DNA from: a virus
IMG/VR virus record: IMGVR_UViG_3300045988_098562
Coordinates: 19,484 to 83,483 of that record
Length of the DNA stretch: 64,000 bases
Reading direction: 5' to 3' (one strand)
Below are positions 1 to 64,000 of this stretch, one piece after another. The notes under the pieces were generated by a model that saw only the letters and a program-made list of their open reading frames with translations, searched no databases and had not been told where the DNA came from. The position numbers were made by a program, and so were the translations under genes. Numbering within the stretch: the first letter of the stretch is position 1; the number at the start of each line of letters is the position of its first letter.

Positions 1-9
1 AAATAGCTG

Positions 10-3000
10 ATGGCTTCACAATATAGTATTTTAAGGCAATATGCCCCGTATGTTAGTCCTTACAACATAGATCTTGTTAAGGATGTTATGATGTACAAAC
101 AGCAGAAGGTTGATGCTGCTCGTGAAAAGATCTATACCCAGGTGGATTATCTTATGGGTCAAGAGATAGATAAGCCTGAAGCCCGCGCTTATATGGAAGA
201 TAAGATGTCAGGTGTGATTGCTAACATCAATCAAAAATTCAAAGGCGTGGATCTTTCTTCTGATGGTGTTACGAGAGCTATACAAGGAGAGATCAGTTCG
301 GTGTTGGATGATACGGTCATTAACGCGATTGCTGGCACAAAAGAAGGCAGGAGAATGCATAAAATGCTATCTGATTTACAAATAAATAATCCAGAACTTT
401 ATTCTGCTGCGAATGCTTATGCGGCTTTAAAGCCGCATAATGAATGGGTGAATGATGGAAAGGCTGGTTCCCGTCTTGCTCCTCTTCAATATACTCCTTA
501 TACTGATTATAATAAGGAATTAAAAGATAGGATAGATTTTATAAGCAAGCTTCATAAAGGAGCTAAAGTTCAGATTCCTATTCTTGACAAGGATGGTCAT
601 CCTACCGGGGCAGTACAAGAAGTAACTAAGGATATGCTTACTCCTGAACAGATAGCTTCTTTTGCATTGTCAGGGTTATCAGATAAAGCAAGGCAGCAGA
701 TGCAGGTGGAGGCTATTTACATGGTAGACTCTAATCCCTCTTTATATTCGTATGATTCTGTTCTTGGTTTTATGAATAAGCAGATAAGTGATAAGCAGAG
801 GTATGTTGATGCTCTTACTGCCGATCTTTCCGGTTTGGGTTCTGATCCTGCAAAGAAAGAAATGGTTGAAAATGAAATAAAGAGAGCCAAATCTGAAATA
901 GCTTCTATGAAATCTGAATTTAGCAGAATGGATGAAAGGACTTACGATCCGTATCTTGGAGCGATGAAGGTTATTGAAAATAATTTTATTAATAATGCTG
1001 CTGCTTCATATGCTTATGATAATTCGTCTTTCATAATCAAAGCCGACGAGCTTTACTGGAAAACCAAAGAATATAATCAGAGGGAAAGATTAGCTAATTT
1101 GAATTTCGAAAAATGGAAGATAGAATTTGAATATGAAAGAAATAGGGATATTGCAGAGTTTGAATATGGTAAGAATAAGGATGAAGCCAGATTTGGATTA
1201 GACGAAGAACGTCTGAAGATGCAGAATAGGCTTAATGAAGCCAGAATAGCAAAACTTATGTCCTCTGGTGCAGGAGCGGCAGGCGGCAGAGCTGGAAGCC
1301 GAGCCATGCAGGTGGGCGTTGGCACAAACTCTGGTGGAACTATTTCAGCTAATCCTATCGAAACTAAAAATATTAGCATATCAGAAGAAACTCATAAGAA
1401 GTTTAATAAGGCATATACAGATCTTGTAACATCCGGAAGTAGACTATCTACGGCCCTTGGTGCTGAAAACATGAAAAATATTCAAGCTGCCATATCAAGA
1501 AATATGACGGATGAAACATCAGGATACAAGTATCTTATGGATGAAGAAAAACTTCTTAAGTATATAAAGGACAATGGAGGTCTTTCTAATGATATGTTTG
1601 ATAAGCTACCTATGGCAGAGAGAAAAGCTGCCACAGATGCTTATATGCAGCTTAATAGCGCTGTAGACAAGATGGATATAGAGAATGATAGAATTAAGAA
1701 GGAGAATAAGATTTATGATAATATTGTATCTGAAATAGCAAATGCGATCGCGCAGAAGGAAGGAGGTAAACCCGAAGAATATATAGCCTATGCTACAGCG
1801 TTATCCCTTAATGATATTTTAAGAAAAAATAGAGGTACAGTCGGCGATGTAGAATCTGGAGTAAGATATTATGAAAAAGGATTCTCGCCTGCTGATATAG
1901 CTACTATAAGAAAGAGGGTGAAAAATGATGGCATTGATTTATCTAAAGTATTTGAGAGGGATAGCAAAAGTGGCAGGTATTTCTTAAAAAAATACGATGA
2001 TGTAAAAAATAGTTTCTCGGATGGTGAAGAAAAGGTGTTTTTTAATGCACTGTATTCTATTAGTGGAATGGAGGGCGTTGGAAACTATGCAGTAAGTGAT
2101 ATTAATATAGCTGATCAAATAACTAAGGTTCAAGATGATGGTATAAATGAGATACGTAAAGAATATCTCGAACTGTATTCACCTAACACAGTAACGTATT
2201 CAACCAAATTAACCTCCAAGGAGGCTGGTTATAGAGAGATGGGCGTTCTCAGGGATCTATTTACTGAAAAAATGGCAGAGCATCCTGTTGGTAAATCTAA
2301 ATCATCATCGGCAACTATTGAATCATTTTCTTTGACAGAATCTGGAATAGCCGACAATGGAGAAAAGATTTATAGTTTGGTTGCTAATCATACCGGTGAA
2401 AGAACAGAGATAGATATTGTTGAGGTGTCTGAAACGGAGTTGATAAAAGGTGGAATAGATCCTGGCATTAATACTCCTTCTGTCGATATAGGTGGATACG
2501 AAAGTGGTATTATAAGACCCACATTTGGAAGTGATACTAATATGTGGTATCCGAAGATGCTTGAAAATTCAGATATATCACCTGCTTATGCTTCGGTATC
2601 TTCAATGATGAAAGTATTATCAGATATGATAAATAAATTTGGTAATAATTTAGATGATATGCCAGAACAAAAGATTTGGCTTCTTAATGCAGCTAAAGAT
2701 ATATTGGATAACAGTGGAAAGCTTGGTGTAAAGGTTGAAGGTTATGATCCTAAGACAAGTTACGGTTATGGATATGAGACAAGGCTTTATCTTATGGAGA
2801 ATGGTAAACCTGAGTTAATAGATTCGTTTGATACTCCTAATGTATGGTTTGCGGATAATGTGTCTAAAGAACTTGCTGTTGCGCCTCAGAAAAAAATAGT
2901 TGATTTTGTTGTGGCAGCCATAACAGAAGAGATTAAGGATATGGTGACAGCAAAAGAAGGAGGTAATTTGCCTACGTCTTTGAATAAAAACGGCAAGTTG

Positions 3001-3033
3001 ATGAAGTTGTTGAATAGTGTAAATAGGGAATAA
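10..3033 (+). CDS. large hypothetical virion-associated protein (1007 aa; coiled-coil rich, Gly-rich segment AGAAGGRAGSRAMQVGVGTNSGG)
   Basis: Uninterrupted 1007-codon ORF with an in-frame stop immediately upstream; first of four consecutive large + strand ORFs; no recognisable catalytic motif. Confidence 0.6.
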   Translation: MASQYSILRQYAPYVSPYNIDLVKDVMMYKQQKVDAAREKIYTQVDYLMGQEIDKPEARAYMEDKMSGVIANINQKFKGVDLSSDGVTRAIQGEISSVLDDTVINAIAGTKEGRRMHKMLSDLQINNPELYSAANAYAALKPHNEWVNDGKAGSRLAPLQYTPYTDYNKELKDRIDFISKLHKGAKVQIPILDKDGHPTGAVQEVTKDMLTPEQIASFALSGLSDKARQQMQVEAIYMVDSNPSLYSYDSVLGFMNKQISDKQRYVDALTADLSGLGSDPAKKEMVENEIKRAKSEIASMKSEFSRMDERTYDPYLGAMKVIENNFINNAAASYAYDNSSFIIKADELYWKTKEYNQRERLANLNFEKWKIEFEYERNRDIAEFEYGKNKDEARFGLDEERLKMQNRLNEARIAKLMSSGAGAAGGRAGSRAMQVGVGTNSGGTISANPIETKNISISEETHKKFNKAYTDLVTSGSRLSTALGAENMKNIQAAISRNMTDETSGYKYLMDEEKLLKYIKDNGGLSNDMFDKLPMAERKAATDAYMQLNSAVDKMDIENDRIKKENKIYDNIVSEIANAIAQKEGGKPEEYIAYATALSLNDILRKNRGTVGDVESGVRYYEKGFSPADIATIRKRVKNDGIDLSKVFERDSKSGRYFLKKYDDVKNSFSDGEEKVFFNALYSISGMEGVGNYAVSDINIADQITKVQDDGINEIRKEYLELYSPNTVTYSTKLTSKEAGYREMGVLRDLFTEKMAEHPVGKSKSSSATIESFSLTESGIADNGEKIYSLVANHTGERTEIDIVEVSETELIKGGIDPGINTPSVDIGGYESGIIRPTFGSDTNMWYPKMLENSDISPAYASVSSMMKVLSDMINKFGNNLDDMPEQKIWLLNAAKDILDNSGKLGVKVEGYDPKTSYGYGYETRLYLMENGKPELIDSFDTPNVWFADNVSKELAVAPQKKIVDFVVAAITEEIKDMVTAKEGGNLPTSLNKNGKLMKLLNSVNRE

Positions 3034-3036
3034 TAT

Positions 3037-6000
3037 ATGGAAAATAAGGAACAGACATTGGTAGAGAAATCAGGTTTCTTACCATCTACTGGATTAAGAG
3101 GGTATAATGCCGGAGTTCCTACGCGATATGAAGAAGAATCTTCTCTTATTGAGGGAGCAAAAAGAGAGATGGAGAGGATGAAAGTAGGTTCATATACTCC
3201 CCCGGTATCAGCCATAAATCCTGATGATGATTCAGAAAAAGGGTCTGATATTAGCGGAATAGATACTTCTTTTGATGTAGACACATCTTTTTCTGGACTA
3301 AAATCGGCTCTGAATGGTGGAGATGATCCAAGAAAGAAGAAAGAGGAGTCTTATAATAAGTTAAATTCCATGATAAAATCTATTCAAGATAAATCAAGGA
3401 ATACTTATTCTGGTAAACAAACGTCTTATGGTGAGGTTATAGCTGGTAATCAACAGTCATCTGCTGCTGATTTTGGTGTATTTGGTAAAGGAAGAACTAT
3501 TAAGTTAGATGAAGCATATGACTTTTTATCCGATGGGAACATCGGTCTTGCAAAGTTTAAAAGTTATATGCCAGGAAGGGATAATGAAGATTATTACGGA
3601 AGAAGGCAAACTACTTGGAATAAGGCTGTTAATGGCATAGGGAAGCTTGTCACAAAAACAGCATTATATGGTGTATCAGGAGTAGTAGGTATTATCCCGG
3701 CTGCGTATAATCTTATAAAGACTGGTACGTTATCTTCAGCATTTGACAATGATTTTACACGGACCATAAATGATATAGATGAAAGAATAAACCACTCTCT
3801 TCCTCATTATTATACAAGAGAAGAGCGTGATATGGGATTTTTGCAGAGTCTTGGAACTGCAAATTTTATTTTTAATGATGTTATTGGAAATGGTCTATCG
3901 TTTACGACAGGCGCTATTCTGTCTGCCTACCTTACAGGTGGGATGGGTGTGTCAAGTCTTGGAGCTGTTGGCGCTAAAGTAGGGATGAGAGTGGCCGGAA
4001 AGATGGCAGCGTCTAAGATTGCGGCAAGTGCTGTAAAATCCGCTTTTGGAGCGTATAGAGCAGGAGCGATGTACGGCAGGGCCATAGGCAATGTGGCCAA
4101 GGTAGGAGTAAATACGTTTGTGGGCGCCGGCTGGGAGTCTGCCGTGGAAGCTCAGTCCTTCATGAAAGACTCTGAAAGTAAATACAAGGAATATTTTAAA
4201 AATATGTATGGTCGGAATCCTAATCAGTCTGAGATGGCTGAATTTAAGAGTTCTATTTCCGATACGGCAAACAGCATATTCTTAGCTAATATGGGTATAG
4301 TTGGATTATCCAATTATCTTCTTCTGGGAAAATATCTTGGAGTAGACACTGGTTTTGCTTCTAAATACATACCTGGATTAAAGGGTGTATCAAACACATA
4401 TAGGGGATCAAAGAGTTTTGTAGATCGTTATTTGTTTGGATTAGGAACTAAGAAGGTGGCGGGTGATGCTGGAAGATTACAGACGGTAAAAGCAAATTTA
4501 TTCCAGAAATCCTTAGCTACTGTTTGGAATGTATCTAAAAGACCCATATCTGAAGGTGTATGGGAGGAAGGCATGCAAGGTGTTGCTCAGCGCATGGGGG
4601 AAGATTTTATTAGATCAAGATATGATAAGACGTATCTTGATGCTACGTCTTCTATAGTTGATTCTTTTTCTAAGGCCATAGCTGAACAATTTACAACCAA
4701 AGAAGGATTGAAAGAGATTGGCATAGGAGCCCTGATTGGTGGTTTATTTGGAGCCAGAAATGGTGCTTTTGGTTTATATGAAAGGAGAAATAAAGAGCGT
4801 ACTATTAATACTGATGTTGAGAAATTTAATAGTAATAATGCTTTTACTTCTCAATCTGTAAAAGACTCTATGCGAAATTTAGCCGAATTTAATGCTCAAA
4901 TGAATGATCCTGAATCAGATTATTATTCTAAATTTGAATTATCTGACAGAATGGGAATGTTAGAGGATACGGCTAACAATTTCAGGTCAATGGTTAAAAG
5001 CCTTGACGAAAGTGAGTTGGCTTCTGAAATGAAAGTAGATGAAGAAACTGTTAAAAAATACAAGGAAGATATTATAAAAGATTTTGATAAGAAGTTAGCC
5101 AATTATAAAAAAGCTTCTTCTTTCGCTGAGGCTGTTACTGCTGAAACATCATCCGATCTTTACCGGTCTAATGTTGCTAATGCTGTATTTAAAGGCTTGG
5201 ATGCAGAGGATATAGCAATGGAAACATCAAATGATATTGCTGATTATGTAAATGACAATAATTTGTTTGATGATATAAATACGTTTTATTCATTATCAAG
5301 TCAAGCTTTTGATACAGCTAATCAGTTAAGGGAATTGCGTAATGAGATCAATGATCTGAATGCTGAAATAGAGAGGTTGGCTACAACTCCGAGAAGAGTA
5401 GAGGACGGTAATGATACCGAAGCAGAGGCTATAAAACAAAAAACTATTAAATACGATAATCTTAATAAGGAATATAGAAGGTTGTCAGAAGATCTTCTTA
5501 GTAGTTATAAAGAAGTATTTTATTCTTTTGATCCTGGAGTATCAGCTCTTGAGTTGTTTAAATCTGAAACGATAACTGCTGAAGATATATTAAAAGCTTA
5601 TGATTCTGTTGCTTCTTTAAGCACTTATATCGAGAACAATAAGGGGAAGAAAGAAGCAGAGGATTTAAGAAAGATGGTGGTAAAATACCAGCAAGCTATT
5701 ACCCAATATAAGGTTCTACGGTCATTCATGAACTCTATGCAGGATAAGAAATTTATGAGACACGATTTTTCTTTATTCTCTAAGTTCTTAAATGATATGG
5801 TGTCATCCGATACCAAGCCTATAGAAAGTGATCGTTTTTATCAGAACCAGGAAGGAGACAATATCAGTTTAGATGAAAAAATAAATGAACTCCTGAACAA
5901 TGGTGAAATAGATTCAGATGAGGCATTTACAATGAAAGTATTTGGTCATTTAAATGATGGTATAACTCAGAAACCGAAAGAGGATATATTGTCTGATTTT

Positions 6001-9000
6001 GATTATGAGTTGGCTATGGAAGATCTTTCGTCTGCACCTATAGAGGTTAGAGAGCGTATAGTAGACAAGATATATACAGGTAATCAAGATCTTTTATCTC
6101 CAAGAGAGAAGGAGATATATGATAAATACAAGCAGGATATTGATGATTACATATCATTTCTTGGAGACAGTCCGGCTAAGATGATAAAAGATTTATCAGA
6201 TAAAGTTAAGAGACTTACTGAACATCGATCTGTGTATGAGGATAATAAAGCTATTATTGATATGGCTAAATCCAATTTAGAACCAGATCAAAGGAAGGAA
6301 CTTGATGATGCTATTTCTTCGTATGTTGATATAATGAACAGACGGGACAAAGGGGAGAAAGTTGACGAAGATAAGCTTGCCGATTCGGTATTTACCATAG
6401 AAGATCTTGGCCAAGTTGGAAATATCACTGACCTCCTTCCTTATATCGAGCAAAACAGGATTATTGATAAAGGTCGTATCTCTGAATCTACGTTAAGTAA
6501 TTTCGGGGAGGATGATACCAATATAGATTCTCTTGTAAATGAGTTAGATGAATCCGACAATACGCCGGGAGCCAACATAGATAGCGCCCAGAATCCAGAG
6601 ACGTTGATGGTAAGAAGAATATCCAATGATGGCAATGAAAGGTATGAAATTGCGGGTCTTAGAGCCGATAAATTTATATCTTCCATAAAATCATTGGTTC
6701 CTATTCAAATAAGCTCTGAAACGAACGCTAATGGCACTAAAAGGTATTCTCTTAACATAGGTGGTGAAACGGCTACTATAATTGAACTGCCTTATCATGC
6801 GAGATGGTCTATAGACAAAGAATCGGCTCGTGTTCTTAATCTTTACACAGATGTGTCTATTCAGGATGTGGGTAATTCATATTCTTTGGTTTATAAGCGT
6901 CTTGATTCAGATGAGTTGGTTCCATACAGAACGGGTGTTGGATTCGGAGAGAATGAGGTAGATAAAATAGATCAGGAAGCATTATCTTCTTTGAAAAAAG
7001 GAGATAAGGTTAATCTCGAAATAGATGTAAATGATACCTATAATCAGTCTCTTTTTGCCGAATACAATGATGCTGTTCAGTCCGGCGATAAAAAAAGAAT
7101 AGAATCTGCTGAGAATAAACTGGTGTCCAATATGGTTATCAAGGTCATGAGTGGGAACAGATTCGTTTCTGTTGTAAAAGCTGATACGGGAGGCATAGAC
7201 GGTATAAGTAAAATAAGAAGAACGGCATTTAACAAGTGGAAGAAAGATGCTGGCCGGTCGGCTACCATCAGCGTCGGCACGCATGTTGTTGCCCAGACTC
7301 TTCCCGGAAGACCGGTGTTTAACATGAAGGTAAACGGTCAAGGATATGGCCAGGTAGAAAATCTCCCTATTACCGAAAAAGGTGCTGAAAAAGTATCTGA
7401 TGTAGGATATGTATTAAATGGCAAAGTCGTGCTTAAGAACGGATCTAAATACACAGGCTTCCCATTTGCTTATTCTATATTAAATGACAAGGGAAATAAT
7501 TACAAAAATGTAAGAGTTCCGGTAGTTGTTATCAAGGGTAAAAACGGTCTTAATTATCTTTTCCCGGTTAGTCTACGTTCGGTGGAATCAGAGGAAGGGC
7601 AGAAATGGATTTCTTTTATAGATATGCTGTTTGAATCCGGTGACTCTGAATTGTTGCAGATGGGTCAAGATGACATACAAGATCTTAATGCGTATCTAAC
7701 CAAGTTAGGTCTTGATCCGGCTTCGTATCAAGTATCGTATTTGAATCCTATTTCAGGTCTTAGAAAAGCTCGTGAGGCTATAGAAGAATTATCTACAGTT
7801 CCTGATGTTGTTAAGTGGGTAGAAGATGGAAGTAGGAGCGTGAAAGACATTGTGACGTCTGAAGTAGAATCTGGAATAGATTTCGAAGGTGAGATGTTTG
7901 TTGCTCCTAAGATCAGGATTCAGTTTGGTAAATCATCTTCAAGACCTAAATCACTTATAGAGGATGTTCTTCCTTTCTCTGATGAGGGTAAGACCGTTAC
8001 TTCTAAAGAATACGTGGATGTTTATGAAGAGGAAATGCCAGAGGAAGGGGCTGTCCGGGGGACTCAGCCGGCGCCATTAGCTCAGCCGGCTCCTGCGGCA
8101 CAAGCTGCACAGTCTTTACCTGGCAAGAAGCGTACCTCCAGGAAAAACTTCTCTCTTATGTTAAACGAAATAGAATCTCATATAGAAAAAGAAGGATTGC
8201 CGCCTTATGCTAATATTTTTGATTTTATAGCAAGGAAGATTGTAGGAGGCGACTTAAGGTTTCTTCGTGAGAGGGGTAATCCTAAAAGTCTTAAGGAGGA
8301 AATGGGATTAGAACCTAAAGGAACAGTAGGTGATAAGATATCCACTCCTTCCAAGAAAGGTGGTAAGACCTTAGATGAATACGTTTCTTGGCTTCGTTCT
8401 CAAACAGATCAGGTGGTGGTTGATTATGTTGGGCCAAGATCTGACGAACAAATTATATCAGAGTTGAAAAACTTTTTGAAATATATTAATTTTGTTCCAA
8501 GTAAGGCTTTGAATTATTCTCTTAGAGTCAATGGCATGGACACCCTAAAGGAATATGGCACAAAAGAGGAAGTAGAAAAAATGGAATCTGACATCAATAA
8601 TTTGGTTTCTAAAGTTTTGCCTACGGTGGATAATAAAACTGTAGAAGATGTTTCTACTGCAATAAAATCAAACAACTTGCCTGCCATATGGAGGCCCGTG
8701 GAAAGCCTTGATATGACAAACGAGGAAAAAATAGAGTTTTTGAATAACGTAGCAGATTTCCTTAGCGGCATACCAGAGTATGATGCTGTTGTGGAGTCTA
8801 TAGAGTCAGAATCATATAATATTTTAAATGATGGAAAAGAAGGAAGTGCAGAAGGCGGTGCAGTACGCACTGAGGAAGATGGCGATAAAAAGGGAGATGG
8901 AGAAGGCAAAGGACAATCCAGAACAAATGTCGAAGTCGAAAGAAATGTCGAATTACCTGGATCTGAAGAAGGAAGAGTAGATAACTATAGGAAGAACGGA

Positions 9001-9756
9001 GATAAGTTCTCTGACATTGCTGAAGTTACTTTATGGTTACTTAGAAGGGCTGCCGGCATAACCTCTATCCCGGAAGGAGAAGAGGTTTATGTAGAGGGAG
9101 ATGAGGTTAATAGTATTATGACCGATATGGAATCAAGGTATGGTATAGACACCATCAATCACTCGCATACGACTAAGGCTATAAGGGACCTTAACGGCGT
9201 ATCAGGTTATAAAGTAGAATACGGCTTAACCTTTTTGACATACGATCCTTTTATTAGAATATCCAATCTAAGGAAAGGATCTAAGGCTGCGAAAGACGAA
9301 CCTCGTATATCCGAAGAGTCGCTTACTCACATATCAAGGGTGACAACCCCTTATTTCCTGTACGGCGGCGATGAAGCATATACATCTGTTCCGGCTAAGG
9401 TAGAACCTATACCGGAGAAGATAATGGGTCGTAATGGCATTAAATTTGGTATGAGTGTAGTCGAGTTAACCAAATTAGGGTACAAAAAAGCTGGTGGAAA
9501 CTGGATATATAAATTCTATATGAACTCAGGTGTGTATGATTTGTATAATATCAGTACCGGTGAAGCGTTTAGGGCAAAACCGGATCTTGGAGTTAAGATA
9601 AGTTCCAGCGCATTCATCCGTTCTTTATCTCAATCTGGTAGGAAAATACAAAATATAATTAGTAATATGAGCCAGGAAGAGATAGATAGGAATAAGAATC
9701 TTGTAGAAGGTTCTGATAATTCGGATTCGATAAATGAGTTAAATAAGGAGTGTTAA
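3037..9756 (+). CDS. giant 2239-aa protein, probable internal virion/ejection (cargo) protein
   Basis: Uninterrupted 6.7 kb ORF starting 4 nt after the previous stop; N-terminal Gly/Ala-rich hydrophobic stretch (GMGVSSLGAVGAKVGMRVAGKMAASKIAASAVKSAFGAYRAGAMYG) suggestive of membrane interaction; long coiled-coil regions; size typical of ejected internal proteins of large podo-like phages. Confidence 0.6.
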   Translation: MENKEQTLVEKSGFLPSTGLRGYNAGVPTRYEEESSLIEGAKREMERMKVGSYTPPVSAINPDDDSEKGSDISGIDTSFDVDTSFSGLKSALNGGDDPRKKKEESYNKLNSMIKSIQDKSRNTYSGKQTSYGEVIAGNQQSSAADFGVFGKGRTIKLDEAYDFLSDGNIGLAKFKSYMPGRDNEDYYGRRQTTWNKAVNGIGKLVTKTALYGVSGVVGIIPAAYNLIKTGTLSSAFDNDFTRTINDIDERINHSLPHYYTREERDMGFLQSLGTANFIFNDVIGNGLSFTTGAILSAYLTGGMGVSSLGAVGAKVGMRVAGKMAASKIAASAVKSAFGAYRAGAMYGRAIGNVAKVGVNTFVGAGWESAVEAQSFMKDSESKYKEYFKNMYGRNPNQSEMAEFKSSISDTANSIFLANMGIVGLSNYLLLGKYLGVDTGFASKYIPGLKGVSNTYRGSKSFVDRYLFGLGTKKVAGDAGRLQTVKANLFQKSLATVWNVSKRPISEGVWEEGMQGVAQRMGEDFIRSRYDKTYLDATSSIVDSFSKAIAEQFTTKEGLKEIGIGALIGGLFGARNGAFGLYERRNKERTINTDVEKFNSNNAFTSQSVKDSMRNLAEFNAQMNDPESDYYSKFELSDRMGMLEDTANNFRSMVKSLDESELASEMKVDEETVKKYKEDIIKDFDKKLANYKKASSFAEAVTAETSSDLYRSNVANAVFKGLDAEDIAMETSNDIADYVNDNNLFDDINTFYSLSSQAFDTANQLRELRNEINDLNAEIERLATTPRRVEDGNDTEAEAIKQKTIKYDNLNKEYRRLSEDLLSSYKEVFYSFDPGVSALELFKSETITAEDILKAYDSVASLSTYIENNKGKKEAEDLRKMVVKYQQAITQYKVLRSFMNSMQDKKFMRHDFSLFSKFLNDMVSSDTKPIESDRFYQNQEGDNISLDEKINELLNNGEIDSDEAFTMKVFGHLNDGITQKPKEDILSDFDYELAMEDLSSAPIEVRERIVDKIYTGNQDLLSPREKEIYDKYKQDIDDYISFLGDSPAKMIKDLSDKVKRLTEHRSVYEDNKAIIDMAKSNLEPDQRKELDDAISSYVDIMNRRDKGEKVDEDKLADSVFTIEDLGQVGNITDLLPYIEQNRIIDKGRISESTLSNFGEDDTNIDSLVNELDESDNTPGANIDSAQNPETLMVRRISNDGNERYEIAGLRADKFISSIKSLVPIQISSETNANGTKRYSLNIGGETATIIELPYHARWSIDKESARVLNLYTDVSIQDVGNSYSLVYKRLDSDELVPYRTGVGFGENEVDKIDQEALSSLKKGDKVNLEIDVNDTYNQSLFAEYNDAVQSGDKKRIESAENKLVSNMVIKVMSGNRFVSVVKADTGGIDGISKIRRTAFNKWKKDAGRSATISVGTHVVAQTLPGRPVFNMKVNGQGYGQVENLPITEKGAEKVSDVGYVLNGKVVLKNGSKYTGFPFAYSILNDKGNNYKNVRVPVVVIKGKNGLNYLFPVSLRSVESEEGQKWISFIDMLFESGDSELLQMGQDDIQDLNAYLTKLGLDPASYQVSYLNPISGLRKAREAIEELSTVPDVVKWVEDGSRSVKDIVTSEVESGIDFEGEMFVAPKIRIQFGKSSSRPKSLIEDVLPFSDEGKTVTSKEYVDVYEEEMPEEGAVRGTQPAPLAQPAPAAQAAQSLPGKKRTSRKNFSLMLNEIESHIEKEGLPPYANIFDFIARKIVGGDLRFLRERGNPKSLKEEMGLEPKGTVGDKISTPSKKGGKTLDEYVSWLRSQTDQVVVDYVGPRSDEQIISELKNFLKYINFVPSKALNYSLRVNGMDTLKEYGTKEEVEKMESDINNLVSKVLPTVDNKTVEDVSTAIKSNNLPAIWRPVESLDMTNEEKIEFLNNVADFLSGIPEYDAVVESIESESYNILNDGKEGSAEGGAVRTEEDGDKKGDGEGKGQSRTNVEVERNVELPGSEEGRVDNYRKNGDKFSDIAEVTLWLLRRAAGITSIPEGEEVYVEGDEVNSIMTDMESRYGIDTINHSHTTKAIRDLNGVSGYKVEYGLTFLTYDPFIRISNLRKGSKAAKDEPRISEESLTHISRVTTPYFLYGGDEAYTSVPAKVEPIPEKIMGRNGIKFGMSVVELTKLGYKKAGGNWIYKFYMNSGVYDLYNISTGEAFRAKPDLGVKISSSAFIRSLSQSGRKIQNIISNMSQEEIDRNKNLVEGSDNSDSINELNKEC

Positions 9757-10289
9757 GTATGAGAAGGAGATTTTTTAATGCTGCGGATAATTTTGTGGGA
9801 GGATGTTATAATAAGTTATCCAATGAAGATATAAAAAGGCTTGGAGGAAAAAGACCTTATGTATGTCAGTTTAATAAAATTCATATACATATAGGACCTG
9901 TATTAAAAGATCATGATTCTGATGTTAGTTACATAATGTTTAATAGTAATTGGAATTATGGTGGTTATGAATCTATGGTTTATAATCATAGCAATAATGG
10001 TATTTTTATATTAGGTGGAAACAAAATTGGTAACATAGAAGATCATATACAAGATCTAACATATTGGTACGAATATGATCCAAGCATTAATGAAAATTAT
10101 TGTTATTTTTATTATGAGGCTAATAACAGCGGAAATGCTATCAAGTTGAATGGTGAGTTTGGTGATACCAGTACTGTTTTCAACATTCCCAGCTTGGAAG
10201 TCACCACTCTTCGTGATGGCAGTTTGAGTTTTCCGGAGATTTATATAGAAGGAATTTGGGATCCGTCATTGTATAAGTCGGTTTTATAA
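9750..10289 (+). CDS. hypothetical protein, MRRRF-start paralog family (intact copy)
   Basis: ORF overlaps stop of giant gene (GTG at 9750; likely true start ATG at 9759 giving MRRRFF...); paralogous degraded copy at 27145-27559. Confidence 0.55.
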   Translation: MLSMRRRFFNAADNFVGGCYNKLSNEDIKRLGGKRPYVCQFNKIHIHIGPVLKDHDSDVSYIMFNSNWNYGGYESMVYNHSNNGIFILGGNKIGNIEDHIQDLTYWYEYDPSINENYCYFYYEANNSGNAIKLNGEFGDTSTVFNIPSLEVTTLRDGSLSFPEIYIEGIWDPSLYKSVL

Positions 10290-10315
10290 TTAACTTTGCA
10301 AAAAAGTTAATTACA

Positions 10316-19028: not shown

Positions 19029-19334
19029 ATGTGTGATAAGGAAATCGTGATATGCGCGGCCATCTGGGTGCAGGACGGCAAGAAGCGTCCCCATCAGCCC
19101 ACCAATATACCATCCGGCGCCGTGTTCTGTGGATTGAGACATTGTTCTATCATTTCTCAGTTTGCAGCTTATGGTATTGCTCATAAAAACCGCAGTGTTC
19201 AAGGATTTTTGACAAGCAAGAACCGGTTTTTAACAAGAGAGGATGCGTCTGAACTTGTTAAAAATAATAATCAGGAAATGGTAGTAGATAGGAGTGCTAT
19301 TAGGGAACAATTGTATTCAGAAGATTTATATTAA
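19029..19334 (+). CDS. hypothetical protein (101 aa)
   Basis: ORF 4 nt after previous stop. Confidence 0.5.
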   Translation: MCDKEIVICAAIWVQDGKKRPHQPTNIPSGAVFCGLRHCSIISQFAAYGIAHKNRSVQGFLTSKNRFLTREDASELVKNNNQEMVVDRSAIREQLYSEDLY

Positions 19335-19355
19335 CAACTAAAAAAACAGAATAAT

Positions 19356-19706
19356 ATGGGATTTGTAATCAAAAAGTCAATCACTTATAATATGATGGAC
19401 GGCAATCAGTTAGAGTATGTATTTGACAACATTAATTTAGATCATATCACATTTAAAGGTAATGGTAAAGAATCTTTTTCATTTAACAGAGCTCTTGTTG
19501 AAAATTTAATTGAGACATTTGATACTATGCAGGATATATACTCTGATAATTACGGGATTAAGGTTTATACCGGTAATTGCATAATTCAACTGAATGTAAA
19601 TCCAAAGAACTTAAGTGAATCCTTTTTTGACGTATATGATAGAGATGGGATGAAATTGATATATAGTATACAAAATAGTATTTTGAAAGAAATGTTTATA
19701 ATATGA
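19356..19706 (+). CDS. hypothetical protein (116 aa)
   Basis: ORF in cluster. Confidence 0.5.
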   Translation: MGFVIKKSITYNMMDGNQLEYVFDNINLDHITFKGNGKESFSFNRALVENLIETFDTMQDIYSDNYGIKVYTGNCIIQLNVNPKNLSESFFDVYDRDGMKLIYSIQNSILKEMFII

Positions 19707-20023
19707 TTACCAAGCAGGACATACAAGCAGCAGCATCGTATATTTTCCAAAGTAGTTTTGTCTCGGAGGACCAGGCAAGGAAAGCGATGGTAAGAGCTGG
19801 CAATAACGCTACCAAGATCCTCATCAAGACCTTCAGAGGAAAGTTGTTCAAGAAAGCTTTTGGAAGAGCTCGTAGAGGAAAGGATATCAGTTCTTTTGAA
19901 AGACAGGAAAAAGAAAGTGGTTTCAATTTTCTTTACAATTCTAATAATGGTAGTATGCAAAGCGGTCATGTAAAAATAGATGAAATTGGACTATTTAAAC
20001 AAATAATAAAGTCGGGTACGTAA
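19703..20023 (+). CDS. hypothetical basic protein (106 aa)
   Basis: ATGA-coupled to upstream gene. Confidence 0.45.
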   Translation: MITKQDIQAAASYIFQSSFVSEDQARKAMVRAGNNATKILIKTFRGKLFKKAFGRARRGKDISSFERQEKESGFNFLYNSNNGSMQSGHVKIDEIGLFKQIIKSGT

Positions 20024-20052
20024 GTTATCCGACTTTTTCATATATTTGTGGC

Positions 20053-20376
20053 ATGGCACGAGGTTATTATTGGATACCGCAGACAGATGAAACGTTAAAT
20101 GGCATAAGCTATTACGTGACTAAGGTAGTAGGAGATATCACGTTTGATACTAAACGAAAAAGAATAGTGTTTCAAACTACCAGGTATTTCCCAGTAGGAT
20201 CCGTATTCCATTTTACTCACAACTGCTTTAAATACGTCATAACCTGCCGGCTCCGTAAGCCGGGGCTGTGGTATGAGGCAAGGAGGGAAGACTGCGGACC
20301 TATTGGACCGGATGATGTGGAAAGGTTCGAATCTGGAAGGTTTATTCATAGAAATGGGTACAAATATAATGCATAA
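20053..20376 (+). CDS. hypothetical protein (107 aa)
   Basis: ORF followed by terminator hairpin. Confidence 0.5.
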   Translation: MARGYYWIPQTDETLNGISYYVTKVVGDITFDTKRKRIVFQTTRYFPVGSVFHFTHNCFKYVITCRLRKPGLWYEARREDCGPIGPDDVERFESGRFIHRNGYKYNA

Positions 20377-20426
20377 GCGTAACTTGACGATTTACGTCAG
20401 ATTATAATTTTTTTTCATATTATTTT

Positions 20427-20467
20427 TAAGCCATCAGACTGAGAAGTTAGATGGCTTAATTTTTTAT
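20427..20467 (+). terminator. rho-independent terminator (AAGCCATC-loop-GATGGCTT + TTTTTTAT)
   Basis: 8-bp perfect stem, 14-nt loop, T-run. Confidence 0.55.
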
Positions 20468-20517
20468 GATATGCTTGATTTTTAACTACCTTTGTCTTAT
20501 AACAAAAATGTTTTACT

Positions 20518-23500
20518 ATGACATCAACGTGTATTATTAAAAGAGATAATAAAAAGAAAGTTGTTTCTGTCTCTACCAGATCAGGGGACAGGTCTATGTT
20601 GTTTGATAAAATAGCATCTATTCCTCTTATGGAGAATAGGGAACGGGCTACTACTGTTTTTAAAACCGTATTTTCTAATAAGTTCTTAAAGGCTTTTGGT
20701 GACTGGAGAAGGAATGTACCTGTTAATAAACAGGCTTATAATAAGGTAAAATCCAACATCGGCCTTATTCCGGAATCCTATAGAGAAAGGGTGCTGGATA
20801 AGGCGTCTAAGATGAGTAACCCTGTTCTTGTGTCAAAATCAGATGCACCTTATGAAATCCAAGAATCGGGCTTTGGATTCTACAGCCAAGATCTGGGTGA
20901 TAATATTATGTTGGTGGATGCTATGGTTCCGTCAAGCATTTCCGTGCTGGAAGGACCTGGAATAGACGCCGGTCAGTATCTACAAGATGCTATATCTTCG
21001 GACTTCACTCCCGTATCTATGGTACAGGATAAGGATGCTAATTATATGGTTATAAAAGACGGTCTTAAGATATTTAGCCCAGAAGAGCTACCGGAGGCAG
21101 ATCCTAATCCTGTGGGTGTAACGTATCAGACCGGAGAGCCTCGTTTGTTTTTTATGAACGATCGTAGTCAATTATTTGAAGATTACGGAGAAGCTCTTCG
21201 TTCTGGTGGGAATGATATTAGAATAGGATTCTTATCCGGCACCGTTCAAGAATCTACCGTGGATGGCGTGGCAGACATTACATACAAGGCTGGAAAGTAT
21301 GTTCTTAATAATCCCAAGTCTTTTATACCGGTCATGACCGCGTCTGCTTCTACTTCTTTATCAACAAAAGGTGGTATAATTAACTACCTTATAAAGAAAG
21401 GTCTTTTGTCCGGATCTAAGATATTAGATCCTGAAACAAGAAGCTATTATCTTACAGGAGAAGGACATACAGGACAAATTAGACTTTTCAATTCATCCTT
21501 ATCCTACACCGAGCTCCGTAATCATTTTGGTTCCGATGTTTCCATGAACGACCAAGGTATGATAACCATAAGCTCGTTGGATAATAGTAAGGTAACTATG
21601 AGGCTCGCCACCGGAGGAACGGAAAGGGTTAGCAAAGAGCAGATAAAGAACGATCTTAAGTCAGGAAGATACAATGAATTGGATGCTAAGTACGATCATT
21701 TTGATGCGCTTGTAGTTTCATTCATATTAGAAGACAACGATCTTTATGCTGATACTAAAGCTAAGATCGTATCGGATTATAGCAGGCAGGAACGTGACCA
21801 ACGAAATTCTATTGTCGAGATACTGAAAACGCTTGGCGTTAGTGTCATAGGTATGACCGATTATATAGAGAAGTACCAAACCAAATACGGGCATGAACCT
21901 TCTGCTAAGGCATTGGCGGATATTGCCAATAACGTAATAGCAGTTGGTGAAGATGCTACTTTATCTGATTTAGTAGAAGAAACATCCCACTTCCTTGTAG
22001 AGGCATACAGAGATCAGAATGCTGTTGAGGCTGTTCTGCAAGATGTAGAAGGTACGGAAGAGTGGAACCAGTATGCAGGTCAGTATTATAATACATACGG
22101 TAAGGTATATGAAGGATCTGAGCTTGATAATGCCGTTAGGAGAGAAATTCTTGGAAAGATCCTCGCCAGGGAGATGCAGACCGGCACAGCACAGGCGCCG
22201 GTAGAGCCCACCTCCTTCCTGGGGCGCGTCCGGCAGCTTCTCTCTGGAATCGTAAGCTGGCTTAAATCAGCTTTATCAACCCAAAGACAAGATTTGAATA
22301 ACGTTATTAAAAGCATTCGTGATCTTGCCATTACTGACATAGATAAAGGATTTGACACTTCTCTGTTAAAGGATAATGACTTTACATTATACTCCCTTTC
22401 TTCTATGAACAAGAACAAGTTTCTTGAGTCTAAGATCAGATCGCTAAGAAAAACATTAAGAGACTTACGTCAGATAAGCTCTGATAGGGCTGTAACTACG
22501 TCTATGACCCTTGCTCAGCTTAAGACCATAGAAGATAAGATAAATAAAGTAGAGACCGAGATAGACAAGAATGAGATGGCGGCTGCCATGAACAGCATGA
22601 TCTCCACAGCCGAAGCTCAGGTCAGATACTTAAGTAATGTGGTGAACACCATCCTTCATGGTGATACCAAAGACGGTAAGCTTCATTTCAATACCAATGA
22701 TCGAAAGAATGTAGATATTATCAACAATCAGGTTCTTCCGATCATGAACGATCTCCGAGGATATATCCGTAACAGAAGTACCGAATTTGATGAACGTGAA
22801 AAGCAGGATTATACAAATAGGATCAATACCGTCATTGCCGACATCAATGGTATTCAGTCTGATATTAAATCAGTACAAGACCTTGATGAAAGTACGTTGC
22901 TTGATAAGTTAATGAACGAACTTCATGTGCCGGCAGATAAGGTAAAGAGAGTAAAAGAATTTTTCGACAAGGTTCAACACGATGTTTCTTGGATAAGTAG
23001 GTGGTTTGGTATATTAGAGCATTCTTCCAGTCCGTTCAATAACGCTCTTGGAGCTATGATTGCCAAAGACAATTACAATGCGATGGTGAATGCCCAGCCC
23101 GCCATATCCGACTTCCTGGCATATGCTAAAAAGCATGGTTTTAACAAATCTGAATTTGAAAAACTGCTTCAGAAAGTAGACGGCAAAACTTCTAATTACC
23201 TTCGTAGTGCTCTTGATATGGCTAAATACGATCGTAATAAGAAGCTGGCGCAGATGCGAGCGTTTGCGACTGCCATGAACATAGAGATATCAGAAGAAGA
23301 AATTGGTGATGTGGTTGACAATAACCGTAATTACGTATTTAAAAGAGAAGTAGTTGACAAGGATGGAAATACGGTTACTGAAAACGCTAAATTCAAACCA
23401 TCGTCTGATAGAGTTAATACCGATATTTTTACCATCGAGCAGGAAAAGATCTATACGGAGCAGATGGAAAAGTGGGATGCTGAAAATTCAGAATTGGAAT

Positions 23501-26500
23501 TTAGTGAAAGTTATGCCACAAGAATGGAATCCATATACAAAAAGGCTGAAGAAGAATTAGGACATCCGGTTTCTCAAACAACCAAAGAATACCTTAATGC
23601 CTTATCCCGGCAAAAACGGATATTGAGGCAGCCTTTTATTGATAGCGGTGGTAATTTTGATGAGGTTGCCTACTATAAGAGTAGTAACTACGAAGAAGAA
23701 GGACTGCTTCGTAAACAACGTAAGGAGGCAGCTTCGGAATACATATATGTAGGAACCAGGAGAGTGGAAAAAACCGGCGACCAACTTAAGATGGCCAAAG
23801 AAATACAAGCCATAAATGAAGTTTGGAGAAAAGAATCAAATAATGCCACTAATGCCGTATCAGAATCGTTTTTGCAAAAATTAAGAACGATTCAGAGCGA
23901 GTCTGGAGGAGAAGCTGCGCTGAAGACGCTTATGTTGGGGGGTCACCTGTCATTCAACGATCGGTTTTGGAATGACGTAGAATCGGAACAGTCGGCGCGT
24001 ACCGAATCAAATAACAAGGCTTCGTATCTTAAAATGGCGCATGATATCATTAGTTCTACGACAAGTGATAGAGATGCGACTGACGTGGACTCGATTGTAA
24101 AAGATATAGAAAAAAATAAGGCCATTATCAAGGAAATAATCGGAAACAATCGCGATGTGGCTGATATCGGAGAAATCAATGAAGCGACATTTACCTCATC
24201 TGAAAGAGATGCTTTTAGGGCCGCATCTGAAGCTATTGAAGCCGATTACGCTATTTTGATAGATTATGCTAAGATGGTGGGTCTTGAAGATATTGATAAG
24301 TACCTTACTAAAAGCAGTAAGGCTGAAAACGAAGTAAATCAGTCTTATTTAAATGCTCTTGCTGACTCTAAGGAAATTGAATGGCAGTTTGCACAGCGTC
24401 ATACTACTGCCAAAAAAGCCAAAAGGATTCAGGCTCTTAGAGATAAGTTATTCATGGCTCAAGATAACAGGTATATGTTTACCGTCTCTGAAACCAACTA
24501 CTTGTCAGAAAAATTGGGAATAGATAAAAAGCTAGATCGTAGAGATTTTAGGAATGCGGTTAGAGCCAAGATGTCTGACATATTTGGACACGATAACGGA
24601 GTAGCTGAAGTGAACGATATCGTTAATGAATTTGCCAGGAGCCAGGTCTTTTCGTACTATAAACGCATGGCGCCTACCGGATATGCGGCTATGATCGACA
24701 AAATCGGTCGAGGTGAGATAGATGTGGCGCAGATGGTTAAGGACGTACAAAACGGTACATCCACCCAAGATTATGGCATGGACATATCGTACCTGTCTTT
24801 CGATCCTGCAAGGGCATGGGTGGCTGAATCTGAAGCCGAAAATAGCGGCCGTAATCCTGATTATGTAAAAGATCATGGGTATGGTCATCGCATGCCTAAG
24901 AAAAGCCTGTATCGTGATGAATCGTATTTCAATGACTTTGGTATCAAGTATGATGCTGACGGTAATGAAGTTGCTACTAAAAACGTAGAGCAGTGGAATA
25001 TGATTCAAAAACTCAAGGAAATAAAAAGACAATCCCTTGATCTATACAAAGAGCAGAGTCCCAATTTGTATGCTATTCCACAGATATCAAAACAAGACAT
25101 AGAACGTATGGAAGGATTGGGTATTAACTTCAAAAATACGGTTCGTAATTTCGTATCAGATCTGTGCCTGGACAGAGTAGACGATTCTCTATATGGTAAG
25201 ACCAGGCAAGGGGAAGTATATGATCCGGAAGACAGACTTAGGTCTATACCTAAATACTACATATATGAGTTGGAGAACCAAGATGATGTATCTCACGATT
25301 TTGGCTACTCTTATTCGATGCTTATGATGCAGTCATCGTTATACAACGAAAAGCAGAAATCTATAGAGCTTGCCCAAGGACTGGAGCAGATGTTGCTGAA
25401 TAAGCAATTTGAAGGCGGTAAGAAAGCTGAAGCGACTCAAGCATATCAGATGTTTAGAGACTTCTTTAACGATCATTATTATGGCATTAGGATGAACACC
25501 AAAAAACTGACGGTAAACATCGGTGGATACACAGTAGACCTTACCAGGATAATGATGGCCGTTGAAAGATTTATGTCGGTCATGAACTTGGCACTGTCTC
25601 CGTTTGTGGCAGCTACCGGCGCCCTTACCGGCCATATCAACCTCATCATGGAATCAGCCGTAGGACAGTATATAAGCAAAGACTCCCTTAAATACGCATC
25701 GGCTGAGTTTTCACGCCTTGCGCCATCTTGTATAGCAGAAACCGGAGACATAGATAGGAAAAGCAAATTATATGTCATAGGTGAGAGAATGGGTATTTTC
25801 AACATACGAAACAGAATGTATGGTGCCGGATACAATAGAGTGGCCAGGACCTTAATGCGTTCGCCTATGTATGCTTTTATGGAAATCCTGAACTACCCTC
25901 TTGATCCGCAGGTTATGATTGCTACTATGGACAATGTTCGTTATTACAAAGGCCGGTTCTACACGTTCCAAGATTTCAAGATGGAAAAAGAACGTAATAA
26001 AGAACAGAGTACCATAAAAAGAGAATGGAATGCATTAAAAGATCGTACTTTATGGAGTATGGTAGACGTCGTGGATGGGAAGGTGGTTGTAAAGCCAGGA
26101 TCGGGTGTTACTGCCGAGGAAGTTGAAACCCAGATGGCTATAACCAGAAATCAAGTTCGTAGCTTGTCGCAGATATGTAACGGATCTTTGAATGAAGAAA
26201 ACCGAACTGCCGCATCGCGCAACTGGATAGCCAGGTTCATGACCGCCCACCGAGGATGGTTGGTGCTGGCGGCTCAACGTCTGTGGAAAAGGCGTGGCTT
26301 CAATTTCCAAACAATGCAAGAAGAGGAGGGACTGTCAATTACGTTAAAGAATATGATAGCCAAAACATTTAGCCTGGCTTCCGAGTCTGGTATGAAAAAC
26401 ATCATAGATGCCTGGAATGAAAATAAAGACAATATGAATGAGGTAGAAAAAACCAATCTCAAACGTCTCAGTGTCTATGCCGGCACGTTCCTTATCATGC

Positions 26501-26931
26501 AAGCCGTATCCATGCTTCTTGCCGGATGGCGTGATGATGATGAAAACGAAGAAAGTTGGCTTACTCAATTTGGATCCTATGTCGGATTCAGAACCATAAA
26601 CGAAATAGCTTCACAGATGCCGTTTATTATGGAGCTTAACGTGGTAGATATCATTAACGATCCGTTTGTTATGGGGCGAAAACTGAAGGATCTTACCGAT
26701 CTTAGGAATTATTCACTTGATAAAGTAACATCCGGCACATACAAAGGAGAGTCTAAGTTATTTAGGCAACTCGCCAAACAGACGTTTATCAAACAATGGT
26801 ATAATATCAAGACGCCGGAAGACGTAGCGCGCGCTTATAATTGGTGGCAGCAGACGAACAACAAGTCAATGATGTTCTTCATCGGCGCCACTCCTGATTC
26901 GGAAGGTGATGAGGATACAAGCTACAAATAG
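20518..26931 (+). CDS. giant 2137-aa protein, probable internal virion/ejection protein with C-terminal transmembrane segments
   Basis: 6.4 kb stop-free ORF; hydrophobic stretches near C-terminus (FLIMQAVSMLLAGW); no lytic transglycosylase or RNAP DxDGD motif found by eye. Confidence 0.65.
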   Translation: MTSTCIIKRDNKKKVVSVSTRSGDRSMLFDKIASIPLMENRERATTVFKTVFSNKFLKAFGDWRRNVPVNKQAYNKVKSNIGLIPESYRERVLDKASKMSNPVLVSKSDAPYEIQESGFGFYSQDLGDNIMLVDAMVPSSISVLEGPGIDAGQYLQDAISSDFTPVSMVQDKDANYMVIKDGLKIFSPEELPEADPNPVGVTYQTGEPRLFFMNDRSQLFEDYGEALRSGGNDIRIGFLSGTVQESTVDGVADITYKAGKYVLNNPKSFIPVMTASASTSLSTKGGIINYLIKKGLLSGSKILDPETRSYYLTGEGHTGQIRLFNSSLSYTELRNHFGSDVSMNDQGMITISSLDNSKVTMRLATGGTERVSKEQIKNDLKSGRYNELDAKYDHFDALVVSFILEDNDLYADTKAKIVSDYSRQERDQRNSIVEILKTLGVSVIGMTDYIEKYQTKYGHEPSAKALADIANNVIAVGEDATLSDLVEETSHFLVEAYRDQNAVEAVLQDVEGTEEWNQYAGQYYNTYGKVYEGSELDNAVRREILGKILAREMQTGTAQAPVEPTSFLGRVRQLLSGIVSWLKSALSTQRQDLNNVIKSIRDLAITDIDKGFDTSLLKDNDFTLYSLSSMNKNKFLESKIRSLRKTLRDLRQISSDRAVTTSMTLAQLKTIEDKINKVETEIDKNEMAAAMNSMISTAEAQVRYLSNVVNTILHGDTKDGKLHFNTNDRKNVDIINNQVLPIMNDLRGYIRNRSTEFDEREKQDYTNRINTVIADINGIQSDIKSVQDLDESTLLDKLMNELHVPADKVKRVKEFFDKVQHDVSWISRWFGILEHSSSPFNNALGAMIAKDNYNAMVNAQPAISDFLAYAKKHGFNKSEFEKLLQKVDGKTSNYLRSALDMAKYDRNKKLAQMRAFATAMNIEISEEEIGDVVDNNRNYVFKREVVDKDGNTVTENAKFKPSSDRVNTDIFTIEQEKIYTEQMEKWDAENSELEFSESYATRMESIYKKAEEELGHPVSQTTKEYLNALSRQKRILRQPFIDSGGNFDEVAYYKSSNYEEEGLLRKQRKEAASEYIYVGTRRVEKTGDQLKMAKEIQAINEVWRKESNNATNAVSESFLQKLRTIQSESGGEAALKTLMLGGHLSFNDRFWNDVESEQSARTESNNKASYLKMAHDIISSTTSDRDATDVDSIVKDIEKNKAIIKEIIGNNRDVADIGEINEATFTSSERDAFRAASEAIEADYAILIDYAKMVGLEDIDKYLTKSSKAENEVNQSYLNALADSKEIEWQFAQRHTTAKKAKRIQALRDKLFMAQDNRYMFTVSETNYLSEKLGIDKKLDRRDFRNAVRAKMSDIFGHDNGVAEVNDIVNEFARSQVFSYYKRMAPTGYAAMIDKIGRGEIDVAQMVKDVQNGTSTQDYGMDISYLSFDPARAWVAESEAENSGRNPDYVKDHGYGHRMPKKSLYRDESYFNDFGIKYDADGNEVATKNVEQWNMIQKLKEIKRQSLDLYKEQSPNLYAIPQISKQDIERMEGLGINFKNTVRNFVSDLCLDRVDDSLYGKTRQGEVYDPEDRLRSIPKYYIYELENQDDVSHDFGYSYSMLMMQSSLYNEKQKSIELAQGLEQMLLNKQFEGGKKAEATQAYQMFRDFFNDHYYGIRMNTKKLTVNIGGYTVDLTRIMMAVERFMSVMNLALSPFVAATGALTGHINLIMESAVGQYISKDSLKYASAEFSRLAPSCIAETGDIDRKSKLYVIGERMGIFNIRNRMYGAGYNRVARTLMRSPMYAFMEILNYPLDPQVMIATMDNVRYYKGRFYTFQDFKMEKERNKEQSTIKREWNALKDRTLWSMVDVVDGKVVVKPGSGVTAEEVETQMAITRNQVRSLSQICNGSLNEENRTAASRNWIARFMTAHRGWLVLAAQRLWKRRGFNFQTMQEEEGLSITLKNMIAKTFSLASESGMKNIIDAWNENKDNMNEVEKTNLKRLSVYAGTFLIMQAVSMLLAGWRDDDENEESWLTQFGSYVGFRTINEIASQMPFIMELNVVDIINDPFVMGRKLKDLTDLRNYSLDKVTSGTYKGESKLFRQLAKQTFIKQWYNIKTPEDVARAYNWWQQTNNKSMMFFIGATPDSEGDEDTSYK

Positions 26932-27066
26932 ACGAAGAATATCGGACTTGCATTGTTTTTGTATGATTCCAATATGCTATATTAGCATCGTCAAAGAGTA
27001 GATTGTACGTTTTTTGTTCTTACTTGAAAGATTATGTAGGTTAAATTTTTTCTGAAATTGTTTTCT

Positions 27067-27110
27067 TACCGGTTCTCAGTCAGAGATGATAGGGAACCGG
27101 TTTCTTTTAT
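27067..27110 (+). terminator. rho-independent terminator (ACCGGTTC-loop-GAACCGGT + TTCTTTTAT)
   Basis: 8-bp perfect stem followed by T-run about 140 nt after giant gene stop. Confidence 0.55.
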
Positions 27111-27144
27111 GTTGTCAATTATTGCTATCTTGCAAACAAAAATC

Positions 27145-27559
27145 ATGAGACGAAGATTTCAAATAGGGATGGGGGGTAAATCCCTCGCTTATAATCAATA
27201 AAGGCATATACATCCAACATGTAGATGGAGGATTATATACAAAAGAAAATTGGTCTAATAAAGGATATTCCAATGATCTATGCAATGGAATAGCTCTTGT
27301 AGATAAAGTGTGTTTTGTTATAGCCACCGAATATATTGGCACATTTCGTTGGGGTAAGGATGGAGAAATAGACAATATATTTGCACAAGATAGTTCTCAT
27401 ATTGGAACTATTAAAAAGGATTATTGGGGGCGTGAAAATCAGAATGCGTATCTTGAATATGATACCAGTAATACAGATTACGCTTTTAATAAAGCTAATA
27501 GCTATTTATTTAAAAATGGTCAAAATGGATATGTAGGTGGCGCCGGAGAGTTTTTTTGA
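27145..27559 (+). pseudogene. degraded paralog of gene 9750..10289 (MRRRF start, in-frame TAA after 18 codons, frame changes)
   Basis: Start ATGAGACGAAGATTT mirrors ATGAGAAGGAGATTT at 9759; downstream ORF 27308..27559 aligns with C-terminal half of the 9750 protein (LEYDTSNTDYAF..KANS..NG..GEF vs YEYDPSINENYCYF..EANNSG..NGEF) but in a different frame. Confidence 0.35.
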
Positions 27560-27762
27560 TATCATTGTATGCTAATGAAATAAACGAATGCCTTTTAATG
27601 GTAGGAGGTACGATAATGAGTAATAGAATGTGGACATCCACTCGAAATACAAAATTTTACTATTCGTGGTATTATGATATAAACATCCAAGGAGATCATT
27701 TGGATACAGGTTCAAGGGGTAGTTCACATTATGTCCGTCCTTTTACTGAATTAATTTTATGA
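27556..27762 (+). CDS. hypothetical protein (68 aa)
   Basis: Short ORF overlapping previous stop. Confidence 0.3.
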   Translation: MISLYANEINECLLMVGGTIMSNRMWTSTRNTKFYYSWYYDINIQGDHLDTGSRGSSHYVRPFTELIL

Positions 27763-27911
27763 AATTATGAGAAGAAGATTTGAAAATAACGCTAAACTAT
27801 ATGAGTATAAAATAGTTAGTAACTGTATAGGGGGGGGTAATCGTAGAAGGAAAGAAAGTAGGCACCATTCCACAGGGCGGGCAATTTATCTTTCTGTCTA
27901 AAAAAGAACGG

Positions 27912-28502
27912 TTGGATTCCATAAGTGTCCAAGGCGGTGTTCCAATGGAAGATAGGCAAGAGATCGATAATAGGGTTGATACGACAGAGGAATTGTTTGA
28001 ACAGGATTCGGTGGCTCTTGCTATTGCTTTAACAACCTCTCCTTATTATGGATTTAGAGTAAGTGTGATAGCACCTGATGGGTTTACGCTAAGAACAACC
28101 AATAGGATTAATAGAACCTTTTTAATAACAAGCTTTACTCCACCTGCTGCTATATACGGTGTAAACTTTGGTGATCCTATTGTCCTTAATTATGATAGTT
28201 ACCAATATGAGATGCCAGACCTTGTAATTGATGGACCTCATGATAGAATAGTTAGGGCAGATCCTAATCTTACTTGGGTTGTGAGATGTACAGACGCCGA
28301 CTTTACACCTTTGCCATATCCAGAATCATGGTCTGGCCAAGGTTTAAATTCTATGTTCTTATCAGAAATGAAACGTCTTGCTCCTGGTGATCATCATGTA
28401 TCATATACAGCTTATATTAATTTGGACTTGATAGATGATGGCGGAAGTAAAGTTCATACTGAATATCTGATATTAAAAAAAACACTTAATTTTACGATAT
28501 GA
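27912..28502 (+). CDS. hypothetical protein (196 aa); preceded in frame by a third MRRRF-start mini-ORF (27767-27901) ending in TAA
   Basis: ORF track; last + strand gene before convergence point. Confidence 0.5.
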   Translation: MDSISVQGGVPMEDRQEIDNRVDTTEELFEQDSVALAIALTTSPYYGFRVSVIAPDGFTLRTTNRINRTFLITSFTPPAAIYGVNFGDPIVLNYDSYQYEMPDLVIDGPHDRIVRADPNLTWVVRCTDADFTPLPYPESWSGQGLNSMFLSEMKRLAPGDHHVSYTAYINLDLIDDGGSKVHTEYLILKKTLNFTI

Positions 28503-28503
28503 C

Positions 28504-28546
28504 AACAGTCCCCAACCGTACGCCTATTGTATGGTTGGGGACTGTT
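28504..28546. terminator. bidirectional terminator: perfect 13-bp inverted repeat ACAGTCCCCAACC / GGTTGGGGACTGT between convergent gene blocks
   Basis: Perfect inverted repeat with 15-nt loop exactly between + gene end (28502) and - gene end (28592). Confidence 0.55.
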
Positions 28547-28591
28547 GTAGTTACCATCTTTTCTTGTATAAGCAGAACATGAAATAAGTTT

Positions 28592-29080
28592 CTAAGCATT
28601 AACTTCATGACCTTCCCTATCTGTGAAAACTAAACCAATACCTTCTACAATATATCCTACTACAGGAGCTTTGTCAAATTCCTCCTTCGTAGCCCAAGTA
28701 GCATTATCAGGCATCAGATCCTTGAATGCGTCCGAAACATCACCTTGACACCAGCAGTTATTTGATGTAACAATGCCTTTCCCTTCGATATTGATATACA
28801 TTTTTCTTCCACCACATCCAAGGCTGTTCCATCCGCTCGGTACGTTTTCCACCATAGGCTTAAGTACCCAGCTTTCACCGTCTATCCTAACCCATCCAGG
28901 ATCGTCTTTGTGCTTGTCGTACATATTTTGCCAAAAAGAGCATTCGTAGCACCATCCCATGTCTTCCATGACAGTTCTTATCTCACACCTTTCAAATCCA
29001 TCTGCATCCATCGTGTGCGGAGAATGAGGCTGGTGAGGGGTGCCACATTTTGGACATACGAGTTTTAAATTCTTTTTCAT
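28592..29080 (-). CDS. hypothetical Cys/Trp-rich protein (162 aa, N-terminal CPKCG zinc-ribbon-like)
   Basis: ORF track; last gene of leftward block. Confidence 0.55.
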   Translation of the reverse strand: MKKNLKLVCPKCGTPHQPHSPHTMDADGFERCEIRTVMEDMGWCYECSFWQNMYDKHKDDPGWVRIDGESWVLKPMVENVPSGWNSLGCGGRKMYINIEGKGIVTSNNCWCQGDVSDAFKDLMPDNATWATKEEFDKAPVVGYIVEGIGLVFTDREGHEVNA

Positions 29081-29081
29081 A

Positions 29082-29297
29082 TTATTTAATTTTTACGATC
29101 TTAATAGAATCTCCGATATTGTATTCCCCTTGGTGTCCAACGAATTTTATGATTCTATTATGTTTAAATATTGAAATTCTTTCGTCTTCAGCATAATACA
29201 TCACACGTCCACCCTGTAAAGGACGTAGATCATATATAACCCATCCGTCATTAACCTGATGATTATTTGAACATGATGATAATACTAATGTCATCAA
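29082..29297 (-). CDS. hypothetical small protein (71 aa)
   Basis: ORF abutting neighbours. Confidence 0.4.
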   Translation of the reverse strand: MMTLVLSSCSNNHQVNDGWVIYDLRPLQGGRVMYYAEDERISIFKHNRIIKFVGHQGEYNIGDSIKIVKIK

Positions 29298-29322
29298 TAA
29301 AATAAAATACTTTATATTATTT

Positions 29323-29514
29323 TCAGCATAAAAATTTGTAACCTGGTTTTACAGCTTCCGCTTCTTCTCTCGTATCAAACATTAAGGTAGTGACAGCTCC
29401 TATTCCTTCACAAACGTAAGACACTTTCACCCACCACCTAAAAATCCCAGAGCCGTAATCATCATAGTACGGCTCAGAAAGAATCTCCTCTACATACCCA
29501 TCCAAATAATTCAT
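29323..29514 (-). CDS. hypothetical small protein (63 aa)
   Basis: ATGA overlap with upstream gene. Confidence 0.4.
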   Translation of the reverse strand: MNYLDGYVEEILSEPYYDDYGSGIFRWWVKVSYVCEGIGAVTTLMFDTREEAEAVKPGYKFLC

Positions 29515-30233
29515 GATCGCTCCTCCTTGTTTTTAGATTCTGCTTCTTCGAGTATGCTGATCACCTTGTCAACAATATCCGAATCAGACATTTTCTCAAT
29601 AAAAACATCCATTGCCTTAGTTATGTCATTGGCTTCTTTTTCTTCAAGAGCTATTTCTCCACCGGTAATAGCATCAGATAATGATGTAGATAAGTGTCTT
29701 ATCTTATCAATGCTCATAAACGTAAATGGATTACCACCCCATCCACCACCCATTTCTTTCATGATCTGATATCCACCTGAAATAAGTCTGCCTGATGTCG
29801 TGGCCAAGGAGGATACGATTAGGGACAGTACCGCCGCTTCCGTCCGCTCCTCGGACACACCCCTCGACCACACGGCTGCCCTTATAGCGCCGGACAGGTC
29901 GTCTATGTATGGCATGAGGAAATCTTCCATCGCTTGTGTTATATCAGCTATAACCTCATTACGCTCTTTATTTATGTAGTAGATAGAAGCATTGTACCTC
30001 TTTATCTCTTTGTCCATATCATTTAAAAGACGCTTGATATTGTGCTTATACATAGGACCACCCTTAATCACTTCCTTTAGCTTAAGAATGTAATTATAAG
30101 CCTGGTCGTTTACGAACAACGTCATGGTCTCAACCGTTGAATGAAGCGTGTTAAGACTGTTAAGAATCTTATCGAAATTGTTTATCAAATAAGCTTTTCT
30201 GGCTTTTGCCGCGTAATTAATCATCGCATTCAA
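29511..30233 (-). CDS. hypothetical protein (240 aa)
   Basis: ORF track; coupled to neighbours. Confidence 0.55.
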   Translation of the reverse strand: MNAMINYAAKARKAYLINNFDKILNSLNTLHSTVETMTLFVNDQAYNYILKLKEVIKGGPMYKHNIKRLLNDMDKEIKRYNASIYYINKERNEVIADITQAMEDFLMPYIDDLSGAIRAAVWSRGVSEERTEAAVLSLIVSSLATTSGRLISGGYQIMKEMGGGWGGNPFTFMSIDKIRHLSTSLSDAITGGEIALEEKEANDITKAMDVFIEKMSDSDIVDKVISILEEAESKNKEERS

Positions 30234-30759
30234 ATTTTAGATTTTCAAGTTCGAGTATTTGTAACCTAAGAGACTTAATTAAATCCGTTCTCTGTTCCTC
30301 TGCATGTTTTAAAGCCTTTTCCTTGCTTTCAAAAGCACAATCCCCTATCTGATAAGGGGTGTAACGACCAGGAGTGTCGGCTAATAAAAGACCACCACAA
30401 TCTTCTATTCTGGCTTTTACCTTTCTTATTTTCCCATCTTTTAGACACATGTCCGTAACCCATACGAATTTACCATATAATTTATCATACTCTTCTAATC
30501 TCTCTTCTTGCAATTCATACCATTTAGGCTTAGGAAATCTTAATGTGAATTTAACCTCAGTATCTTTTTCTAAGACATTAATATCGTATGCTTCCGGCCA
30601 CAGCTCTTTTATGCTGTCTTCGTCTTCGGCATACGCTACAAGTATGAATGAATCATCGGATTCACCACTACACCAATATGGATATTTTATAGGCCATTTG
30701 ACTGGACGGCAGTCGTTATCGCAGTCGGATTTTTTAATGTAAAATCTTGTTCTAATCAT
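30217..30759 (-). CDS. hypothetical protein (180 aa)
   Basis: ORF track. Confidence 0.55.
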   Translation of the reverse strand: MIRTRFYIKKSDCDNDCRPVKWPIKYPYWCSGESDDSFILVAYAEDEDSIKELWPEAYDINVLEKDTEVKFTLRFPKPKWYELQEERLEEYDKLYGKFVWVTDMCLKDGKIRKVKARIEDCGGLLLADTPGRYTPYQIGDCAFESKEKALKHAEEQRTDLIKSLRLQILELENLKFECDD

Positions 30760-30848
30760 TATTCTTTTATTCTTTTAAGTATATGTTCAATCACTTTAAT
30801 AGTCCATCCGTTTCCCAACATCTTGTACTGTTGGGTTTCGCTGCATTC

Positions 30849-32009
30849 CTATTTATACCAATCTGGTACAGTCTGTAACCTGGAGCACTCTGTAGGGGTT
30901 AATCTTCTTATTCTGAAATCTCCATGTAATGCTCTCTGTATGATAAAATTGTTTCTATCATATGAATTACAAGATAATGTTGGAGCCTTATCTTCATGAA
31001 ATCCACCTTTGTTAAATCCTCTTGGTATTTGGAAAATAAGATTATCTTTCTGAACTGTTGTGAGACAATTGGTTTTTCCATCGTTTTTAAATTCAATCAT
31101 CTGAACTGTTTTAAGACCAGATTCTCTACATGTAGGTTTTTCTGGATTCCTGCCTCTCATTGCTACACAAATAAGATCGTACGTGTATTTACCCTTTACG
31201 GTAACAGTATTGGATTTTTCATCTTTTGTTTTAATATTAGCTCCATAACAATTTCCCTTGTCGTGATTTCTTTTCAAGTTAAAAGCTAAATTGTTTAAAA
31301 CTTTTTCAGATAAGTAATATTTTTCATCTACTTCATATTCAGATATATCACTTATGGTCAAACCCTCGTCTTTAGGCTGAGGGATAATGCCGCCTTGAAT
31401 ATTAGTCCAATAAATACGTTTCCTGGTTTGAGCGGAAACAAGCGCTGAATTAATATGATTGCCTTTACACCCTATAGCATTATCAAATACCGGCTCCCAT
31501 TTCTTTCCCATCTTAACGTTCTCAAGAAGAAACAACACATCGGGATTAGTTTTTCTTACATCATTCAAAATACGGATAAACTCCCAGAATAAGTAAGACT
31601 GACCGGAAAACTCAAATCCTTGTTTTTTTAATTCAAGATACTCATTAAGTGATTTGATTTCTATTCCTTCTACGGTAGACAACCCTTTTCTTTTTCCAGA
31701 AAAGGACATATCTGTACATGGGCTGCCGGCTAAAATAAGATCTATGTGTCCAAGATCTTCTACATTCAAATCCCTTACATCTCCTACTTGTATAGTATTA
31801 GGGAAATTTAATTGCGTTTGTTTAATAGCAAACTTATCTATTTCTGATGCATAATATACTTCAGGTGTAATCCCTATTTCTTTTAACGCTATTTGACCAC
31901 ATGACATTCCGTCAAATAAACTTAACACTCTCATGGCATTATACACATTTTTCAATTTTAATTGATTTTGATGATAGATACATATTCCATGTTCTTCTGC
32001 CTCTGTCAC
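30849..32009 (-). CDS. dcm: DNA (cytosine-5)-methyltransferase
   Basis: Motif I LFDGMSCG (FxGxG AdoMet site), motif IV GSPCTDMS (catalytic PC), motif VI LLENV; 386 aa typical size. Confidence 0.85.
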   Translation of the reverse strand: MTEAEEHGICIYHQNQLKLKNVYNAMRVLSLFDGMSCGQIALKEIGITPEVYYASEIDKFAIKQTQLNFPNTIQVGDVRDLNVEDLGHIDLILAGSPCTDMSFSGKRKGLSTVEGIEIKSLNEYLELKKQGFEFSGQSYLFWEFIRILNDVRKTNPDVLFLLENVKMGKKWEPVFDNAIGCKGNHINSALVSAQTRKRIYWTNIQGGIIPQPKDEGLTISDISEYEVDEKYYLSEKVLNNLAFNLKRNHDKGNCYGANIKTKDEKSNTVTVKGKYTYDLICVAMRGRNPEKPTCRESGLKTVQMIEFKNDGKTNCLTTVQKDNLIFQIPRGFNKGGFHEDKAPTLSCNSYDRNNFIIQRALHGDFRIRRLTPTECSRLQTVPDWYK

Positions 32010-32247
32010 CTTTTTCGTTTTGTTTTTGGATTGTCAAGTACAGATCTCCGTCTTCACATACTTCAACTTTTTTCAAGAAGCCTATCATTTCATCTCCTGT
32101 TTCGTGTAAAATACGGATCTTATCTCCTTCTTTTAACCCATAATTGGAATCAAAATATTCTTTTTTGATTCTATCAATATTGTCTTTATGATTTTTTATA
32201 GCATAAAGCTCGTTTCTTAATAAATAATTTAGTTGTTCTATTGTCAT
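31939..32247 (-). CDS. hypothetical protein (102 aa)
   Basis: ORF overlapping MTase start region. Confidence 0.45.
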   Translation of the reverse strand: MTIEQLNYLLRNELYAIKNHKDNIDRIKKEYFDSNYGLKEGDKIRILHETGDEMIGFLKKVEVCEDGDLYLTIQKQNEKGDRGRRTWNMYLSSKSIKIEKCV

Positions 32248-32801
32248 TTCTTTTCCTCCTTGTTTAATGGTATCAACCCTTTTCCATGCTTGTCATACCA
32301 CAGCATAGCTATACAGTTCCATGCACATTGTGCAAGATGAAAACATCCTGTATCTGAGTCTATTCTTTCCCCTTTCATGTATTCCATTAGGTGTCTGGCA
32401 GCCGCAGCACGATACCGTTCAAACCCGTTGTCAAGGTTCTGCCATTTATTGGGTCCGTACTTCTTTGCACCAGCATGATAGACTTTTACAATGTCCTCAA
32501 TCTCTTCCATTGGAAGTAAATCCCATCGTAGTTTATCGTCAATGATGTCATTTTTCACCGATTTGTTTTCTCTGGATACTTTGACAGGAATAATACCCAT
32601 AATGTCCGTTCCTACGATAAACGTCTCTCCATTGCAACAAACCTCAGCATATTCATCATCTACCTCTATGTCTGATACTGCCTCCACTATAGCTCCTCTG
32701 GCTATTTCTAATTCGGAACTGATTACATCACTTTCCAACATGCGAAAAATAGATCCTTTTGGATAAAGGATGTTTTTAGTATTATTGTCCATCTTTTCCA
32801 T
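32244..32801 (-). CDS. hypothetical protein (185 aa)
   Basis: ORF track; ATGA coupling. Confidence 0.55.
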   Translation of the reverse strand: MEKMDNNTKNILYPKGSIFRMLESDVISSELEIARGAIVEAVSDIEVDDEYAEVCCNGETFIVGTDIMGIIPVKVSRENKSVKNDIIDDKLRWDLLPMEEIEDIVKVYHAGAKKYGPNKWQNLDNGFERYRAAAARHLMEYMKGERIDSDTGCFHLAQCAWNCIAMLWYDKHGKGLIPLNKEEKK

Positions 32802-32853
32802 TGTTTTATCGTTGTTTTACCTCATTTCGATAGTAATATAATCCATCTTCGTC

Positions 32854-33141
32854 TTATACCCTATCATTTCTGTTTTTCTCAAAATACTGTTTTACGGCTT
32901 CAATCGCCTTATCGTCATCAAAAGCCTCTACAAACCCCTCATAGAATCTATTTCGCTCCATAGAGAACGTATTGCTTCCATCCGGAATGGTTCTGAACAC
33001 AACTACCTTCTCTCCATCTACGTTCGTTCCTATGATGTTGTTATGGAGAATAATAGAATACCGCCCAGAGTTTTTGTTCTGGACGACACTATGTTCGAGA
33101 TTGTAGAGTCTAAGTAGTTCTCTTATTTCTTTTACTCCCAT
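32854..33141 (-). CDS. hypothetical protein (95 aa)
   Basis: ORF track. Confidence 0.45.
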   Translation of the reverse strand: MGVKEIRELLRLYNLEHSVVQNKNSGRYSIILHNNIIGTNVDGEKVVVFRTIPDGSNTFSMERNRFYEGFVEAFDDDKAIEAVKQYFEKNRNDRV

Positions 33142-33142
33142 A

Positions 33143-33910
33143 TTATTTTACGTTTTTAGAAGTTACAGCCTCTTCTCCCCATTTCTTTACATATATAGAT
33201 CTCATCATGTTCATTAAATTAGAGAAAGAAGAGATGGTTCCCATCTCTATGCAGAATGCAAGATTAGACTGTAGGGTTTCAAGTTCTTTCAACTGCTCCT
33301 GTGTAGCCCTATTTCTTATCATGCTTTCATGCTCATTAAATACAATCCAATTTAAGCCTTTAGCCATCTTGGAGTAATCGGCATCCGGAAATCTTGATAT
33401 AGCTCTTGACAAGACATTGTATTTATCACCTGCCTCTATTCGGTTTAAGATAAGCTTATCTGTTAACCACGTAACAACCTCAGCATACAACATAGGGTTT
33501 AGTTCCATAGCTACAAGCACCCATATATATGGATTACACATAGTTCTCCTATTCTCTCCTCTACCCATTGTCTTATAAGCTCCCATTTTTTTCATCACTT
33601 TTATAAGTGACTCTTTTTCAACAGATTGTATAAAACCAGGAAATCCTGATTCTATCTTATATCCTTGTTTTTCAAGGATATAGTAAACACGTTCCGCACT
33701 CTCCTTATTAGATAGGATATTCTCTATTCTCTTTTCATTCCACCCCATCTCAACCCTCTTCTTCGTATAGGCTTCCTGAAGGTCTGTTAAGGACATAAAC
33801 GAAGTTTTAGTGTCCTGCTTAATTATTACGCCAAATAATTCTCGGTCTTTTGATACCATTGTAACATTTGTTTTAATAAAATATAACACATAAAAAATAA
33901 TACGATACAA
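33143..33910 (-). CDS. hypothetical protein (255 aa), possible DNA-binding/antirepressor-like
   Basis: ORF track; weak resemblance to KilA/ORF6-type phage regulators (not verifiable by eye). Confidence 0.5.
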   Translation of the reverse strand: MYRIIFYVLYFIKTNVTMVSKDRELFGVIIKQDTKTSFMSLTDLQEAYTKKRVEMGWNEKRIENILSNKESAERVYYILEKQGYKIESGFPGFIQSVEKESLIKVMKKMGAYKTMGRGENRRTMCNPYIWVLVAMELNPMLYAEVVTWLTDKLILNRIEAGDKYNVLSRAISRFPDADYSKMAKGLNWIVFNEHESMIRNRATQEQLKELETLQSNLAFCIEMGTISSFSNLMNMMRSIYVKKWGEEAVTSKNVK

Positions 33911-33974
33911 AAATATGTATCGTATTATATCTATACAAATATATTGTGTTAAATTTTATGATTATATTTTTACG

Positions 33975-34337
33975 TTATGCGCCTATGGCTGCCTCTAAAT
34001 TCCCTATAATACCAGTTTCTATGTCATTGATTTTATCATCAATGGTTGAAACCGCATTCTCTAAATCCCCTACAATACTTTCTATATCATCAACAACCGC
34101 CTCCATATTAGCTACAGCCTCATCTGATTGATAATATCTTTCTGTATCTTGTAACGACTCCGGCATATTATCTCTTGCTTCCGTCTCTTCGTCTAAAATC
34201 ATATCAACATCATCCTTGGCTGAATCCAGATTATGCCTAACCTCTGACAGCTTTGATTTGATAAACTCAAGATCTGTTTTATGCTTTTCCAAATTGGAAA
34301 TAATATCCTCTATTTTCTTACGTCTTTTGCTGTTCAT
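33975..34337 (-). CDS. coiled-coil protein (120 aa)
   Basis: Acidic heptad-like sequence; ATGA-coupled to helicase gene. Confidence 0.45.
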   Translation of the reverse strand: MNSKRRKKIEDIISNLEKHKTDLEFIKSKLSEVRHNLDSAKDDVDMILDEETEARDNMPESLQDTERYYQSDEAVANMEAVVDDIESIVGDLENAVSTIDDKINDIETGIIGNLEAAIGA

Positions 34338-35755
34338 GCTTTTATTCTATTATAGTATTCGATAATCTTTTCTTTTCTATCTCCTGGTTTTACCGCCATA
34401 TTCTCAGCCAGGAACCTAAAATATGAAACCGGTATGTCTTTGAATCTAATTCCTTCATATTTTCCAAACCACATTATTATACTGTCAAGATCATCTTCTC
34501 TCCTACCATCTCCATTTACGGATTTAAGAGAAGCTGCCCGGCGAAGGATTTCGTCTTTGGTAACAATATCCCCCATCCTTATATTGGACAGAAGTTGATC
34601 GCCGGCAAACATACACCATCCCTTAGAAGGAAATTGTTCGATCGTTAAATCTTCTATCCGGCCGAAACGCCTCATGTTGTCGCAGCAATCAACTATCAGC
34701 GCCTCTTTCTTGTCAGGGTGGATGCGAACGGCGCGGCCTAATATTTGGTAATACGTTGAATATGAGAACGTTGGGCGACCAAACATCACACAATCAAGTT
34801 CAGGAAAATCAAATCCGGTAGCAAGCGTTGAATAATTAAAAACCACCTTCAACCTACCTTCTTTGAAATCGGATATGATTTGTTCTCTTTTCTTTTTGGT
34901 TGTTAGCGATGTTACGACACCGGTTATGGCTCCCATCCTGGCATTCATGAACTCTGATATTCTATTACATGATTCGATAGAATCCATACAGACCAAAATG
35001 GCTTTACGTTCGTTCATAAATTGAAGAAGGCGCTTGTAGATAGAGTTGTTTAAGCCATTTCTTACAATACTTTCTTTAATAGATTCGTTGGTGTATTCAG
35101 CCCCGGTACTGTTTAGCATCAGAGCCGATTCATCAAACGACCATCGTTCGTACTTAAGTGGACACCAAAACCCTTGAGAAGTTAGTTCTTGTATTTGAGT
35201 CACATGAACTATTTTCTTGAAGAAGTTATGCTCGTCTTTCGTCAGCATATTGAGCTTGCTATAGTTTCCTTCCAGCATGGAACTGTAGGTTCGGAGGCGG
35301 CAGGGAGTGGCGGTGAAGCCCAGCACCTTCGCCTCTGGAAACCCGTTCATAAATTCCATAAATTCAGAACCTTCTTCAGGAGAATATCCTGAATGACATT
35401 CGTCTATCAATAAGGTATCTATCCCTATATCCTTCAACCTCGCTACATCTTTCTTTATGCTCTTTAATGTTGCATAAGTCATAGCCGACAGCTCCTTTAT
35501 ACCACATGAAGCAGAATATATAGTAGGTTTAGAACCGAATGATACGGCCTTTGCATAATTCTGCTCCAGAATCTCTTTTGAGGGCTGTAATACTAATGTC
35601 GGTCTATTTATTTCATGTGCTATCTTGGATATCAGAAGGCTCTTTCCACATCCGCATGGGGCTACGATTATGCCAGGCTTCTTAGATCTTCCTGTAAGAA
35701 ATTTAAGCCCGGCATCTACTGCTTCTTTTTGGTAAGGTCTAAGTTCAAAGCCCAT
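34334..35755 (-). CDS. SF2 DEAD/DEAH-box (DECH) DNA helicase
   Basis: Walker A APCGCGKS, motif II LIDECH, motif III GFTATP, motif VI QILGRAVR. Confidence 0.85.
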   Translation of the reverse strand: MGFELRPYQKEAVDAGLKFLTGRSKKPGIIVAPCGCGKSLLISKIAHEINRPTLVLQPSKEILEQNYAKAVSFGSKPTIYSASCGIKELSAMTYATLKSIKKDVARLKDIGIDTLLIDECHSGYSPEEGSEFMEFMNGFPEAKVLGFTATPCRLRTYSSMLEGNYSKLNMLTKDEHNFFKKIVHVTQIQELTSQGFWCPLKYERWSFDESALMLNSTGAEYTNESIKESIVRNGLNNSIYKRLLQFMNERKAILVCMDSIESCNRISEFMNARMGAITGVVTSLTTKKKREQIISDFKEGRLKVVFNYSTLATGFDFPELDCVMFGRPTFSYSTYYQILGRAVRIHPDKKEALIVDCCDNMRRFGRIEDLTIEQFPSKGWCMFAGDQLLSNIRMGDIVTKDEILRRAASLKSVNGDGRREDDLDSIIMWFGKYEGIRFKDIPVSYFRFLAENMAVKPGDRKEKIIEYYNRIKA

Positions 35756-36131
35756 CGCAATCTATTATATTATTTTTTGAAAGTTCTATTATCGCCTCTT
35801 TCAACATCTCCCTTGCTTTATTCTCATTATCTTCAAACAGGCATACACTGCATGTAGCACCTTTGGAGGGGTAGTCTCTGTAGGCTTCTGCTCTTTCTAC
35901 AACGTACTCACAACAATAGTCGTGACTCATGTCTTTTGCTATACTTATAAAATGATCTTCTCCATCCATCAATACGCAATATTCAGCATCGTTTTCGCAT
36001 GCAATAACACCTTTGTTTTTTAAAATGGATAGCACTTTATTTCCAAAAAGTCCAATATAGACCCATATACCTTTCCCTGCATTTTTGTAAAAAATATCCA
36101 TTCCTTCTTTGATTGTGACTTTCTTTTCCAT
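35745..36131 (-). CDS. hypothetical protein (128 aa)
   Basis: ORF overlapping helicase start. Confidence 0.5.
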   Translation of the reverse strand: MEKKVTIKEGMDIFYKNAGKGIWVYIGLFGNKVLSILKNKGVIACENDAEYCVLMDGEDHFISIAKDMSHDYCCEYVVERAEAYRDYPSKGATCSVCLFEDNENKAREMLKEAIIELSKNNIIDCDGL

Positions 36132-36137
36132 AATCCC

Positions 36138-36488
36138 TTATTTTATATCAGTAATTAAAACATATATTTTAGCAATATCTTCAAGACTCACAGAAGAACG
36201 TATATATAGTTTTTCTTCGTACTCATATAGAGCGTACCCTTCTTTTATGTCTAATATCTTAATCACATGCTTGCCTCTTTCAAATGGATTCTCAAAGTAG
36301 CTCTTATGTTTGTATCTTTGACCTACTTTTATTTTGTCAGTTTTCTTCTTCATCTTATAACGATCTATTGCTCTACCTGTTTTTATGAAAGCTGTCGTGA
36401 GTAAGTATAATAAAACTAAACACAAAAGGATCGCTACTCCACATATTAGATCTTCTTTCATTACACTCCTTTTAAATAGTTGAACCAT
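36138..36488 (-). CDS. small membrane-anchored protein (116 aa, N-terminal TM)
   Basis: Hydrophobic segment GVAILLCLVLLYLLTTAFI. Confidence 0.5.
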   Translation of the reverse strand: MVQLFKRSVMKEDLICGVAILLCLVLLYLLTTAFIKTGRAIDRYKMKKKTDKIKVGQRYKHKSYFENPFERGKHVIKILDIKEGYALYEYEEKLYIRSSVSLEDIAKIYVLITDIK

Positions 36489-36627
36489 ATATCCTCCAGC
36501 TTCTCCTGAATCTCAAACGCTTTCTTGAAATTCCCGCATCGTACAGCAACGTCTCTCATGTATGTCAAGTTTATAACTTCCGGATCTTGCCGGTATTTTG
36601 TTCTTAACTTTTGAACATCCTCGTATT

Positions 36628-37647
36628 TCATCGTTTTATCTTTTTAGACGGATCCCAATCCGAAGAGAAAGGACATTCGTTTTTGTTATGTAATCCAAAG
36701 TCACAATAATAACACAGTGCTGACGGGCAGGGCATCTTGTTTTTCGGAACAGGCTGGCTTAGGGTGGCGCGCCGCTTGCTATACCTGGCTCCTTCTTCCC
36801 CCTGGATGTACGCTTGAAATGATTTTACACTATTATCTTCAAAATCATACATTTTAGACAAAGTGTCATTTAGCATCTCTATAGATTTTGTTTTACGTTC
36901 CTCATCTACCTTAACCTTTTGGTACTGCCTGGTTCTGGTAAAGAAATAGATGTTCATATCTGGCAGAACTCCACCATATTTTCTATAGATGTAAAATGAA
37001 TATATAGGATGCTGTAAATTCGTTTCCAACTTCTTAGAATCAAAAATCTTATTCCCTGATTTCCAATCTATGACATAATGGTGAACTACGTTCTTGCTCT
37101 TTATAGCCAGATGAAGGTCTACCGATCCTACTATGTACACATGAGTATGAATTACTCCATTTATGTTAACAGGCTTAGGAAGACGGTACGGCAGCACAAA
37201 ATCTTCTTCGACTCCAACTATAGCGCTGTGTCTGATAAGTTTCTCGCAGGGATTAAGATCACTATCAGCTATCATAAACCTATTGCCGTCTTTTTTGAAC
37301 AGATCCACAATCCAAGCAAGAAGCTCCCCGGATTGCTTCATGGCTATCATCATATTTTCCGGTGATTGCCAAGGTATGTCTTCTTGGTAAGCATAGTAAC
37401 TTATAGCTTCCCCCAGGTCTTTTCCAGAAGGCTGTCTTCCGTTCTTAAAGAAGTATTCCAGTGTCTTATGGATAACCGTACCATAAGACGTAGCTTCTTG
37501 TTTTTCCGTAGACCTTTTGCCCTCTACGTAAGTCTTATACCATTTCATTGGACAAGTAAGAAACGTGTCTATCTGGGAATAAGATATGGCAAGACGTTTC
37601 ACGCCATTAAACTCCTTATATAGCAAATGCGTTTCCGGGACCATCAT
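36628..37647 (-). CDS. Cas4/RecB-family PD-(D/E)xK exonuclease with 4-Cys cluster
   Basis: N-terminal YSQIDTFLTCPMKWY, core VIDWKSG (D-x-K), C-terminal CPSALCYYCDFGLHNKNEC giving the Cas4-like Cys arrangement. Confidence 0.75.
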   Translation of the reverse strand: MMVPETHLLYKEFNGVKRLAISYSQIDTFLTCPMKWYKTYVEGKRSTEKQEATSYGTVIHKTLEYFFKNGRQPSGKDLGEAISYYAYQEDIPWQSPENMMIAMKQSGELLAWIVDLFKKDGNRFMIADSDLNPCEKLIRHSAIVGVEEDFVLPYRLPKPVNINGVIHTHVYIVGSVDLHLAIKSKNVVHHYVIDWKSGNKIFDSKKLETNLQHPIYSFYIYRKYGGVLPDMNIYFFTRTRQYQKVKVDEERKTKSIEMLNDTLSKMYDFEDNSVKSFQAYIQGEEGARYSKRRATLSQPVPKNKMPCPSALCYYCDFGLHNKNECPFSSDWDPSKKIKR

Positions 37648-37991
37648 AAGTCATTGTCTTTAAATCCTTCCGGGTAATATACGACATACTTCTTACCGTC
37701 CTCCGGCGTCATGGCGAACTGCATGTAGTTATTACGATTACGATGCTTGCCATCCAATCCTCGTTTCCAATACAGGATACCGTCTATATCCACATAAGAC
37801 CGTCCGCGTTCGGCTCTAACCACGTCCGTGTGTAGCAGATACCCGTCGGAAGACACGATCCACACTTTATCCCCTTTGTTTAAATAAGATATTCTTTTTC
37901 TTACAACAACCTTTTTCTTATTATCCAATACAAATTCCTCATCAGTCATACTCTTCATCCTCCTCTTCTTCTGTTTCAAAATCAATTCCAT
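37644..37991 (-). CDS. hypothetical protein (115 aa)
   Basis: ATGA-coupled to exonuclease; first gene after the 520-bp noncoding region. Confidence 0.5.
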   Translation of the reverse strand: MELILKQKKRRMKSMTDEEFVLDNKKKVVVRKRISYLNKGDKVWIVSSDGYLLHTDVVRAERGRSYVDIDGILYWKRGLDGKHRNRNNYMQFAMTPEDGKKYVVYYPEGFKDNDL

Positions 37992-38484
37992 ATCCCATAT
38001 TCTATTAAATATATTTAAAGCTATTCGTATGTTTTAATACATCCCCTCGGAGACCTTTCGGTCTCCTTGGTAGATGTAAATCCCGTTAGGGATAAGTCAG
38101 GATTTCTCCTGTAAGTACCCATCGCCAATGTTATTTAAGGTTTTGAATAAGCAACACTGTTCCTGAATACCAGAACTGTTTAATCACTTACCTTAGAGCT
38201 ACAGACTTGGGCAAACATCCGTAGGTAACTATCTATTCTTAAATAACGTAGCCTTTGTTTCAAGGCTTAGGCTAATAACCCGATCTCTTAAAGAGATGTA
38301 TTAAACTTTTATAATAGAATTATATTGGTTTAATACTATTTGGGGTTATAACACTGATCATAATGCTTGGTCAGTTCTTCTGGTTCTAAATCTTGTCCAA
38401 AATCCATGTTAAAAATATCGTAATTAGTAAAGCACTGTTCCTGCCGGCAGGAAATCTATGAATGCTGCTTTTATTTCTTCAATT

Positions 38485-38508
38485 AGGCCCAAGTGTAACC
38501 TTGGGCCA
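38485..38508 (-). terminator. putative terminator hairpin GGCCCAAG-loop-CTTGGGCC directly after flotillin stop
   Basis: 8-bp perfect stem 6 nt after stop; trailing sequence A/T-rich but not a clean U-run. Confidence 0.35.
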
Positions 38509-38514
38509 TTGTAT

Positions 38515-40215
38515 TTATTTTTTGTCATCTCCTTTTAGCTTCTTTAAAGTATCTGCAATCGGAAGCTGATCAATGACTCCCAATGCCGGAGCGACGGTCT
38601 TGACAACATTGTTAAGGAAATTACCGGTACTGTTCTGACCGCCGTCAAATACTGTGATATTTCCGAGGTTAATGTGCTCAAATGCCTTAACCTGTTCTCC
38701 GGCAATTTCTTTCCACTGATTAACCATCTTGTGCTGGATGGCGATCTGAGGATTGGATTCTGCTGCTTCCACCATGGCCTTAAATCCGTCGGCTTCTGCC
38801 ATCAACGATTTTTTCTTACCTTCGGCTTCTGCCTCCAGCTTCATCTGAATAGCTTTTGCCTCCGCCTCAGCTTTTGCCAAATGTGCTGCTGCTTCTGCCT
38901 CAGCCCGGCGTTTGATCTTCTCTGCCTCAGCATCAGCTTGCAAGATAGCCTCTTCCTTCTGGGTTTCAGCCGGCACAATCTTTTCAGCCTTAAGCGCAGC
39001 CTGAACTTTCTTAGCCTTAGCTTCTTCCACTTCTTTGTCGGCAAGCTCTTTTGCTGTTTTTACAGCCGCTTCCGATTTAACTTTTTCTTCTCCGGCCTTC
39101 TTCTCTGATTGAGCTTTGATGATCTGTAGTTCTGATACTGATACAGCAACCTCCTTCTGGGCATTGTTGTATCCTATAGACGCATTTTTCTCAGCCTCAG
39201 CCTTCTTAATCTGAGCTTCAGAGTCTTGTATTGCTATAGCTGCTTCCTTGTCAGCTTCAGCCTTATTCTTTCCGACTTCTTCCATTCTTTCAGCCTCGGC
39301 TTTATTTACTTCAAGTTCTGCCTTAGATCTTACGATCGCCGATTCCTTGTCGGTTAAAGTTTTTGCGATAACCGCAGCCCTGTCTCTATCTGCTTGAGCT
39401 ACACCGATCTGTTTCTCTTTATCGGTTAAAGCTAAAGCTATTTCTTTTTCTTTCTTCGTTTCAGCTACTATCGTTTCCTTTTCTTTTTCAGTACAAGCAA
39501 TTTGAATCTCTTGCTCTTTTTTGGTATTAGCCACAGCCGTTTCTTTCTCCTTCTGCTGTACAGCAATCTTAATAGCACCCAGCTTCTCCTGTTCTTCGAT
39601 ATTAGCCTGTGCCTCGTTCAGAGCCCTACTTTCAGCCTCCTTACCAAGGTTCATAATATAACCGGCTTCGTCTCTGATGTCACTGATGTTGATGTTCAGG
39701 AGGTAAAGACCTAACTTGTTAAGCTCGTTATCAATGTTCTTTCTTGCCTTATCCAAAAACTCATCCCTGTCAGAATTAAGTTTTTCGATTGTCATTTCAG
39801 CAATAATCAAACGCATCTGACCGTAAACGATGTCCGTAATAAGATTTTCAGTAGATTCGGTATCCATCCCCAAAAGTCTTTCTGCCGCATTTTGCATGAT
39901 TTCGGGATTTGTACTGATAGCTACTGTAATGGTCGTAGGTACATCTACTCTAATATTCTGAGATGACAAAGCACCTGTAAGCTTGCAATCTATTTGCATA
40001 GGCTCCATTGACAAAACATCATAGCTTTGAATAATAGGCAAGACAAATGCCGCTCCACCATGATATAATTTCGCCGATTTCTTTTCCCCACCTGTCTTAC
40101 CGTAAACGACCAAGACCTGATTAGGTTTACATCTACGATACCTTGATAAGACTCCGATGATTGTCAAAATAATCACTACAGCTAAGATAGCTGACACGTA
40201 CATGATTGTTGTCAT
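38515..40215 (-). CDS. floT: flotillin (SPFH/band-7 domain protein, FloT/YqiK-like) with EA-repeat coiled coil
   Basis: N-terminal TM (VSAILAVVIILTIIGVL), SPFH core, long Ala/Glu/Lys-rich EA-repeat region, C-terminal ITVFDGG segment; 566 aa typical of bacterial flotillins. Confidence 0.85.
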   Translation of the reverse strand: MTTIMYVSAILAVVIILTIIGVLSRYRRCKPNQVLVVYGKTGGEKKSAKLYHGGAAFVLPIIQSYDVLSMEPMQIDCKLTGALSSQNIRVDVPTTITVAISTNPEIMQNAAERLLGMDTESTENLITDIVYGQMRLIIAEMTIEKLNSDRDEFLDKARKNIDNELNKLGLYLLNINISDIRDEAGYIMNLGKEAESRALNEAQANIEEQEKLGAIKIAVQQKEKETAVANTKKEQEIQIACTEKEKETIVAETKKEKEIALALTDKEKQIGVAQADRDRAAVIAKTLTDKESAIVRSKAELEVNKAEAERMEEVGKNKAEADKEAAIAIQDSEAQIKKAEAEKNASIGYNNAQKEVAVSVSELQIIKAQSEKKAGEEKVKSEAAVKTAKELADKEVEEAKAKKVQAALKAEKIVPAETQKEEAILQADAEAEKIKRRAEAEAAAHLAKAEAEAKAIQMKLEAEAEGKKKSLMAEADGFKAMVEAAESNPQIAIQHKMVNQWKEIAGEQVKAFEHINLGNITVFDGGQNSTGNFLNNVVKTVAPALGVIDQLPIADTLKKLKGDDKK

Positions 40216-40246
40216 AACTTTTAAAATTTAATTGTTGATGAAAAAA

Positions 40247-40741
40247 TTAGATACTTAATTCTCCTTCTTCATATTTTATATTCACCTTGTCACCGTTTTT
40301 GTAAGTTTTTCCAGACAAGCATCTTACTCTCATTTGCTCCTGTCTTCCATTTTTCGAAATATTTACCATATAATGATTCTTCCCTGATCTAAACACTATC
40401 TCCACCTCTCGGCCATTTAAATCTTCCGGACATTCGTACACCATTTCTTGCTTTAACTTAAGAAGTAACTTATATACGTAAAACAAAACGATAAAGAAAA
40501 GCGATCCTATCACAACCCCTACTAAATGGGAACCCGAAAAGTAGGTAGTCCAGCTATATCCAAGAATAAAATGTGTTATGCCCTTGAATGATATGATGTC
40601 CGACAAAGACATGCTTAAATCAGAAGCACTGTCAATGTCAATATCCGTATCCAGATCAGATCCTAATATCGACAACAAAAACTGTATAACAAAAGCAAAT
40701 GACGCTATTAAAGCCATGCATAAAATTATGTCACTTCCCAT
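40247..40741 (-). CDS. nfeD: NfeD-like membrane protein (short form, YuaF-like) partner of flotillin
   Basis: Multiple N-terminal TM helices then C-terminal beta-rich OB-like domain (GREVEIVFRSG...GDKVNIKYEEGELSI); located directly upstream of flotillin as in nfeD-floT operons. Confidence 0.7.
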   Translation of the reverse strand: MGSDIILCMALIASFAFVIQFLLSILGSDLDTDIDIDSASDLSMSLSDIISFKGITHFILGYSWTTYFSGSHLVGVVIGSLFFIVLFYVYKLLLKLKQEMVYECPEDLNGREVEIVFRSGKNHYMVNISKNGRQEQMRVRCLSGKTYKNGDKVNIKYEEGELSI

Positions 40742-40982
40742 ATCCTTCTGTTATTATTTTGTAAACAAGATCAGTCATATCTTTGATGGTCTCCATATCA
40801 TAATCAATAATAACAATATTGAATTTTTGTTCCACCATCACATCAAGCTCAATCCGATCAACAGAATCTAATCCAAGTTCTTTAAACGACACATCTTCTT
40901 CATGAACTATATCTATTTCCGAATTAAGAAACTGAGTAATAATTATATCCTCTATTATCTTTCTGATTCTTACTTTTTCCAT
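40731..40982 (-). CDS. acpP: acyl carrier protein
   Basis: 83 aa acidic protein with LGLDSVDRIELDVMVEQKF (phosphopantetheine-attachment DS[LV]D motif, helix II) and C-terminal DLVYKI; overlaps NfeD start by 11 nt. Confidence 0.7.
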   Translation of the reverse strand: MEKVRIRKIIEDIIITQFLNSEIDIVHEEDVSFKELGLDSVDRIELDVMVEQKFNIVIIDYDMETIKDMTDLVYKIITEGYGK

Positions 40983-41683
40983 TGCTTTCTAATTTTGTTA
41001 AATAAGTATGTTTTTATGTTTTTCAATCTCTCTTTGTCTGTTTCAGAACTTCCGGTAAATAAATAATCCGGATTGCCTTTAGCCGGCGGCGTAGGCAATT
41101 TAGATACGGCAAACAACCAATCCATTTCCTTATTCTTCTTAGGCTCCAAATAAGGCTCGGTAGCGATCTTAAATTTTTCAGCTATTAAGTCAAAGAGCTT
41201 TGAGTTTTTAAGGTTCATATGGACTGAAAAAGCCTGAGAAGGCGGTTTCCATATGAAGTTACATAAGCTCATTGTGCAATCTCCTGACTCTGCTATATAA
41301 GATTCCGTTACTTGAAGTATGACCTCTTTCTTAAATGAAGTATTACCCATAAACCAACACAATCTGGATTCCGCTTCTTTTCTGCTGACACCTATGTCTT
41401 TTGAATATGATTCGTACATTCCTATCATAATCTTCAACGTTTCCAGAACCTCGTCTGTCATTTCCGGTGTCTCTATATAATTCACAAAAGACGTTCCTTT
41501 GTTGGTCAATCTCATCACGCCTGATTTTAATTTCTCAACCAGGCCAAGCTCTATATATCTACCAGCATCTTCTTCCTGCATGGCTTCGATCATAACCGAA
41601 TCCTTCTGTCTTATGGCAAGAAGATTAGCGAGATCATTAGGAGTCATGTCTGATGCTGTAAGTTGTCTGAAATTGATGTACAT
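40970..41683 (-). CDS. hypothetical protein (237 aa) co-operonic with ACP
   Basis: Overlaps ACP start by 13 nt; no clear motif (SRKEAES resembles PPTase W/FSxKEA but the upstream GxD motif is missing). Confidence 0.55.
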   Translation of the reverse strand: MYINFRQLTASDMTPNDLANLLAIRQKDSVMIEAMQEEDAGRYIELGLVEKLKSGVMRLTNKGTSFVNYIETPEMTDEVLETLKIMIGMYESYSKDIGVSRKEAESRLCWFMGNTSFKKEVILQVTESYIAESGDCTMSLCNFIWKPPSQAFSVHMNLKNSKLFDLIAEKFKIATEPYLEPKKNKEMDWLFAVSKLPTPPAKGNPDYLFTGSSETDKERLKNIKTYLFNKIRKQWKK

Positions 41684-41685
41684 TC

Positions 41686-41892
41686 CTAATCAGCTTTAAT
41701 GAAAATAACATCTCTATTATCCTCCCTCTCCGCGTGACTACACGGACCTGCAATCACATGCACTGCCCCGCATGTAAAGTAATTGAATATACATCCTTCA
41801 CATCCTGCATTTGGCGCCGTAGGTTCCACACATTTTAATCTCACAAGTCCGGCATCAAACACTTCTCCTACTTTAAATTCCTTCTTTTCCAT
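41686..41892 (-). CDS. small Cys-rich protein (68 aa; C-x8-C-x2-C-x7-C-x9-C)
   Basis: First gene of the five-gene operon; five Cys, possible metal site. Confidence 0.5.
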   Translation of the reverse strand: MEKKEFKVGEVFDAGLVRLKCVEPTAPNAGCEGCIFNYFTCGAVHVIAGPCSHAEREDNRDVIFIKAD

Positions 41893-41907
41893 ATTTCCTC
41901 CTTGTTT

Positions 41908-42510
41908 TTAACTGTTGTACCCTTCTTTGATAATCGAATTTCTACCGGTAGACACCGACTGACGGAGATCATCATGTACAGAATCTACCGTAGAATACTT
42001 GTTTCTGGTTGTAAAAATAACTTCCAGCATCTCCTTGTAATCACCTAAAGCCACTTCGTATCTTGGATCCACTTTGGCTTTTCTTTCAGCCTCGGCATTA
42101 CTTTTAGCCAGCTCTCGGTCGAGAAGGTCTTCTTTGATCCGGTCAGCAATCATATCAAGTTCTTTTTTAATAACTTCTCCTGCTGCCCGAAGTTGACCTT
42201 CTACGTCACCAAGCTGGTCTTGGACGGTACCTATTTCTTTCTTTAGACGATCGTATTCGTTAATCATACCCATATCACCTGCATAGCCGGAAAAGTCCTT
42301 GATTATTCTGGTTCCTTCTTTAAGGAGCTCAATGACTCGTCTTTTGCGTTCTCTGCTTATTAAAGACGGAAGACGATAATTCATATCCGCTACTGCTTTA
42401 TCATGTATGGAGTTGATTAAAAACATCTCTCTTTCATCCCCTGCGAACTCAGTAAGAACCAAAAGGAACTTACTTATCAGGTATTCGTTTTCTTCTACGG
42501 TAAGTCTCAT
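41908..42510 (-). CDS. hypothetical coiled-coil protein (200 aa)
   Basis: ORF track. Confidence 0.55.
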   Translation of the reverse strand: MRLTVEENEYLISKFLLVLTEFAGDEREMFLINSIHDKAVADMNYRLPSLISRERKRRVIELLKEGTRIIKDFSGYAGDMGMINEYDRLKKEIGTVQDQLGDVEGQLRAAGEVIKKELDMIADRIKEDLLDRELAKSNAEAERKAKVDPRYEVALGDYKEMLEVIFTTRNKYSTVDSVHDDLRQSVSTGRNSIIKEGYNS

Positions 42511-42523
42511 ACGTTTCTTTTTT

Positions 42524-43657
42524 TTAATATACTGACTGTTCTTCCTTTACCTCTTGTTCTTGATCTTGATTGTTCGTAACGTCTTCCACAGTATAGAGCT
42601 TGGGCGGCGTCGGCGGCTGGTTGGGGTTCACGAACTTCGTCCCTCCCTCCCCGTACATCCATCCATGCCCCGGCAGGATCTCTGGGTGGATTGTATTAGT
42701 AAGCTCTTCCATACTAACTTGCCTTACCTTCAGTATATGATGAAACACCAGTCCGGCTGTCCTGAATGATGTTTTGTTTTCAGTTTTAAACCGGTCAAGA
42801 GTCTGATACCAGTCTTTCCCAAATATCATATACTTGTCCAGCCCGTATCTGCGAGGATTATGCAAACCTATCATTAACGTACATAGTTGCCCCAGCGTAT
42901 CAGACTGATAAAAGTCAGAAAGACGGGGAGGCTGCTCTTGAGGGCTTTTTATCCTTCCTTCTATCTCTCTGTTGAATTGGGATATGATGAGGAAAAATAT
43001 GTTTTTATATACTAATTTAGCCTCGTTCATAACCGCCACCAAATCATCTATAGCCGACTTAGGATCTAATCCCATTCTTTTTATCAAAGCAATATGATCG
43101 ACTTTAAATATTATAAGACGTTTGTCTTTGTGTTTGGTAGCTATATGATACACAGCCGCCTCAAACTCTTTTACCGTACACGGAGCATCGATGTATATTA
43201 TATTATTTCTAATTTCACCTTGAAGGATTTCAAACATCCTCATCTCTTCTACTGTATTAGAATCTTGCCTTCTTAATATTTCAGGAGCCCGTTTTTTCAT
43301 ATCCTGGCTCATTCTGCGAAGAAGAAGATCTTGAGGATTCATTTCGAACTCGCAATTGACAAGAAAATAATCTTCTGCTTGCGGGTTGATCATCGGATTC
43401 ATCACATTTTCCAATATCTTTTGGGCCACATACGATTTACCCACAGATGGCCGAGCTCCTATGGCAATAGCATGCTGAGGGAAAATACCTCCAAGCAAAG
43501 CCTCATCAATATAATCGTATCCGGTTTTAGCGGGGATAAGCTCTCCCCGCCTGTATTTCAAGATATTCTCATACGCCTCTTCCATAACTTGTTTAGAGGT
43601 CTTGAATATCCTTCTTATATCTATCCTATTTGCTATCTCCTCTTGCATTTTTGTCAC
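42524..43657 (-). CDS. DnaB-like replicative DNA helicase (RecA-fold ATPase domain)
   Basis: DYIDEALLGGIFPQHAIAIGARPSVGKS (DnaB-type Walker A context). Confidence 0.7.
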   Translation of the reverse strand: MTKMQEEIANRIDIRRIFKTSKQVMEEAYENILKYRRGELIPAKTGYDYIDEALLGGIFPQHAIAIGARPSVGKSYVAQKILENVMNPMINPQAEDYFLVNCEFEMNPQDLLLRRMSQDMKKRAPEILRRQDSNTVEEMRMFEILQGEIRNNIIYIDAPCTVKEFEAAVYHIATKHKDKRLIIFKVDHIALIKRMGLDPKSAIDDLVAVMNEAKLVYKNIFFLIISQFNREIEGRIKSPQEQPPRLSDFYQSDTLGQLCTLMIGLHNPRRYGLDKYMIFGKDWYQTLDRFKTENKTSFRTAGLVFHHILKVRQVSMEELTNTIHPEILPGHGWMYGEGGTKFVNPNQPPTPPKLYTVEDVTNNQDQEQEVKEEQSVY

Positions 43658-43904
43658 CTTTCGTATCCGATTTGGAACCCCTATTAGCTTTTACTGATTT
43701 ATACCTAAGACCGTTCTTGGTATGAGAACAATCCTTGCCTTTCCTCCAGCCCTTGCCCTTCTTCTTGTCCGTTTCGTAGTTTTTACGACCAAGCTCCCGG
43801 CGTTTGGCTTTCTGTTCCGGTCTGGCATTTATCTCCTTGTCCTTTTTAGCCTTTTTCTTCCTGGCTTCTGGATGAGTCCTGTAGTACTCTGTTGATCTGC
43901 CCAT
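43626..43904 (-). CDS. highly basic Lys/Arg-rich small protein (92 aa), possible nucleic-acid binding
   Basis: ORF overlapping DnaB start; >35% K/R. Confidence 0.45.
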   Translation of the reverse strand: MGRSTEYYRTHPEARKKKAKKDKEINARPEQKAKRRELGRKNYETDKKKGKGWRKGKDCSHTKNGLRYKSVKANRGSKSDTKGDKNARGDSK

Positions 43905-43956
43905 GTGCTTATATTTTTTTTGATTAATAATAGCACAAAGATAGGCAATTCGCGCC

Positions 43957-44523
43957 CTATTTCAACCTGCCGTAGCTCATATCAGGATCACACCAGACAT
44001 ACCCATCTTTCTCATCATGGAGATACTCAGGACATCCTCTACATGCGCTACTTCCTGACACTATTTGATTGTTTTTATTAGGGCACTTATCTCCAGGTTT
44101 ATGCCATTCTATTCTCGAACCTGATCGCTCTTTGTTTACATGACAGAATTGAAAGACTTTTCCCATCGTCTTCTCGCCAAACATACCTATATGTGTGTAT
44201 TCTTCCGGTATAGAGAGAAATTCAGATAAATCTTTATACATCCTTTCCCGTTCCTCCGGCGTAGACCATAGTCTGTCAAGTTCGGCATGGACTCTTATCT
44301 TAAGAGATCTCAGTGATGGCCCCGCAAGCCGGCCTTTAGCTTTTCCCTTATTCGGCCCTGATTCATGAACACCGACATAAGCGTTGCATGGTTTACACAT
44401 CATAACCATCCCTAAGCCTTTTCTGCTATATATTTTATCGGCATTTACCAGCTCAGTCTCTCTTCCGCAATAAGGACAAATTTTGCCTCTTAAAACCCGT
44501 TGTTGGCGCTCATTAAGTTCCAT
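43957..44523 (-). CDS. zinc-finger protein (188 aa; CPYCG...CKPC and CRGC clusters)
   Basis: Multiple CxxC pairs. Confidence 0.55.
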   Translation of the reverse strand: MELNERQQRVLRGKICPYCGRETELVNADKIYSRKGLGMVMMCKPCNAYVGVHESGPNKGKAKGRLAGPSLRSLKIRVHAELDRLWSTPEERERMYKDLSEFLSIPEEYTHIGMFGEKTMGKVFQFCHVNKERSGSRIEWHKPGDKCPNKNNQIVSGSSACRGCPEYLHDEKDGYVWCDPDMSYGRLK

Positions 44524-44768
44524 ACCCTATTCTTTTGTTTTTCTTTAAACTTTTCATACAAACTGTTTTCAGTTTCCATTTCCGAGATCTCTACCTCTAC
44601 GTCCTCTCTTTTGAAAATTACTTTCTTGGCTGTCGGATACGCGCATTTAGAGATACGAATAGCATTACGAATAGCGTAAACAAAATACGTTTCTGGTGAC
44701 GATTCGATCACCACTACCTCATTTAAAGTATTTTTATAATTTTCCATGTTGTTATCTACTTGCTTCAA
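44490..44768 (-). CDS. hypothetical protein (92 aa)
   Basis: ORF overlapping neighbours. Confidence 0.45.
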   Translation of the reverse strand: MKQVDNNMENYKNTLNEVVVIESSPETYFVYAIRNAIRISKCAYPTAKKVIFKREDVEVEISEMETENSLYEKFKEKQKNRVWNLMSANNGF

Positions 44769-45105
44769 TTATATAACCCGGATGATCTTCACACGCCTCT
44801 TTGTATTTGATAAGAAACTTAAGAAATGAATCATAAGACCCCCATCCATTTTCTGGCTCGTATTTCAAAAGACTTTTTCTCTTGGAGATCATAATACATA
44901 TACCTTTTGTAAGTACATTCTTCATCTCATTGGTATCTATTTCCCTACCCAATTCTTCTGGTCTCCAAACATAATCGTACAGCGTTTCTTTATTTTCTGA
45001 TACGAATATTCTTTGTGCCATCTTGTTCATGTTGTGGGTGATGTTCGCAACCCATTCACGATCCTCTTCTTTCTTCTTACTTTTAATATAAACGTCCAGG
45101 CTCAT
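44752..45105 (-). CDS. hypothetical protein (117 aa)
   Basis: ORF track. Confidence 0.5.
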   Translation of the reverse strand: MSLDVYIKSKKKEEDREWVANITHNMNKMAQRIFVSENKETLYDYVWRPEELGREIDTNEMKNVLTKGICIMISKRKSLLKYEPENGWGSYDSFLKFLIKYKEACEDHPGYIIEASR

Positions 45106-46096
45106 ACTGTTTTTCTTTTACCTTGTTATTGATTATCAAATCTGCCACATCATCTCCGTCTCCTACATTTTCAACATTTTGAAGATAGTCCGATACTTTT
45201 ATCCTTGACTTCATCATCATCCCATCTATCTTTTTACTCCATGTCTCAAATGCTTGTCCTTTGTCCGGAAAAGCTACAGTCTTTCTATCTTTTAAGACAT
45301 CTATCACTTCCGGCCTTAGATTCCGCAACCCACCGGTAGCTACAAATAACTCATCTGGTTTATTCACAGCGCATATAATAGCCGTCTTTTCTGATTCCAC
45401 CAGATTAACCACCTTATCCGGATACTGGCTTAGAAGATGCTCTCCGAACAGGCATTGTCTAAACAAGAAGTCTCTTGCATGCAACGAGTGATAAAACATA
45501 ACATGAGGCCGCTCATTGTCACCGTCTTTTTCCTTCACTCTTTTTACATCAATCTCATTCCCCTGGCCGTCGGTTTTTATATAAAAGTCCATGATCTTGC
45601 CGGTTCTACATACAAAATCTTTGTCTATCTGCCAGAATATACAACATCCTTTCCATCCCCATAAGTCCATTGTTCCTACATGATACCTCCTGAATACATC
45701 AGACACCCTTTCTTTTCCCCATAGAGACGATAAAAATCTAAATACAGTATTTCTATCATCTGGAACCACAGTCCTCTCAAACTCGCTAAAAGGTATGTAA
45801 TTTACAACATCAGGATTTACAGGAGGGCGATAAGCTCTTATACACTTATTCCCAGAAATCCAAAGATCTTTGTCGCCCACATCCTTACCAGTAGGTCGTT
45901 TATCGTAACCGCAAGTCCGTTCATGATCGCATCTTCCGAACTCGTTGCCAACAACCTGACCTGTTGCCACATCAATATAAGGAGTGAGGCACCGGCTTTT
46001 CCCGCAAGCCGGGCAGGTCAGCTTTAGTCGGCTCCTGCCAGGCCTGCGGTCAAGTTGAAACCGGGGTACGTTTTCGTATCTTCTAAAATCAAGCAT
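45083..46096 (-). CDS. putative DNA primase (N-terminal zinc ribbon CPACG...C.HERTC, C-terminal TOPRIM-like region)
   Basis: Zinc-ribbon plus acidic ESEKTAI/FPDKGQ segment; adjacent to DnaB-like helicase; TOPRIM assignment tentative. Confidence 0.45.
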   Translation of the reverse strand: MLDFRRYENVPRFQLDRRPGRSRLKLTCPACGKSRCLTPYIDVATGQVVGNEFGRCDHERTCGYDKRPTGKDVGDKDLWISGNKCIRAYRPPVNPDVVNYIPFSEFERTVVPDDRNTVFRFLSSLWGKERVSDVFRRYHVGTMDLWGWKGCCIFWQIDKDFVCRTGKIMDFYIKTDGQGNEIDVKRVKEKDGDNERPHVMFYHSLHARDFLFRQCLFGEHLLSQYPDKVVNLVESEKTAIICAVNKPDELFVATGGLRNLRPEVIDVLKDRKTVAFPDKGQAFETWSKKIDGMMMKSRIKVSDYLQNVENVGDGDDVADLIINNKVKEKQYEPGRLY

Positions 46097-46105
46097 AATG
46101 CTTAT

Positions 46106-47422
46106 TTATATTACAAATCTTTTAGACATTTCCTCAGCAATATCATATACGACAATATGATCCTCTTCATTGTAAGGCTTATTGATATTCAGCACTCCTT
46201 TTCTCACTTTGAACTTCTTATCTTTTCTAAGGTGATTCAACATACCTTGTTGGAACACGCAGTCCGCCTTTTCAAGTGCTATACTGTCTTCTGTCCATTC
46301 TTTCAACGTATATCCTTTGCTGCTCGTGCTTTTTGGAGAAAAGTTCATAATACGTGCATCAATCCCATACCATGCTTTAACCATTCTTCTTTCAGCTTCT
46401 AATTGAAATGCGTATGATTCCCATATTCCCCCTGATTTAAAGTCGAGAATAACCACTTCTTCCTTCTCCACGTCTCTTACCTCCTTCTTCGGATCACCTT
46501 TTTTGAACTGCCCTGTGGCCCTTTGATACACGGCTCCAAAATAACCTTCTTCTTTGTATTTGAATGTCATTTTAACCATCGCATCTATCGGCGTAGCTAC
46601 CAAATAGTCCTCTAATGACAATATTCTTTCAATCATCATCGGCTTAACCTTATACTCCGAACAAAATTTGGCAAACTTCATAACTCTGACAATCATATCG
46701 TCAAGATCATCTATGCTGTTAAAGAATCGGTCAAGATTTTTCTTCGATATCTTCAGCTTACCTTCTTGTACGGTCTTAACTATAAAACTTCGATTTAAGA
46801 CCATATCTCTACCTGTTAGGTACAATCCGTATAGGTAGTGCATGATCGTTCCCTTATCGGCTTCATACTGCGCTATCTCTTCTGGATTGCGACCAAGCAT
46901 CTTTATCTCTTGCTTCCATTCCTGAAGTGCTGTCTTATCATCTACATATCCGTCTTTGATTAAGGTTGTTACCGAAGCATATATCTTGGCTGTCCCATCA
47001 TCCATCTTCCTTACATAAAAACGATTGTCGTCTAATGTCAATCTTACGAATTTGGGAGTCTCAATCTTCTTTAACTCATCACAGATATAAAACGGTTCTA
47101 ACGTTTCCTGATTTTCTGTAAACGGATTCGAATCCTCTTCTCCAGGGTTAGGAGCGGCTTCCTCCGCCGGAGCTTCCGGTTCCTCCTTCTGGGCCTGCTC
47201 TGTCTCAGGCGCCGGCTCTTCAACTACTGGAGCCTGTCCGCCTCTTTCTGCTATGTCTCTGTTCTTTATTAAAGACATAACCTCCTTCTTCAACTGCTCT
47301 GGTGTTTGGTTAGGATCTGACACCGACATCACAACATCGTTCATTCTAAACAACGTATTTCCTTCTCCTTCCACCATAGGGACAAACCCTAAATCTGTCA
47401 ATATTTTTATTTTCTCTTTCAT
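46106..47422 (-). CDS. hypothetical protein (438 aa) with acidic Pro/Glu-rich linker; possible PD-(D/E)xK nuclease core (VVILDFKSG)
   Basis: ORF track; D-F-K motif after beta-strand-like segment; weak. Confidence 0.5.
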   Translation of the reverse strand: MKEKIKILTDLGFVPMVEGEGNTLFRMNDVVMSVSDPNQTPEQLKKEVMSLIKNRDIAERGGQAPVVEEPAPETEQAQKEEPEAPAEEAAPNPGEEDSNPFTENQETLEPFYICDELKKIETPKFVRLTLDDNRFYVRKMDDGTAKIYASVTTLIKDGYVDDKTALQEWKQEIKMLGRNPEEIAQYEADKGTIMHYLYGLYLTGRDMVLNRSFIVKTVQEGKLKISKKNLDRFFNSIDDLDDMIVRVMKFAKFCSEYKVKPMMIERILSLEDYLVATPIDAMVKMTFKYKEEGYFGAVYQRATGQFKKGDPKKEVRDVEKEEVVILDFKSGGIWESYAFQLEAERRMVKAWYGIDARIMNFSPKSTSSKGYTLKEWTEDSIALEKADCVFQQGMLNHLRKDKKFKVRKGVLNINKPYNEEDHIVVYDIAEEMSKRFVI

Positions 47423-47604
47423 GATCTTCCTCTAATCAATTCTTCTTTAATACAATGTAACACTGTTTCCACTTCATCTTTATCTCTATCTTTCACTGCG
47501 ATAGCTATATCCTTGCCATAACTCTCTCTTTTTATGTGCGCATAAAAGATAGTTTCATCGTCAGCTTCTATTCTTATTTTATAAAGTTTTCTCATATCTA
47601 TCAA
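47419..47604 (-). CDS. hypothetical small protein (61 aa)
   Basis: ATGA-coupled. Confidence 0.4.
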   Translation of the reverse strand: MIDMRKLYKIRIEADDETIFYAHIKRESYGKDIAIAVKDRDKDEVETVLHCIKEELIRGRS

Positions 47605-48103
47605 TTATTTCAATAATTAATCTACCTCTTTCTTTAATCATTCCCCTGCTTTCCATATCCAGCACCTTCTTTACCGCATACTTCCACACAAAAGGAAATT
47701 CTGTTTCAAGTTTATCAAATTCCATCCGGTCAAGATACATGTCGAATACCGTATGCTCTGATTCATGAAGGAAAACTATATTATCCCTGCAAGTGGCAAC
47801 CGACTTATATAACCTTTTCGGAAGTATGTGACAGACGTTACATACTGTAGGAAAATGAATAGCTTTACCAGTCATAGACATTCGAATAGTACTCAACTCC
47901 TCCAACATAAGACGAAAAAACCCGGATAAATCCGGGTTCTCTAACTTTTTCTTCTTGCTGCTGTTTTTAATGGATGTAATTCTGTTTTTTTTCTTCGGAG
48001 TCAACTCTTTGCTCCTGCAAGCCTGGCATAAGCCATGACTTCTTATCATCACTTTTCGTCCACATCGTTCGCAGACGTATAGCTTCTTTTCCTTGCTTTC
48101 CAT
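47579..48103 (-). CDS. zinc-ribbon protein (174 aa; CERCGRK...CQAC)
   Basis: Two CxxC pairs at N-terminus. Confidence 0.5.
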   Translation of the reverse strand: MESKEKKLYVCERCGRKVMIRSHGLCQACRSKELTPKKKNRITSIKNSSKKKKLENPDLSGFFRLMLEELSTIRMSMTGKAIHFPTVCNVCHILPKRLYKSVATCRDNIVFLHESEHTVFDMYLDRMEFDKLETEFPFVWKYAVKKVLDMESRGMIKERGRLIIEIIDRYEKTL

Positions 48104-48288
48104 TCGAATAATAATGATATTATTGAAAAGAACAATCCCGCTGAAGCCAGTAGATAAGGTACGTTCATTAATAATTTAGATACCTCGTCTGTCTTAATCA
48201 CTATCAGAAGGAAAGCGCCTGCTGAAAGCAATGATATTATCGCCACAACAAGCGCTATGTTGGAAACTACATCAGCCTTACTCTTCAC
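48049..48288 (-). CDS. small two-TM membrane protein (79 aa)
   Basis: Two hydrophobic helices; overlaps both neighbours, so start is uncertain. Confidence 0.3.
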   Translation of the reverse strand: MKSKADVVSNIALVVAIISLLSAGAFLLIVIKTDEVSKLLMNVPYLLASAGLFFSIISLLFEWKARKRSYTSANDVDEK

Positions 48289-48748
48289 TCTTCTTCTCGC
48301 CTAATTTTTCAGCTCCCTTCTGAAGATCGTATTTAAACACTTCAATGATTTTCGTTTCCACAATAGACTCGCAATTCCAGTCTCCTAACGTACCCTGCAT
48401 ACCTTTAGTCAACACAGCTTCGGCATCCTTAGGATTGCCGGCCTGGATATACATATAGCATGGAGTTTTCTTTTCTTTACCTTTCTTTTCATCCAGTGTA
48501 ACGTAATTCACCTTACACTTATACCAGTACTCAGCTTCTCCGTTGAAGAAGATTTCCGACACTTTAATAGGATTAATTTTTACAACCTCGAAAGAATTGT
48601 ACAAATCCTTGAAGATCTCCAACGATCTTGATTCTGCCTCTGTGTAAGACAAGGCATCCACTAAATACTTTTCAGTTACTTTCTTTTTTTTGCCGTTCTC
48701 GGTATTATCAATCTCGGCTTTTACCGTAATTTCAAACCAGCGATTCAT
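48278..48748 (-). CDS. hypothetical protein (156 aa)
   Basis: ORF track. Confidence 0.5.
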   Translation of the reverse strand: MNRWFEITVKAEIDNTENGKKKKVTEKYLVDALSYTEAESRSLEIFKDLYNSFEVVKINPIKVSEIFFNGEAEYWYKCKVNYVTLDEKKGKEKKTPCYMYIQAGNPKDAEAVLTKGMQGTLGDWNCESIVETKIIEVFKYDLQKGAEKLGEKKSEE

Positions 48749-48759
48749 TGCATTAATAT

Positions 48760-49020
48760 TTAATTAGTTGATTTCTTTCCTTTTTCTATTTCTGTTTGAA
48801 GCCTGGCTGAGCACCATTGTAGTACATCCATCATCATCATATTATTATTTGATAATACACCTTTTATAACCAAAGCCAGTTGACGAGGAGACATACGCTG
48901 ACTCATATCAAACCTACATTCTTCTTCGTTTACTATCGTGACCACAAAATATTTGCAACCTTCTAAATGTATCAAGGCTTCAGCCATAGCCTCTTTAATC
49001 TTTTCTTCTTCCTCTTTCAT
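48760..49020 (-). CDS. hypothetical protein (86 aa)
   Basis: ORF track. Confidence 0.45.
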   Translation of the reverse strand: MKEEEEKIKEAMAEALIHLEGCKYFVVTIVNEEECRFDMSQRMSPRQLALVIKGVLSNNNMMMMDVLQWCSARLQTEIEKGKKSTN

Positions 49021-49158
49021 GTTTCTTACTTTTCGGACAAAGATATGTCTTTTGTTGCTTAATAAGAAACAAAATGATTTAATGTAAATTAATTTTCTTC
49101 CGGGTCAACACCGATAGACATATTGTATCTTTTCCTGATAAAGACTTCTGTTTCTTCA

Positions 49159-49413
49159 TTACCATAACTCTGGCTCTATGCTGTTTTTTATTCTATCACT
49201 GAAAAGAGAATTATCATCACAATCACAATGAGAGATTGTGATATAACAATCTTGATAATCCCACCAATGAGCCGATTTAAAATCGTCTCCTCCATTCCAA
49301 AACCCTATTCTTATACCTCTTGGGTTGAAATCTTCATCTATCCAACTTGGGTGATAAGCCAACACTTCTTCTCCCTCTGAAGGTTTTTCCTCTTTGTATT
49401 TCTTCCAGTCCAT
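49159..49413 (-). CDS. hypothetical Trp/Cys-containing protein (84 aa)
   Basis: ORF track. Confidence 0.45.
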   Translation of the reverse strand: MDWKKYKEEKPSEGEEVLAYHPSWIDEDFNPRGIRIGFWNGGDDFKSAHWWDYQDCYITISHCDCDDNSLFSDRIKNSIEPELW

Positions 49414-49424
49414 TTCACTTTTAA

Positions 49425-50222
49425 TTAGTTAGATACAAATATACAAGTTTTACTAAGATACCCTTCTGTCATCTCTATAAAGTTCACACAATCTAATTTG
49501 CTTAACTTGTAAATCAATGCCGGATTGTGTACTATGGCTATAATTTGTGTTTGTGGTTTATGGAATGACAATACATTATAAATTTGCATTATGTTGTCAA
49601 TGTCAAGATTCCTATCTGGCTCATCCATGAGAACCGTGTATTCAAAACTGCTTTCTGTTAATGTTATGCGGTTTCTTTCATAATACTTCAACAGGTTATC
49701 AATTCTTTTAATCCAAAACGCATTTGATTTTTTCTTGTATTCTACAAGATCTTGTATTGGAAACGTATAATCCTTTTGACCGAACATTAAATTGAAAAGT
49801 GATTCCAATGATAACACCACTTTCTCTCCATAAGATCTTCGAATATTATTCACATACAAATCTAAGTTGCTGATGTTTTTCAATACGCTATCTCGATTCA
49901 TCTCCGCCGATGGCAATAAACGGAATACCTTTCCTGCATAATCGGATAATATGTCAATCCCATCAAGAACCTTGTCATCATCATCAAATATAGGTGGAAA
50001 ATCCAGTGCCTCGATCGGTATTTCAGAGCACATGGACTTCTCGCATAACGCATACATTGATATGATGTTAAGCAAGGTTGATTTTCCACTACCGTTTTTC
50101 CCTATAATCACATTCACTCCTGGCTTGAAAATAAATTCTCTGCCATTTTCAAATGCTTCTATATCCGAAACATATTCAAATGGAGTTTTTGTATTGTCTT
50201 TTATTTTTACTTTATATATCAT
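49425..50222 (-). CDS. ABC/AAA-type ATPase (Walker A GKNGSGKST, Walker B-like VLMDEPDRNLD)
   Basis: P-loop and acidic Walker B with downstream D-loop-like LD; stand-alone 265-aa ATPase. Confidence 0.7.
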   Translation of the reverse strand: MIYKVKIKDNTKTPFEYVSDIEAFENGREFIFKPGVNVIIGKNGSGKSTLLNIISMYALCEKSMCSEIPIEALDFPPIFDDDDKVLDGIDILSDYAGKVFRLLPSAEMNRDSVLKNISNLDLYVNNIRRSYGEKVVLSLESLFNLMFGQKDYTFPIQDLVEYKKKSNAFWIKRIDNLLKYYERNRITLTESSFEYTVLMDEPDRNLDIDNIMQIYNVLSFHKPQTQIIAIVHNPALIYKLSKLDCVNFIEMTEGYLSKTCIFVSN

Positions 50223-50563
50223 TTTATACTGGCTATGTTATAAAACATACGGATGTTATTTAATTTCATATTTTTCTTCTCTAACTTTGTTTTACTCAAT
50301 CGAATCATATAGTCCCTTGTTTCGGACAAGACGGTTGGGTAAAAGAGGTCTTTGATATAAGGTTTTACCCTAAAAAAATATTCGTTGGGTAAGTAAAATC
50401 AAAAACGTTTTGTTTAGTAAAAGAATCCGGTGATCTCACTTTCGAGCAACCGGTAGAGGGTATTGGTGATACCCAGTATGAAGTTTCATACAAATGTATA
50501 TTGTTTTACGCTTTTTTGCGTAAAGTGGTGTATAATCACCTTGATGTTATCATTGTAATCCTT

Positions 50564-51418
50564 TTAAAAATCAATTACCGCCCGAACCATGTCTCCGATG
50601 TGCTTGTTGCCGGTACCCGTGAGGCCACTGGAGAAGACCACGTACCACGCGACGGCCTGGCTGCTCTCAGTACTGGACCAATACCACGTCGAGGAGAGGG
50701 GAGATGCCGAAACATAAGCGAATGCTTTGTTTAGTTCGTTCATATAATGGGCCATTAAATTTAATTGACCAAGAGATGGTATATACTCGCCATCTTCCAG
50801 CAGATTTCTCAATTTTGGATTTCTGGCTACAAGGCGTTCCGTATTTTTCTGTCCGTCAAAATCAAACAGCGCATCACATTCACGTTCGTAATATGTCCCA
50901 CTTCCGGATTCTTCACGGCTATCATCGTCAAGCAATTGTACGATATCATGTTCCGTCAGTGAGATTGCAAATGACATGTATCTGTGCTTCAACCCAATGT
51001 ATCGTACACAATCTTTGGAGTTATCGCCGGTAAACGGCTCTGCATGTCCATCTTTGTAGATTATATACAGTCCGTCAGTTGACTCTTTCTTATCCTCTTC
51101 GGATGGTACTCTGTTTTCACATGTACATTTCTCACTTTTGGATCTTACGATTATATTCAACTCATTTAATACATGACCCCTGATGACGCTCTCGCATGCT
51201 CTTCTTACAAAATCATGATCTCTTTGTTTGAGTTCATCATTCACCATGCATCTGATCCAGTTTTCTATCTGGTTGTCACCTCCATATGTATTAACCATGT
51301 ACCGTTTTACGTGTTTCTCTAATAACGGCTCTATGTTTTTGATTATATCTTCTTTGGTAAGGTGAAGTTCATTTAATATATAGTTCCTTACTGCCTTGTA
51401 TTCTTTACTTGTGCTCAT
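50564..51418 (-). CDS. hypothetical protein (284 aa)
   Basis: ORF track; preceded by 340-bp gap. Confidence 0.55.
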   Translation of the reverse strand: MSTSKEYKAVRNYILNELHLTKEDIIKNIEPLLEKHVKRYMVNTYGGDNQIENWIRCMVNDELKQRDHDFVRRACESVIRGHVLNELNIIVRSKSEKCTCENRVPSEEDKKESTDGLYIIYKDGHAEPFTGDNSKDCVRYIGLKHRYMSFAISLTEHDIVQLLDDDSREESGSGTYYERECDALFDFDGQKNTERLVARNPKLRNLLEDGEYIPSLGQLNLMAHYMNELNKAFAYVSASPLSSTWYWSSTESSQAVAWYVVFSSGLTGTGNKHIGDMVRAVIDF

Positions 51419-51429
51419 AATATACCGAT

Positions 51430-51897
51430 TTAATATTGTGAATCATATTTTCTTTCTCTCCCGCTGTCTTCCCCTATCGGATTGTCCCATCCATATTTTA
51501 CAGCCGTAGCTTTAAATAGAGGGAGTCCATAAAATGCATAATCATCCTCACCCCAGCCTTCAAGACCTTCTTCCAGAATGTAGTTCCACATCATCACACA
51601 TTCAAACATCAAACTGGCTGATATTCCTCTCTGATTTAATGCCTTTTCAAAACCGAATCTTACGTCTTCTTCAAGCTGTTTCAGGACATTTTCTCTGGTA
51701 AATTCAACTACAGTACTGTTCCACTTTTCCTCGTTGTCATATTCTTCATTCGGCTCCATACCGAAATCCTTTATCATGCTATATGGAACAAATTTAGCCA
51801 GTCTGTTAAAATCTCTACCGTCTAAACATTTTGATGTTAATTCTTTAAGTTGTTCTAATGTTTTCATAAGCAATTTTGTTTTATAGGTTAATCCCAT
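51430..51897 (-). CDS. hypothetical protein (155 aa)
   Basis: ORF track. Confidence 0.5.
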   Translation of the reverse strand: MGLTYKTKLLMKTLEQLKELTSKCLDGRDFNRLAKFVPYSMIKDFGMEPNEEYDNEEKWNSTVVEFTRENVLKQLEEDVRFGFEKALNQRGISASLMFECVMMWNYILEEGLEGWGEDDYAFYGLPLFKATAVKYGWDNPIGEDSGRERKYDSQY

Positions 51898-52397
51898 CCT
51901 CCAGTAGCATACAAAGAAACATCTTCCTCCTCTACATTTACACCTTTAAGAGCCTGTAGAAGTTTTTTCTTTGTCTCCCGGCACATATTGTAACCATATC
52001 CTTTATACCGATATGAGCGTTCCCATGTGCTTACTGGAAAAGGAATATTTTCATCAATGACCAGCCTCTTCATATGAAGATGTTCAAAGAATTTCTCATG
52101 GTAGAGTAGTTTGTACTCGTATGCTACTATACTTGCAGATGAGAATGGAAAATAATCATCTTCCTCTTCTACGTATTCAGGCTCCTTCCCTGTTCTTTCT
52201 ACAAATTCATGAAACCTTAAATCAATTTCATGTTTGACTTCTTCAATGTTGGATATTATCACCTCGTTTTCACAATTCGAGCAAATAGCATGCATAAAAG
52301 ATCCATCAAAATAATCTATTATTTTTCCGGTATTCGGATTTACTATGGCTTCACAAGCAACATTTGTTCCACCACATCTTGTACATATATATCCCAT
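51888..52397 (-). CDS. zinc-ribbon protein (169 aa; CTRCGG...CSNC)
   Basis: CxxC pairs; overlaps downstream gene. Confidence 0.5.
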   Translation of the reverse strand: MGYICTRCGGTNVACEAIVNPNTGKIIDYFDGSFMHAICSNCENEVIISNIEEVKHEIDLRFHEFVERTGKEPEYVEEEDDYFPFSSASIVAYEYKLLYHEKFFEHLHMKRLVIDENIPFPVSTWERSYRYKGYGYNMCRETKKKLLQALKGVNVEEEDVSLYATGGWD

Positions 52398-52540
52398 AAT
52401 TATCTGTTTTTAAAATGTTCAACAATTTCATCTACTGTAGCCTTACGCCACGCAAAGCAGGCCCCGTCTCCCCTGAACCGGAGCTCTTCGCACTTTCCCA
52501 CCTGTCTCCTGTGGCGTCCGTCACTATCAGCCATTATAAC

Positions 52541-53350
52541 CTATTCTTCTAAATCATTCTCTATCATAACTTCCTTTATCAATTCATCTGTCTCCTCGTA
52601 ACATCCCCAGCAAGAATCAACCTCTTCCCATTCTTCACAATCTTCATCCTCTCTTGATTCGTCTTTGTATTTCTTGGTAAATGCTACCTTCTTTTCAAGA
52701 ACGTACCCTTTTATATCTCCCCACATCCACATACCTATGGACTTTACTTCATTATCTATAATTTTGGCACAATCTTCTTTCCAGTCTCCTTCCTTATCGC
52801 AGACTTCATTATCATATTTTTCTTTTGTAACGTATGCTATCCCTTTTATATAATCACCTTGACTATAACCCCTTGTTGACCACTCTATAGCCACCACATC
52901 TTTTCCATATTTGGATATGATATCTAACAAATCTTCGTCATCCAGATCCTCTATTAATTCCCCTCTGCAATCAAAGTCCGTCAAATCACTTGGAAAAAAC
53001 TCTTGACCTATATATGGACTTGTCTTATGCTTCAACTCCCATACATTGCTACCTCTGTTGTATGTGAATGAGATCCCATTCGCTTCCCCTTTCTTTAAAT
53101 ATTTTACAATGTCTTTCTGTTCTATATGCTTCATTACAATAGCATCAATAACATCTCTAAGATTATGCTTGTTATCGTAGAAGAAAGTTTTCCAATTGCA
53201 TTCATCATGCAATCGATGCATATCAGAGTATTCAAAAAAGAATGACCCAAACAAACCCCAATTAGTTATAGGGCATTCTGAATCATGGCAATAATACACT
53301 TTAATGCGATAATCGCCTACTTCTTTTGTTGTAATAAGATCGTCTTCCAT
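52541..53350 (-). CDS. hypothetical acidic protein (269 aa)
   Basis: ORF track. Confidence 0.55.
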   Translation of the reverse strand: MEDDLITTKEVGDYRIKVYYCHDSECPITNWGLFGSFFFEYSDMHRLHDECNWKTFFYDNKHNLRDVIDAIVMKHIEQKDIVKYLKKGEANGISFTYNRGSNVWELKHKTSPYIGQEFFPSDLTDFDCRGELIEDLDDEDLLDIISKYGKDVVAIEWSTRGYSQGDYIKGIAYVTKEKYDNEVCDKEGDWKEDCAKIIDNEVKSIGMWMWGDIKGYVLEKKVAFTKKYKDESREDEDCEEWEEVDSCWGCYEETDELIKEVMIENDLEE

Positions 53351-53361
53351 GTCTTTATATT

Positions 53362-53814
53362 TTAAATAGTTCTTAATTTTTCTTCGATAAATTCATCTAT
53401 TACATCATAGTATGAGCCATCAAAATCCCCATATTTCTCTGTAAACTCTTTAGTCCACTCTTGAATGATGGCAAATGCCTCTTCCCTGCTACATTCTTTT
53501 AATCCCATTAGATCATCCACGGCTATCACCGACATCTCTTGCAGATTTCGTAAATAATTCAAATCTATGCTATATGGTAGCTTGCCTACTTCTATACATA
53601 CATAATGACCTTGTTTAAAGGCATCCTGCAAGTCTTCAAGACTCTCTATCAATGACTCAGACTCATCATCTATTCTTATCTTGTATAACTCAAAATCTTC
53701 ATTTTCTGCCGACACCCATATCTTATAGGCTTTTTCGTTGGACAATCTTTTCCAAACAAATCCGTCACTGAATACAATTAGGCTACCTGTTACTATCGTA
53801 TTTTTCATAACCAC
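53362..53814 (-). CDS. hypothetical protein (150 aa)
   Basis: ORF track. Confidence 0.5.
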   Translation of the reverse strand: MVMKNTIVTGSLIVFSDGFVWKRLSNEKAYKIWVSAENEDFELYKIRIDDESESLIESLEDLQDAFKQGHYVCIEVGKLPYSIDLNYLRNLQEMSVIAVDDLMGLKECSREEAFAIIQEWTKEFTEKYGDFDGSYYDVIDEFIEEKLRTI

Positions 53815-53816
53815 TT

Positions 53817-54131
53817 TTAATCTGTTATTCTGTAATAATAATCAAGTTCTTCTCCCTTAAAGTTGTTCATGGCATACTCGTCAGCTTCTCGCCACAACCG
53901 GTCATACAATGCAGCCAGTTCGCGATCACCTTCATAATGCTGCCAGATTTTATGATTCAATACAAGCGTTAATTCCGTGAAAAACTTATAATCATCTTTC
54001 CATTCATTAAACGCACGTCTGTAGGTATCCTTGACACCTGCTATACCATACTTGTCGGCTATGCTGAAATCTTCCCAAAAGGTAGTCATTAGGTTATAGC
54101 CCACTTCTTTCATAAATTCTTTGAATGTCAT
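53817..54131 (-). CDS. hypothetical protein (104 aa)
   Basis: ORF track. Confidence 0.5.
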   Translation of the reverse strand: MTFKEFMKEVGYNLMTTFWEDFSIADKYGIAGVKDTYRRAFNEWKDDYKFFTELTLVLNHKIWQHYEGDRELAALYDRLWREADEYAMNNFKGEELDYYYRITD

Positions 54132-54308
54132 AAGCTATTATTTTAGGTATATAATTACCTCATTAAATTTTTGAATTGTCATATAATTCCCCTGAATATG
54201 GACTGTATATTGTTCCGGCTTCCACCGTTCTCCACTAATGCCTCTTTGATGTACTTTAATCTTTTTGCATTCAGATCAACCTCTGCTTTTTCTATTTCTT
54301 TGTACAAT

Positions 54309-54824
54309 TCATTCAGATCCATATTCCACTATATTTATGTTGTCAAATTTTTCTTTTATAACATCCAAGGCGCCACACTCGTTTGTTACCATAGCATACT
54401 TTCCTGGCTTCATTCTCCACAGATTAAAATATCTTGTCACATTTATAATGTTGTTAAATAATGATATTTCGTATCTTGTGTTCCCATTTTCACCATGTCC
54501 CGCTTTTTTAAAATAACATAGGGTCGGCTTGTATTTGAAATAATTAAAAAGCCTATACCATCCCTTCCCGTTACATGTTTCACGATTCCATATTCCAGTA
54601 AGCTTCCTATATCCCCTTACTGGTATTTTCTCTATTTCTTTTGGTACAATCTTGACATACTCTCCTTCTCCGATTGGTATAGTCATATTGCCTGCCTTTT
54701 CCGTGCAAAAGTATTCTATTTCAGATGCCATGCCTTTATATACATAGAACCGGTATAGGTTCCCGTCAGGGTCTACCCGATCCATGTAATATAATATCAC
54801 TTTGTCTACTTTTATCTTTTTCAT
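54309..54824 (-). CDS. hypothetical protein (171 aa)
   Basis: ORF track. Confidence 0.5.
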   Translation of the reverse strand: MKKIKVDKVILYYMDRVDPDGNLYRFYVYKGMASEIEYFCTEKAGNMTIPIGEGEYVKIVPKEIEKIPVRGYRKLTGIWNRETCNGKGWYRLFNYFKYKPTLCYFKKAGHGENGNTRYEISLFNNIINVTRYFNLWRMKPGKYAMVTNECGALDVIKEKFDNINIVEYGSE

Positions 54825-55072
54825 TCCTTTATTCTCCTTATCTTTAAATCGTTATTCCCACAGTATTCCTTCAGCCAACTATCCGTTAGATAACGATTAA
54901 CTCTATCGTATTTCTTTTTCGGGCCCTTGCTCCAGAATTTCCATTCTTTTGTGATATTGTACCCATATTTATCAAACCAATAGATATAATACACTACGTT
55001 ACCGTATAAATCCACTCTTTTTCTTTCCTGTATGACTACCTCGTAAGGCATCTTCTTGTCTCTTTTCTCCAT
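54821..55072 (-). CDS. hypothetical protein (83 aa)
   Basis: ATGA-coupled. Confidence 0.45.
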   Translation of the reverse strand: MEKRDKKMPYEVVIQERKRVDLYGNVVYYIYWFDKYGYNITKEWKFWSKGPKKKYDRVNRYLTDSWLKEYCGNNDLKIRRIKE

Positions 55073-55150
55073 CTTTGTCCTCCTTTCTTGAATAAAAAAA
55101 ACGGCACCTATCTTCGCAGACCAGTGCCGGTAACTAACTTACATGGAAAA

Positions 55151-55561
55151 CTACTTAACCTCAACTAATTCTACAGAGTTGTAGAATTTAGTGAAGCTAC
55201 CAACAAATTCTCTTATATTTTTATATTCTTCTGGTCGTTTTCTGTTACCGTCTTTTATGTAATTCACCCACAGTCTATCCTCTATGTTCTTAATCGCATT
55301 TTCTATAGTAAATTCGTCGCTGACACACATTAAACACGAAGATCCGGTTTTCTTATGTGGTTTATACACCCTTAAAAAAGACCACATTTTTATCCTGTCG
55401 TATATATATCCGTTGTTTGGATAAACGAATCCTATCCGGCTGTCACCTTCTTTGGCATAAAATACACCTGGCTCCTTCCCGCCCTTTCTATATACTACGA
55501 ATCCTTTTTCTTTTAGGATCTTAACCACTTTATTTAATTTATTTTCTACGTTCATTTTCAT
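55151..55561 (-). CDS. hypothetical protein (136 aa)
   Basis: ORF track. Confidence 0.5.
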   Translation of the reverse strand: MKMNVENKLNKVVKILKEKGFVVYRKGGKEPGVFYAKEGDSRIGFVYPNNGYIYDRIKMWSFLRVYKPHKKTGSSCLMCVSDEFTIENAIKNIEDRLWVNYIKDGNRKRPEEYKNIREFVGSFTKFYNSVELVEVK

Positions 55562-56012
55562 GCAAAAATTTAAAAACGACCTTCATTACATTTCCAAAGT
55601 TCTCCACCTTAACCCACTCGTGAGCTACTGCTCTAAGTACGGATGTTTCGTATGTCGGAATATCGTCTTCTTCAACCACCGTACAAGAAGCCAGAACTCC
55701 TTCAGTCGGCTTTAGTCCGAGGTCATGCAGCTCGCAGAGACCGCCCGGCTGGCGGAATGCGCACCACCCGTCTTTCTCTGTTGGCTGGATCATCGCTATT
55801 GGTTTTTCTTTCACTGCAAGATACCCTACCATCCACATTGTTTCTTTTAACCTGTCAGCGTATCCGGCATCTATGATAGCCTCTATGTCTTTTGGCGTAC
55901 CAATACAGGGAACTTTACACATGTTTTTACATTTATCACATGTACAAGGTTGCTCCCATCTGTTATGATCTATGCCTACCAACTTCTTTATCCGTTCTAC
56001 TTCTTCTTTCAT
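55539..56012 (-). CDS. Cys-rich hypothetical protein (157 aa)
   Basis: CTCDKCKNMCKVPC cluster. Confidence 0.5.
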   Translation of the reverse strand: MKEEVERIKKLVGIDHNRWEQPCTCDKCKNMCKVPCIGTPKDIEAIIDAGYADRLKETMWMVGYLAVKEKPIAMIQPTEKDGWCAFRQPGGLCELHDLGLKPTEGVLASCTVVEEDDIPTYETSVLRAVAHEWVKVENFGNVMKVVFKFLHENERRK

Positions 56013-56013
56013 A

Positions 56014-56298
56014 TTATACTATCTCTGTTAGTTTTTCATAATACAACTTCATTTCCGGTGAAGCATATTCCATGAATGCTTCGAATAAGTAGGGTACCTC
56101 TATTATCATATTCACATTACAACCTTCTGCCTGTGAAAGAGATTCAAGATCATTGCTGTATGAACACATTACATAAGCTCCTACATTAAACACATGTAAA
56201 TCTAATCTTACATATTCCATACATAAATCTAACGCTTTAAACAAGTTTTCTACCTCAATCTCCTGAAATAGGTCTATAAACATCCTTAAATCCATCAT
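56014..56298 (-). CDS. hypothetical protein (94 aa)
   Basis: ORF track. Confidence 0.45.
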   Translation of the reverse strand: MMDLRMFIDLFQEIEVENLFKALDLCMEYVRLDLHVFNVGAYVMCSYSNDLESLSQAEGCNVNMIIEVPYLFEAFMEYASPEMKLYYEKLTEIV

Positions 56299-56678
56299 TT
56301 TACTACCCTTTCTATGTGTTTAATTAATACTACCGCCATTCCATTGCCGGTTTTTATCGCACATTCCGATCCTTTTATCCATTCTACACATCCTACATAC
56401 TTTTCTGTAGAATGAAAACCTGGATTGTATTTTCCAGATGTACTGAACTCTACCGTATTCCCCACCTTCAGATCATCAAAAGCAATAGACCATGTGGTCC
56501 AAATTCTATCATGTCTCCCAGGCTGAATAGCTCCGATTACGCCTTTTTTACGACCGTTTTTTATCGCCCTTAGTATTATCTTTCTATCACCTTCGATAAG
56601 GCTGCAAAAGCGCCCGTAAAAGGTCAAATCAACCTGTTTTCCTCCTATTTCTTCTCTTATTTTTGTTATTCTGTTCAT
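56295..56678 (-). CDS. hypothetical protein (127 aa)
   Basis: ATGA-coupled. Confidence 0.5.
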   Translation of the reverse strand: MNRITKIREEIGGKQVDLTFYGRFCSLIEGDRKIILRAIKNGRKKGVIGAIQPGRHDRIWTTWSIAFDDLKVGNTVEFSTSGKYNPGFHSTEKYVGCVEWIKGSECAIKTGNGMAVVLIKHIERVVK

Positions 56679-56922
56679 TTTCTGATTTTGTTTTATTTTT
56701 TTCCTTGTTTTTTCTATCTTCTATAGAAGATGATAATAACATTATCTTTTCTATGTTACTTTTTGACTGTAAAAAAGAATCGCATTTCATTACTACTACC
56801 ACCTTCTTAAGTTCCCCATTATCGTATAGCGATACACGCATCATGTTTTGCGCCTCGTCCACTATCAGACCTGGAGTAGTCTTAGCCATTTTACGTAGCT
56901 TGTTATACTCCGGTCTTTCCAT
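56629..56922 (-). CDS. hypothetical protein with Lys/Asn-rich tail (97 aa)
   Basis: Overlaps neighbours by 20-50 nt; start uncertain. Confidence 0.35.
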   Translation of the reverse strand: MERPEYNKLRKMAKTTPGLIVDEAQNMMRVSLYDNGELKKVVVVMKCDSFLQSKSNIEKIMLLSSSIEDRKNKEKNKTKSENEQNNKNKRRNRRKTG

Positions 56923-57187
56923 TTCCTCTGTTTATTACTCTATAGTATTTATCCTTATCCCCTTCTTCTAACTTCTCCAGATAGAAAATTCCATCATGCA
57001 AATGAGACAAACAAAACCTGTATCCGTATTTCTGTACTCTTCTTACATGATCCCGCAGTCTTATCTCTTCACTTTTGTCTTGTACTTTGATCTTAATACT
57101 GTCTCCTTCTTTGATTGTGTATAAAATAGTTTGAATCTCTTCTTTTTTCATCTTATAAAATATTTTAACGGCAGCACCTATACTCAC
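56903..57187 (-). CDS. hypothetical protein (94 aa)
   Basis: ORF track. Confidence 0.45.
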   Translation of the reverse strand: MSIGAAVKIFYKMKKEEIQTILYTIKEGDSIKIKVQDKSEEIRLRDHVRRVQKYGYRFCLSHLHDGIFYLEKLEEGDKDKYYRVINRGNGKTGV

Positions 57188-57214
57188 GCACCACTACTGC
57201 CTTATGTTTAACAA

Positions 57215-58024
57215 TTAAATACTTAACTCTTCAATGGTCAAGCCTTTTTCTTTTGCCCACTTTAGCATCGCGCATAATTCTGTTTCTGACTTATATTTCG
57301 GATCACGCCACGCCCATCCGAATTTATCCAGGACATGATGATATAATTCGTCGGCCTTTGCCGTGTAAATGTCTTTGAATAAATGCTCCGAACCTTCCGG
57401 TATAAGCATCTCTGTTGTTGCAAAATCGGAATACGATAAACATCCGTAAGCATATTCTGTTATTTCACTCCATGCTTCTCCGGCTTTAAATCCAAATTCT
57501 TTTACAAAAGCCAAAGTTAGATACATATTTAATAATATTGTTACATCATATTCCGAATCTGACTTTCTTTCTATTATTTCCTTTTCAAATTCCTTTAAAT
57601 CTTCAGGCCCTAAAAAGATGTATCCTGATACCGACCGGTAATTAGCCTCCGCATACTTCTTGCATTTATCATCATTGGCAATCTTACCAATGTTAGATAA
57701 CATCTTTTGCCTCCATTCATCACAAAACTCTACCCTTACATCCATCCAATCAGTACCATAATTGCGATCTTTTGGATGTCCGACCGATATTACCTTTATG
57801 TTATTCACACCATATTCATAAAGGCGTTCGCCCACCTTATTCGCCCATTCCTGTACAAAAGGAATAAACTTATTGCAATAAGAATCAAAATCAAAATCTA
57901 ATTCCTCCTCATATTCCGGCATCTCTTTATAATCTTGTTCAAAGAAATAGCGAGGATCTGCTATTGTTTCATAGAAACTTACGTTAATGAAACAAAACTC
58001 GTTGGTTGTCGTTTTTAATATCAT
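57215..58024 (-). CDS. hypothetical protein (269 aa)
   Basis: ORF track. Confidence 0.55.
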   Translation of the reverse strand: MILKTTTNEFCFINVSFYETIADPRYFFEQDYKEMPEYEEELDFDFDSYCNKFIPFVQEWANKVGERLYEYGVNNIKVISVGHPKDRNYGTDWMDVRVEFCDEWRQKMLSNIGKIANDDKCKKYAEANYRSVSGYIFLGPEDLKEFEKEIIERKSDSEYDVTILLNMYLTLAFVKEFGFKAGEAWSEITEYAYGCLSYSDFATTEMLIPEGSEHLFKDIYTAKADELYHHVLDKFGWAWRDPKYKSETELCAMLKWAKEKGLTIEELSI

Positions 58025-58275
58025 AGCTTTTTGTATTTACGTACATTTTTCTTGCCATAGAATCTACACATGGCACGAATCTGATTATAAAATACTTTTG
58101 TCCTCCTGGCCTCAAAGTATTTAAACATTTCTTCATTCTTTGTTTCCCAAACGTAATCCGTTTGGGAACTCATGTGATTTTTGTCCTTGCGCGAATAATG
58201 GTAATATGATACCACAACACGTTTCGCACCATTCTTTACAGGTACGATATTCACATCTATGTTATCATCTGTCAT
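58021..58275 (-). CDS. hypothetical protein (84 aa)
   Basis: ATGA-coupled. Confidence 0.45.
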   Translation of the reverse strand: MTDDNIDVNIVPVKNGAKRVVVSYYHYSRKDKNHMSSQTDYVWETKNEEMFKYFEARRTKVFYNQIRAMCRFYGKKNVRKYKKL

Positions 58276-58394
58276 CTTATTATTGTTTTATGCATTATAT
58301 AAATACAAAGAGCGCATACCTTCACAGGCCGGCGCTCTTTTCAATAAAAATGAAAAAACTAACATTACATAAACATATTGTTTTCTGCTCTTTA

Positions 58395-58628
58395 TTACAA
58401 TACTTTTGTCCCACAATTGTTATATCGTCCGTACTCTTTTTTCGTATCATTCAAGATTTCAAACACCATCTTCTTATGATCTTTGTTTGGTAACTTGTCT
58501 TCAACAGCCGATATCACGCTCGCTATAGACGTAAAGCCTGAATCTGTTATTGAACACAACAACAAACCTCTGTCGTCGTCTGTGCTTATCGCTGACGCCT
58601 TTATAATATCATTCCTATATATTCTCAT
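58395..58628 (-). CDS. hypothetical protein (77 aa)
   Basis: ORF track. Confidence 0.35.
   Translation of the reverse strand: MRIYRNDIIKASAISTDDDRGLLLCSITDSGFTSIASVISAVEDKLPNKDHKKMVFEILNDTKKEYGRYNNCGTKVL

Positions 58629-64000: not shown

Follow-up and report, generated by a model that had tools for sequence, protein, structure and literature searches.

crAss-like phages rank among the most abundant human-gut viruses, and DGRs and polymerase swapping have been proposed as their answers to varying host surfaces. In crAssE-Sib and other crAss-like phages, the target of the DGR is the receptor-binding protein (PMC11054128, PMC12386605). The locus described here, i.e., three small genes named A, B and C, shares with the DGR the phage lineage and the presumed purpose, the diversification of host-interaction proteins. 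However, the DGR recodes codons via reverse transcription, whereas the homopolymer runs described here would merely toggle whole genes.

Hypermutable polyG tracts were reported in the Fletchervirus phages of Campylobacter (Sorensen et al. 2021, Cell Rep 35:109214, cited in PMC12823448 and PMC10877375). As represented in these citing articles, poly-G in phage genes, including host-recognition genes, undergoes slippage and gives ON/OFF subpopulations, and this is the likeness to the present locus. Compared with the same accounts, the phage here belongs to Crassvirales, presumably with a Bacteroidales host, and to uncultured gut populations. The run is located at a conserved Gly-Gly turn of a common N-terminal domain, is coupled with cassette exchange behind an MRRRF start, and is known from sequences alone.

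Contingency loci were also found in phages T2 and T4, e.g., A-runs in agt and rIIA (Gomez, Barrick and Waters 2025 preprint, PMC12633550). Runs of at least six in their ORFs showed reversible frameshifts at about 1000x the point-mutation reversion rate, which the authors interpreted as bet-hedging (PMC12633550). In both cases homopolymer runs in phage ORFs shift the frame. However, the T2/T4 loci were demonstrated on cultured phages, with read-level data and reversion assays, whereas the present variation is polymorphism between metagenomes. The OFF share also differs, i.e., ~50% of natural alleles here and 1e-4 to 1e-3 of reads in T2/T4.

In bacteria, SSR-mediated translational phase variation is represented by poly-G in Campylobacter CPS/LOS genes and by Neisseria hmbR/hpuAB (PMC3786947, PMC10877375). 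The common features are a 5'-proximal in-ORF homopolymer that sets the frame, OFF bodies that remain intact, and a state unlinked to phylogeny. Here the element is viral, so slippage would depend on the phage replisome. Homopolymer switching of this kind has precedents in Campylobacter and in T-even phages, but had gone unreported in the present gut lineage. The T4 internal proteins carry a conserved N-terminal capsid-targeting sequence on polymorphic cassettes. They may be compared with A, B and C by analogy only, as a short N-terminal tag on unrelated, exchangeable, small virion-associated proteins; the comparison does not extend to sequence, packaging or cleavage.

The window and genes A, B and C

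The window, i.e., the whole 64-kb stretch of DNA that was analyzed, had crAssE-Sib (OR575929) as its sole match in the phage collection. crAssE-Sib was described as an Epsilon crAss-like phage (PMC11054128), and the window was assigned by sequence to an Epsilon crAss-like human-gut phage related to it. The features were as follows.

3037..9756, + strand: giant gene 1, 2239 aa, from the ORF list
9759..10289, + strand: gene A, MRRRFF type, 176 aa, in frame (ON) by translation
9771..9776, + strand: T6 run at codons 5-6 (Phe-Phe) of A; T7 or T5 truncates A
20518..26931, + strand: giant gene 2, 2137 aa, virion structural protein, with B and C downstream
27068..27101, + strand: inverted repeat ACCGGTTC...GAACCGGT, then TTTCTTTT, between giant gene 2 and B
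27145..27762, + strand: gene B, 205 aa if in frame; OFF here by two run-length changes
27145..27201, + strand: first piece of B, 18 codons
27308..27559, + strand: middle piece of B, in the other frame
27556..27762, + strand: C-terminal piece of B, 68 aa, in the start frame
27171..27176, + strand: G6 run in B, 26 nt past the ATG; in-frame lengths G5 and G8
27551..27557, + strand: T7 run in B; in-frame length T8
27767..28502, + strand: gene C, 245 aa if in frame; OFF here by three-frame translation
27767..27901, + strand: 44-codon start-frame ORF of C; the body is open in frame 0 from the run to 28502
27830..27837, + strand: G8 run in C, 63 nt past the ATG; in-frame length G10
28503..28549, no strand assigned: long hairpin immediately 3' of C, where the + and - strand gene blocks converge

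Giant gene 1 matched phrog_32390 (E=3e-67) and giant gene 2 matched phrog_37651, 'virion structural protein' (E=7.5e-78). The crAssE-Sib homologues of both are annotated as structural protein. Gene A starts 2 nt past the stop of giant gene 1. The inverted repeat at 27068..27101 is identical in crAssE-Sib and looks terminator-like by eye; the consensus terminator scan made no call there because the loop exceeds its length. The hairpin at 28503..28549 is kept in crAssE-Sib despite a different C cassette there, and the GC skew changes sign at it. TR/VR repeats were searched at 13900-17600 and none were found. Only three G/C runs of at least 6 exist in the window, two of which are the 5'-proximal runs of B and C.

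Gene A is uninterrupted over its 176 aa, in agreement with the earlier note, which had called the first copy intact. In 80 related loci, the A position holds either of two alternative cassettes, i.e., the MRRRFF type (55/80) or an unrelated MRRRYE type of 192 aa (~20/80), as in crAssE-Sib.

Gene B is 99.5% identical to the intact 205-aa crAssE-Sib gene WOZ57324. Over 618 nt they differ by two run-length indels, i.e., G6 for G5 and T7 for T8, and three substitutions, and by nothing else; the repaired translation differs in 1 residue. The T7 run leads to a 137-aa product ending in ...GEFF. The stop after 18 codons and the frame shifts that had been noticed in B are real, the shifts being two. 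The locus had been ended at 27559, whereas its true end is 27762, and the last 68 codons are the ORF 27556..27762.

Many related contigs carry C in its in-frame 245-aa form, which is also frequent among database proteins (clusters of 741 and 2677 members). B and C are, as had been claimed, disrupted versions of full-length genes that are seen intact in relatives. The TAA of the 44-codon ORF had been placed in frame with the following 196-aa ORF, but 27767 is in frame 2 and 27912 in frame 0. The proposed stop-codon readthrough is thereby contradicted, as the two ORFs are in different frames and are joined by a frameshift within the G8 run. Gene A of the window is ON, B is OFF by both of its runs (G6, T7) and C is OFF (G8, two short of G10). 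Repairing the run lengths restores the full-length proteins.

The MRRRF start and the proteins behind it

The 15-nt start ATGAGAMGARGATTT, encoding MRRRF, was found exactly three times in the 64 kb, at 9759, 27145 and 27767, as the earlier note had reported; the 9759 copy has 1 mismatch to the pattern. Three copies are non-random, with 0.07 expected from shuffles and 0/100 shuffles reaching three. No other ORF on either strand of the window starts with MRR[RK]. The codons vary synonymously among the copies (AGA/AGG/CGA), and MRRRF is therefore conserved at the protein level. The shared start is a genuine trait of the genes right behind the two giant structural genes.

It had been considered beforehand that the similarity could be confined to the first 15 nt and be compositional only. 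The confinement essentially holds for A, B and C, whereas the compositional origin fails on the synonymous codons. BLASTP found similarity among the three proteins in residues 1-9 only, and an HMM of the C N-domain matched MRRRF alone in A and B. In Smith-Waterman comparisons, the observed pair scores were reached in 204 (A versus B), 153 and 594 of 1000 shuffles. The match that had been proposed between 27308..27559 and the C-terminal half of A received a BLASTP E of 17. By these comparisons, A, B and C have mutually unrelated bodies beyond the first 5-9 residues and are not paralogs, and the suggested origin of an MRRRF family by duplication was not upheld.

The MRRRF start heads a full-length protein in 31/71 C alleles and 43/80 B alleles. 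Across run alleles, the mini-ORFs take seven lengths between 10 and 63 codons. Because this length follows the run allele, the mini-ORFs are by-products and not the leader peptides that had been suggested. MRRRF itself appears to be a protein-level N-terminal signature common to exchangeable cassettes, marking the recombination boundary between them.

The first 40 body codons of C showed dN/dS of 0.34 with a synonymous excess (p=3e-4), and codons 41-221 showed dN/dS of 1.43 with a synonymous deficit (p=0.012); the overall value of the body is close to 1. No nonsense variants were observed in C against 6.3 expected (P=0.002). These results point to a conserved N-terminal beta domain under purifying selection and a fast-changing C-terminal part, and the body dN/dS near or above 1 also fits relaxed constraint; two alleles of broken body had been left out of the test.

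The AF2 model of C is all-beta and confident for residues 7-62 only, and Foldseek with this part gave no significant match. PEGA-like beta-sandwich candidates were taken from Pfam (PF08308, PF22820) with the gathering score as threshold. On the N-terminal ~60 aa of C, sub-threshold hits only were obtained, i.e., TcaA_3rd_4th in 6/16 members (best E=1e-3) and PEGA in 3/16; PEGA was likewise sub-threshold in the large BACON-domain relatives. Given their position, the weak PEGA/TcaA-like and BACON-associated homology, and the selection pattern, the A, B and C proteins may be virion-associated host-interaction modules.

Run lengths in related loci

The run of A was T6 in 43, T7 in 4 and T5 in 1 of 48 unique alleles. 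With T7 or T5, A of the relatives is truncated after 6 or more codons. The neighbouring coding A6, A7, T6 and G4 runs had 0 variants each. Lesions outside the run were found in ~6/55 A loci.

The G run of B, compared in 83 unique-context alleles, was G5 in 59, G6 in 13, G4 in 3, G8 in 3, G9 in 4 and G10 in 1, i.e., non-modal in 24/83. The control G5 at 27426-27430 in the same gene was variable in 2/70, so that the 5' G5 is 12x as variable as an equal G5 250 nt downstream. The T run (73 alleles) was T8 in 59, T7 in 7 and T9 in 7, i.e., non-modal in 14/73, and T7 and T9 were also found on G5 backgrounds, 5 each. Full-length B was present in 43/80 alleles, and most of the remaining ones carry G or T run changes alone; lesions outside the runs affected ~8/80.

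Gene C was most variable, with more than half of 71 unique alleles from related contigs having a non-modal run; 31 were ON and 40 OFF. G10 ON was found in 21, G9 OFF in 25, G8 OFF in 14 and G11 ON in 1. The other 10 comprised 4 G9 ON alleles and 6 with a longest run of 5-7 G (5 ON, 1 OFF). Interrupted 10-nt runs were in frame in every individually inspected case. The distribution is skewed to contractions, as G9 and G8 are much commoner than G11, which could be explained by deletion bias or by systematic under-calling. The body remained open for at least 220 codons in 38/40 OFF alleles. The nearest neighbour of a C allele shared its ON/OFF state in 39/69 cases (random expectation 50.5%), and 47/74 allele pairs at most 3 nt apart over 645 nt differed in run length. 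The run state is scattered at random and almost independent of the body phylogeny. B and C states in 58 loci were ON/ON in 17, ON/OFF in 17, OFF/ON in 8 and OFF/OFF in 16.

As controls, coding A6, A7, A8, T6, G4, G5 and C4 runs of the same loci had 0-2 variants in 8-71 alleles, and the G6 in giant gene 2 was kept in 18/19 loci. By these counts and the near-identical C pairs, the runs of A, B and C are far more variable than controls or single bases. These controls reach A8 and G6, these genomes having no G8-G10 elsewhere by which the short-read error of G9/G10 could be gauged.

In C, the G run codes for a Gly-Gly-Gly turn in the N-terminal domain. Of the Gly codons, GGG is used least (11.3%), and GGG-GGG was used in 0/60 Gly-Gly pairs of 24 large ORFs. 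G10 is present at the same turn in 56% identical homologues (L243 and L245). Another crAss-type contig (L246) has family genes with G10 and G11 at the corresponding Gly turn. This retention matches the selective maintenance expected of a contingency run. A sister cassette carries a non-slippery GGC GGA version of the turn.

Explanations of the run variation

Homopolymer contingency-type ON/OFF switching of A, B and C, rather than gene decay, is in our view fairly probable. The frames would be set by short 5'-proximal homopolymers, i.e., T6 in A, G5 in B together with an internal T8, and G10 in C. Polymerase slippage would add or remove bases of these runs far more often than ordinary sequence change occurs, so that natural populations would be mixtures of ON and OFF alleles for each gene, i.e., phase variation. 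Reversible switching would take place inside one lineage, and it could be a form of bet-hedging, e.g., where the surfaces or defences of Bacteroidales vary. An evolved switch looks best supported for C, the runs of A and B being shorter and less variable.

The main competitor is neutral decay, in which dispensable A, B and C are under relaxed selection and their lesions gather at the most mutable runs, with no evolved or reversible switch. All four B/C combinations occur freely, with OFF/OFF in 16/58, which speaks for dispensability; B and A also have lesions outside runs, and the B of the window has two lesions. Decay also agrees with the overall dN/dS of the C body, which is close to 1, and with the short, ordinary length of the T6, G5 and T8 runs. 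However, 38/40 OFF C alleles lack a second lesion. The ON fraction of C is ~45% and unlinked to phylogeny, and therefore frequent back-switching would be needed. Decay also leaves aside the G10 kept at 56% identity despite the rarest codon and an existing GGC GGA alternative, the purifying selection on the C N-terminal domain, and the 12x variability of the 5' G5 of B. Of pseudogene signs, both lesions in the B of the window are in runs, and C is without nonsense variants. We consider neutral decay unlikely as the general explanation, and the ongoing decay that the earlier note had read here does not suit lesions that are homopolymer length changes with open bodies and random run state. By the non-run lesions in A and B, some true decay of dispensable genes does happen.

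It is quite improbable that the differences are homopolymer miscalls of sequencing or assembly in genes that are really intact. All lesions in B and C of the window are in homopolymers, and G8-G10 is difficult on every sequencing platform. But the window has a dense, intact ORF map with two unbroken ORFs that each exceed 2100 codons, and control runs up to A8 and G6 are nearly invariant in the same contigs. The G5/G6 and T6/T7 differences are well under the length where short-read consensus fails, the interrupted runs, which are not error-prone, are in frame wherever inspected individually, and frameshift-derived forms are in large clusters, e.g., the 152-aa B fragment with 1878 members from many independent assemblies. 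Slightly less credible still is programmed recoding, in which ribosomal frameshifting or transcriptional slippage would always yield full-length B and C. Slippage of RNA polymerase and re-pairing of tRNA-Gly are plausible on runs of 8-10 G, and OFF alleles retain open bodies. However, programmed recoding sites have a fixed length with the two frames always offset, whereas in-frame alleles here are about as common as out-of-frame ones (C 31/71, B 43/80), and the OFF C alleles are in both alternative frames, G9 and G8. Slippage possibly adds leakiness and is unnecessary for explaining the data. Least credible is the original reading, i.e., duplicated MRRRF paralogs decaying behind giant gene 2, or regulatory leader peptides. 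The threefold start and the short ORFs directly 5' of longer ones fit it, but it conflicts with the lack of similarity past residues 1-9, with full-length B and C in relatives, with mini-ORF lengths set by the run allele, and with the different frames of the third ORF pair.

Under slippage-driven switching, a wider proposal can be made tentatively, with a chance a little short of even. It supposes a crAss-type virion accessory family with a conserved poly-G switch in the Gly-Gly turn of an N-terminal docking domain, and unrelated C-terminal modules exchanged behind MRRR through recombination.

Besides DGRs and polymerase swapping, the data suggest a third and cheaper mechanism for the Epsilon group, i.e., slippage-driven ON/OFF switching of accessory genes, and its signature is a share of ~50% OFF alleles in many independent metagenomes. 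These genes are split or truncated by gene callers, and gut-phage protein catalogues mis-annotate them; the fragment clusters of 152 aa and 221-227 aa have thousands of members. If the wider proposal is true, up to eight ON/OFF combinations of host-interaction modules would coexist as a standing mixture in natural populations of an abundant human-gut phage lineage. The switch would then be the phage-side counterpart of the phase-variable Bacteroidales surfaces, alongside the DGR of this lineage.

Three genes with a common MRRRF start

The sequence ATGAGAMGARGATTT was found in three copies in the window (9759, 27145, and 27767), each on the plus strand. The threefold 15-nt start reported in an earlier note was confirmed, i.e., 0.07 copies were expected and 0 of 100 dinucleotide shuffles gave three. 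MRR[RK] was not found at any further ATG on either strand of the window. The three starts belong to small genes, called A, B, and C here, which follow two giant genes.

MRRRF-start genes and their pieces
9759..10289, plus strand: A (176 aa), beginning 2 nt past the stop of the 2239-aa ORF 3037..9756 (giant gene 1)
27145..27762, plus strand: B, downstream of the 2137-aa ORF 20518..26931 (giant gene 2), in three pieces when aligned to protein WOZ57324, i.e., an 18-codon ORF, an 83-codon ORF (27308..27559), and a 68-codon ORF (27556..27762)
27767..28502, plus strand: C, downstream of the same 2137-aa ORF

The three starts use different synonymous codons (AGA, AGG, CGA), and no similarity was detected 5' of the three ATGs. 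Therefore, the peptide is conserved, not a nucleotide signal. The MRRRF tag is a conserved peptide common to the A, B, and C cassettes.

Beyond the tag, the genes could not be treated as copies of one another. The middle ORF of B had been said to align with the C-terminal half of A, but that stretch gave a BLASTP E of 17. After removal of the first six residues, the best local score of A against B was equalled by 204 of 1000 shuffles, and those of A/C and B/C by 153 and 594 of 1000. The HMM of the N-terminal domain family of C matched only MRRRF on A and B. This domain is absent from A, B, and the cassette at the C position of the related phage crAssE-Sib, and the MRRRF(EN) tag is the sole common part. 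Residues 69-93 of A (window 9963-10037), YESMVYNHSNNGIFILGGNKIGNI, resemble the family motif YEYKIVSNCIGGGVIVEGKKVGTI of the C domain. The likeness is not significant (153/1000 shuffles; HMM E about 0.3), and this segment of A may represent a degenerate copy of the domain inside the protein.

The giant ORFs matched PHROGs of virion structural proteins. Virion RNA polymerase was considered for them and not adopted; they contain no D.DGD motif, which leaves no sequence basis for that name. The intergenic region from giant gene 2 to B has two T6 runs (27010-27015 and 27046-27051), followed by a conserved hairpin (27068-27101). They range from T5 to T9 and were variable in 19/81 and 12/74 related alleles, respectively. 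This DNA could be free of constraint, or it could act as a promoter or terminator region of B and C that is sensitive to run length.

Run-length variation in B, C, and A

The only match in the phage collection was 'phage csAssE-Sib' OR575929 (151-kb genome, human gut), described in the literature under the name crAssE-Sib as an Epsilon crAss-like phage of the proposed genus Epsilonunovirus (PMC11054128). At the position of B, this phage has an intact 205-aa gene, WOZ57324. In nucleotide alignment, B shows G6 (27171-27176) against G5, T7 (27551-27557) against T8, and otherwise three substitutions only. The three ORFs of B are therefore one gene in pieces. With both runs repaired, its protein differs from WOZ57324 by one residue.

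Among 80 unique alleles, B was full length in 43. The genotypes were G5T8 (42), G6T8 (11), G5T7 (5), G5T9 (5), G9T8 (4), G8T8 (3, in frame, 206 aa), and G4T8 (2), with three double mutants including the G6T7 of the window. Non-run lesions were present in about eight of these alleles. The largest B protein cluster, P0121 (3360 members), begins MQKKNEKKISNRGG... where others have MRRRFQIGMG..., as an ATG upstream in another frame runs through the MRRRF codons into the B body. Some run states of B may be rescued by such an alternative start. In the divergent relative L245 (1890-2496), the 5' run of a B-like gene is interrupted (GGGGGAGGGG), and the gene is split at a T9 run (2122) which is absent from B of the window. 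A DUF1566-like or lectin-like C-terminus of B was supported by no tool. A PDB sequence search with the B profile gave no match, and the AlphaFold2 model of B was unusable (mean pLDDT 29).

C had been described as a 44-codon ORF ending in a TAA in frame with the next ORF. This was not the case, i.e., 27767..27901 is in frame 2 and 27912..28502 in frame 0. The frame of the C body, the part downstream of the G run, is open from within the G8 run (27830-27837) to 28502. Thus, a frameshift in the run separates the two parts, not the TAA. In related IMG/VR contigs, in-frame C has a G10 run and encodes 245 aa starting MRRRFENNAKLYEYKIVSNCIGGGVIVEGKKVGTIP... In the protein database, this form makes up clusters of 741 and 2677 members, and 221-227-aa forms called from out-of-frame alleles are present too.

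The 71 unique C alleles included 21 with G10 in frame (ON), and 25 with G9 and 14 with G8, the state of the window, out of frame (OFF). Four alleles were G9 yet ON, with the frame restored by a base change at the run or adjacent to it, and one G11 allele was in frame since the base after the run was also changed. Six had a longest run of 5-7 G (five ON, one OFF). Interrupted 10-nt runs were individually inspected (GGGGGTGGGG, GGGGGGAGGG, GGGGGGGAGG, and G9A), and every one was in frame. At least 220 open codons followed the run in 38 of 40 OFF alleles. Nearest-neighbour alleles agreed in ON/OFF state in 39/69 cases, compared with 50.5% by chance, and run length differed in 47 of the 74 allele pairs at most 3 nt apart over 645 nt.

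Two cassette types follow giant gene 1, i.e., MRRRFF, the type of the window (55/80 loci), and MRRRYE, the type of crAssE-Sib (about 20). In 48 unique alleles of MRRRFF-type A, the T6 at codons 5-6 was replaced by T7 in four cases and by T5 in one.

Coding A6, A7, A8, T6, G4, G5, and C4 runs at the same loci showed 0-2 non-modal lengths among 8-71 alleles. The window has only one other G run of at least six (G6 at 23937, giant gene 2), which was G6 in 18/19 loci, and within B the second G5 (27426-27430) varied in 2/70 alleles against 24/83 for the 5' G5. As these control runs are near-invariant, the variation in A, B, and C is not general assembly noise. Platform-specific error at the longest G runs may still contribute to the variation of C, for which the genomes hold no G8-G10 control run.

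The N-terminal domain of C and its run

Only 44 relatives were found when 1.84 billion representative proteins were searched with a profile. The N-terminal domain, the first ~60 residues, follows the pattern MRRR..Y.Y.I.SNC.GG.V.VD...VG.I...G. The domain heads proteins with many differing bodies, and also forms internal repeats in 650-1270-aa proteins with BACON domains and sub-threshold PEGA matches. In the AlphaFold2 model of C, residues 7-62 formed a confident all-beta unit in which two strands flank the Gly turn, and the remainder was unreliable. Foldseek of the C model against the PDB gave no match below E=0.2. No significant family was found for A, B, C, and two crAssE-Sib cassettes in Pfam, PHROGs, and NCBIfam scans.

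GGG is the rarest Gly codon in the large ORFs of the window (11.3%), and GGG-GGG was used in 0 of their 60 Gly-Gly pairs. In the sister cassette MRRRYENDI, the codons of this turn are GGC GGA, there is no run, and the gene is intact in most cases (242 aa). G10 is kept at the same position in homologues of 56% identity (L243 and L245). L246, a 17-kb crAss-type contig (Logan SRR33454295), has a CrAss_Ring_2 gene, an OrfB_IS605/Cas12f-like TnpB gene, and two family genes with runs.

Family genes with G runs in L246
2394-2404, minus strand: G11 run in the homologous Gly turn, out of frame
5563-5572, minus strand: G10 run in the homologous Gly turn, out of frame

A third family member in this contig has G5 and is intact. 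L246 suggests that the run-in-turn design reaches beyond the Epsilon lineage. The DNA pattern of S-N-C-x followed by G9 or more gave, outside this lineage, only six chance matches in high-GC phages.

Selection on C was evaluated in a codon alignment of 69 alleles, with two alleles of broken bodies left out. In body codons 1-40, the rest of the N-terminal domain, dN/dS was 0.34 with 19 synonymous changes against 8.9 expected (p=3e-4). In codons 41-221, it was 1.43, with 35 synonymous changes where 49.9 were expected (p=0.012). Nonsense variants numbered 0 against 6.3 expected (P=0.002), broken-body alleles excluded. This pattern agrees with a protein whose anchoring domain is conserved and whose distal part diversifies, and not with a pseudogene, given the dN/dS of 0.34 in the N-terminal domain and the lack of nonsense variants once the two broken-body alleles are excluded.

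The cassettes are also exchanged. At the C position, crAssE-Sib has a different cassette, WOZ57325 (149 aa), and its homology with the window ends 22 nt inside C, just past MRRRFEN. In the chimeras L123 and L127 (IMG/VR contigs 129625 and 114765), the MRRRFQIGMG start and G run of B are joined directly to the C body, the B body being deleted by recombination across a shared GGGGGTAA. In P0183 and P0184, sequences of the crAssE-type cassette, B, and C are fused. These four chimeras show that recombination took place at the tag and the runs or close to them.

Phage background and probable slippage switching

In its minus-strand half, the window carries genes for helicases, exonucleases, and a methyltransferase, and no tRNAs were found in the window as a whole. 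A 217-aa ORF (13281-13934) has an AntA/AntB antirepressor N-terminus and a T5orf172/GIY-YIG-like C-terminus, and matches the crAssE-Sib antirepressor genes whose presence has been discussed as hinting at a temperate lifestyle. The region 14000-16700 has a G+C of 0.45 against about 0.38 and numerous overlapping ORFs on both strands, including a 354-aa homologue of the crAssE-Sib 'spike protein/glycoprotein' (phrog_16490). No DGR-type direct repeat was found in 13900-17600. About 2.6 kb at 60300-62870 has no ORF of at least 90 aa and no tRNA, and holds several A/T runs of 8-9 bases.

Hypermutable polyG tracts in Campylobacter phages are credited to Sorensen 2021 in two papers citing that work (PMC12823448, PMC10877375), and contingency loci were described in T2 and T4 (PMC12633550). 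The kind of system is therefore already known. In crAss-like phages, the literature search found no report of slippage switching, and gave DGR-based and polymerase-swap mechanisms only. The words 'frameshift' and 'homopolymer' are absent from the crAssE-Sib paper (PMC11054128). Compared with the known contingency systems, the distinctive features here are that the run sits in a conserved domain turn and is linked to cassette exchange.

The best-supported reading is switching of non-essential accessory genes by homopolymer slippage, i.e., contingency-locus behaviour, for which C gives the strongest case and B and A weaker ones. The B/C states were ON/ON in 17, ON/OFF in 17, OFF/ON in 8, and OFF/OFF in 16. 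Because the two states combine freely, neither gene is needed for persistence. The A, B, and C proteins would be virion-associated host-interaction modules, and we infer that their switching may serve as bet-hedging where the surfaces or defences of Bacteroidales vary.

Follow-up and report, generated by a model that had tools for sequence, protein, structure and literature searches.

The window, by which we mean the whole 64,000-nt stretch of viral DNA analysed here, carries five successive minus-strand genes encoding a Cys-rich 68-aa protein, a 237-aa protein, an acyl carrier protein (ACP), an NfeD-like protein and a flotillin (Table 1). The spacings given for them in a first-pass annotation made from the sequence alone were confirmed: in the order of transcription, the first two genes lie 2 nt apart, the next two junctions overlap by 13 and 11 nt, and 31 nt separate the NfeD-like gene from flotillin. 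The block has no boundary at its 5' side: a 200-aa gene lies 15 nt upstream and DnaB 13 nt beyond it, and the whole is embedded in a co-directional array of about 36 kb. A scan for sigma-70 promoters gave 26 sites versus 19 expected, using a consensus that is uninformative for Bacteroides or crAss promoters.

Table 1. Features at the flotillin locus (positions in the window)
Feature	Position	Strand	Remarks
68-aa Cys-rich ORF	41686-41892	-	variable small gene
237-aa winged-helix protein	40970-41683	-	MarR-like N-terminal domain; replication-module core gene
Acyl carrier protein, 83 aa	40731-40982	-	PP-binding, LGLDSVD
NfeD-like partner, 164 aa	40247-40741	-	assigned from predicted fold and context
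Flotillin, 566 aa	38515-40215	-	Band_7 and Flot domains
Hairpin, 8 bp, 6 GC pairs	38486-38507	-	7 nt past the flotillin stop codon
Small ORF (MDFGQDLEPEELTKHYDQCY...)	38336-38407	-	read from the sequence, downstream of flotillin
ORF-less HEARO RNA, Rfam RF02033	38111-38349	-	full model (1-211) matched at 112.9 bits; gathering score 83

The hairpin that had been described as ending the block is present; there is no U-tract on the coding strand, and its role as a terminator is therefore only putative. A common deletion allele among related phages removes it together with the flotillin gene. In the flotillin-deleted loci L195 and L182, the stop codon of the NfeD-like gene is joined directly to the region upstream of the small ORF. 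Compared with the phage genome crAssE-Sib, the window has an insertion of 355 nt at 37993-38347, and the HEARO RNA lies within it; this RNA was found at the same spot in 14 of 80 relatives. Its presence identifies the slot as a hotspot for insertions; the HEARO element itself is not part of the cassette.

The source of the DNA is an epsilon crAss-like phage of the crAssE-Sib group (proposed genus Epsilonunovirus). The crAssE-Sib genome, a virome-derived sequence of 151 kb, is about 96% identical to the window and collinear with 51.6 of its 64 kb, and 157 IMG/VR viral contigs, a large number of them 140-155 kb long, have the flotillin gene at this position. Another protein encoded in the window contains a Tad2-like (Thoeris anti-defence) domain.

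The 566-aa protein matched Pfam Band_7 (PF01145) over residues 30-211 (E = 7.6e-26; 91.7 bits, cutoff 23.6) and Flot (PF15975) over residues 450-559 (E = 3.5e-9; 37.2 bits, cutoff 27), with the VFDGG motif located in the C-terminal Flot domain. Its N-terminal anchor is a single hydrophobic stretch (Kyte-Doolittle values above 1.6 in 19-aa windows starting at residues 1-10), and residues 196-480, a putative coiled coil, consist of 22% A, 18% E and 16% K. The reading of this protein as a genuine, full-length flotillin is thus upheld by Band_7, Flot and the anchor. The NCBIfam FloT model (NF058507) scored 145 bits (3e-42) against an equivalog cutoff of 700, and by these profile matches the protein is classed as a member of the flotillin family and not as a FloT equivalog.

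The 164-aa protein was less readily assigned. Its predicted structure has long helices at residues 2-25, 52-69 and 72-101, in agreement with the hydropathy peaks and giving three predicted transmembrane helices, followed by an OB-fold β-barrel domain at about residues 108-164; an acidic D-x-D loop is also present. Pfam NfeD (PF01957) did not match this protein even at E ≤ 10 and matched one of 71 members of its family (6e-5). A profile of that family reached YuaF among PDB sequences only at E = 0.99, and a viral homolog with 34% identity carries the UniProt name 'NfeD-like C-terminal domain-containing'. Since the Pfam match is absent and the sequence evidence is weak, the designation 'NfeD-like' rests on fold and context. 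An NfeD partner directly upstream of flotillin, as claimed earlier, is accordingly borne out by the 31-nt gap and the NfeD-type predicted fold, and not by the Pfam NfeD threshold. Among 50,697 GenBank phage records, the partner occurs only in crAssE-Sib and in one 8.7-kb fragment. With the 164-aa, 237-aa and 68-aa proteins as queries, NCBIfam and PHROGs returned no informative family. Of the Pfam families anticipated for the five proteins, Band_7, Flot and PP-binding were recovered and NfeD was not; the 237-aa and 68-aa proteins fell into no family.

The 83-aa protein matched PP-binding (PF00550; E = 7.7e-6, 26.5 bits against a curated cutoff of 20.8) and the phage family PHROG 5934, 'acyl carrier protein' (2.1e-8). 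The phosphopantetheine Ser motif reads LGLDSVD in the window protein, its counterpart in the phage locus L082 has LGLDSLD, and the earlier statement that an ACP adjoins the flotillin/NfeD pair is correct. The homolog in the flotillin-less locus L085 has LGFDDLD, with Asp replacing Ser. Scores against NCBIfam ACP models were 28-29 bits, far below the cutoffs of 66-106, and the gene evolves rapidly (dN 0.60 versus L082). No PPTase or acyl-handling enzyme was found among 50 ORFs of the window using Pfam, nor in the annotation of crAssE-Sib. The ACP is an orphan, a neighbour of the cassette and not an obligate part of it: it is retained in all 80 close relatives, with or without flotillin, and in L085 and L086 it lies beside a 236-aa gene where a methylase and two radical-SAM genes replace flotillin and the NfeD-like gene.

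In the first-pass annotation the whole block was read as a single operon, with the ACP coupled to the flotillin/NfeD pair, that could provide a replication or assembly platform or steer the FtsH protease. The tight spacing and overlaps suggest co-transcription, and the ACP adjoins the cassette in both flotillin-bearing lineages. Synteny nevertheless largely refutes a single functional unit. Homologs of the 237-aa gene stand without ACP or flotillin in the distant phages L084 and L087, and in L088 the order is DnaB-200-236-PDDEXK with nothing between. The coupling of ACP to flotillin fails likewise, as the ACP exists without flotillin in L085/L086, persists in at least 17 relatives in which flotillin is deleted, and is absent from the corresponding host operons. 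The 68-aa gene cannot be counted as an operon member either, being missing from L082; its version in crAssE-Sib is 62% identical, compared with 97-99% for its neighbours, and its only match was PHROG 33085, of unknown function (1.5e-4). We consider the five-gene proposal very doubtful. The 237-aa gene lies outside the cassette and belongs to the conserved core of the replication module; like the ACP and the 68-aa gene, it is a neighbour rather than a component. The cassette itself occupies a variable slot for cargo genes between the winged-helix gene (with the ACP) and a PD-(D/E)XK nuclease.

Homologs of both cassette genes were found on Bacteroidales chromosomes. In 80 such loci the flotillin is 62-67% identical to the phage protein along its full length, and a partner homolog adjoins it in 79 of the 80, almost always 18-26 nt upstream where the distance was mapped; the phage and host partners share 32-43% identity. 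For both genes the phage sequences form one long separate branch, and the phage flotillin is about equally distant from all hosts (about 68% identity), whereas the flotillins of the host genera are mostly 80-95% identical to one another, apart from one divergent Phocaeicola paralog at about 72%. GC3 of the phage cassette is 0.38-0.41, equal to that of the phage, versus 0.51 in the hosts; the cassette has taken on the base composition of the phage. These comparisons indicate that the NfeD-like/flotillin pair is a diverged copy of a host chromosomal operon of Bacteroidales, and the phage protein is an ortholog of the host flotillin, in a different SPFH subfamily from HflK/C. The similarity to chromosomal genes might alternatively mean that the block is host DNA, in the form of a prophage flank or an assembly chimera. 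Its fixed position in the viral contigs, its identity to crAssE-Sib, its phage-type GC3 and the fact that no host copy exceeds about 68% identity argue against this, and no tRNA or integrase boundary was seen around the cassette. The block is phage-encoded, and the reading of it as host DNA is refuted.

Intact copies of the cassette are under strong purifying selection, and the cassette has persisted in phage lineages so far diverged that their synonymous sites show saturation. The summed dN/dS was 0.06 for both genes over 80 variants, and between the window and L082, where dS is saturated, dN of flotillin (0.12) was lower than that of DnaB (0.15). Natural loss is frequent all the same. In a survey of 80 loci picked by the neighbouring 237-aa gene, flotillin was deleted or truncated in 29 of 79 informative close relatives (about 37%) and intact in 50 (63% of the informative loci). 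A single clean deletion of flotillin alone accounts for 17 loci; at least six other deletions, at least three truncations and independent NfeD::flotillin fusion proteins were also found, and a nonsense-plus-frameshift allele comprises 348 member sequences. The loss alleles are scattered over the tree of flanking sequence, with a Fitch minimum of 17 changes. No direct repeat was seen by eye at the recurrent deletion junction in the junction sequences read. Recoding of TAG to Gln was considered for the in-frame TAG allele and rejected; crAssE-Sib has no suppressor tRNA (its tRNA-Gln has the anticodon TTG), and thus a nonsense allele is more likely. The partner gene showed a pN/pS of 0.084 in flotillin-deleted genomes versus 0.074, a comparison in which most of the divergence may predate the deletions.

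Strong selection on intact copies together with loss in over a third of close relatives shows that the cassette is an optional accessory, whose benefit, if any, is small or situational. Such frequent loss also argues against an essential role in replication or assembly and is hard to square with the platform proposed earlier. As for FtsH, links of flotillin to FtsH in B. subtilis and of HflK/C to FtsH in E. coli are established, and Epsilonunoviruses encode a repressor and anti-repressors (PMC11054128), so that a lysis-lysogeny decision may exist; the phage protein, however, is a flotillin ortholog and not HflK/C. The many independent deletion, fusion, nonsense and frameshift alleles could also mean that the operon, once captured from the host, is now simply decaying as a passenger without function. 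We regard this as highly unlikely, in view of the dN/dS of intact copies, the low dN of flotillin relative to DnaB, the retention of the cassette in two lineages with saturated dS, its fully ameliorated composition and the majority of close relatives in which it is intact.

The explanation we prefer, with a probability of roughly 0.6, is that the NfeD-like protein and flotillin constitute an accessory, host-derived two-gene membrane module, dispensable to the phage, that keeps the membrane of the infected cell functional. The cassette would be co-transcribed with the co-directional early/middle replication genes. Flotillin would insert into the host inner membrane via its N-terminal anchor and oligomerise into an SPFH ring with a coiled-coil wall and a C-terminal cap, onto which the NfeD-like protein may dock through its OB domain. 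The pair would then act as an SPFH scaffold encoded by the phage, supplementing or replacing host flotillin microdomains, and could preserve fluidity, stress tolerance and the organisation of membrane complexes during a long infection without lysis, with a benefit presumably conditional on host or environment. Long, persistent infections without lysis are reported for crAss-like phages in culture, a group that includes no epsilon crAss-like phage so far (PMC11054128). Against the membrane-module explanation stands the host's possession of a flotillin operon of its own; given its divergent and longer coiled coil, the phage protein may co-assemble with the host flotillin, compete with it or ignore it.

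The combination of presence/absence polymorphism with strong purifying selection on intact copies is also the typical pattern of an arms-race accessory gene. The scaffold might accordingly serve competition or defence, excluding superinfecting phages or caging and neutralising membrane-targeting abortive-infection effectors; the hypervariable slot, which in relatives holds methylase and radical-SAM genes, and the Tad2-like protein in the same window fit this idea. However, a PADLOC search with six proteins returned only a borderline match to LmuC for the 237-aa protein (E = 0.0097), which was disregarded, leaving the five proteins with no meaningful match, and we know of no exclusion or anti-defence protein that is a flotillin. 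A role of this kind is possible but unlikely. Less likely still is a specific form of it, in which the phage would build an SPFH cage for itself, distinct in coiled-coil length and with the NfeD-like protein as adaptor, to shield a membrane patch from pore-forming abortive-infection effectors or block the entry of rival genomes. If such a cage existed, the flotillin polymorphism and the coiled-coil length variants would be arms-race signatures, a function would for the first time be defined for a viral flotillin, and the cage would count as an anti-defence or exclusion device of a new class.

To our knowledge, bacterial flotillins and their NfeD partners have no clear molecular function, and we know of nothing on them in Bacteroidales. 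A very common clade of human-gut phages retains a diverged host operon under strong constraint, and its natural knock-outs with clean flotillin-only deletions, fusions and coiled-coil length variants provide a ready allelic series for studying flotillin/NfeD function. The cassette is a candidate contributor to the persistent lifestyle of crAss-like phages, itself poorly understood, and in epsilon crAss-like genomes a cargo hotspot lies between the 237-aa gene and the PD-(D/E)XK nuclease. The pair, coupled to an ACP, had been put forward as a module not previously described. Our literature search for flotillin in crAss-like phages found no paper discussing it, and the crAssE-Sib paper makes no mention of the gene. 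The GenBank record of crAssE-Sib, on the other hand, annotates a 'flotillin family protein' and an ACP, Vibrio phage KIT04 also encodes a 'flotillin family protein', and SPFH ORFs of T4-like phages (44RR ORF098c, Aeh1 ORF064c and RB43 ORF139c) were listed in 2006 (PMC1524935). The locus therefore represents no new kind of system but an auxiliary cassette derived from the host, which was labelled in GenBank but never analysed.

The closest known counterpart is the host operon, exemplified by B. thetaiotaomicron locus L102 with a 165-aa gene (3471-3968) and a 552-aa flotillin gene (3989-5647). Gene order, strand and domain layout are shared by the host and phage pairs, the proteins are of the same sizes (164-177 aa and 542-566 aa), and the two genes lie close together, 18-26 nt apart in hosts and 31 nt apart in the phage. 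The SPFH and C-terminal domains are 79% and 76% identical between host and phage flotillins, whereas the putative coiled coil of the phage protein is 55% identical and about 32 residues longer; the phage pair is flanked by replication genes and the ACP, the host pair by host genes. Compared with B. subtilis yuaF(nfeD2)-floT and E. coli yqiJ-yqiK, the present pair is phage-encoded and belongs to a Gram-negative Bacteroidales setting, and its partner scores below threshold against the Pfam NfeD or YqiJ models. The ACP resembles those of PHROG 5934 in being a small PP-binding protein with a DS(L/V)D Ser motif, and differs from them in its scores far below the NCBIfam cutoffs, its fast evolution and the lack of detected partner enzymes. 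HflK/C-FtsH, in which an SPFH membrane cage encloses its client and which is linked to the stability of phage lambda CII, belongs to the same superfamily but to a different subfamily, the phage protein having a Flot C-terminal domain. Other phage SPFH/Band 7 proteins are likewise phage-encoded and have no assigned role; they are at most 30% identical to the flotillin described here, over the SPFH half only, and have no annotated NfeD partner, whereas this locus contains a complete host-type pair.

The flotillin region was ~96% identical to crAssE-Sib, an epsilon crAss-like phage (OR575929, deposited as 'csAssE-Sib', 151 kb, human gut), which is collinear with the whole window (alignment over 51.6 of 64 kb, running from its 82 kb round to 2 kb). 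Its record holds crAss-type portal, capsid, ring and muzzle proteins, and the counterparts are annotated there as 'flotillin family protein', 'transmembrane protein' and 'acyl carrier protein' (ACP). The window flotillin (96-100% identity) also occurred in 157 IMG/VR viral contigs, many with a length of 140-155 kb. These sequence comparisons indicate that the region is phage DNA, and the case for host DNA failed. Within the epsilon crAss-like group, crAssE-Sib falls in the proposed genus Epsilonunovirus, and its predicted hosts are of the Bacteroides/Parabacteroides type; flotillin, ACP and membranes are nowhere mentioned in the paper describing it (PMC11054128).

The five minus-strand ORFs of the block were recovered exactly as described in the first-pass annotation, and are separated, in gene order, by a gap of 2 nt, overlaps of 13 and then 11 nt, and a gap of 31 nt. 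The block has no natural 5' end: a 200-aa gene starts 15 nt upstream, a DnaB-like helicase lies 13 nt further, and all genes from ~28 kb to 64 kb of the window are on the minus strand. The hairpin said to close the block is present, but it has no U-run on the coding strand and is therefore at most a putative terminator. The 68-aa Cys-rich gene is 62% identical to the crAssE-Sib version, as compared with 97-99% for the flanking genes, and is a local hypervariable gene. Directly downstream of flotillin lies a HEARO RNA, inside a 355-nt insertion (37993-38347) relative to crAssE-Sib, right after 'TGTTAT' and within a small ORF; just 14 of 80 IMG/VR relatives have it at this spot, and further copies lie elsewhere in some genomes (three in the relative L051). 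There was no IscB/HNH ORF beside the window copy; the family is the IscB-associated omega-RNA. One of 50 scanned window ORFs contained a Tad2-like (Thoeris anti-defence 2) domain (Pfam PF11195, 5.4e-12); by collinearity with the crAssE-Sib DUF2829 gene (100391-101146), it is probably the ORF at 18112-18753 (+).

Features of the window and its relatives
Feature	Sequence	Position	Strand	Remark
Cys-rich ORF, 68 aa	window	41686-41892	-	ORF reading
237-aa ORF	window	40970-41683	-	ORF reading
83-aa ORF (ACP)	window	40731-40982	-	ORF reading
164-aa ORF (NfeD-like)	window	40247-40741	-	ORF reading
566-aa ORF (flotillin)	window	38515-40215	-	ORF reading
Hairpin, 8-bp, GC-rich	window	38486-38507	-	7 nt past flotillin stop codon
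HEARO RNA (Rfam RF02033), full-length	window	38111-38349	-	112.9 bits; gathering score 83
Coiled-coil length variants	window	~38866-39582		flotillin residues ~212-450; variants P0310, P0330, P0332, P0337, P0343 and others
Long SF2 helicase, intein domains	L086	12288-end		
Long SF2 helicase, intein domains	L173	7882-10335		
TnpB/IS605 OrfB	L082	13497-14288		
TnpB/IS605 OrfB	L086	1592-2812		
TnpB/IS605 OrfB	crAssE-Sib	58986-60125; 64190-65413		
Gene order	L082			DnaB-200-237-ACP-NfeD-like-flotillin-...-PD-(D/E)XK; flotillin 82% identical; no 68-aa gene
Gene order	L085/L086			DnaB-199-121-236-ACP-DNA methylase-98-53-radical SAM-radical SAM-PD-(D/E)XK
Gene order	L088			DnaB-200-236-PD-(D/E)XK; no genes between
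Gene order	L084, L087			236-aa gene; no ACP, no flotillin

The reading of the 566-aa protein as a full-length flotillin was borne out by Pfam matches to Band_7 (7.6e-26, residues 30-211) and Flot (3.5e-9, residues 450-559), together with one hydrophobic anchor at the N-terminus and a middle region rich in A/E/K. The ACP call likewise held, as the 83-aa protein was above the Pfam PP-binding threshold, matched PHROG 5934 'acyl carrier protein' and retains the attachment Ser within LGLDSVD. Neither the window nor the crAssE-Sib annotation yielded a PPTase or an acyl-handling enzyme. In the flotillin-less relatives L085 and L086, the ACP-like protein (6675-6938 in both) reads LGFDDLD, with Asp replacing the phosphopantetheine-attachment Ser, and there it could not be a true acyl carrier. 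Searches of Pfam, NCBIfam and PHROG placed the 164-aa protein in no family, even at E<=10. An exhaustive profile search gave a wider family of 160-180-aa proteins (426 representatives), in which 1 of 71 members reached Pfam NfeD and whose profile matched YuaF (2k14) at E 0.99 at best. In the AlphaFold model of the 164-aa protein, three long helices precede a beta domain modelled with confidence, and UniProt gives a viral homolog, 34% identical, the name 'NfeD-like C-terminal domain-containing protein'. The proposed NfeD partner gave no match to PF01957; the label 'NfeD-like' is therefore right by fold, architecture and context, upstream of flotillin, and not by a sequence threshold.

When one genome of each bacterial species was scanned, 80 Bacteroidales loci (Bacteroides, Parabacteroides, Phocaeicola, Prevotella and relatives) came up, in which flotillin was 62-67% identical to the phage copy along its full length. 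A homolog of the 164-aa protein adjoined flotillin in 79 of the 80; where mapped, it was nearly always on the same strand and upstream, with an 18-26-nt gap (partner, 164-177 aa; flotillin, 542-566 aa). Pairwise, the phage 164-aa protein and the host partner were 34% identical (E 2e-28), and the ACP and 237-aa genes were absent from all host flotillin loci. Between host genera, flotillins were mostly 80-95% identical, with one divergent Phocaeicola paralog at ~72%, and the phage flotillins were ~68% identical to every host flotillin. The partner protein gave the same picture (32-43% identity between phage and hosts), and for both genes the two phage lineages formed one long separate branch. 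By domain, phage and host flotillins were 79% identical in SPFH, 76% in the C-terminal domain and 55% in the coiled coil, which is ~32 residues longer in the phage protein. GC3 of the phage copies was 0.38-0.41, like that of phage neighbours, as compared with 0.51 for host orthologs. Taken together, the conservation of the operon in hosts, the identities and separate branch, and GC3 point to a host two-gene operon captured by phage once, and not recently. A flotillin/partner pair of Phocaeicola vulgatus (L147, 4001-5569), is unusually divergent (~72% identical to the other Bacteroidales flotillins) and may represent an additional copy, either paralogous or gained by horizontal transfer.

The five genes had been proposed to act as one unit, with the ACP coupled to flotillin and NfeD. 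Neither proposal was supported by relatives retrieved through the 237-aa and 164-aa proteins: the 237-aa gene occurs without the pair (L084, L087, L088), the ACP occurs without flotillin (L085/L086) and was kept in 80 of 80 sampled relatives, and the 68-aa gene is absent from L082. Because of these gene orders, and of a 237-aa relative in at least 468 IMG/VR contigs as compared with 157 for flotillin, the 237-aa gene belongs to the core of the replication module, and the interval from it to the nuclease is a slot for variable cargo. The ACP accompanies the 237-aa gene, not flotillin, and the real unit is the NfeD-like/flotillin pair. In L085/L086, the slot (6941-9946) instead contains genes for a DNA methylase and two radical-SAM proteins plus two small ORFs, possibly a module that modifies DNA or nucleotides. 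Past the nuclease, the SF2 helicase is ~470 aa in the window (34334-35755) and 817-822 aa, with Hint/homing-endonuclease (intein) domains, in some relatives, a presence/absence polymorphism of the intein. TnpB/IS605 OrfB genes are scattered at differing positions in related phage genomes, some adjoining the replication module.

Where intact, the pair is clearly maintained by selection, with a summed dN/dS relative to the window copy of 0.06 for both genes (80 variants). Between the window and L082, synonymous sites were saturated; dN was lower for flotillin (0.12) than for DnaB (0.15), and the ACP was fast (0.60). We surveyed losses in an unbiased sample of 80 IMG/VR loci picked by the adjoining 237-aa gene (97-99% identity). 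Both genes were intact in 50 of the 79 informative loci, and 17 had a clean deletion of flotillin only (window 40243-38414), fusing the NfeD-like stop codon to a small downstream ORF. Three loci shared a deletion of 40367-38351, five had other deletions, each in a single locus, and four had truncated ORFs (478-526 aa). Protein searches added at least six different in-frame NfeD-like::flotillin fusions and one ACP::NfeD fusion, confirmed on long contigs, a TAA-plus-frameshift allele (348 member sequences), and a TAG allele (P0313, 172 member sequences) with an in-frame TAG at Gln508 (L178 4522-4524) and a fully intact frame beyond. Since crAssE-Sib has no suppressor tRNA (tRNA-Gln anticodon TTG), P0313 probably arose by a recent nonsense mutation, recoding in that sublineage being the less likely reading. 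Loss alleles were scattered when placed on a tree built from the neighbouring 2.7-kb flank: Fitch parsimony needed at least 17 changes, the common deletion accounting for 10. Therefore, losses are recurrent or spread by recombination. The cassette is non-essential and is often broken in relatives, which argues against the suggested replication or assembly platform. Flotillin length varied from 408 to 659 aa in near-identical phages through many in-frame deletions and duplications inside the A/E-rich coiled coil, with breakpoints that often coincide with AEAE(K) repeats. If the height of an SPFH cage tracks the length of its coil, such phages would naturally differ in cage size.

We regard the pair as a real, host-derived auxiliary cassette under selection. 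It is probably transcribed together with early/middle replication genes and would form a phage-specified SPFH scaffold and NfeD-like adaptor at the host inner membrane, in cages separate from those of the host rather than mixed, as suggested by the longer, diverged phage coiled coil. Since the pair derives from the host's own system, we infer, as the simplest reading, an auxiliary gene set supplementing or replacing host flotillin function (membrane order, stress buffering) in long infections. Long, non-lysing infections have been reported for cultured crAss-like phages (PMC11054128). The presence/absence polymorphism of the cassette fits equally well with a role in conflict, namely superinfection exclusion or anti-defence, which we rank second to the auxiliary role; control of FtsH by the phage flotillin found no support. 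The natural allelic series makes experiments on the cassette attractive.

Phage SPFH ORFs have been on record since 2006 (PMC1524935). The complete viral pair had been thought undescribed, and our literature search indeed found no paper tying crAss-like phages to flotillin, but flotillin and ACP were already annotated in the crAssE-Sib GenBank record. In 50,697 GenBank phage records, the sole occurrences of the NfeD-like partner were in crAssE-Sib and in an 8.7-kb fragment; for Vibrio phage KIT04, a flotillin is annotated but an NfeD partner is not. The closest system to the phage cassette is the Bacteroidales flotillin operon, followed by the yuaF-floT and yqiJ-yqiK operons.

What the first reader, a model, noticed from the sequence alone, without database searches (positions are those of the whole stretch)
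40731..40982. Stand-alone acyl carrier protein with no synthase partner nearby
The 83-aa acidic protein carries the canonical ACP helix-II motif LGLDSVDRIELDVMVEQKF, so the conserved serine for phosphopantetheine is present. No FabD/FabH/KS, AcpS or PPTase gene is recognisable in this 64 kb. The gene is translationally coupled between a 237-aa unknown protein and NfeD. A viral ACP would need host AcpS for activation. It could divert acyl groups to lipid remodelling (it sits next to flotillin), or act as a decoy or inhibitor of host fatty-acid or lipid A synthesis.
Basis: partly seen in the sequence, partly recalled or inferred. Interest (0 to 1): 0.65.

Follow-up and report, generated by a model that had tools for sequence, protein, structure and literature searches.

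The report
Phage acyl-carrier-like protein, serine optional
A gut crAss-like phage carries a small acyl-carrier-type protein that is real and already annotated in a public relative, but population data show that its cofactor-attachment serine is dispensable, so it more likely works by docking onto other proteins than by carrying fatty acids.

Summary
The 83-aa ORF at 40731-40982 (-) is real. It passes Pfam PP-binding, and its Ser40 aligns with the phosphopantetheine serine of solved ACPs. No FAS, PKS, PPTase or acyltransferase family was found in the 64 kb. The gene is not new: the window is about 96% identical to GenBank phage csAssE-Sib, a 151-kb crAss-like human-gut phage, where it is annotated "acyl carrier protein".

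Comparative data change the interpretation.
- The NfeD-like and flotillin genes downstream are a two-gene operon captured from Bacteroidales hosts, and those host operons never include an ACP.
- The ACP-like gene occupies a hypervariable slot just after a conserved 237-aa winged-helix protein.
- Sister phages carry very different alleles in that slot: Ser, Ser->Asp, Ser->Tyr/Phe, or no ACP.
- Inside the window's own clade, S40F/P/Y alleles, one nonsense allele and several in-frame deletions circulate on large contigs.
- ACP pN/pS is 0.40 (0.92 between two haplotypes), against 0.005-0.085 for seven of eight neighbouring genes.
- The AcpP docking residues stay conserved while the serine does not.

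Best reading, at confidence 0.4: a dispensable accessory ACP mimic or adaptor. A true acyl-carrier role tied to flotillin remains possible. Interest is moderate; this is a new member of a known kind.

The parts
40731..40982 (-). ACP-fold gene, 83 aa; this is the Ser-bearing allele
   Evidence: It is a complete ORF. PF00550 scores 26.5 bits against a gathering score of 20.8. phrog_5934 matches at 2e-8. The best solved ACP matches at 1e-5.
40863..40865 (-). Ser40 codon (TCT), the putative 4'-phosphopantetheine attachment site
   Evidence: It aligns with the DSL serine of P. falciparum ACP 3gzl and with E. coli AcpP Ser36. It is replaced by F, P or Y in natural alleles of the same clade.
40970..41683 (-). 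Conserved 237-aa protein: an N-terminal winged helix plus an all-alpha C-terminal domain of unknown fold. Its stop lies 13 nt inside the ACP ORF.
40247..40741 (-). NfeD-type membrane protein, 164 aa: N-terminal transmembrane helices plus a C-terminal OB-like domain. Its start lies 11 nt inside the ACP ORF.
38515..40215 (-). Flotillin, 566 aa, derived from the host
   Evidence: PF01145 Band_7 matches at 7.6e-26 and PF15975 Flot at 3.5e-9. It is 62-67% identical to chromosomal flotillins of Bacteroides, Parabacteroides, Prevotella and Phocaeicola.
38416..40941 (-). Swappable cassette: the ACP body (from codon 15 onward), NfeD, flotillin and a 3' hairpin
   Evidence: In blastn against sister phages L092, L097 and L098, identity is about 95% down to 40942. 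There is then no homology until 38415. About 290 nt encoding a Ser-less ACP-like body takes its place.
38486..38507 (.). GC-rich hairpin GGCCCAAG-N6-CTTGGGCC, 8 nt after the flotillin stop and inside the cassette
   Evidence: Its function was not tested.

Best explanation
The gene encodes a dispensable accessory ACP-fold protein of an epsilon-type crAss-like phage that infects Bacteroidales.

**Where it sits.** It occupies a hypervariable slot immediately after a conserved winged-helix protein of the replication module, and overlaps that protein's stop codon. This window carries the Ser-bearing allele. That allele travels as one recombination block with an NfeD-flotillin operon captured from the host.

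**How it most likely works.** It probably acts through its ACP docking surface: helix II and the acidic residues equivalent to AcpP D35, D38, E47 and D56. On this reading it is a mimic or competitor of host AcpP, or an adaptor for an ACP-binding client protein, during early or middle infection. It is probably not the shuttle of a phage-encoded acyl pathway.

**The serine.** Ser40 can probably be modified by host AcpS, but the modification is not needed for the phage to propagate.

**Shown:** fold-family membership, serine alignment, absence of partner enzymes, host origin of NfeD-flotillin, the allelic series, weak constraint and dispensability.

**Inferred:** the docking or mimic mechanism and the identity of the client.
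For: **The serine is not conserved, but the docking residues are**
- At the same locus, sister phages carry alleles reading DLGFDDLD (Asp). This motif is unchanged across L086, L094-L096 and L183, and these alleles score 41 bits on PF00550. Other alleles read FDYLD, FDYFD or FDFFK.
- Within the window's clade, S40F (P0006, P0011), S40P (P0042 on 10 contigs up to 145 kb, P0080, P0083) and S40Y (L071) arise on different haplotypes.
- The AcpP docking equivalents D39, E51 and D60 are invariant across Ser and Ser-less alleles. D42 and F54 are nearly invariant.

**Constraint is weak**
- Within the clade, ACP pN/pS is 0.40. It is 0.005-0.085 for DnaB, p200, p237, NfeD, flotillin, p115 and PDDEXK; the 68-aa ORF, at 0.32 from only 11 sequences, is the exception.
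- Between the window and the L066 haplotype, ACP dN/dS is 0.92 (16 nonsynonymous, 4 synonymous changes). The six neighbours that could be compared give 0.00-0.08.
- The ACP is only 35% identical in L090, where its neighbours are 63-84% identical.

**The gene is dispensable**
- One R43stop allele exists.
- In-frame deletion alleles fuse ACP to NfeD (P0102) or ACP to the flotillin C-terminus (P0166).

**No pathway is present**
- No ACP-using or ACP-loading enzyme was found in the window or in the annotation of the complete relative.

**Precedents**
- AcpP acts as a non-lipid accessory factor of MukB (PMC8602292).
Against: - Ser40 is still present in 108 of 113 distinct 83-aa proteins of the clade. 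It is also kept in the L090 lineage despite 65% sequence divergence. Some selection for the serine in flotillin-bearing phages is therefore plausible.
- In the four lineages sampled, the Ser-bearing alleles are exactly the ones linked to NfeD-flotillin. This hints at a lipid or membrane role.
- High pN/pS can equally mean relaxed constraint on a gene of little use.
- No client protein has been identified.
Confidence: 0.4

Rival explanations
1. It is a genuine holo-ACP auxiliary metabolic gene. Host AcpS would add phosphopantetheine to Ser40. Host FAS or acyltransferases would load and use the protein. It would work with the co-inherited NfeD-flotillin pair to remodel membrane lipid domains for phage replication, assembly or exclusion.
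For: - The DSxD motif is canonical and the protein passes PF00550.
- D39, D42, E45 and E51 match the AcpP helix II residues.
- The Ser-bearing ACP body, NfeD and flotillin form one swapped block, and the ACP stop overlaps the NfeD start.
- Both flotillin-bearing lineages (the window clade and L090) keep the serine. Both flotillin-less lineages with an ACP-like gene have lost it.
Against: - Host NfeD-flotillin operons have no ACP within 4 kb in 80 of 80 loci.
- S40F, S40P and S40Y alleles occur on large contigs that still carry the cassette.
- pN/pS is 0.40, against 0.045-0.064 for NfeD and flotillin.
- Scores are far below the AcpP equivalog cut-offs: 28-29 bits against about 70.
- The Ser-flotillin association rests on only four lineages that are not independent.
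Confidence: 0.25
2. It is a ligand or subunit of the upstream 237-aa winged-helix protein. The analogy is acyl-ACP as the co-repressor of the MarR-type regulator FabT, or an accessory chain of a replication organiser.
For: - The ACP-like gene always starts 13 nt before the stop of the 237-aa gene, in all four lineages that have it.
- FabT binds DNA only with acyl-ACP, and the auxiliary AcpB serves it (PMC6509188).
- Stand-alone ACPs sit next to DnaB or other replication genes in unrelated phage contigs.
Against: - Homologues of the 237-aa protein occur without any ACP-like gene in L184, L182, L088, L085 and L185.
- The 237-aa gene region is about 95% identical at the DNA level between the window and L092 and the proteins differ at only a handful of positions. 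Their ACP-like proteins are only 37% identical. There is therefore no co-variation.
- The FabT match is one of about 60 generic winged-helix hits.
Confidence: 0.15
3. It is a fast-evolving anti-defence or host-takeover protein in an arms race, housed in a hot spot for accessory genes.
For: - It sits in a hypervariable slot flanked by conserved genes, with at least four very different alleles or unrelated inserts.
- dN/dS is 0.92 between haplotypes.
- In the Tyr lineage, all 6 differences are nonsynonymous, and 5 of them fall within 17 nt at the former serine motif.
- Anti-defence genes lie nearby: a Tad2-like ORF in the window and Gad2 in sister phages.
Against: - There is no PADLOC match.
- I know of no defence system that uses or senses an ACP.
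- Most substitutions are conservative (I/M, V/I, R/K, D/E). Regional pN/pS exceeds 1 only in residues 17-34, where there are few sites.
- The Tyr-lineage sample is only three sequences.
Confidence: 0.1
4. It is a passenger gene in decay with no present function.
For: pN/pS is 0.40-0.92. A nonsense allele, serine-loss alleles and deletion fusions all exist.
Against: - The ORF is full-length and ungapped in 80 of 80 IMG/VR loci, 79 of them without a stop.
- An ACP-like ORF of 79-88 aa is kept in four lineages that share only 26-37% identity.
- The fold core and docking residues are conserved. The Asp motif is unchanged across alleles (L086/L094-L096 versus L183) that differ at roughly half of their positions.
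Confidence: 0.1

Closest known systems
Stand-alone phage-encoded acyl carrier proteins (PHROG 5934), for example ORF32 of Erythrobacter phage vB_EliS-R6L and ORF117 of Vibrio phage R16F
   Same: They are small ACP-family proteins in phage genomes that lack fatty-acid synthase genes. They are annotated as auxiliary metabolic genes, with the stated caveat that 'their function remains unclear' (PMC5463345; PMC10152775). The window protein matches phrog_5934 at 2e-8.
   Different: No other record among 50,697 phage genomes matches this protein by tblastn at E<=1e-3, apart from csAssE-Sib. Here there is also an allelic series with and without the serine, and physical linkage to a host-derived NfeD-flotillin operon.
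Bacterial AcpP (TIGR00517 / PRK00982)
   Same: It has the same family, length and acidity. It has the DSxD motif with the serine in register, and the helix II acidic residues are conserved.
   Different: It scores only 28-29 bits against equivalog cut-offs of about 70. It is 28% identical to E. coli AcpP. It has no fab gene context, evolves almost neutrally, and tolerates loss of the serine.
Auxiliary ACP AcpB with the MarR-type repressor FabT (Enterococcus, Streptococcus)
   Same: A second, non-essential ACP works as the ligand of a winged-helix regulator rather than in bulk synthesis (PMC6509188). Here an ACP-like gene directly follows a gene for a MarR-like winged-helix protein.
   Different: The 237-aa protein has an extra helical domain of unknown fold and sits in a replication module. 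It occurs without the ACP in several lineages. No binding has been shown. FabT needs an acyl chain, which Ser-less alleles cannot carry.
ACP as a non-lipid accessory subunit or inhibitor: AcpP with MukB, apo-ACP inhibition of PlsB, and the Ser-less ACP fold of mitoribosomal protein mL50 (PF10501)
   Same: These are precedents for ACP-fold proteins acting by protein-protein contact (PMC8602292; PMC3896788). The Asp allele of L096 scores above the PF10501 gathering score: 26.8 bits against 25.1.
   Different: These are cellular systems. No equivalent client is known in Bacteroidales or in this phage.
Bacterial NfeD-flotillin operons (YuaF-FloT, YqiJ-YqiK type)
   Same: The two genes downstream of the ACP have the same order, sizes and folds. 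They are 62-67% (flotillin) and about 40% (NfeD-like) identical to the Bacteroidales chromosomal pair.
   Different: Here the operon is carried by a phage and is fused head-to-tail with an ACP gene, which the bacterial operons lack.

Membership tests
PP-binding / acyl carrier protein family (PF00550) | Sequence match above the curated Pfam gathering score | tested here: met
   The score is 26.5 bits against a cut-off of 20.8, E 7.7e-6, covering residues 22-71.
PP-binding / acyl carrier protein family (PF00550) | Serine of the D-S-(L/V/I) motif at the start of helix II, in register with the phosphopantetheine serine of solved ACPs | tested here: met
   Ser40 aligns with the DSL serine of 3gzl and 2fq0 and with E. 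coli Ser36. It is not met in sister alleles (Asp, Tyr, Phe) or in six or more alleles of the same clade.
PP-binding / acyl carrier protein family (PF00550) | Four-helix bundle fold | not tested
   No structure was predicted for this protein. The fold is inferred from alignments to solved ACPs over residues 14-73.
PP-binding / acyl carrier protein family (PF00550) | Covalent 4'-phosphopantetheine on the serine in vivo | not testable with these tools
   This needs mass spectrometry or an in vitro AcpS assay.
Housekeeping AcpP (NCBIfam TIGR00517, NF002148, NF002151) | Score above the equivalog cut-off | tested here: not met
   Scores are 28-29 bits against cut-offs of 70-92.
Housekeeping AcpP or dedicated carrier of a pathway | Cognate synthase, transferase or PPTase genes in the same genome | tested here: not met
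   No such Pfam family was found in 90 window ORFs at E<=1e-3; the 2137-aa ORF was not scanned. None is named in the 206 features of OR575929.
PHROG 5934 (phage acyl carrier protein) | Profile match | tested here: met
   E 2.1e-8, 35.2 bits, residues 9-75.
DUF1493 (the name NCBI gives some close homologues) | Pfam match to the DUF1493 family | tested here: not met
   At E<=1 only PF00550 and PF23297 are listed for the window protein. The name appears only as a source label.
NfeD (the neighbour at 40247-40741) | N-terminal membrane helices plus a C-terminal OB-fold domain, encoded upstream of an SPFH or flotillin gene | tested here: met
Flotillin / SPFH (the neighbour at 38515-40215) | Band_7 domain plus a Flot C-terminal domain | tested here: met
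   PF01145 matches at 7.6e-26 and PF15975 at 3.5e-9. NCBIfam FloT scores 145 bits, below its 700-bit equivalog cut-off.
FabT-type acyl-ACP-dependent MarR regulators (for the 237-aa neighbour) | MarR-family dimeric winged helix that binds acyl-ACP | tested here: inconclusive

The most novel reading that the evidence does not exclude
Small ACP-fold proteins may be a recurrent accessory factor of phage replication modules that works without phosphopantetheine, as a mimic of host AcpP that captures or blocks an ACP-dependent host protein. In flotillin-bearing crAss-like phages, the Ser-bearing allele would additionally couple this activity to a captured NfeD-flotillin membrane scaffold. Supporting hints: the ACP-like gene lies next to DnaB, methyltransferase or nucleotide-metabolism genes in unrelated phages, and it is serine-optional here.
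Probability: 0.15. Interest if true: 0.7.

Novelty: new member of a known kind. Interest (0 to 1): 0.38.

Why it matters
Stand-alone ACP genes are scattered through phage genomes. They are routinely labelled as auxiliary metabolic genes for lipid synthesis, without evidence. This case comes from a very abundant human-gut crAss-like phage, seen on more than a thousand metagenomic contigs. It offers a natural experiment: the attachment serine is repeatedly lost while the docking surface is kept, which argues against the default 'fatty-acid carrier' annotation. It also identifies a host-derived NfeD-flotillin operon carried by the phage, and that points to Bacteroidales as the host. If the mimic idea holds, it would define a new way for phages to interfere with host ACP-dependent processes. 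If it fails, the gene is an ordinary dispensable accessory gene.

Tried and rejected

**Is the ACP part of the host flotillin operon?** Rejected. 0 of 80 Bacteroidales loci have an ACP-like ORF within 4 kb at E<=1, using four different ACP queries.

**Is the ACP an obligate partner of the 237-aa protein?** Weakened. Five lineages have the 237-aa gene without an ACP, and there is no co-variation.

**Are the clustered changes at the former serine motif in L098 caused by a diversity-generating retroelement?** Unlikely. The changes are A>T, C>T, G>A and C>A, not adenine-specific. The only DGR annotated in the relative lies elsewhere, beside a tail-fibre gene.

**Could NfeD be identified by sequence?** No. 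It failed with Pfam, with a single sequence against PDB, and with a 52-sequence profile against PDB. It was resolved only by fold.

**Technical dead ends**
- The afdb50 fold library was unavailable.
- The five-sequence flotillin alignment was too divergent for the genome scan.
- Literature searches for csAssE-Sib and for crAss-like plus flotillin found nothing.
- Cluster look-ups of the nearest non-phage ACPs returned no organism names.
- PADLOC gave no significant hit.

Full report
**1. What is in the sequence**

The minus-strand ORF at 40731-40982 encodes an 83-aa acidic protein with pI 4.35. It passes Pfam PP-binding at 26.5 bits against a gathering score of 20.8. It matches the PHROG family annotated as phage acyl carrier protein at 2e-8. 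It also matches 113 solved ACP chains at E<=1, the best being P. falciparum ACP at 1e-5.

In those alignments, and in a MAFFT alignment with E. coli AcpP, Ser40 (codon 40863-40865) is in register with the phosphopantetheine serine. The score is far below the NCBIfam AcpP equivalog cut-offs: 28-29 bits against about 70. So this is an ACP-family protein but not an AcpP orthologue.

The upstream 237-aa ORF ends 13 nt inside the ACP ORF. The ACP ORF ends 11 nt inside the next ORF.

**2. Where the window comes from**

The region is about 96% identical to GenBank OR575929, 'phage csAssE-Sib'. That is a 151-kb phage from human gut whose annotation uses crAss-type structural terms such as ring and muzzle proteins. 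The gene is already annotated there as 'acyl carrier protein'. JGI uses the same name, while some NCBI metagenome records call it DUF1493.

Nearly 950 near-identical proteins exist in gut metagenomes, on contigs of 140-157 kb. In a library clustered at 50% identity the family is isolated. It has only two full-length clusters, and the next hits, at E about 1e-9 and 29-36% identity, are multi-domain synthases with several ACP-like stretches. Among 50,697 phage records, only csAssE-Sib carries it.

**3. No partner enzyme**

Pfam scans of 90 ORFs of the window gave no FAS, PKS, PPTase, AMP-binding or acyltransferase family at E<=1e-3. The 2137-aa ORF at 20518-26931 was not scanned. None is named among the 206 annotated features of the complete relative.

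I considered whether the 237-aa neighbour might be an Sfp-type PPTase, since the sizes are similar. It is not. Its AF2 model (pLDDT 88) is an N-terminal MarR-like winged helix plus an all-alpha domain with no structural match. The only significant viral relative is an uncharacterised protein of the crAss-like Cellulophaga phage phi14:2.

**4. The downstream genes are a captured host operon**

The flotillin (PF01145 plus PF15975) is 62-67% identical to chromosomal flotillins of Bacteroides, Parabacteroides, Prevotella and Phocaeicola.

None of the 80 bacterial loci has an ACP-like ORF within 4 kb, and none has a homologue of the 237-aa protein. The ACP therefore did not arrive with the flotillin operon.

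**5. The conserved neighbour is the 237-aa gene, and the slot is hypervariable**

I followed homologues of the 237-aa protein into other phage contigs. The results were:

| Lineage | Identity of the 237-aa protein to the window | What follows it |
|---|---|---|
| L090 | 76% | ACP with Ser (LELDSLD), then NfeD and flotillin; this ACP is only 35% identical to the window ACP, while its neighbours are 63-84% identical |
| L092, L097, L098 | gene region about 95% identical at DNA level | 84-aa ACP-like protein reading FDYLD, FDYFD or FDFFK, with no serine and no NfeD or flotillin |
| L086, L087, L094-L096, L183 | 57-59% | ACP-like protein reading GFDDLD (Ser to Asp), which scores 41 bits on PF00550, better than the window protein; then a C5 DNA methylase and sometimes two radical-SAM genes |
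| L182, L088, L184, L185, L085 | 37-62% | unrelated small ORFs, or the PDDEXK nuclease gene directly |

At the DNA level, the window and the L092-type phages are about 95% identical down to 40942, which is 41 nt into the ACP gene. Homology is then lost until 38415. So the window segment 38416-40941, comprising the ACP body, NfeD, flotillin and a 3' hairpin, is one swappable cassette. In the sister phage it is replaced by about 290 nt encoding a Ser-less ACP-like body.

**6. Constraint on the gene**

Among 113 distinct 83-aa proteins of the window's clade, Ser40 is kept in 108. S40F (P0006, P0011) and S40P (P0042 on 10 contigs up to 145 kb, P0080, P0083) occur on different haplotypes. D39N is carried by a cluster of 518 sequences.

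Among 80 IMG/VR loci there is one S40Y allele and one R43stop allele.

Within-clade pN/pS values were:

| Gene | pN/pS |
|---|---|
| ACP | 0.40 |
| DnaB | 0.054 |
| 200-aa protein | 0.005 |
| 68-aa ORF (11 sequences only) | 0.32 |
| 237-aa protein | 0.050 |
| NfeD | 0.064 |
| Flotillin | 0.045 |
| 115-aa protein | 0.085 |
| PDDEXK nuclease | 0.059 |

Between the window and the L066 haplotype, the ACP has 16 nonsynonymous and 4 synonymous differences, giving dN/dS 0.92. The six neighbours that could be compared give 0.00-0.08.

In the Asp lineage the ratio is 0.60, against 0.19 for the 237-aa gene. In the Tyr lineage all six differences are nonsynonymous, and five fall within 17 nt at the former serine motif. 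That sample is only three sequences.

Natural in-frame deletion alleles fuse ACP to NfeD, ACP to the flotillin C-terminus, and NfeD to flotillin. One locus lacks flotillin altogether. The cassette is therefore dispensable in nature.

The gene is not simply decaying, however. It is full-length in 80 of 80 loci. An ACP-like ORF of 79-88 aa persists in four lineages that share only 26-37% identity. The residues equivalent to AcpP D35, E47 and D56 are invariant, and those equivalent to D38 and F50 nearly so. At the serine position, the nine phage alleles aligned read S, S, Y, S, D, D, D, Y, F.

**7. Interpretation**

The pattern is a kept docking surface, an optional attachment site, no cognate enzymes, weak constraint, and a hot-spot location in an early or replication module. 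This fits an accessory ACP mimic or adaptor that acts by protein contact. I hold this at confidence 0.4.

There are precedents. [quoted passage not shown] AcpP is an accessory factor of the SMC-like MukB (PMC8602292).

Rival explanations:
- **True carrier tied to NfeD-flotillin (0.25).** It is supported by co-inheritance and by the Ser-flotillin association in four lineages. It is opposed by the serine-loss alleles and by the ACP-free host operons.
- **Ligand of the winged-helix protein, by analogy with FabT and acyl-ACP (0.15).** The analogy comes from PMC6509188. It is opposed by lineages that lack the ACP and by the absence of co-variation.
- **Anti-defence protein in an arms race (0.1).**
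- **Functionless decay (0.1).**

**8. Comparison with what is known, and verdict**

Stand-alone phage ACPs are a known and unexplained kind. One paper says their 'function remains unclear' (PMC5463345). This gene is already annotated, so the finding is a new member of a known kind.

The carrier-centred interpretation is only partly supported.

What goes beyond the existing annotation is the evidence for a serine-optional allelic series, the cassette structure, and the host origin of NfeD-flotillin. Interest is moderate, at 0.38.

Noticed in passing
window 38515-40741 (-); loci L102-L181: The phage NfeD-flotillin pair is a host-derived two-gene operon. The flotillin is 62-67% identical to chromosomal copies in Bacteroides, Parabacteroides, Prevotella and Phocaeicola. 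This points to Bacteroidales as the host range.
   Followed up: yes
P0102, P0166, P0246, P0267, P0273, P0284, P0285; L070: Many natural in-frame deletion alleles fuse ACP to NfeD, ACP to the flotillin C-terminus, or NfeD to flotillin. Locus L070 lacks flotillin entirely. The cassette is frequently broken in wild populations.
   Followed up: partly
L187:2575-5800; L093:6678-10488; Erythrobacter phage R6L ORF31-34 (PMC5463345): In unrelated phage contigs, a stand-alone ACP sits in replication or nucleotide-metabolism modules rather than lipid modules. In L187 it starts 2 nt after the DnaB stop and lies near a methyltransferase. In L093 it lies among thymidylate synthase and dCMP deaminase genes.
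   Followed up: no
window 40970-41683 (-): The 237-aa protein family has a winged helix plus a helical domain of unknown fold. It is conserved across epsilon crAss-like phages and has a structural relative in Cellulophaga phage phi14:2. It has no Pfam family. It lies between DnaB and the PDDEXK nuclease, so it may be a replication organiser.
   Followed up: partly
window 49425-50219 (-): A 264-aa protein has an SMC_N / AAA_23 / AAA_21 P-loop head. It might be an ACP client by analogy with MukB and AcpP; this is pure speculation.
   Followed up: no
window 9759-31931 (ORF set of alignment A6): One ORF matches the Tad2-like Thoeris anti-defence domain at 2.9e-12. Others match WDGH at 7e-37, AntA, and GIY-YIG/T5orf172. 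The exact ORFs were not located, except DUF7841 at 16576-16866.
   Followed up: no
L086:8941-11946, L087:8941-10813, L183:5950-8956: In sister phages the same slot holds a C5 DNA methylase, which carries an intein in L087, and two radical-SAM genes after the Ser-less ACP-like gene. A Gad2 anti-Gabija domain gene lies upstream.
   Followed up: no
window 38486-38507: A GC-rich 8-bp-stem hairpin lies 8 nt after the flotillin stop codon, inside the swapped cassette, with no T-run after it. It may be a terminator or a recombination boundary.
   Followed up: no
L098:4100-4140 versus L092 and L097: Five of six nucleotide differences in the Tyr-type ACP-like gene cluster within 17 nt at the former serine motif, and all are nonsynonymous. 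The adjacent gene has pS 0.145. This could be positive selection, a conversion patch or an assembly artefact.
   Followed up: partly
window 41686-41892 (-): This 68-aa Cys-rich ORF also shows a high pN/pS of 0.32, and only 16 of 80 loci gave a full ungapped match. It may be another fast-evolving small gene in the block.
   Followed up: no
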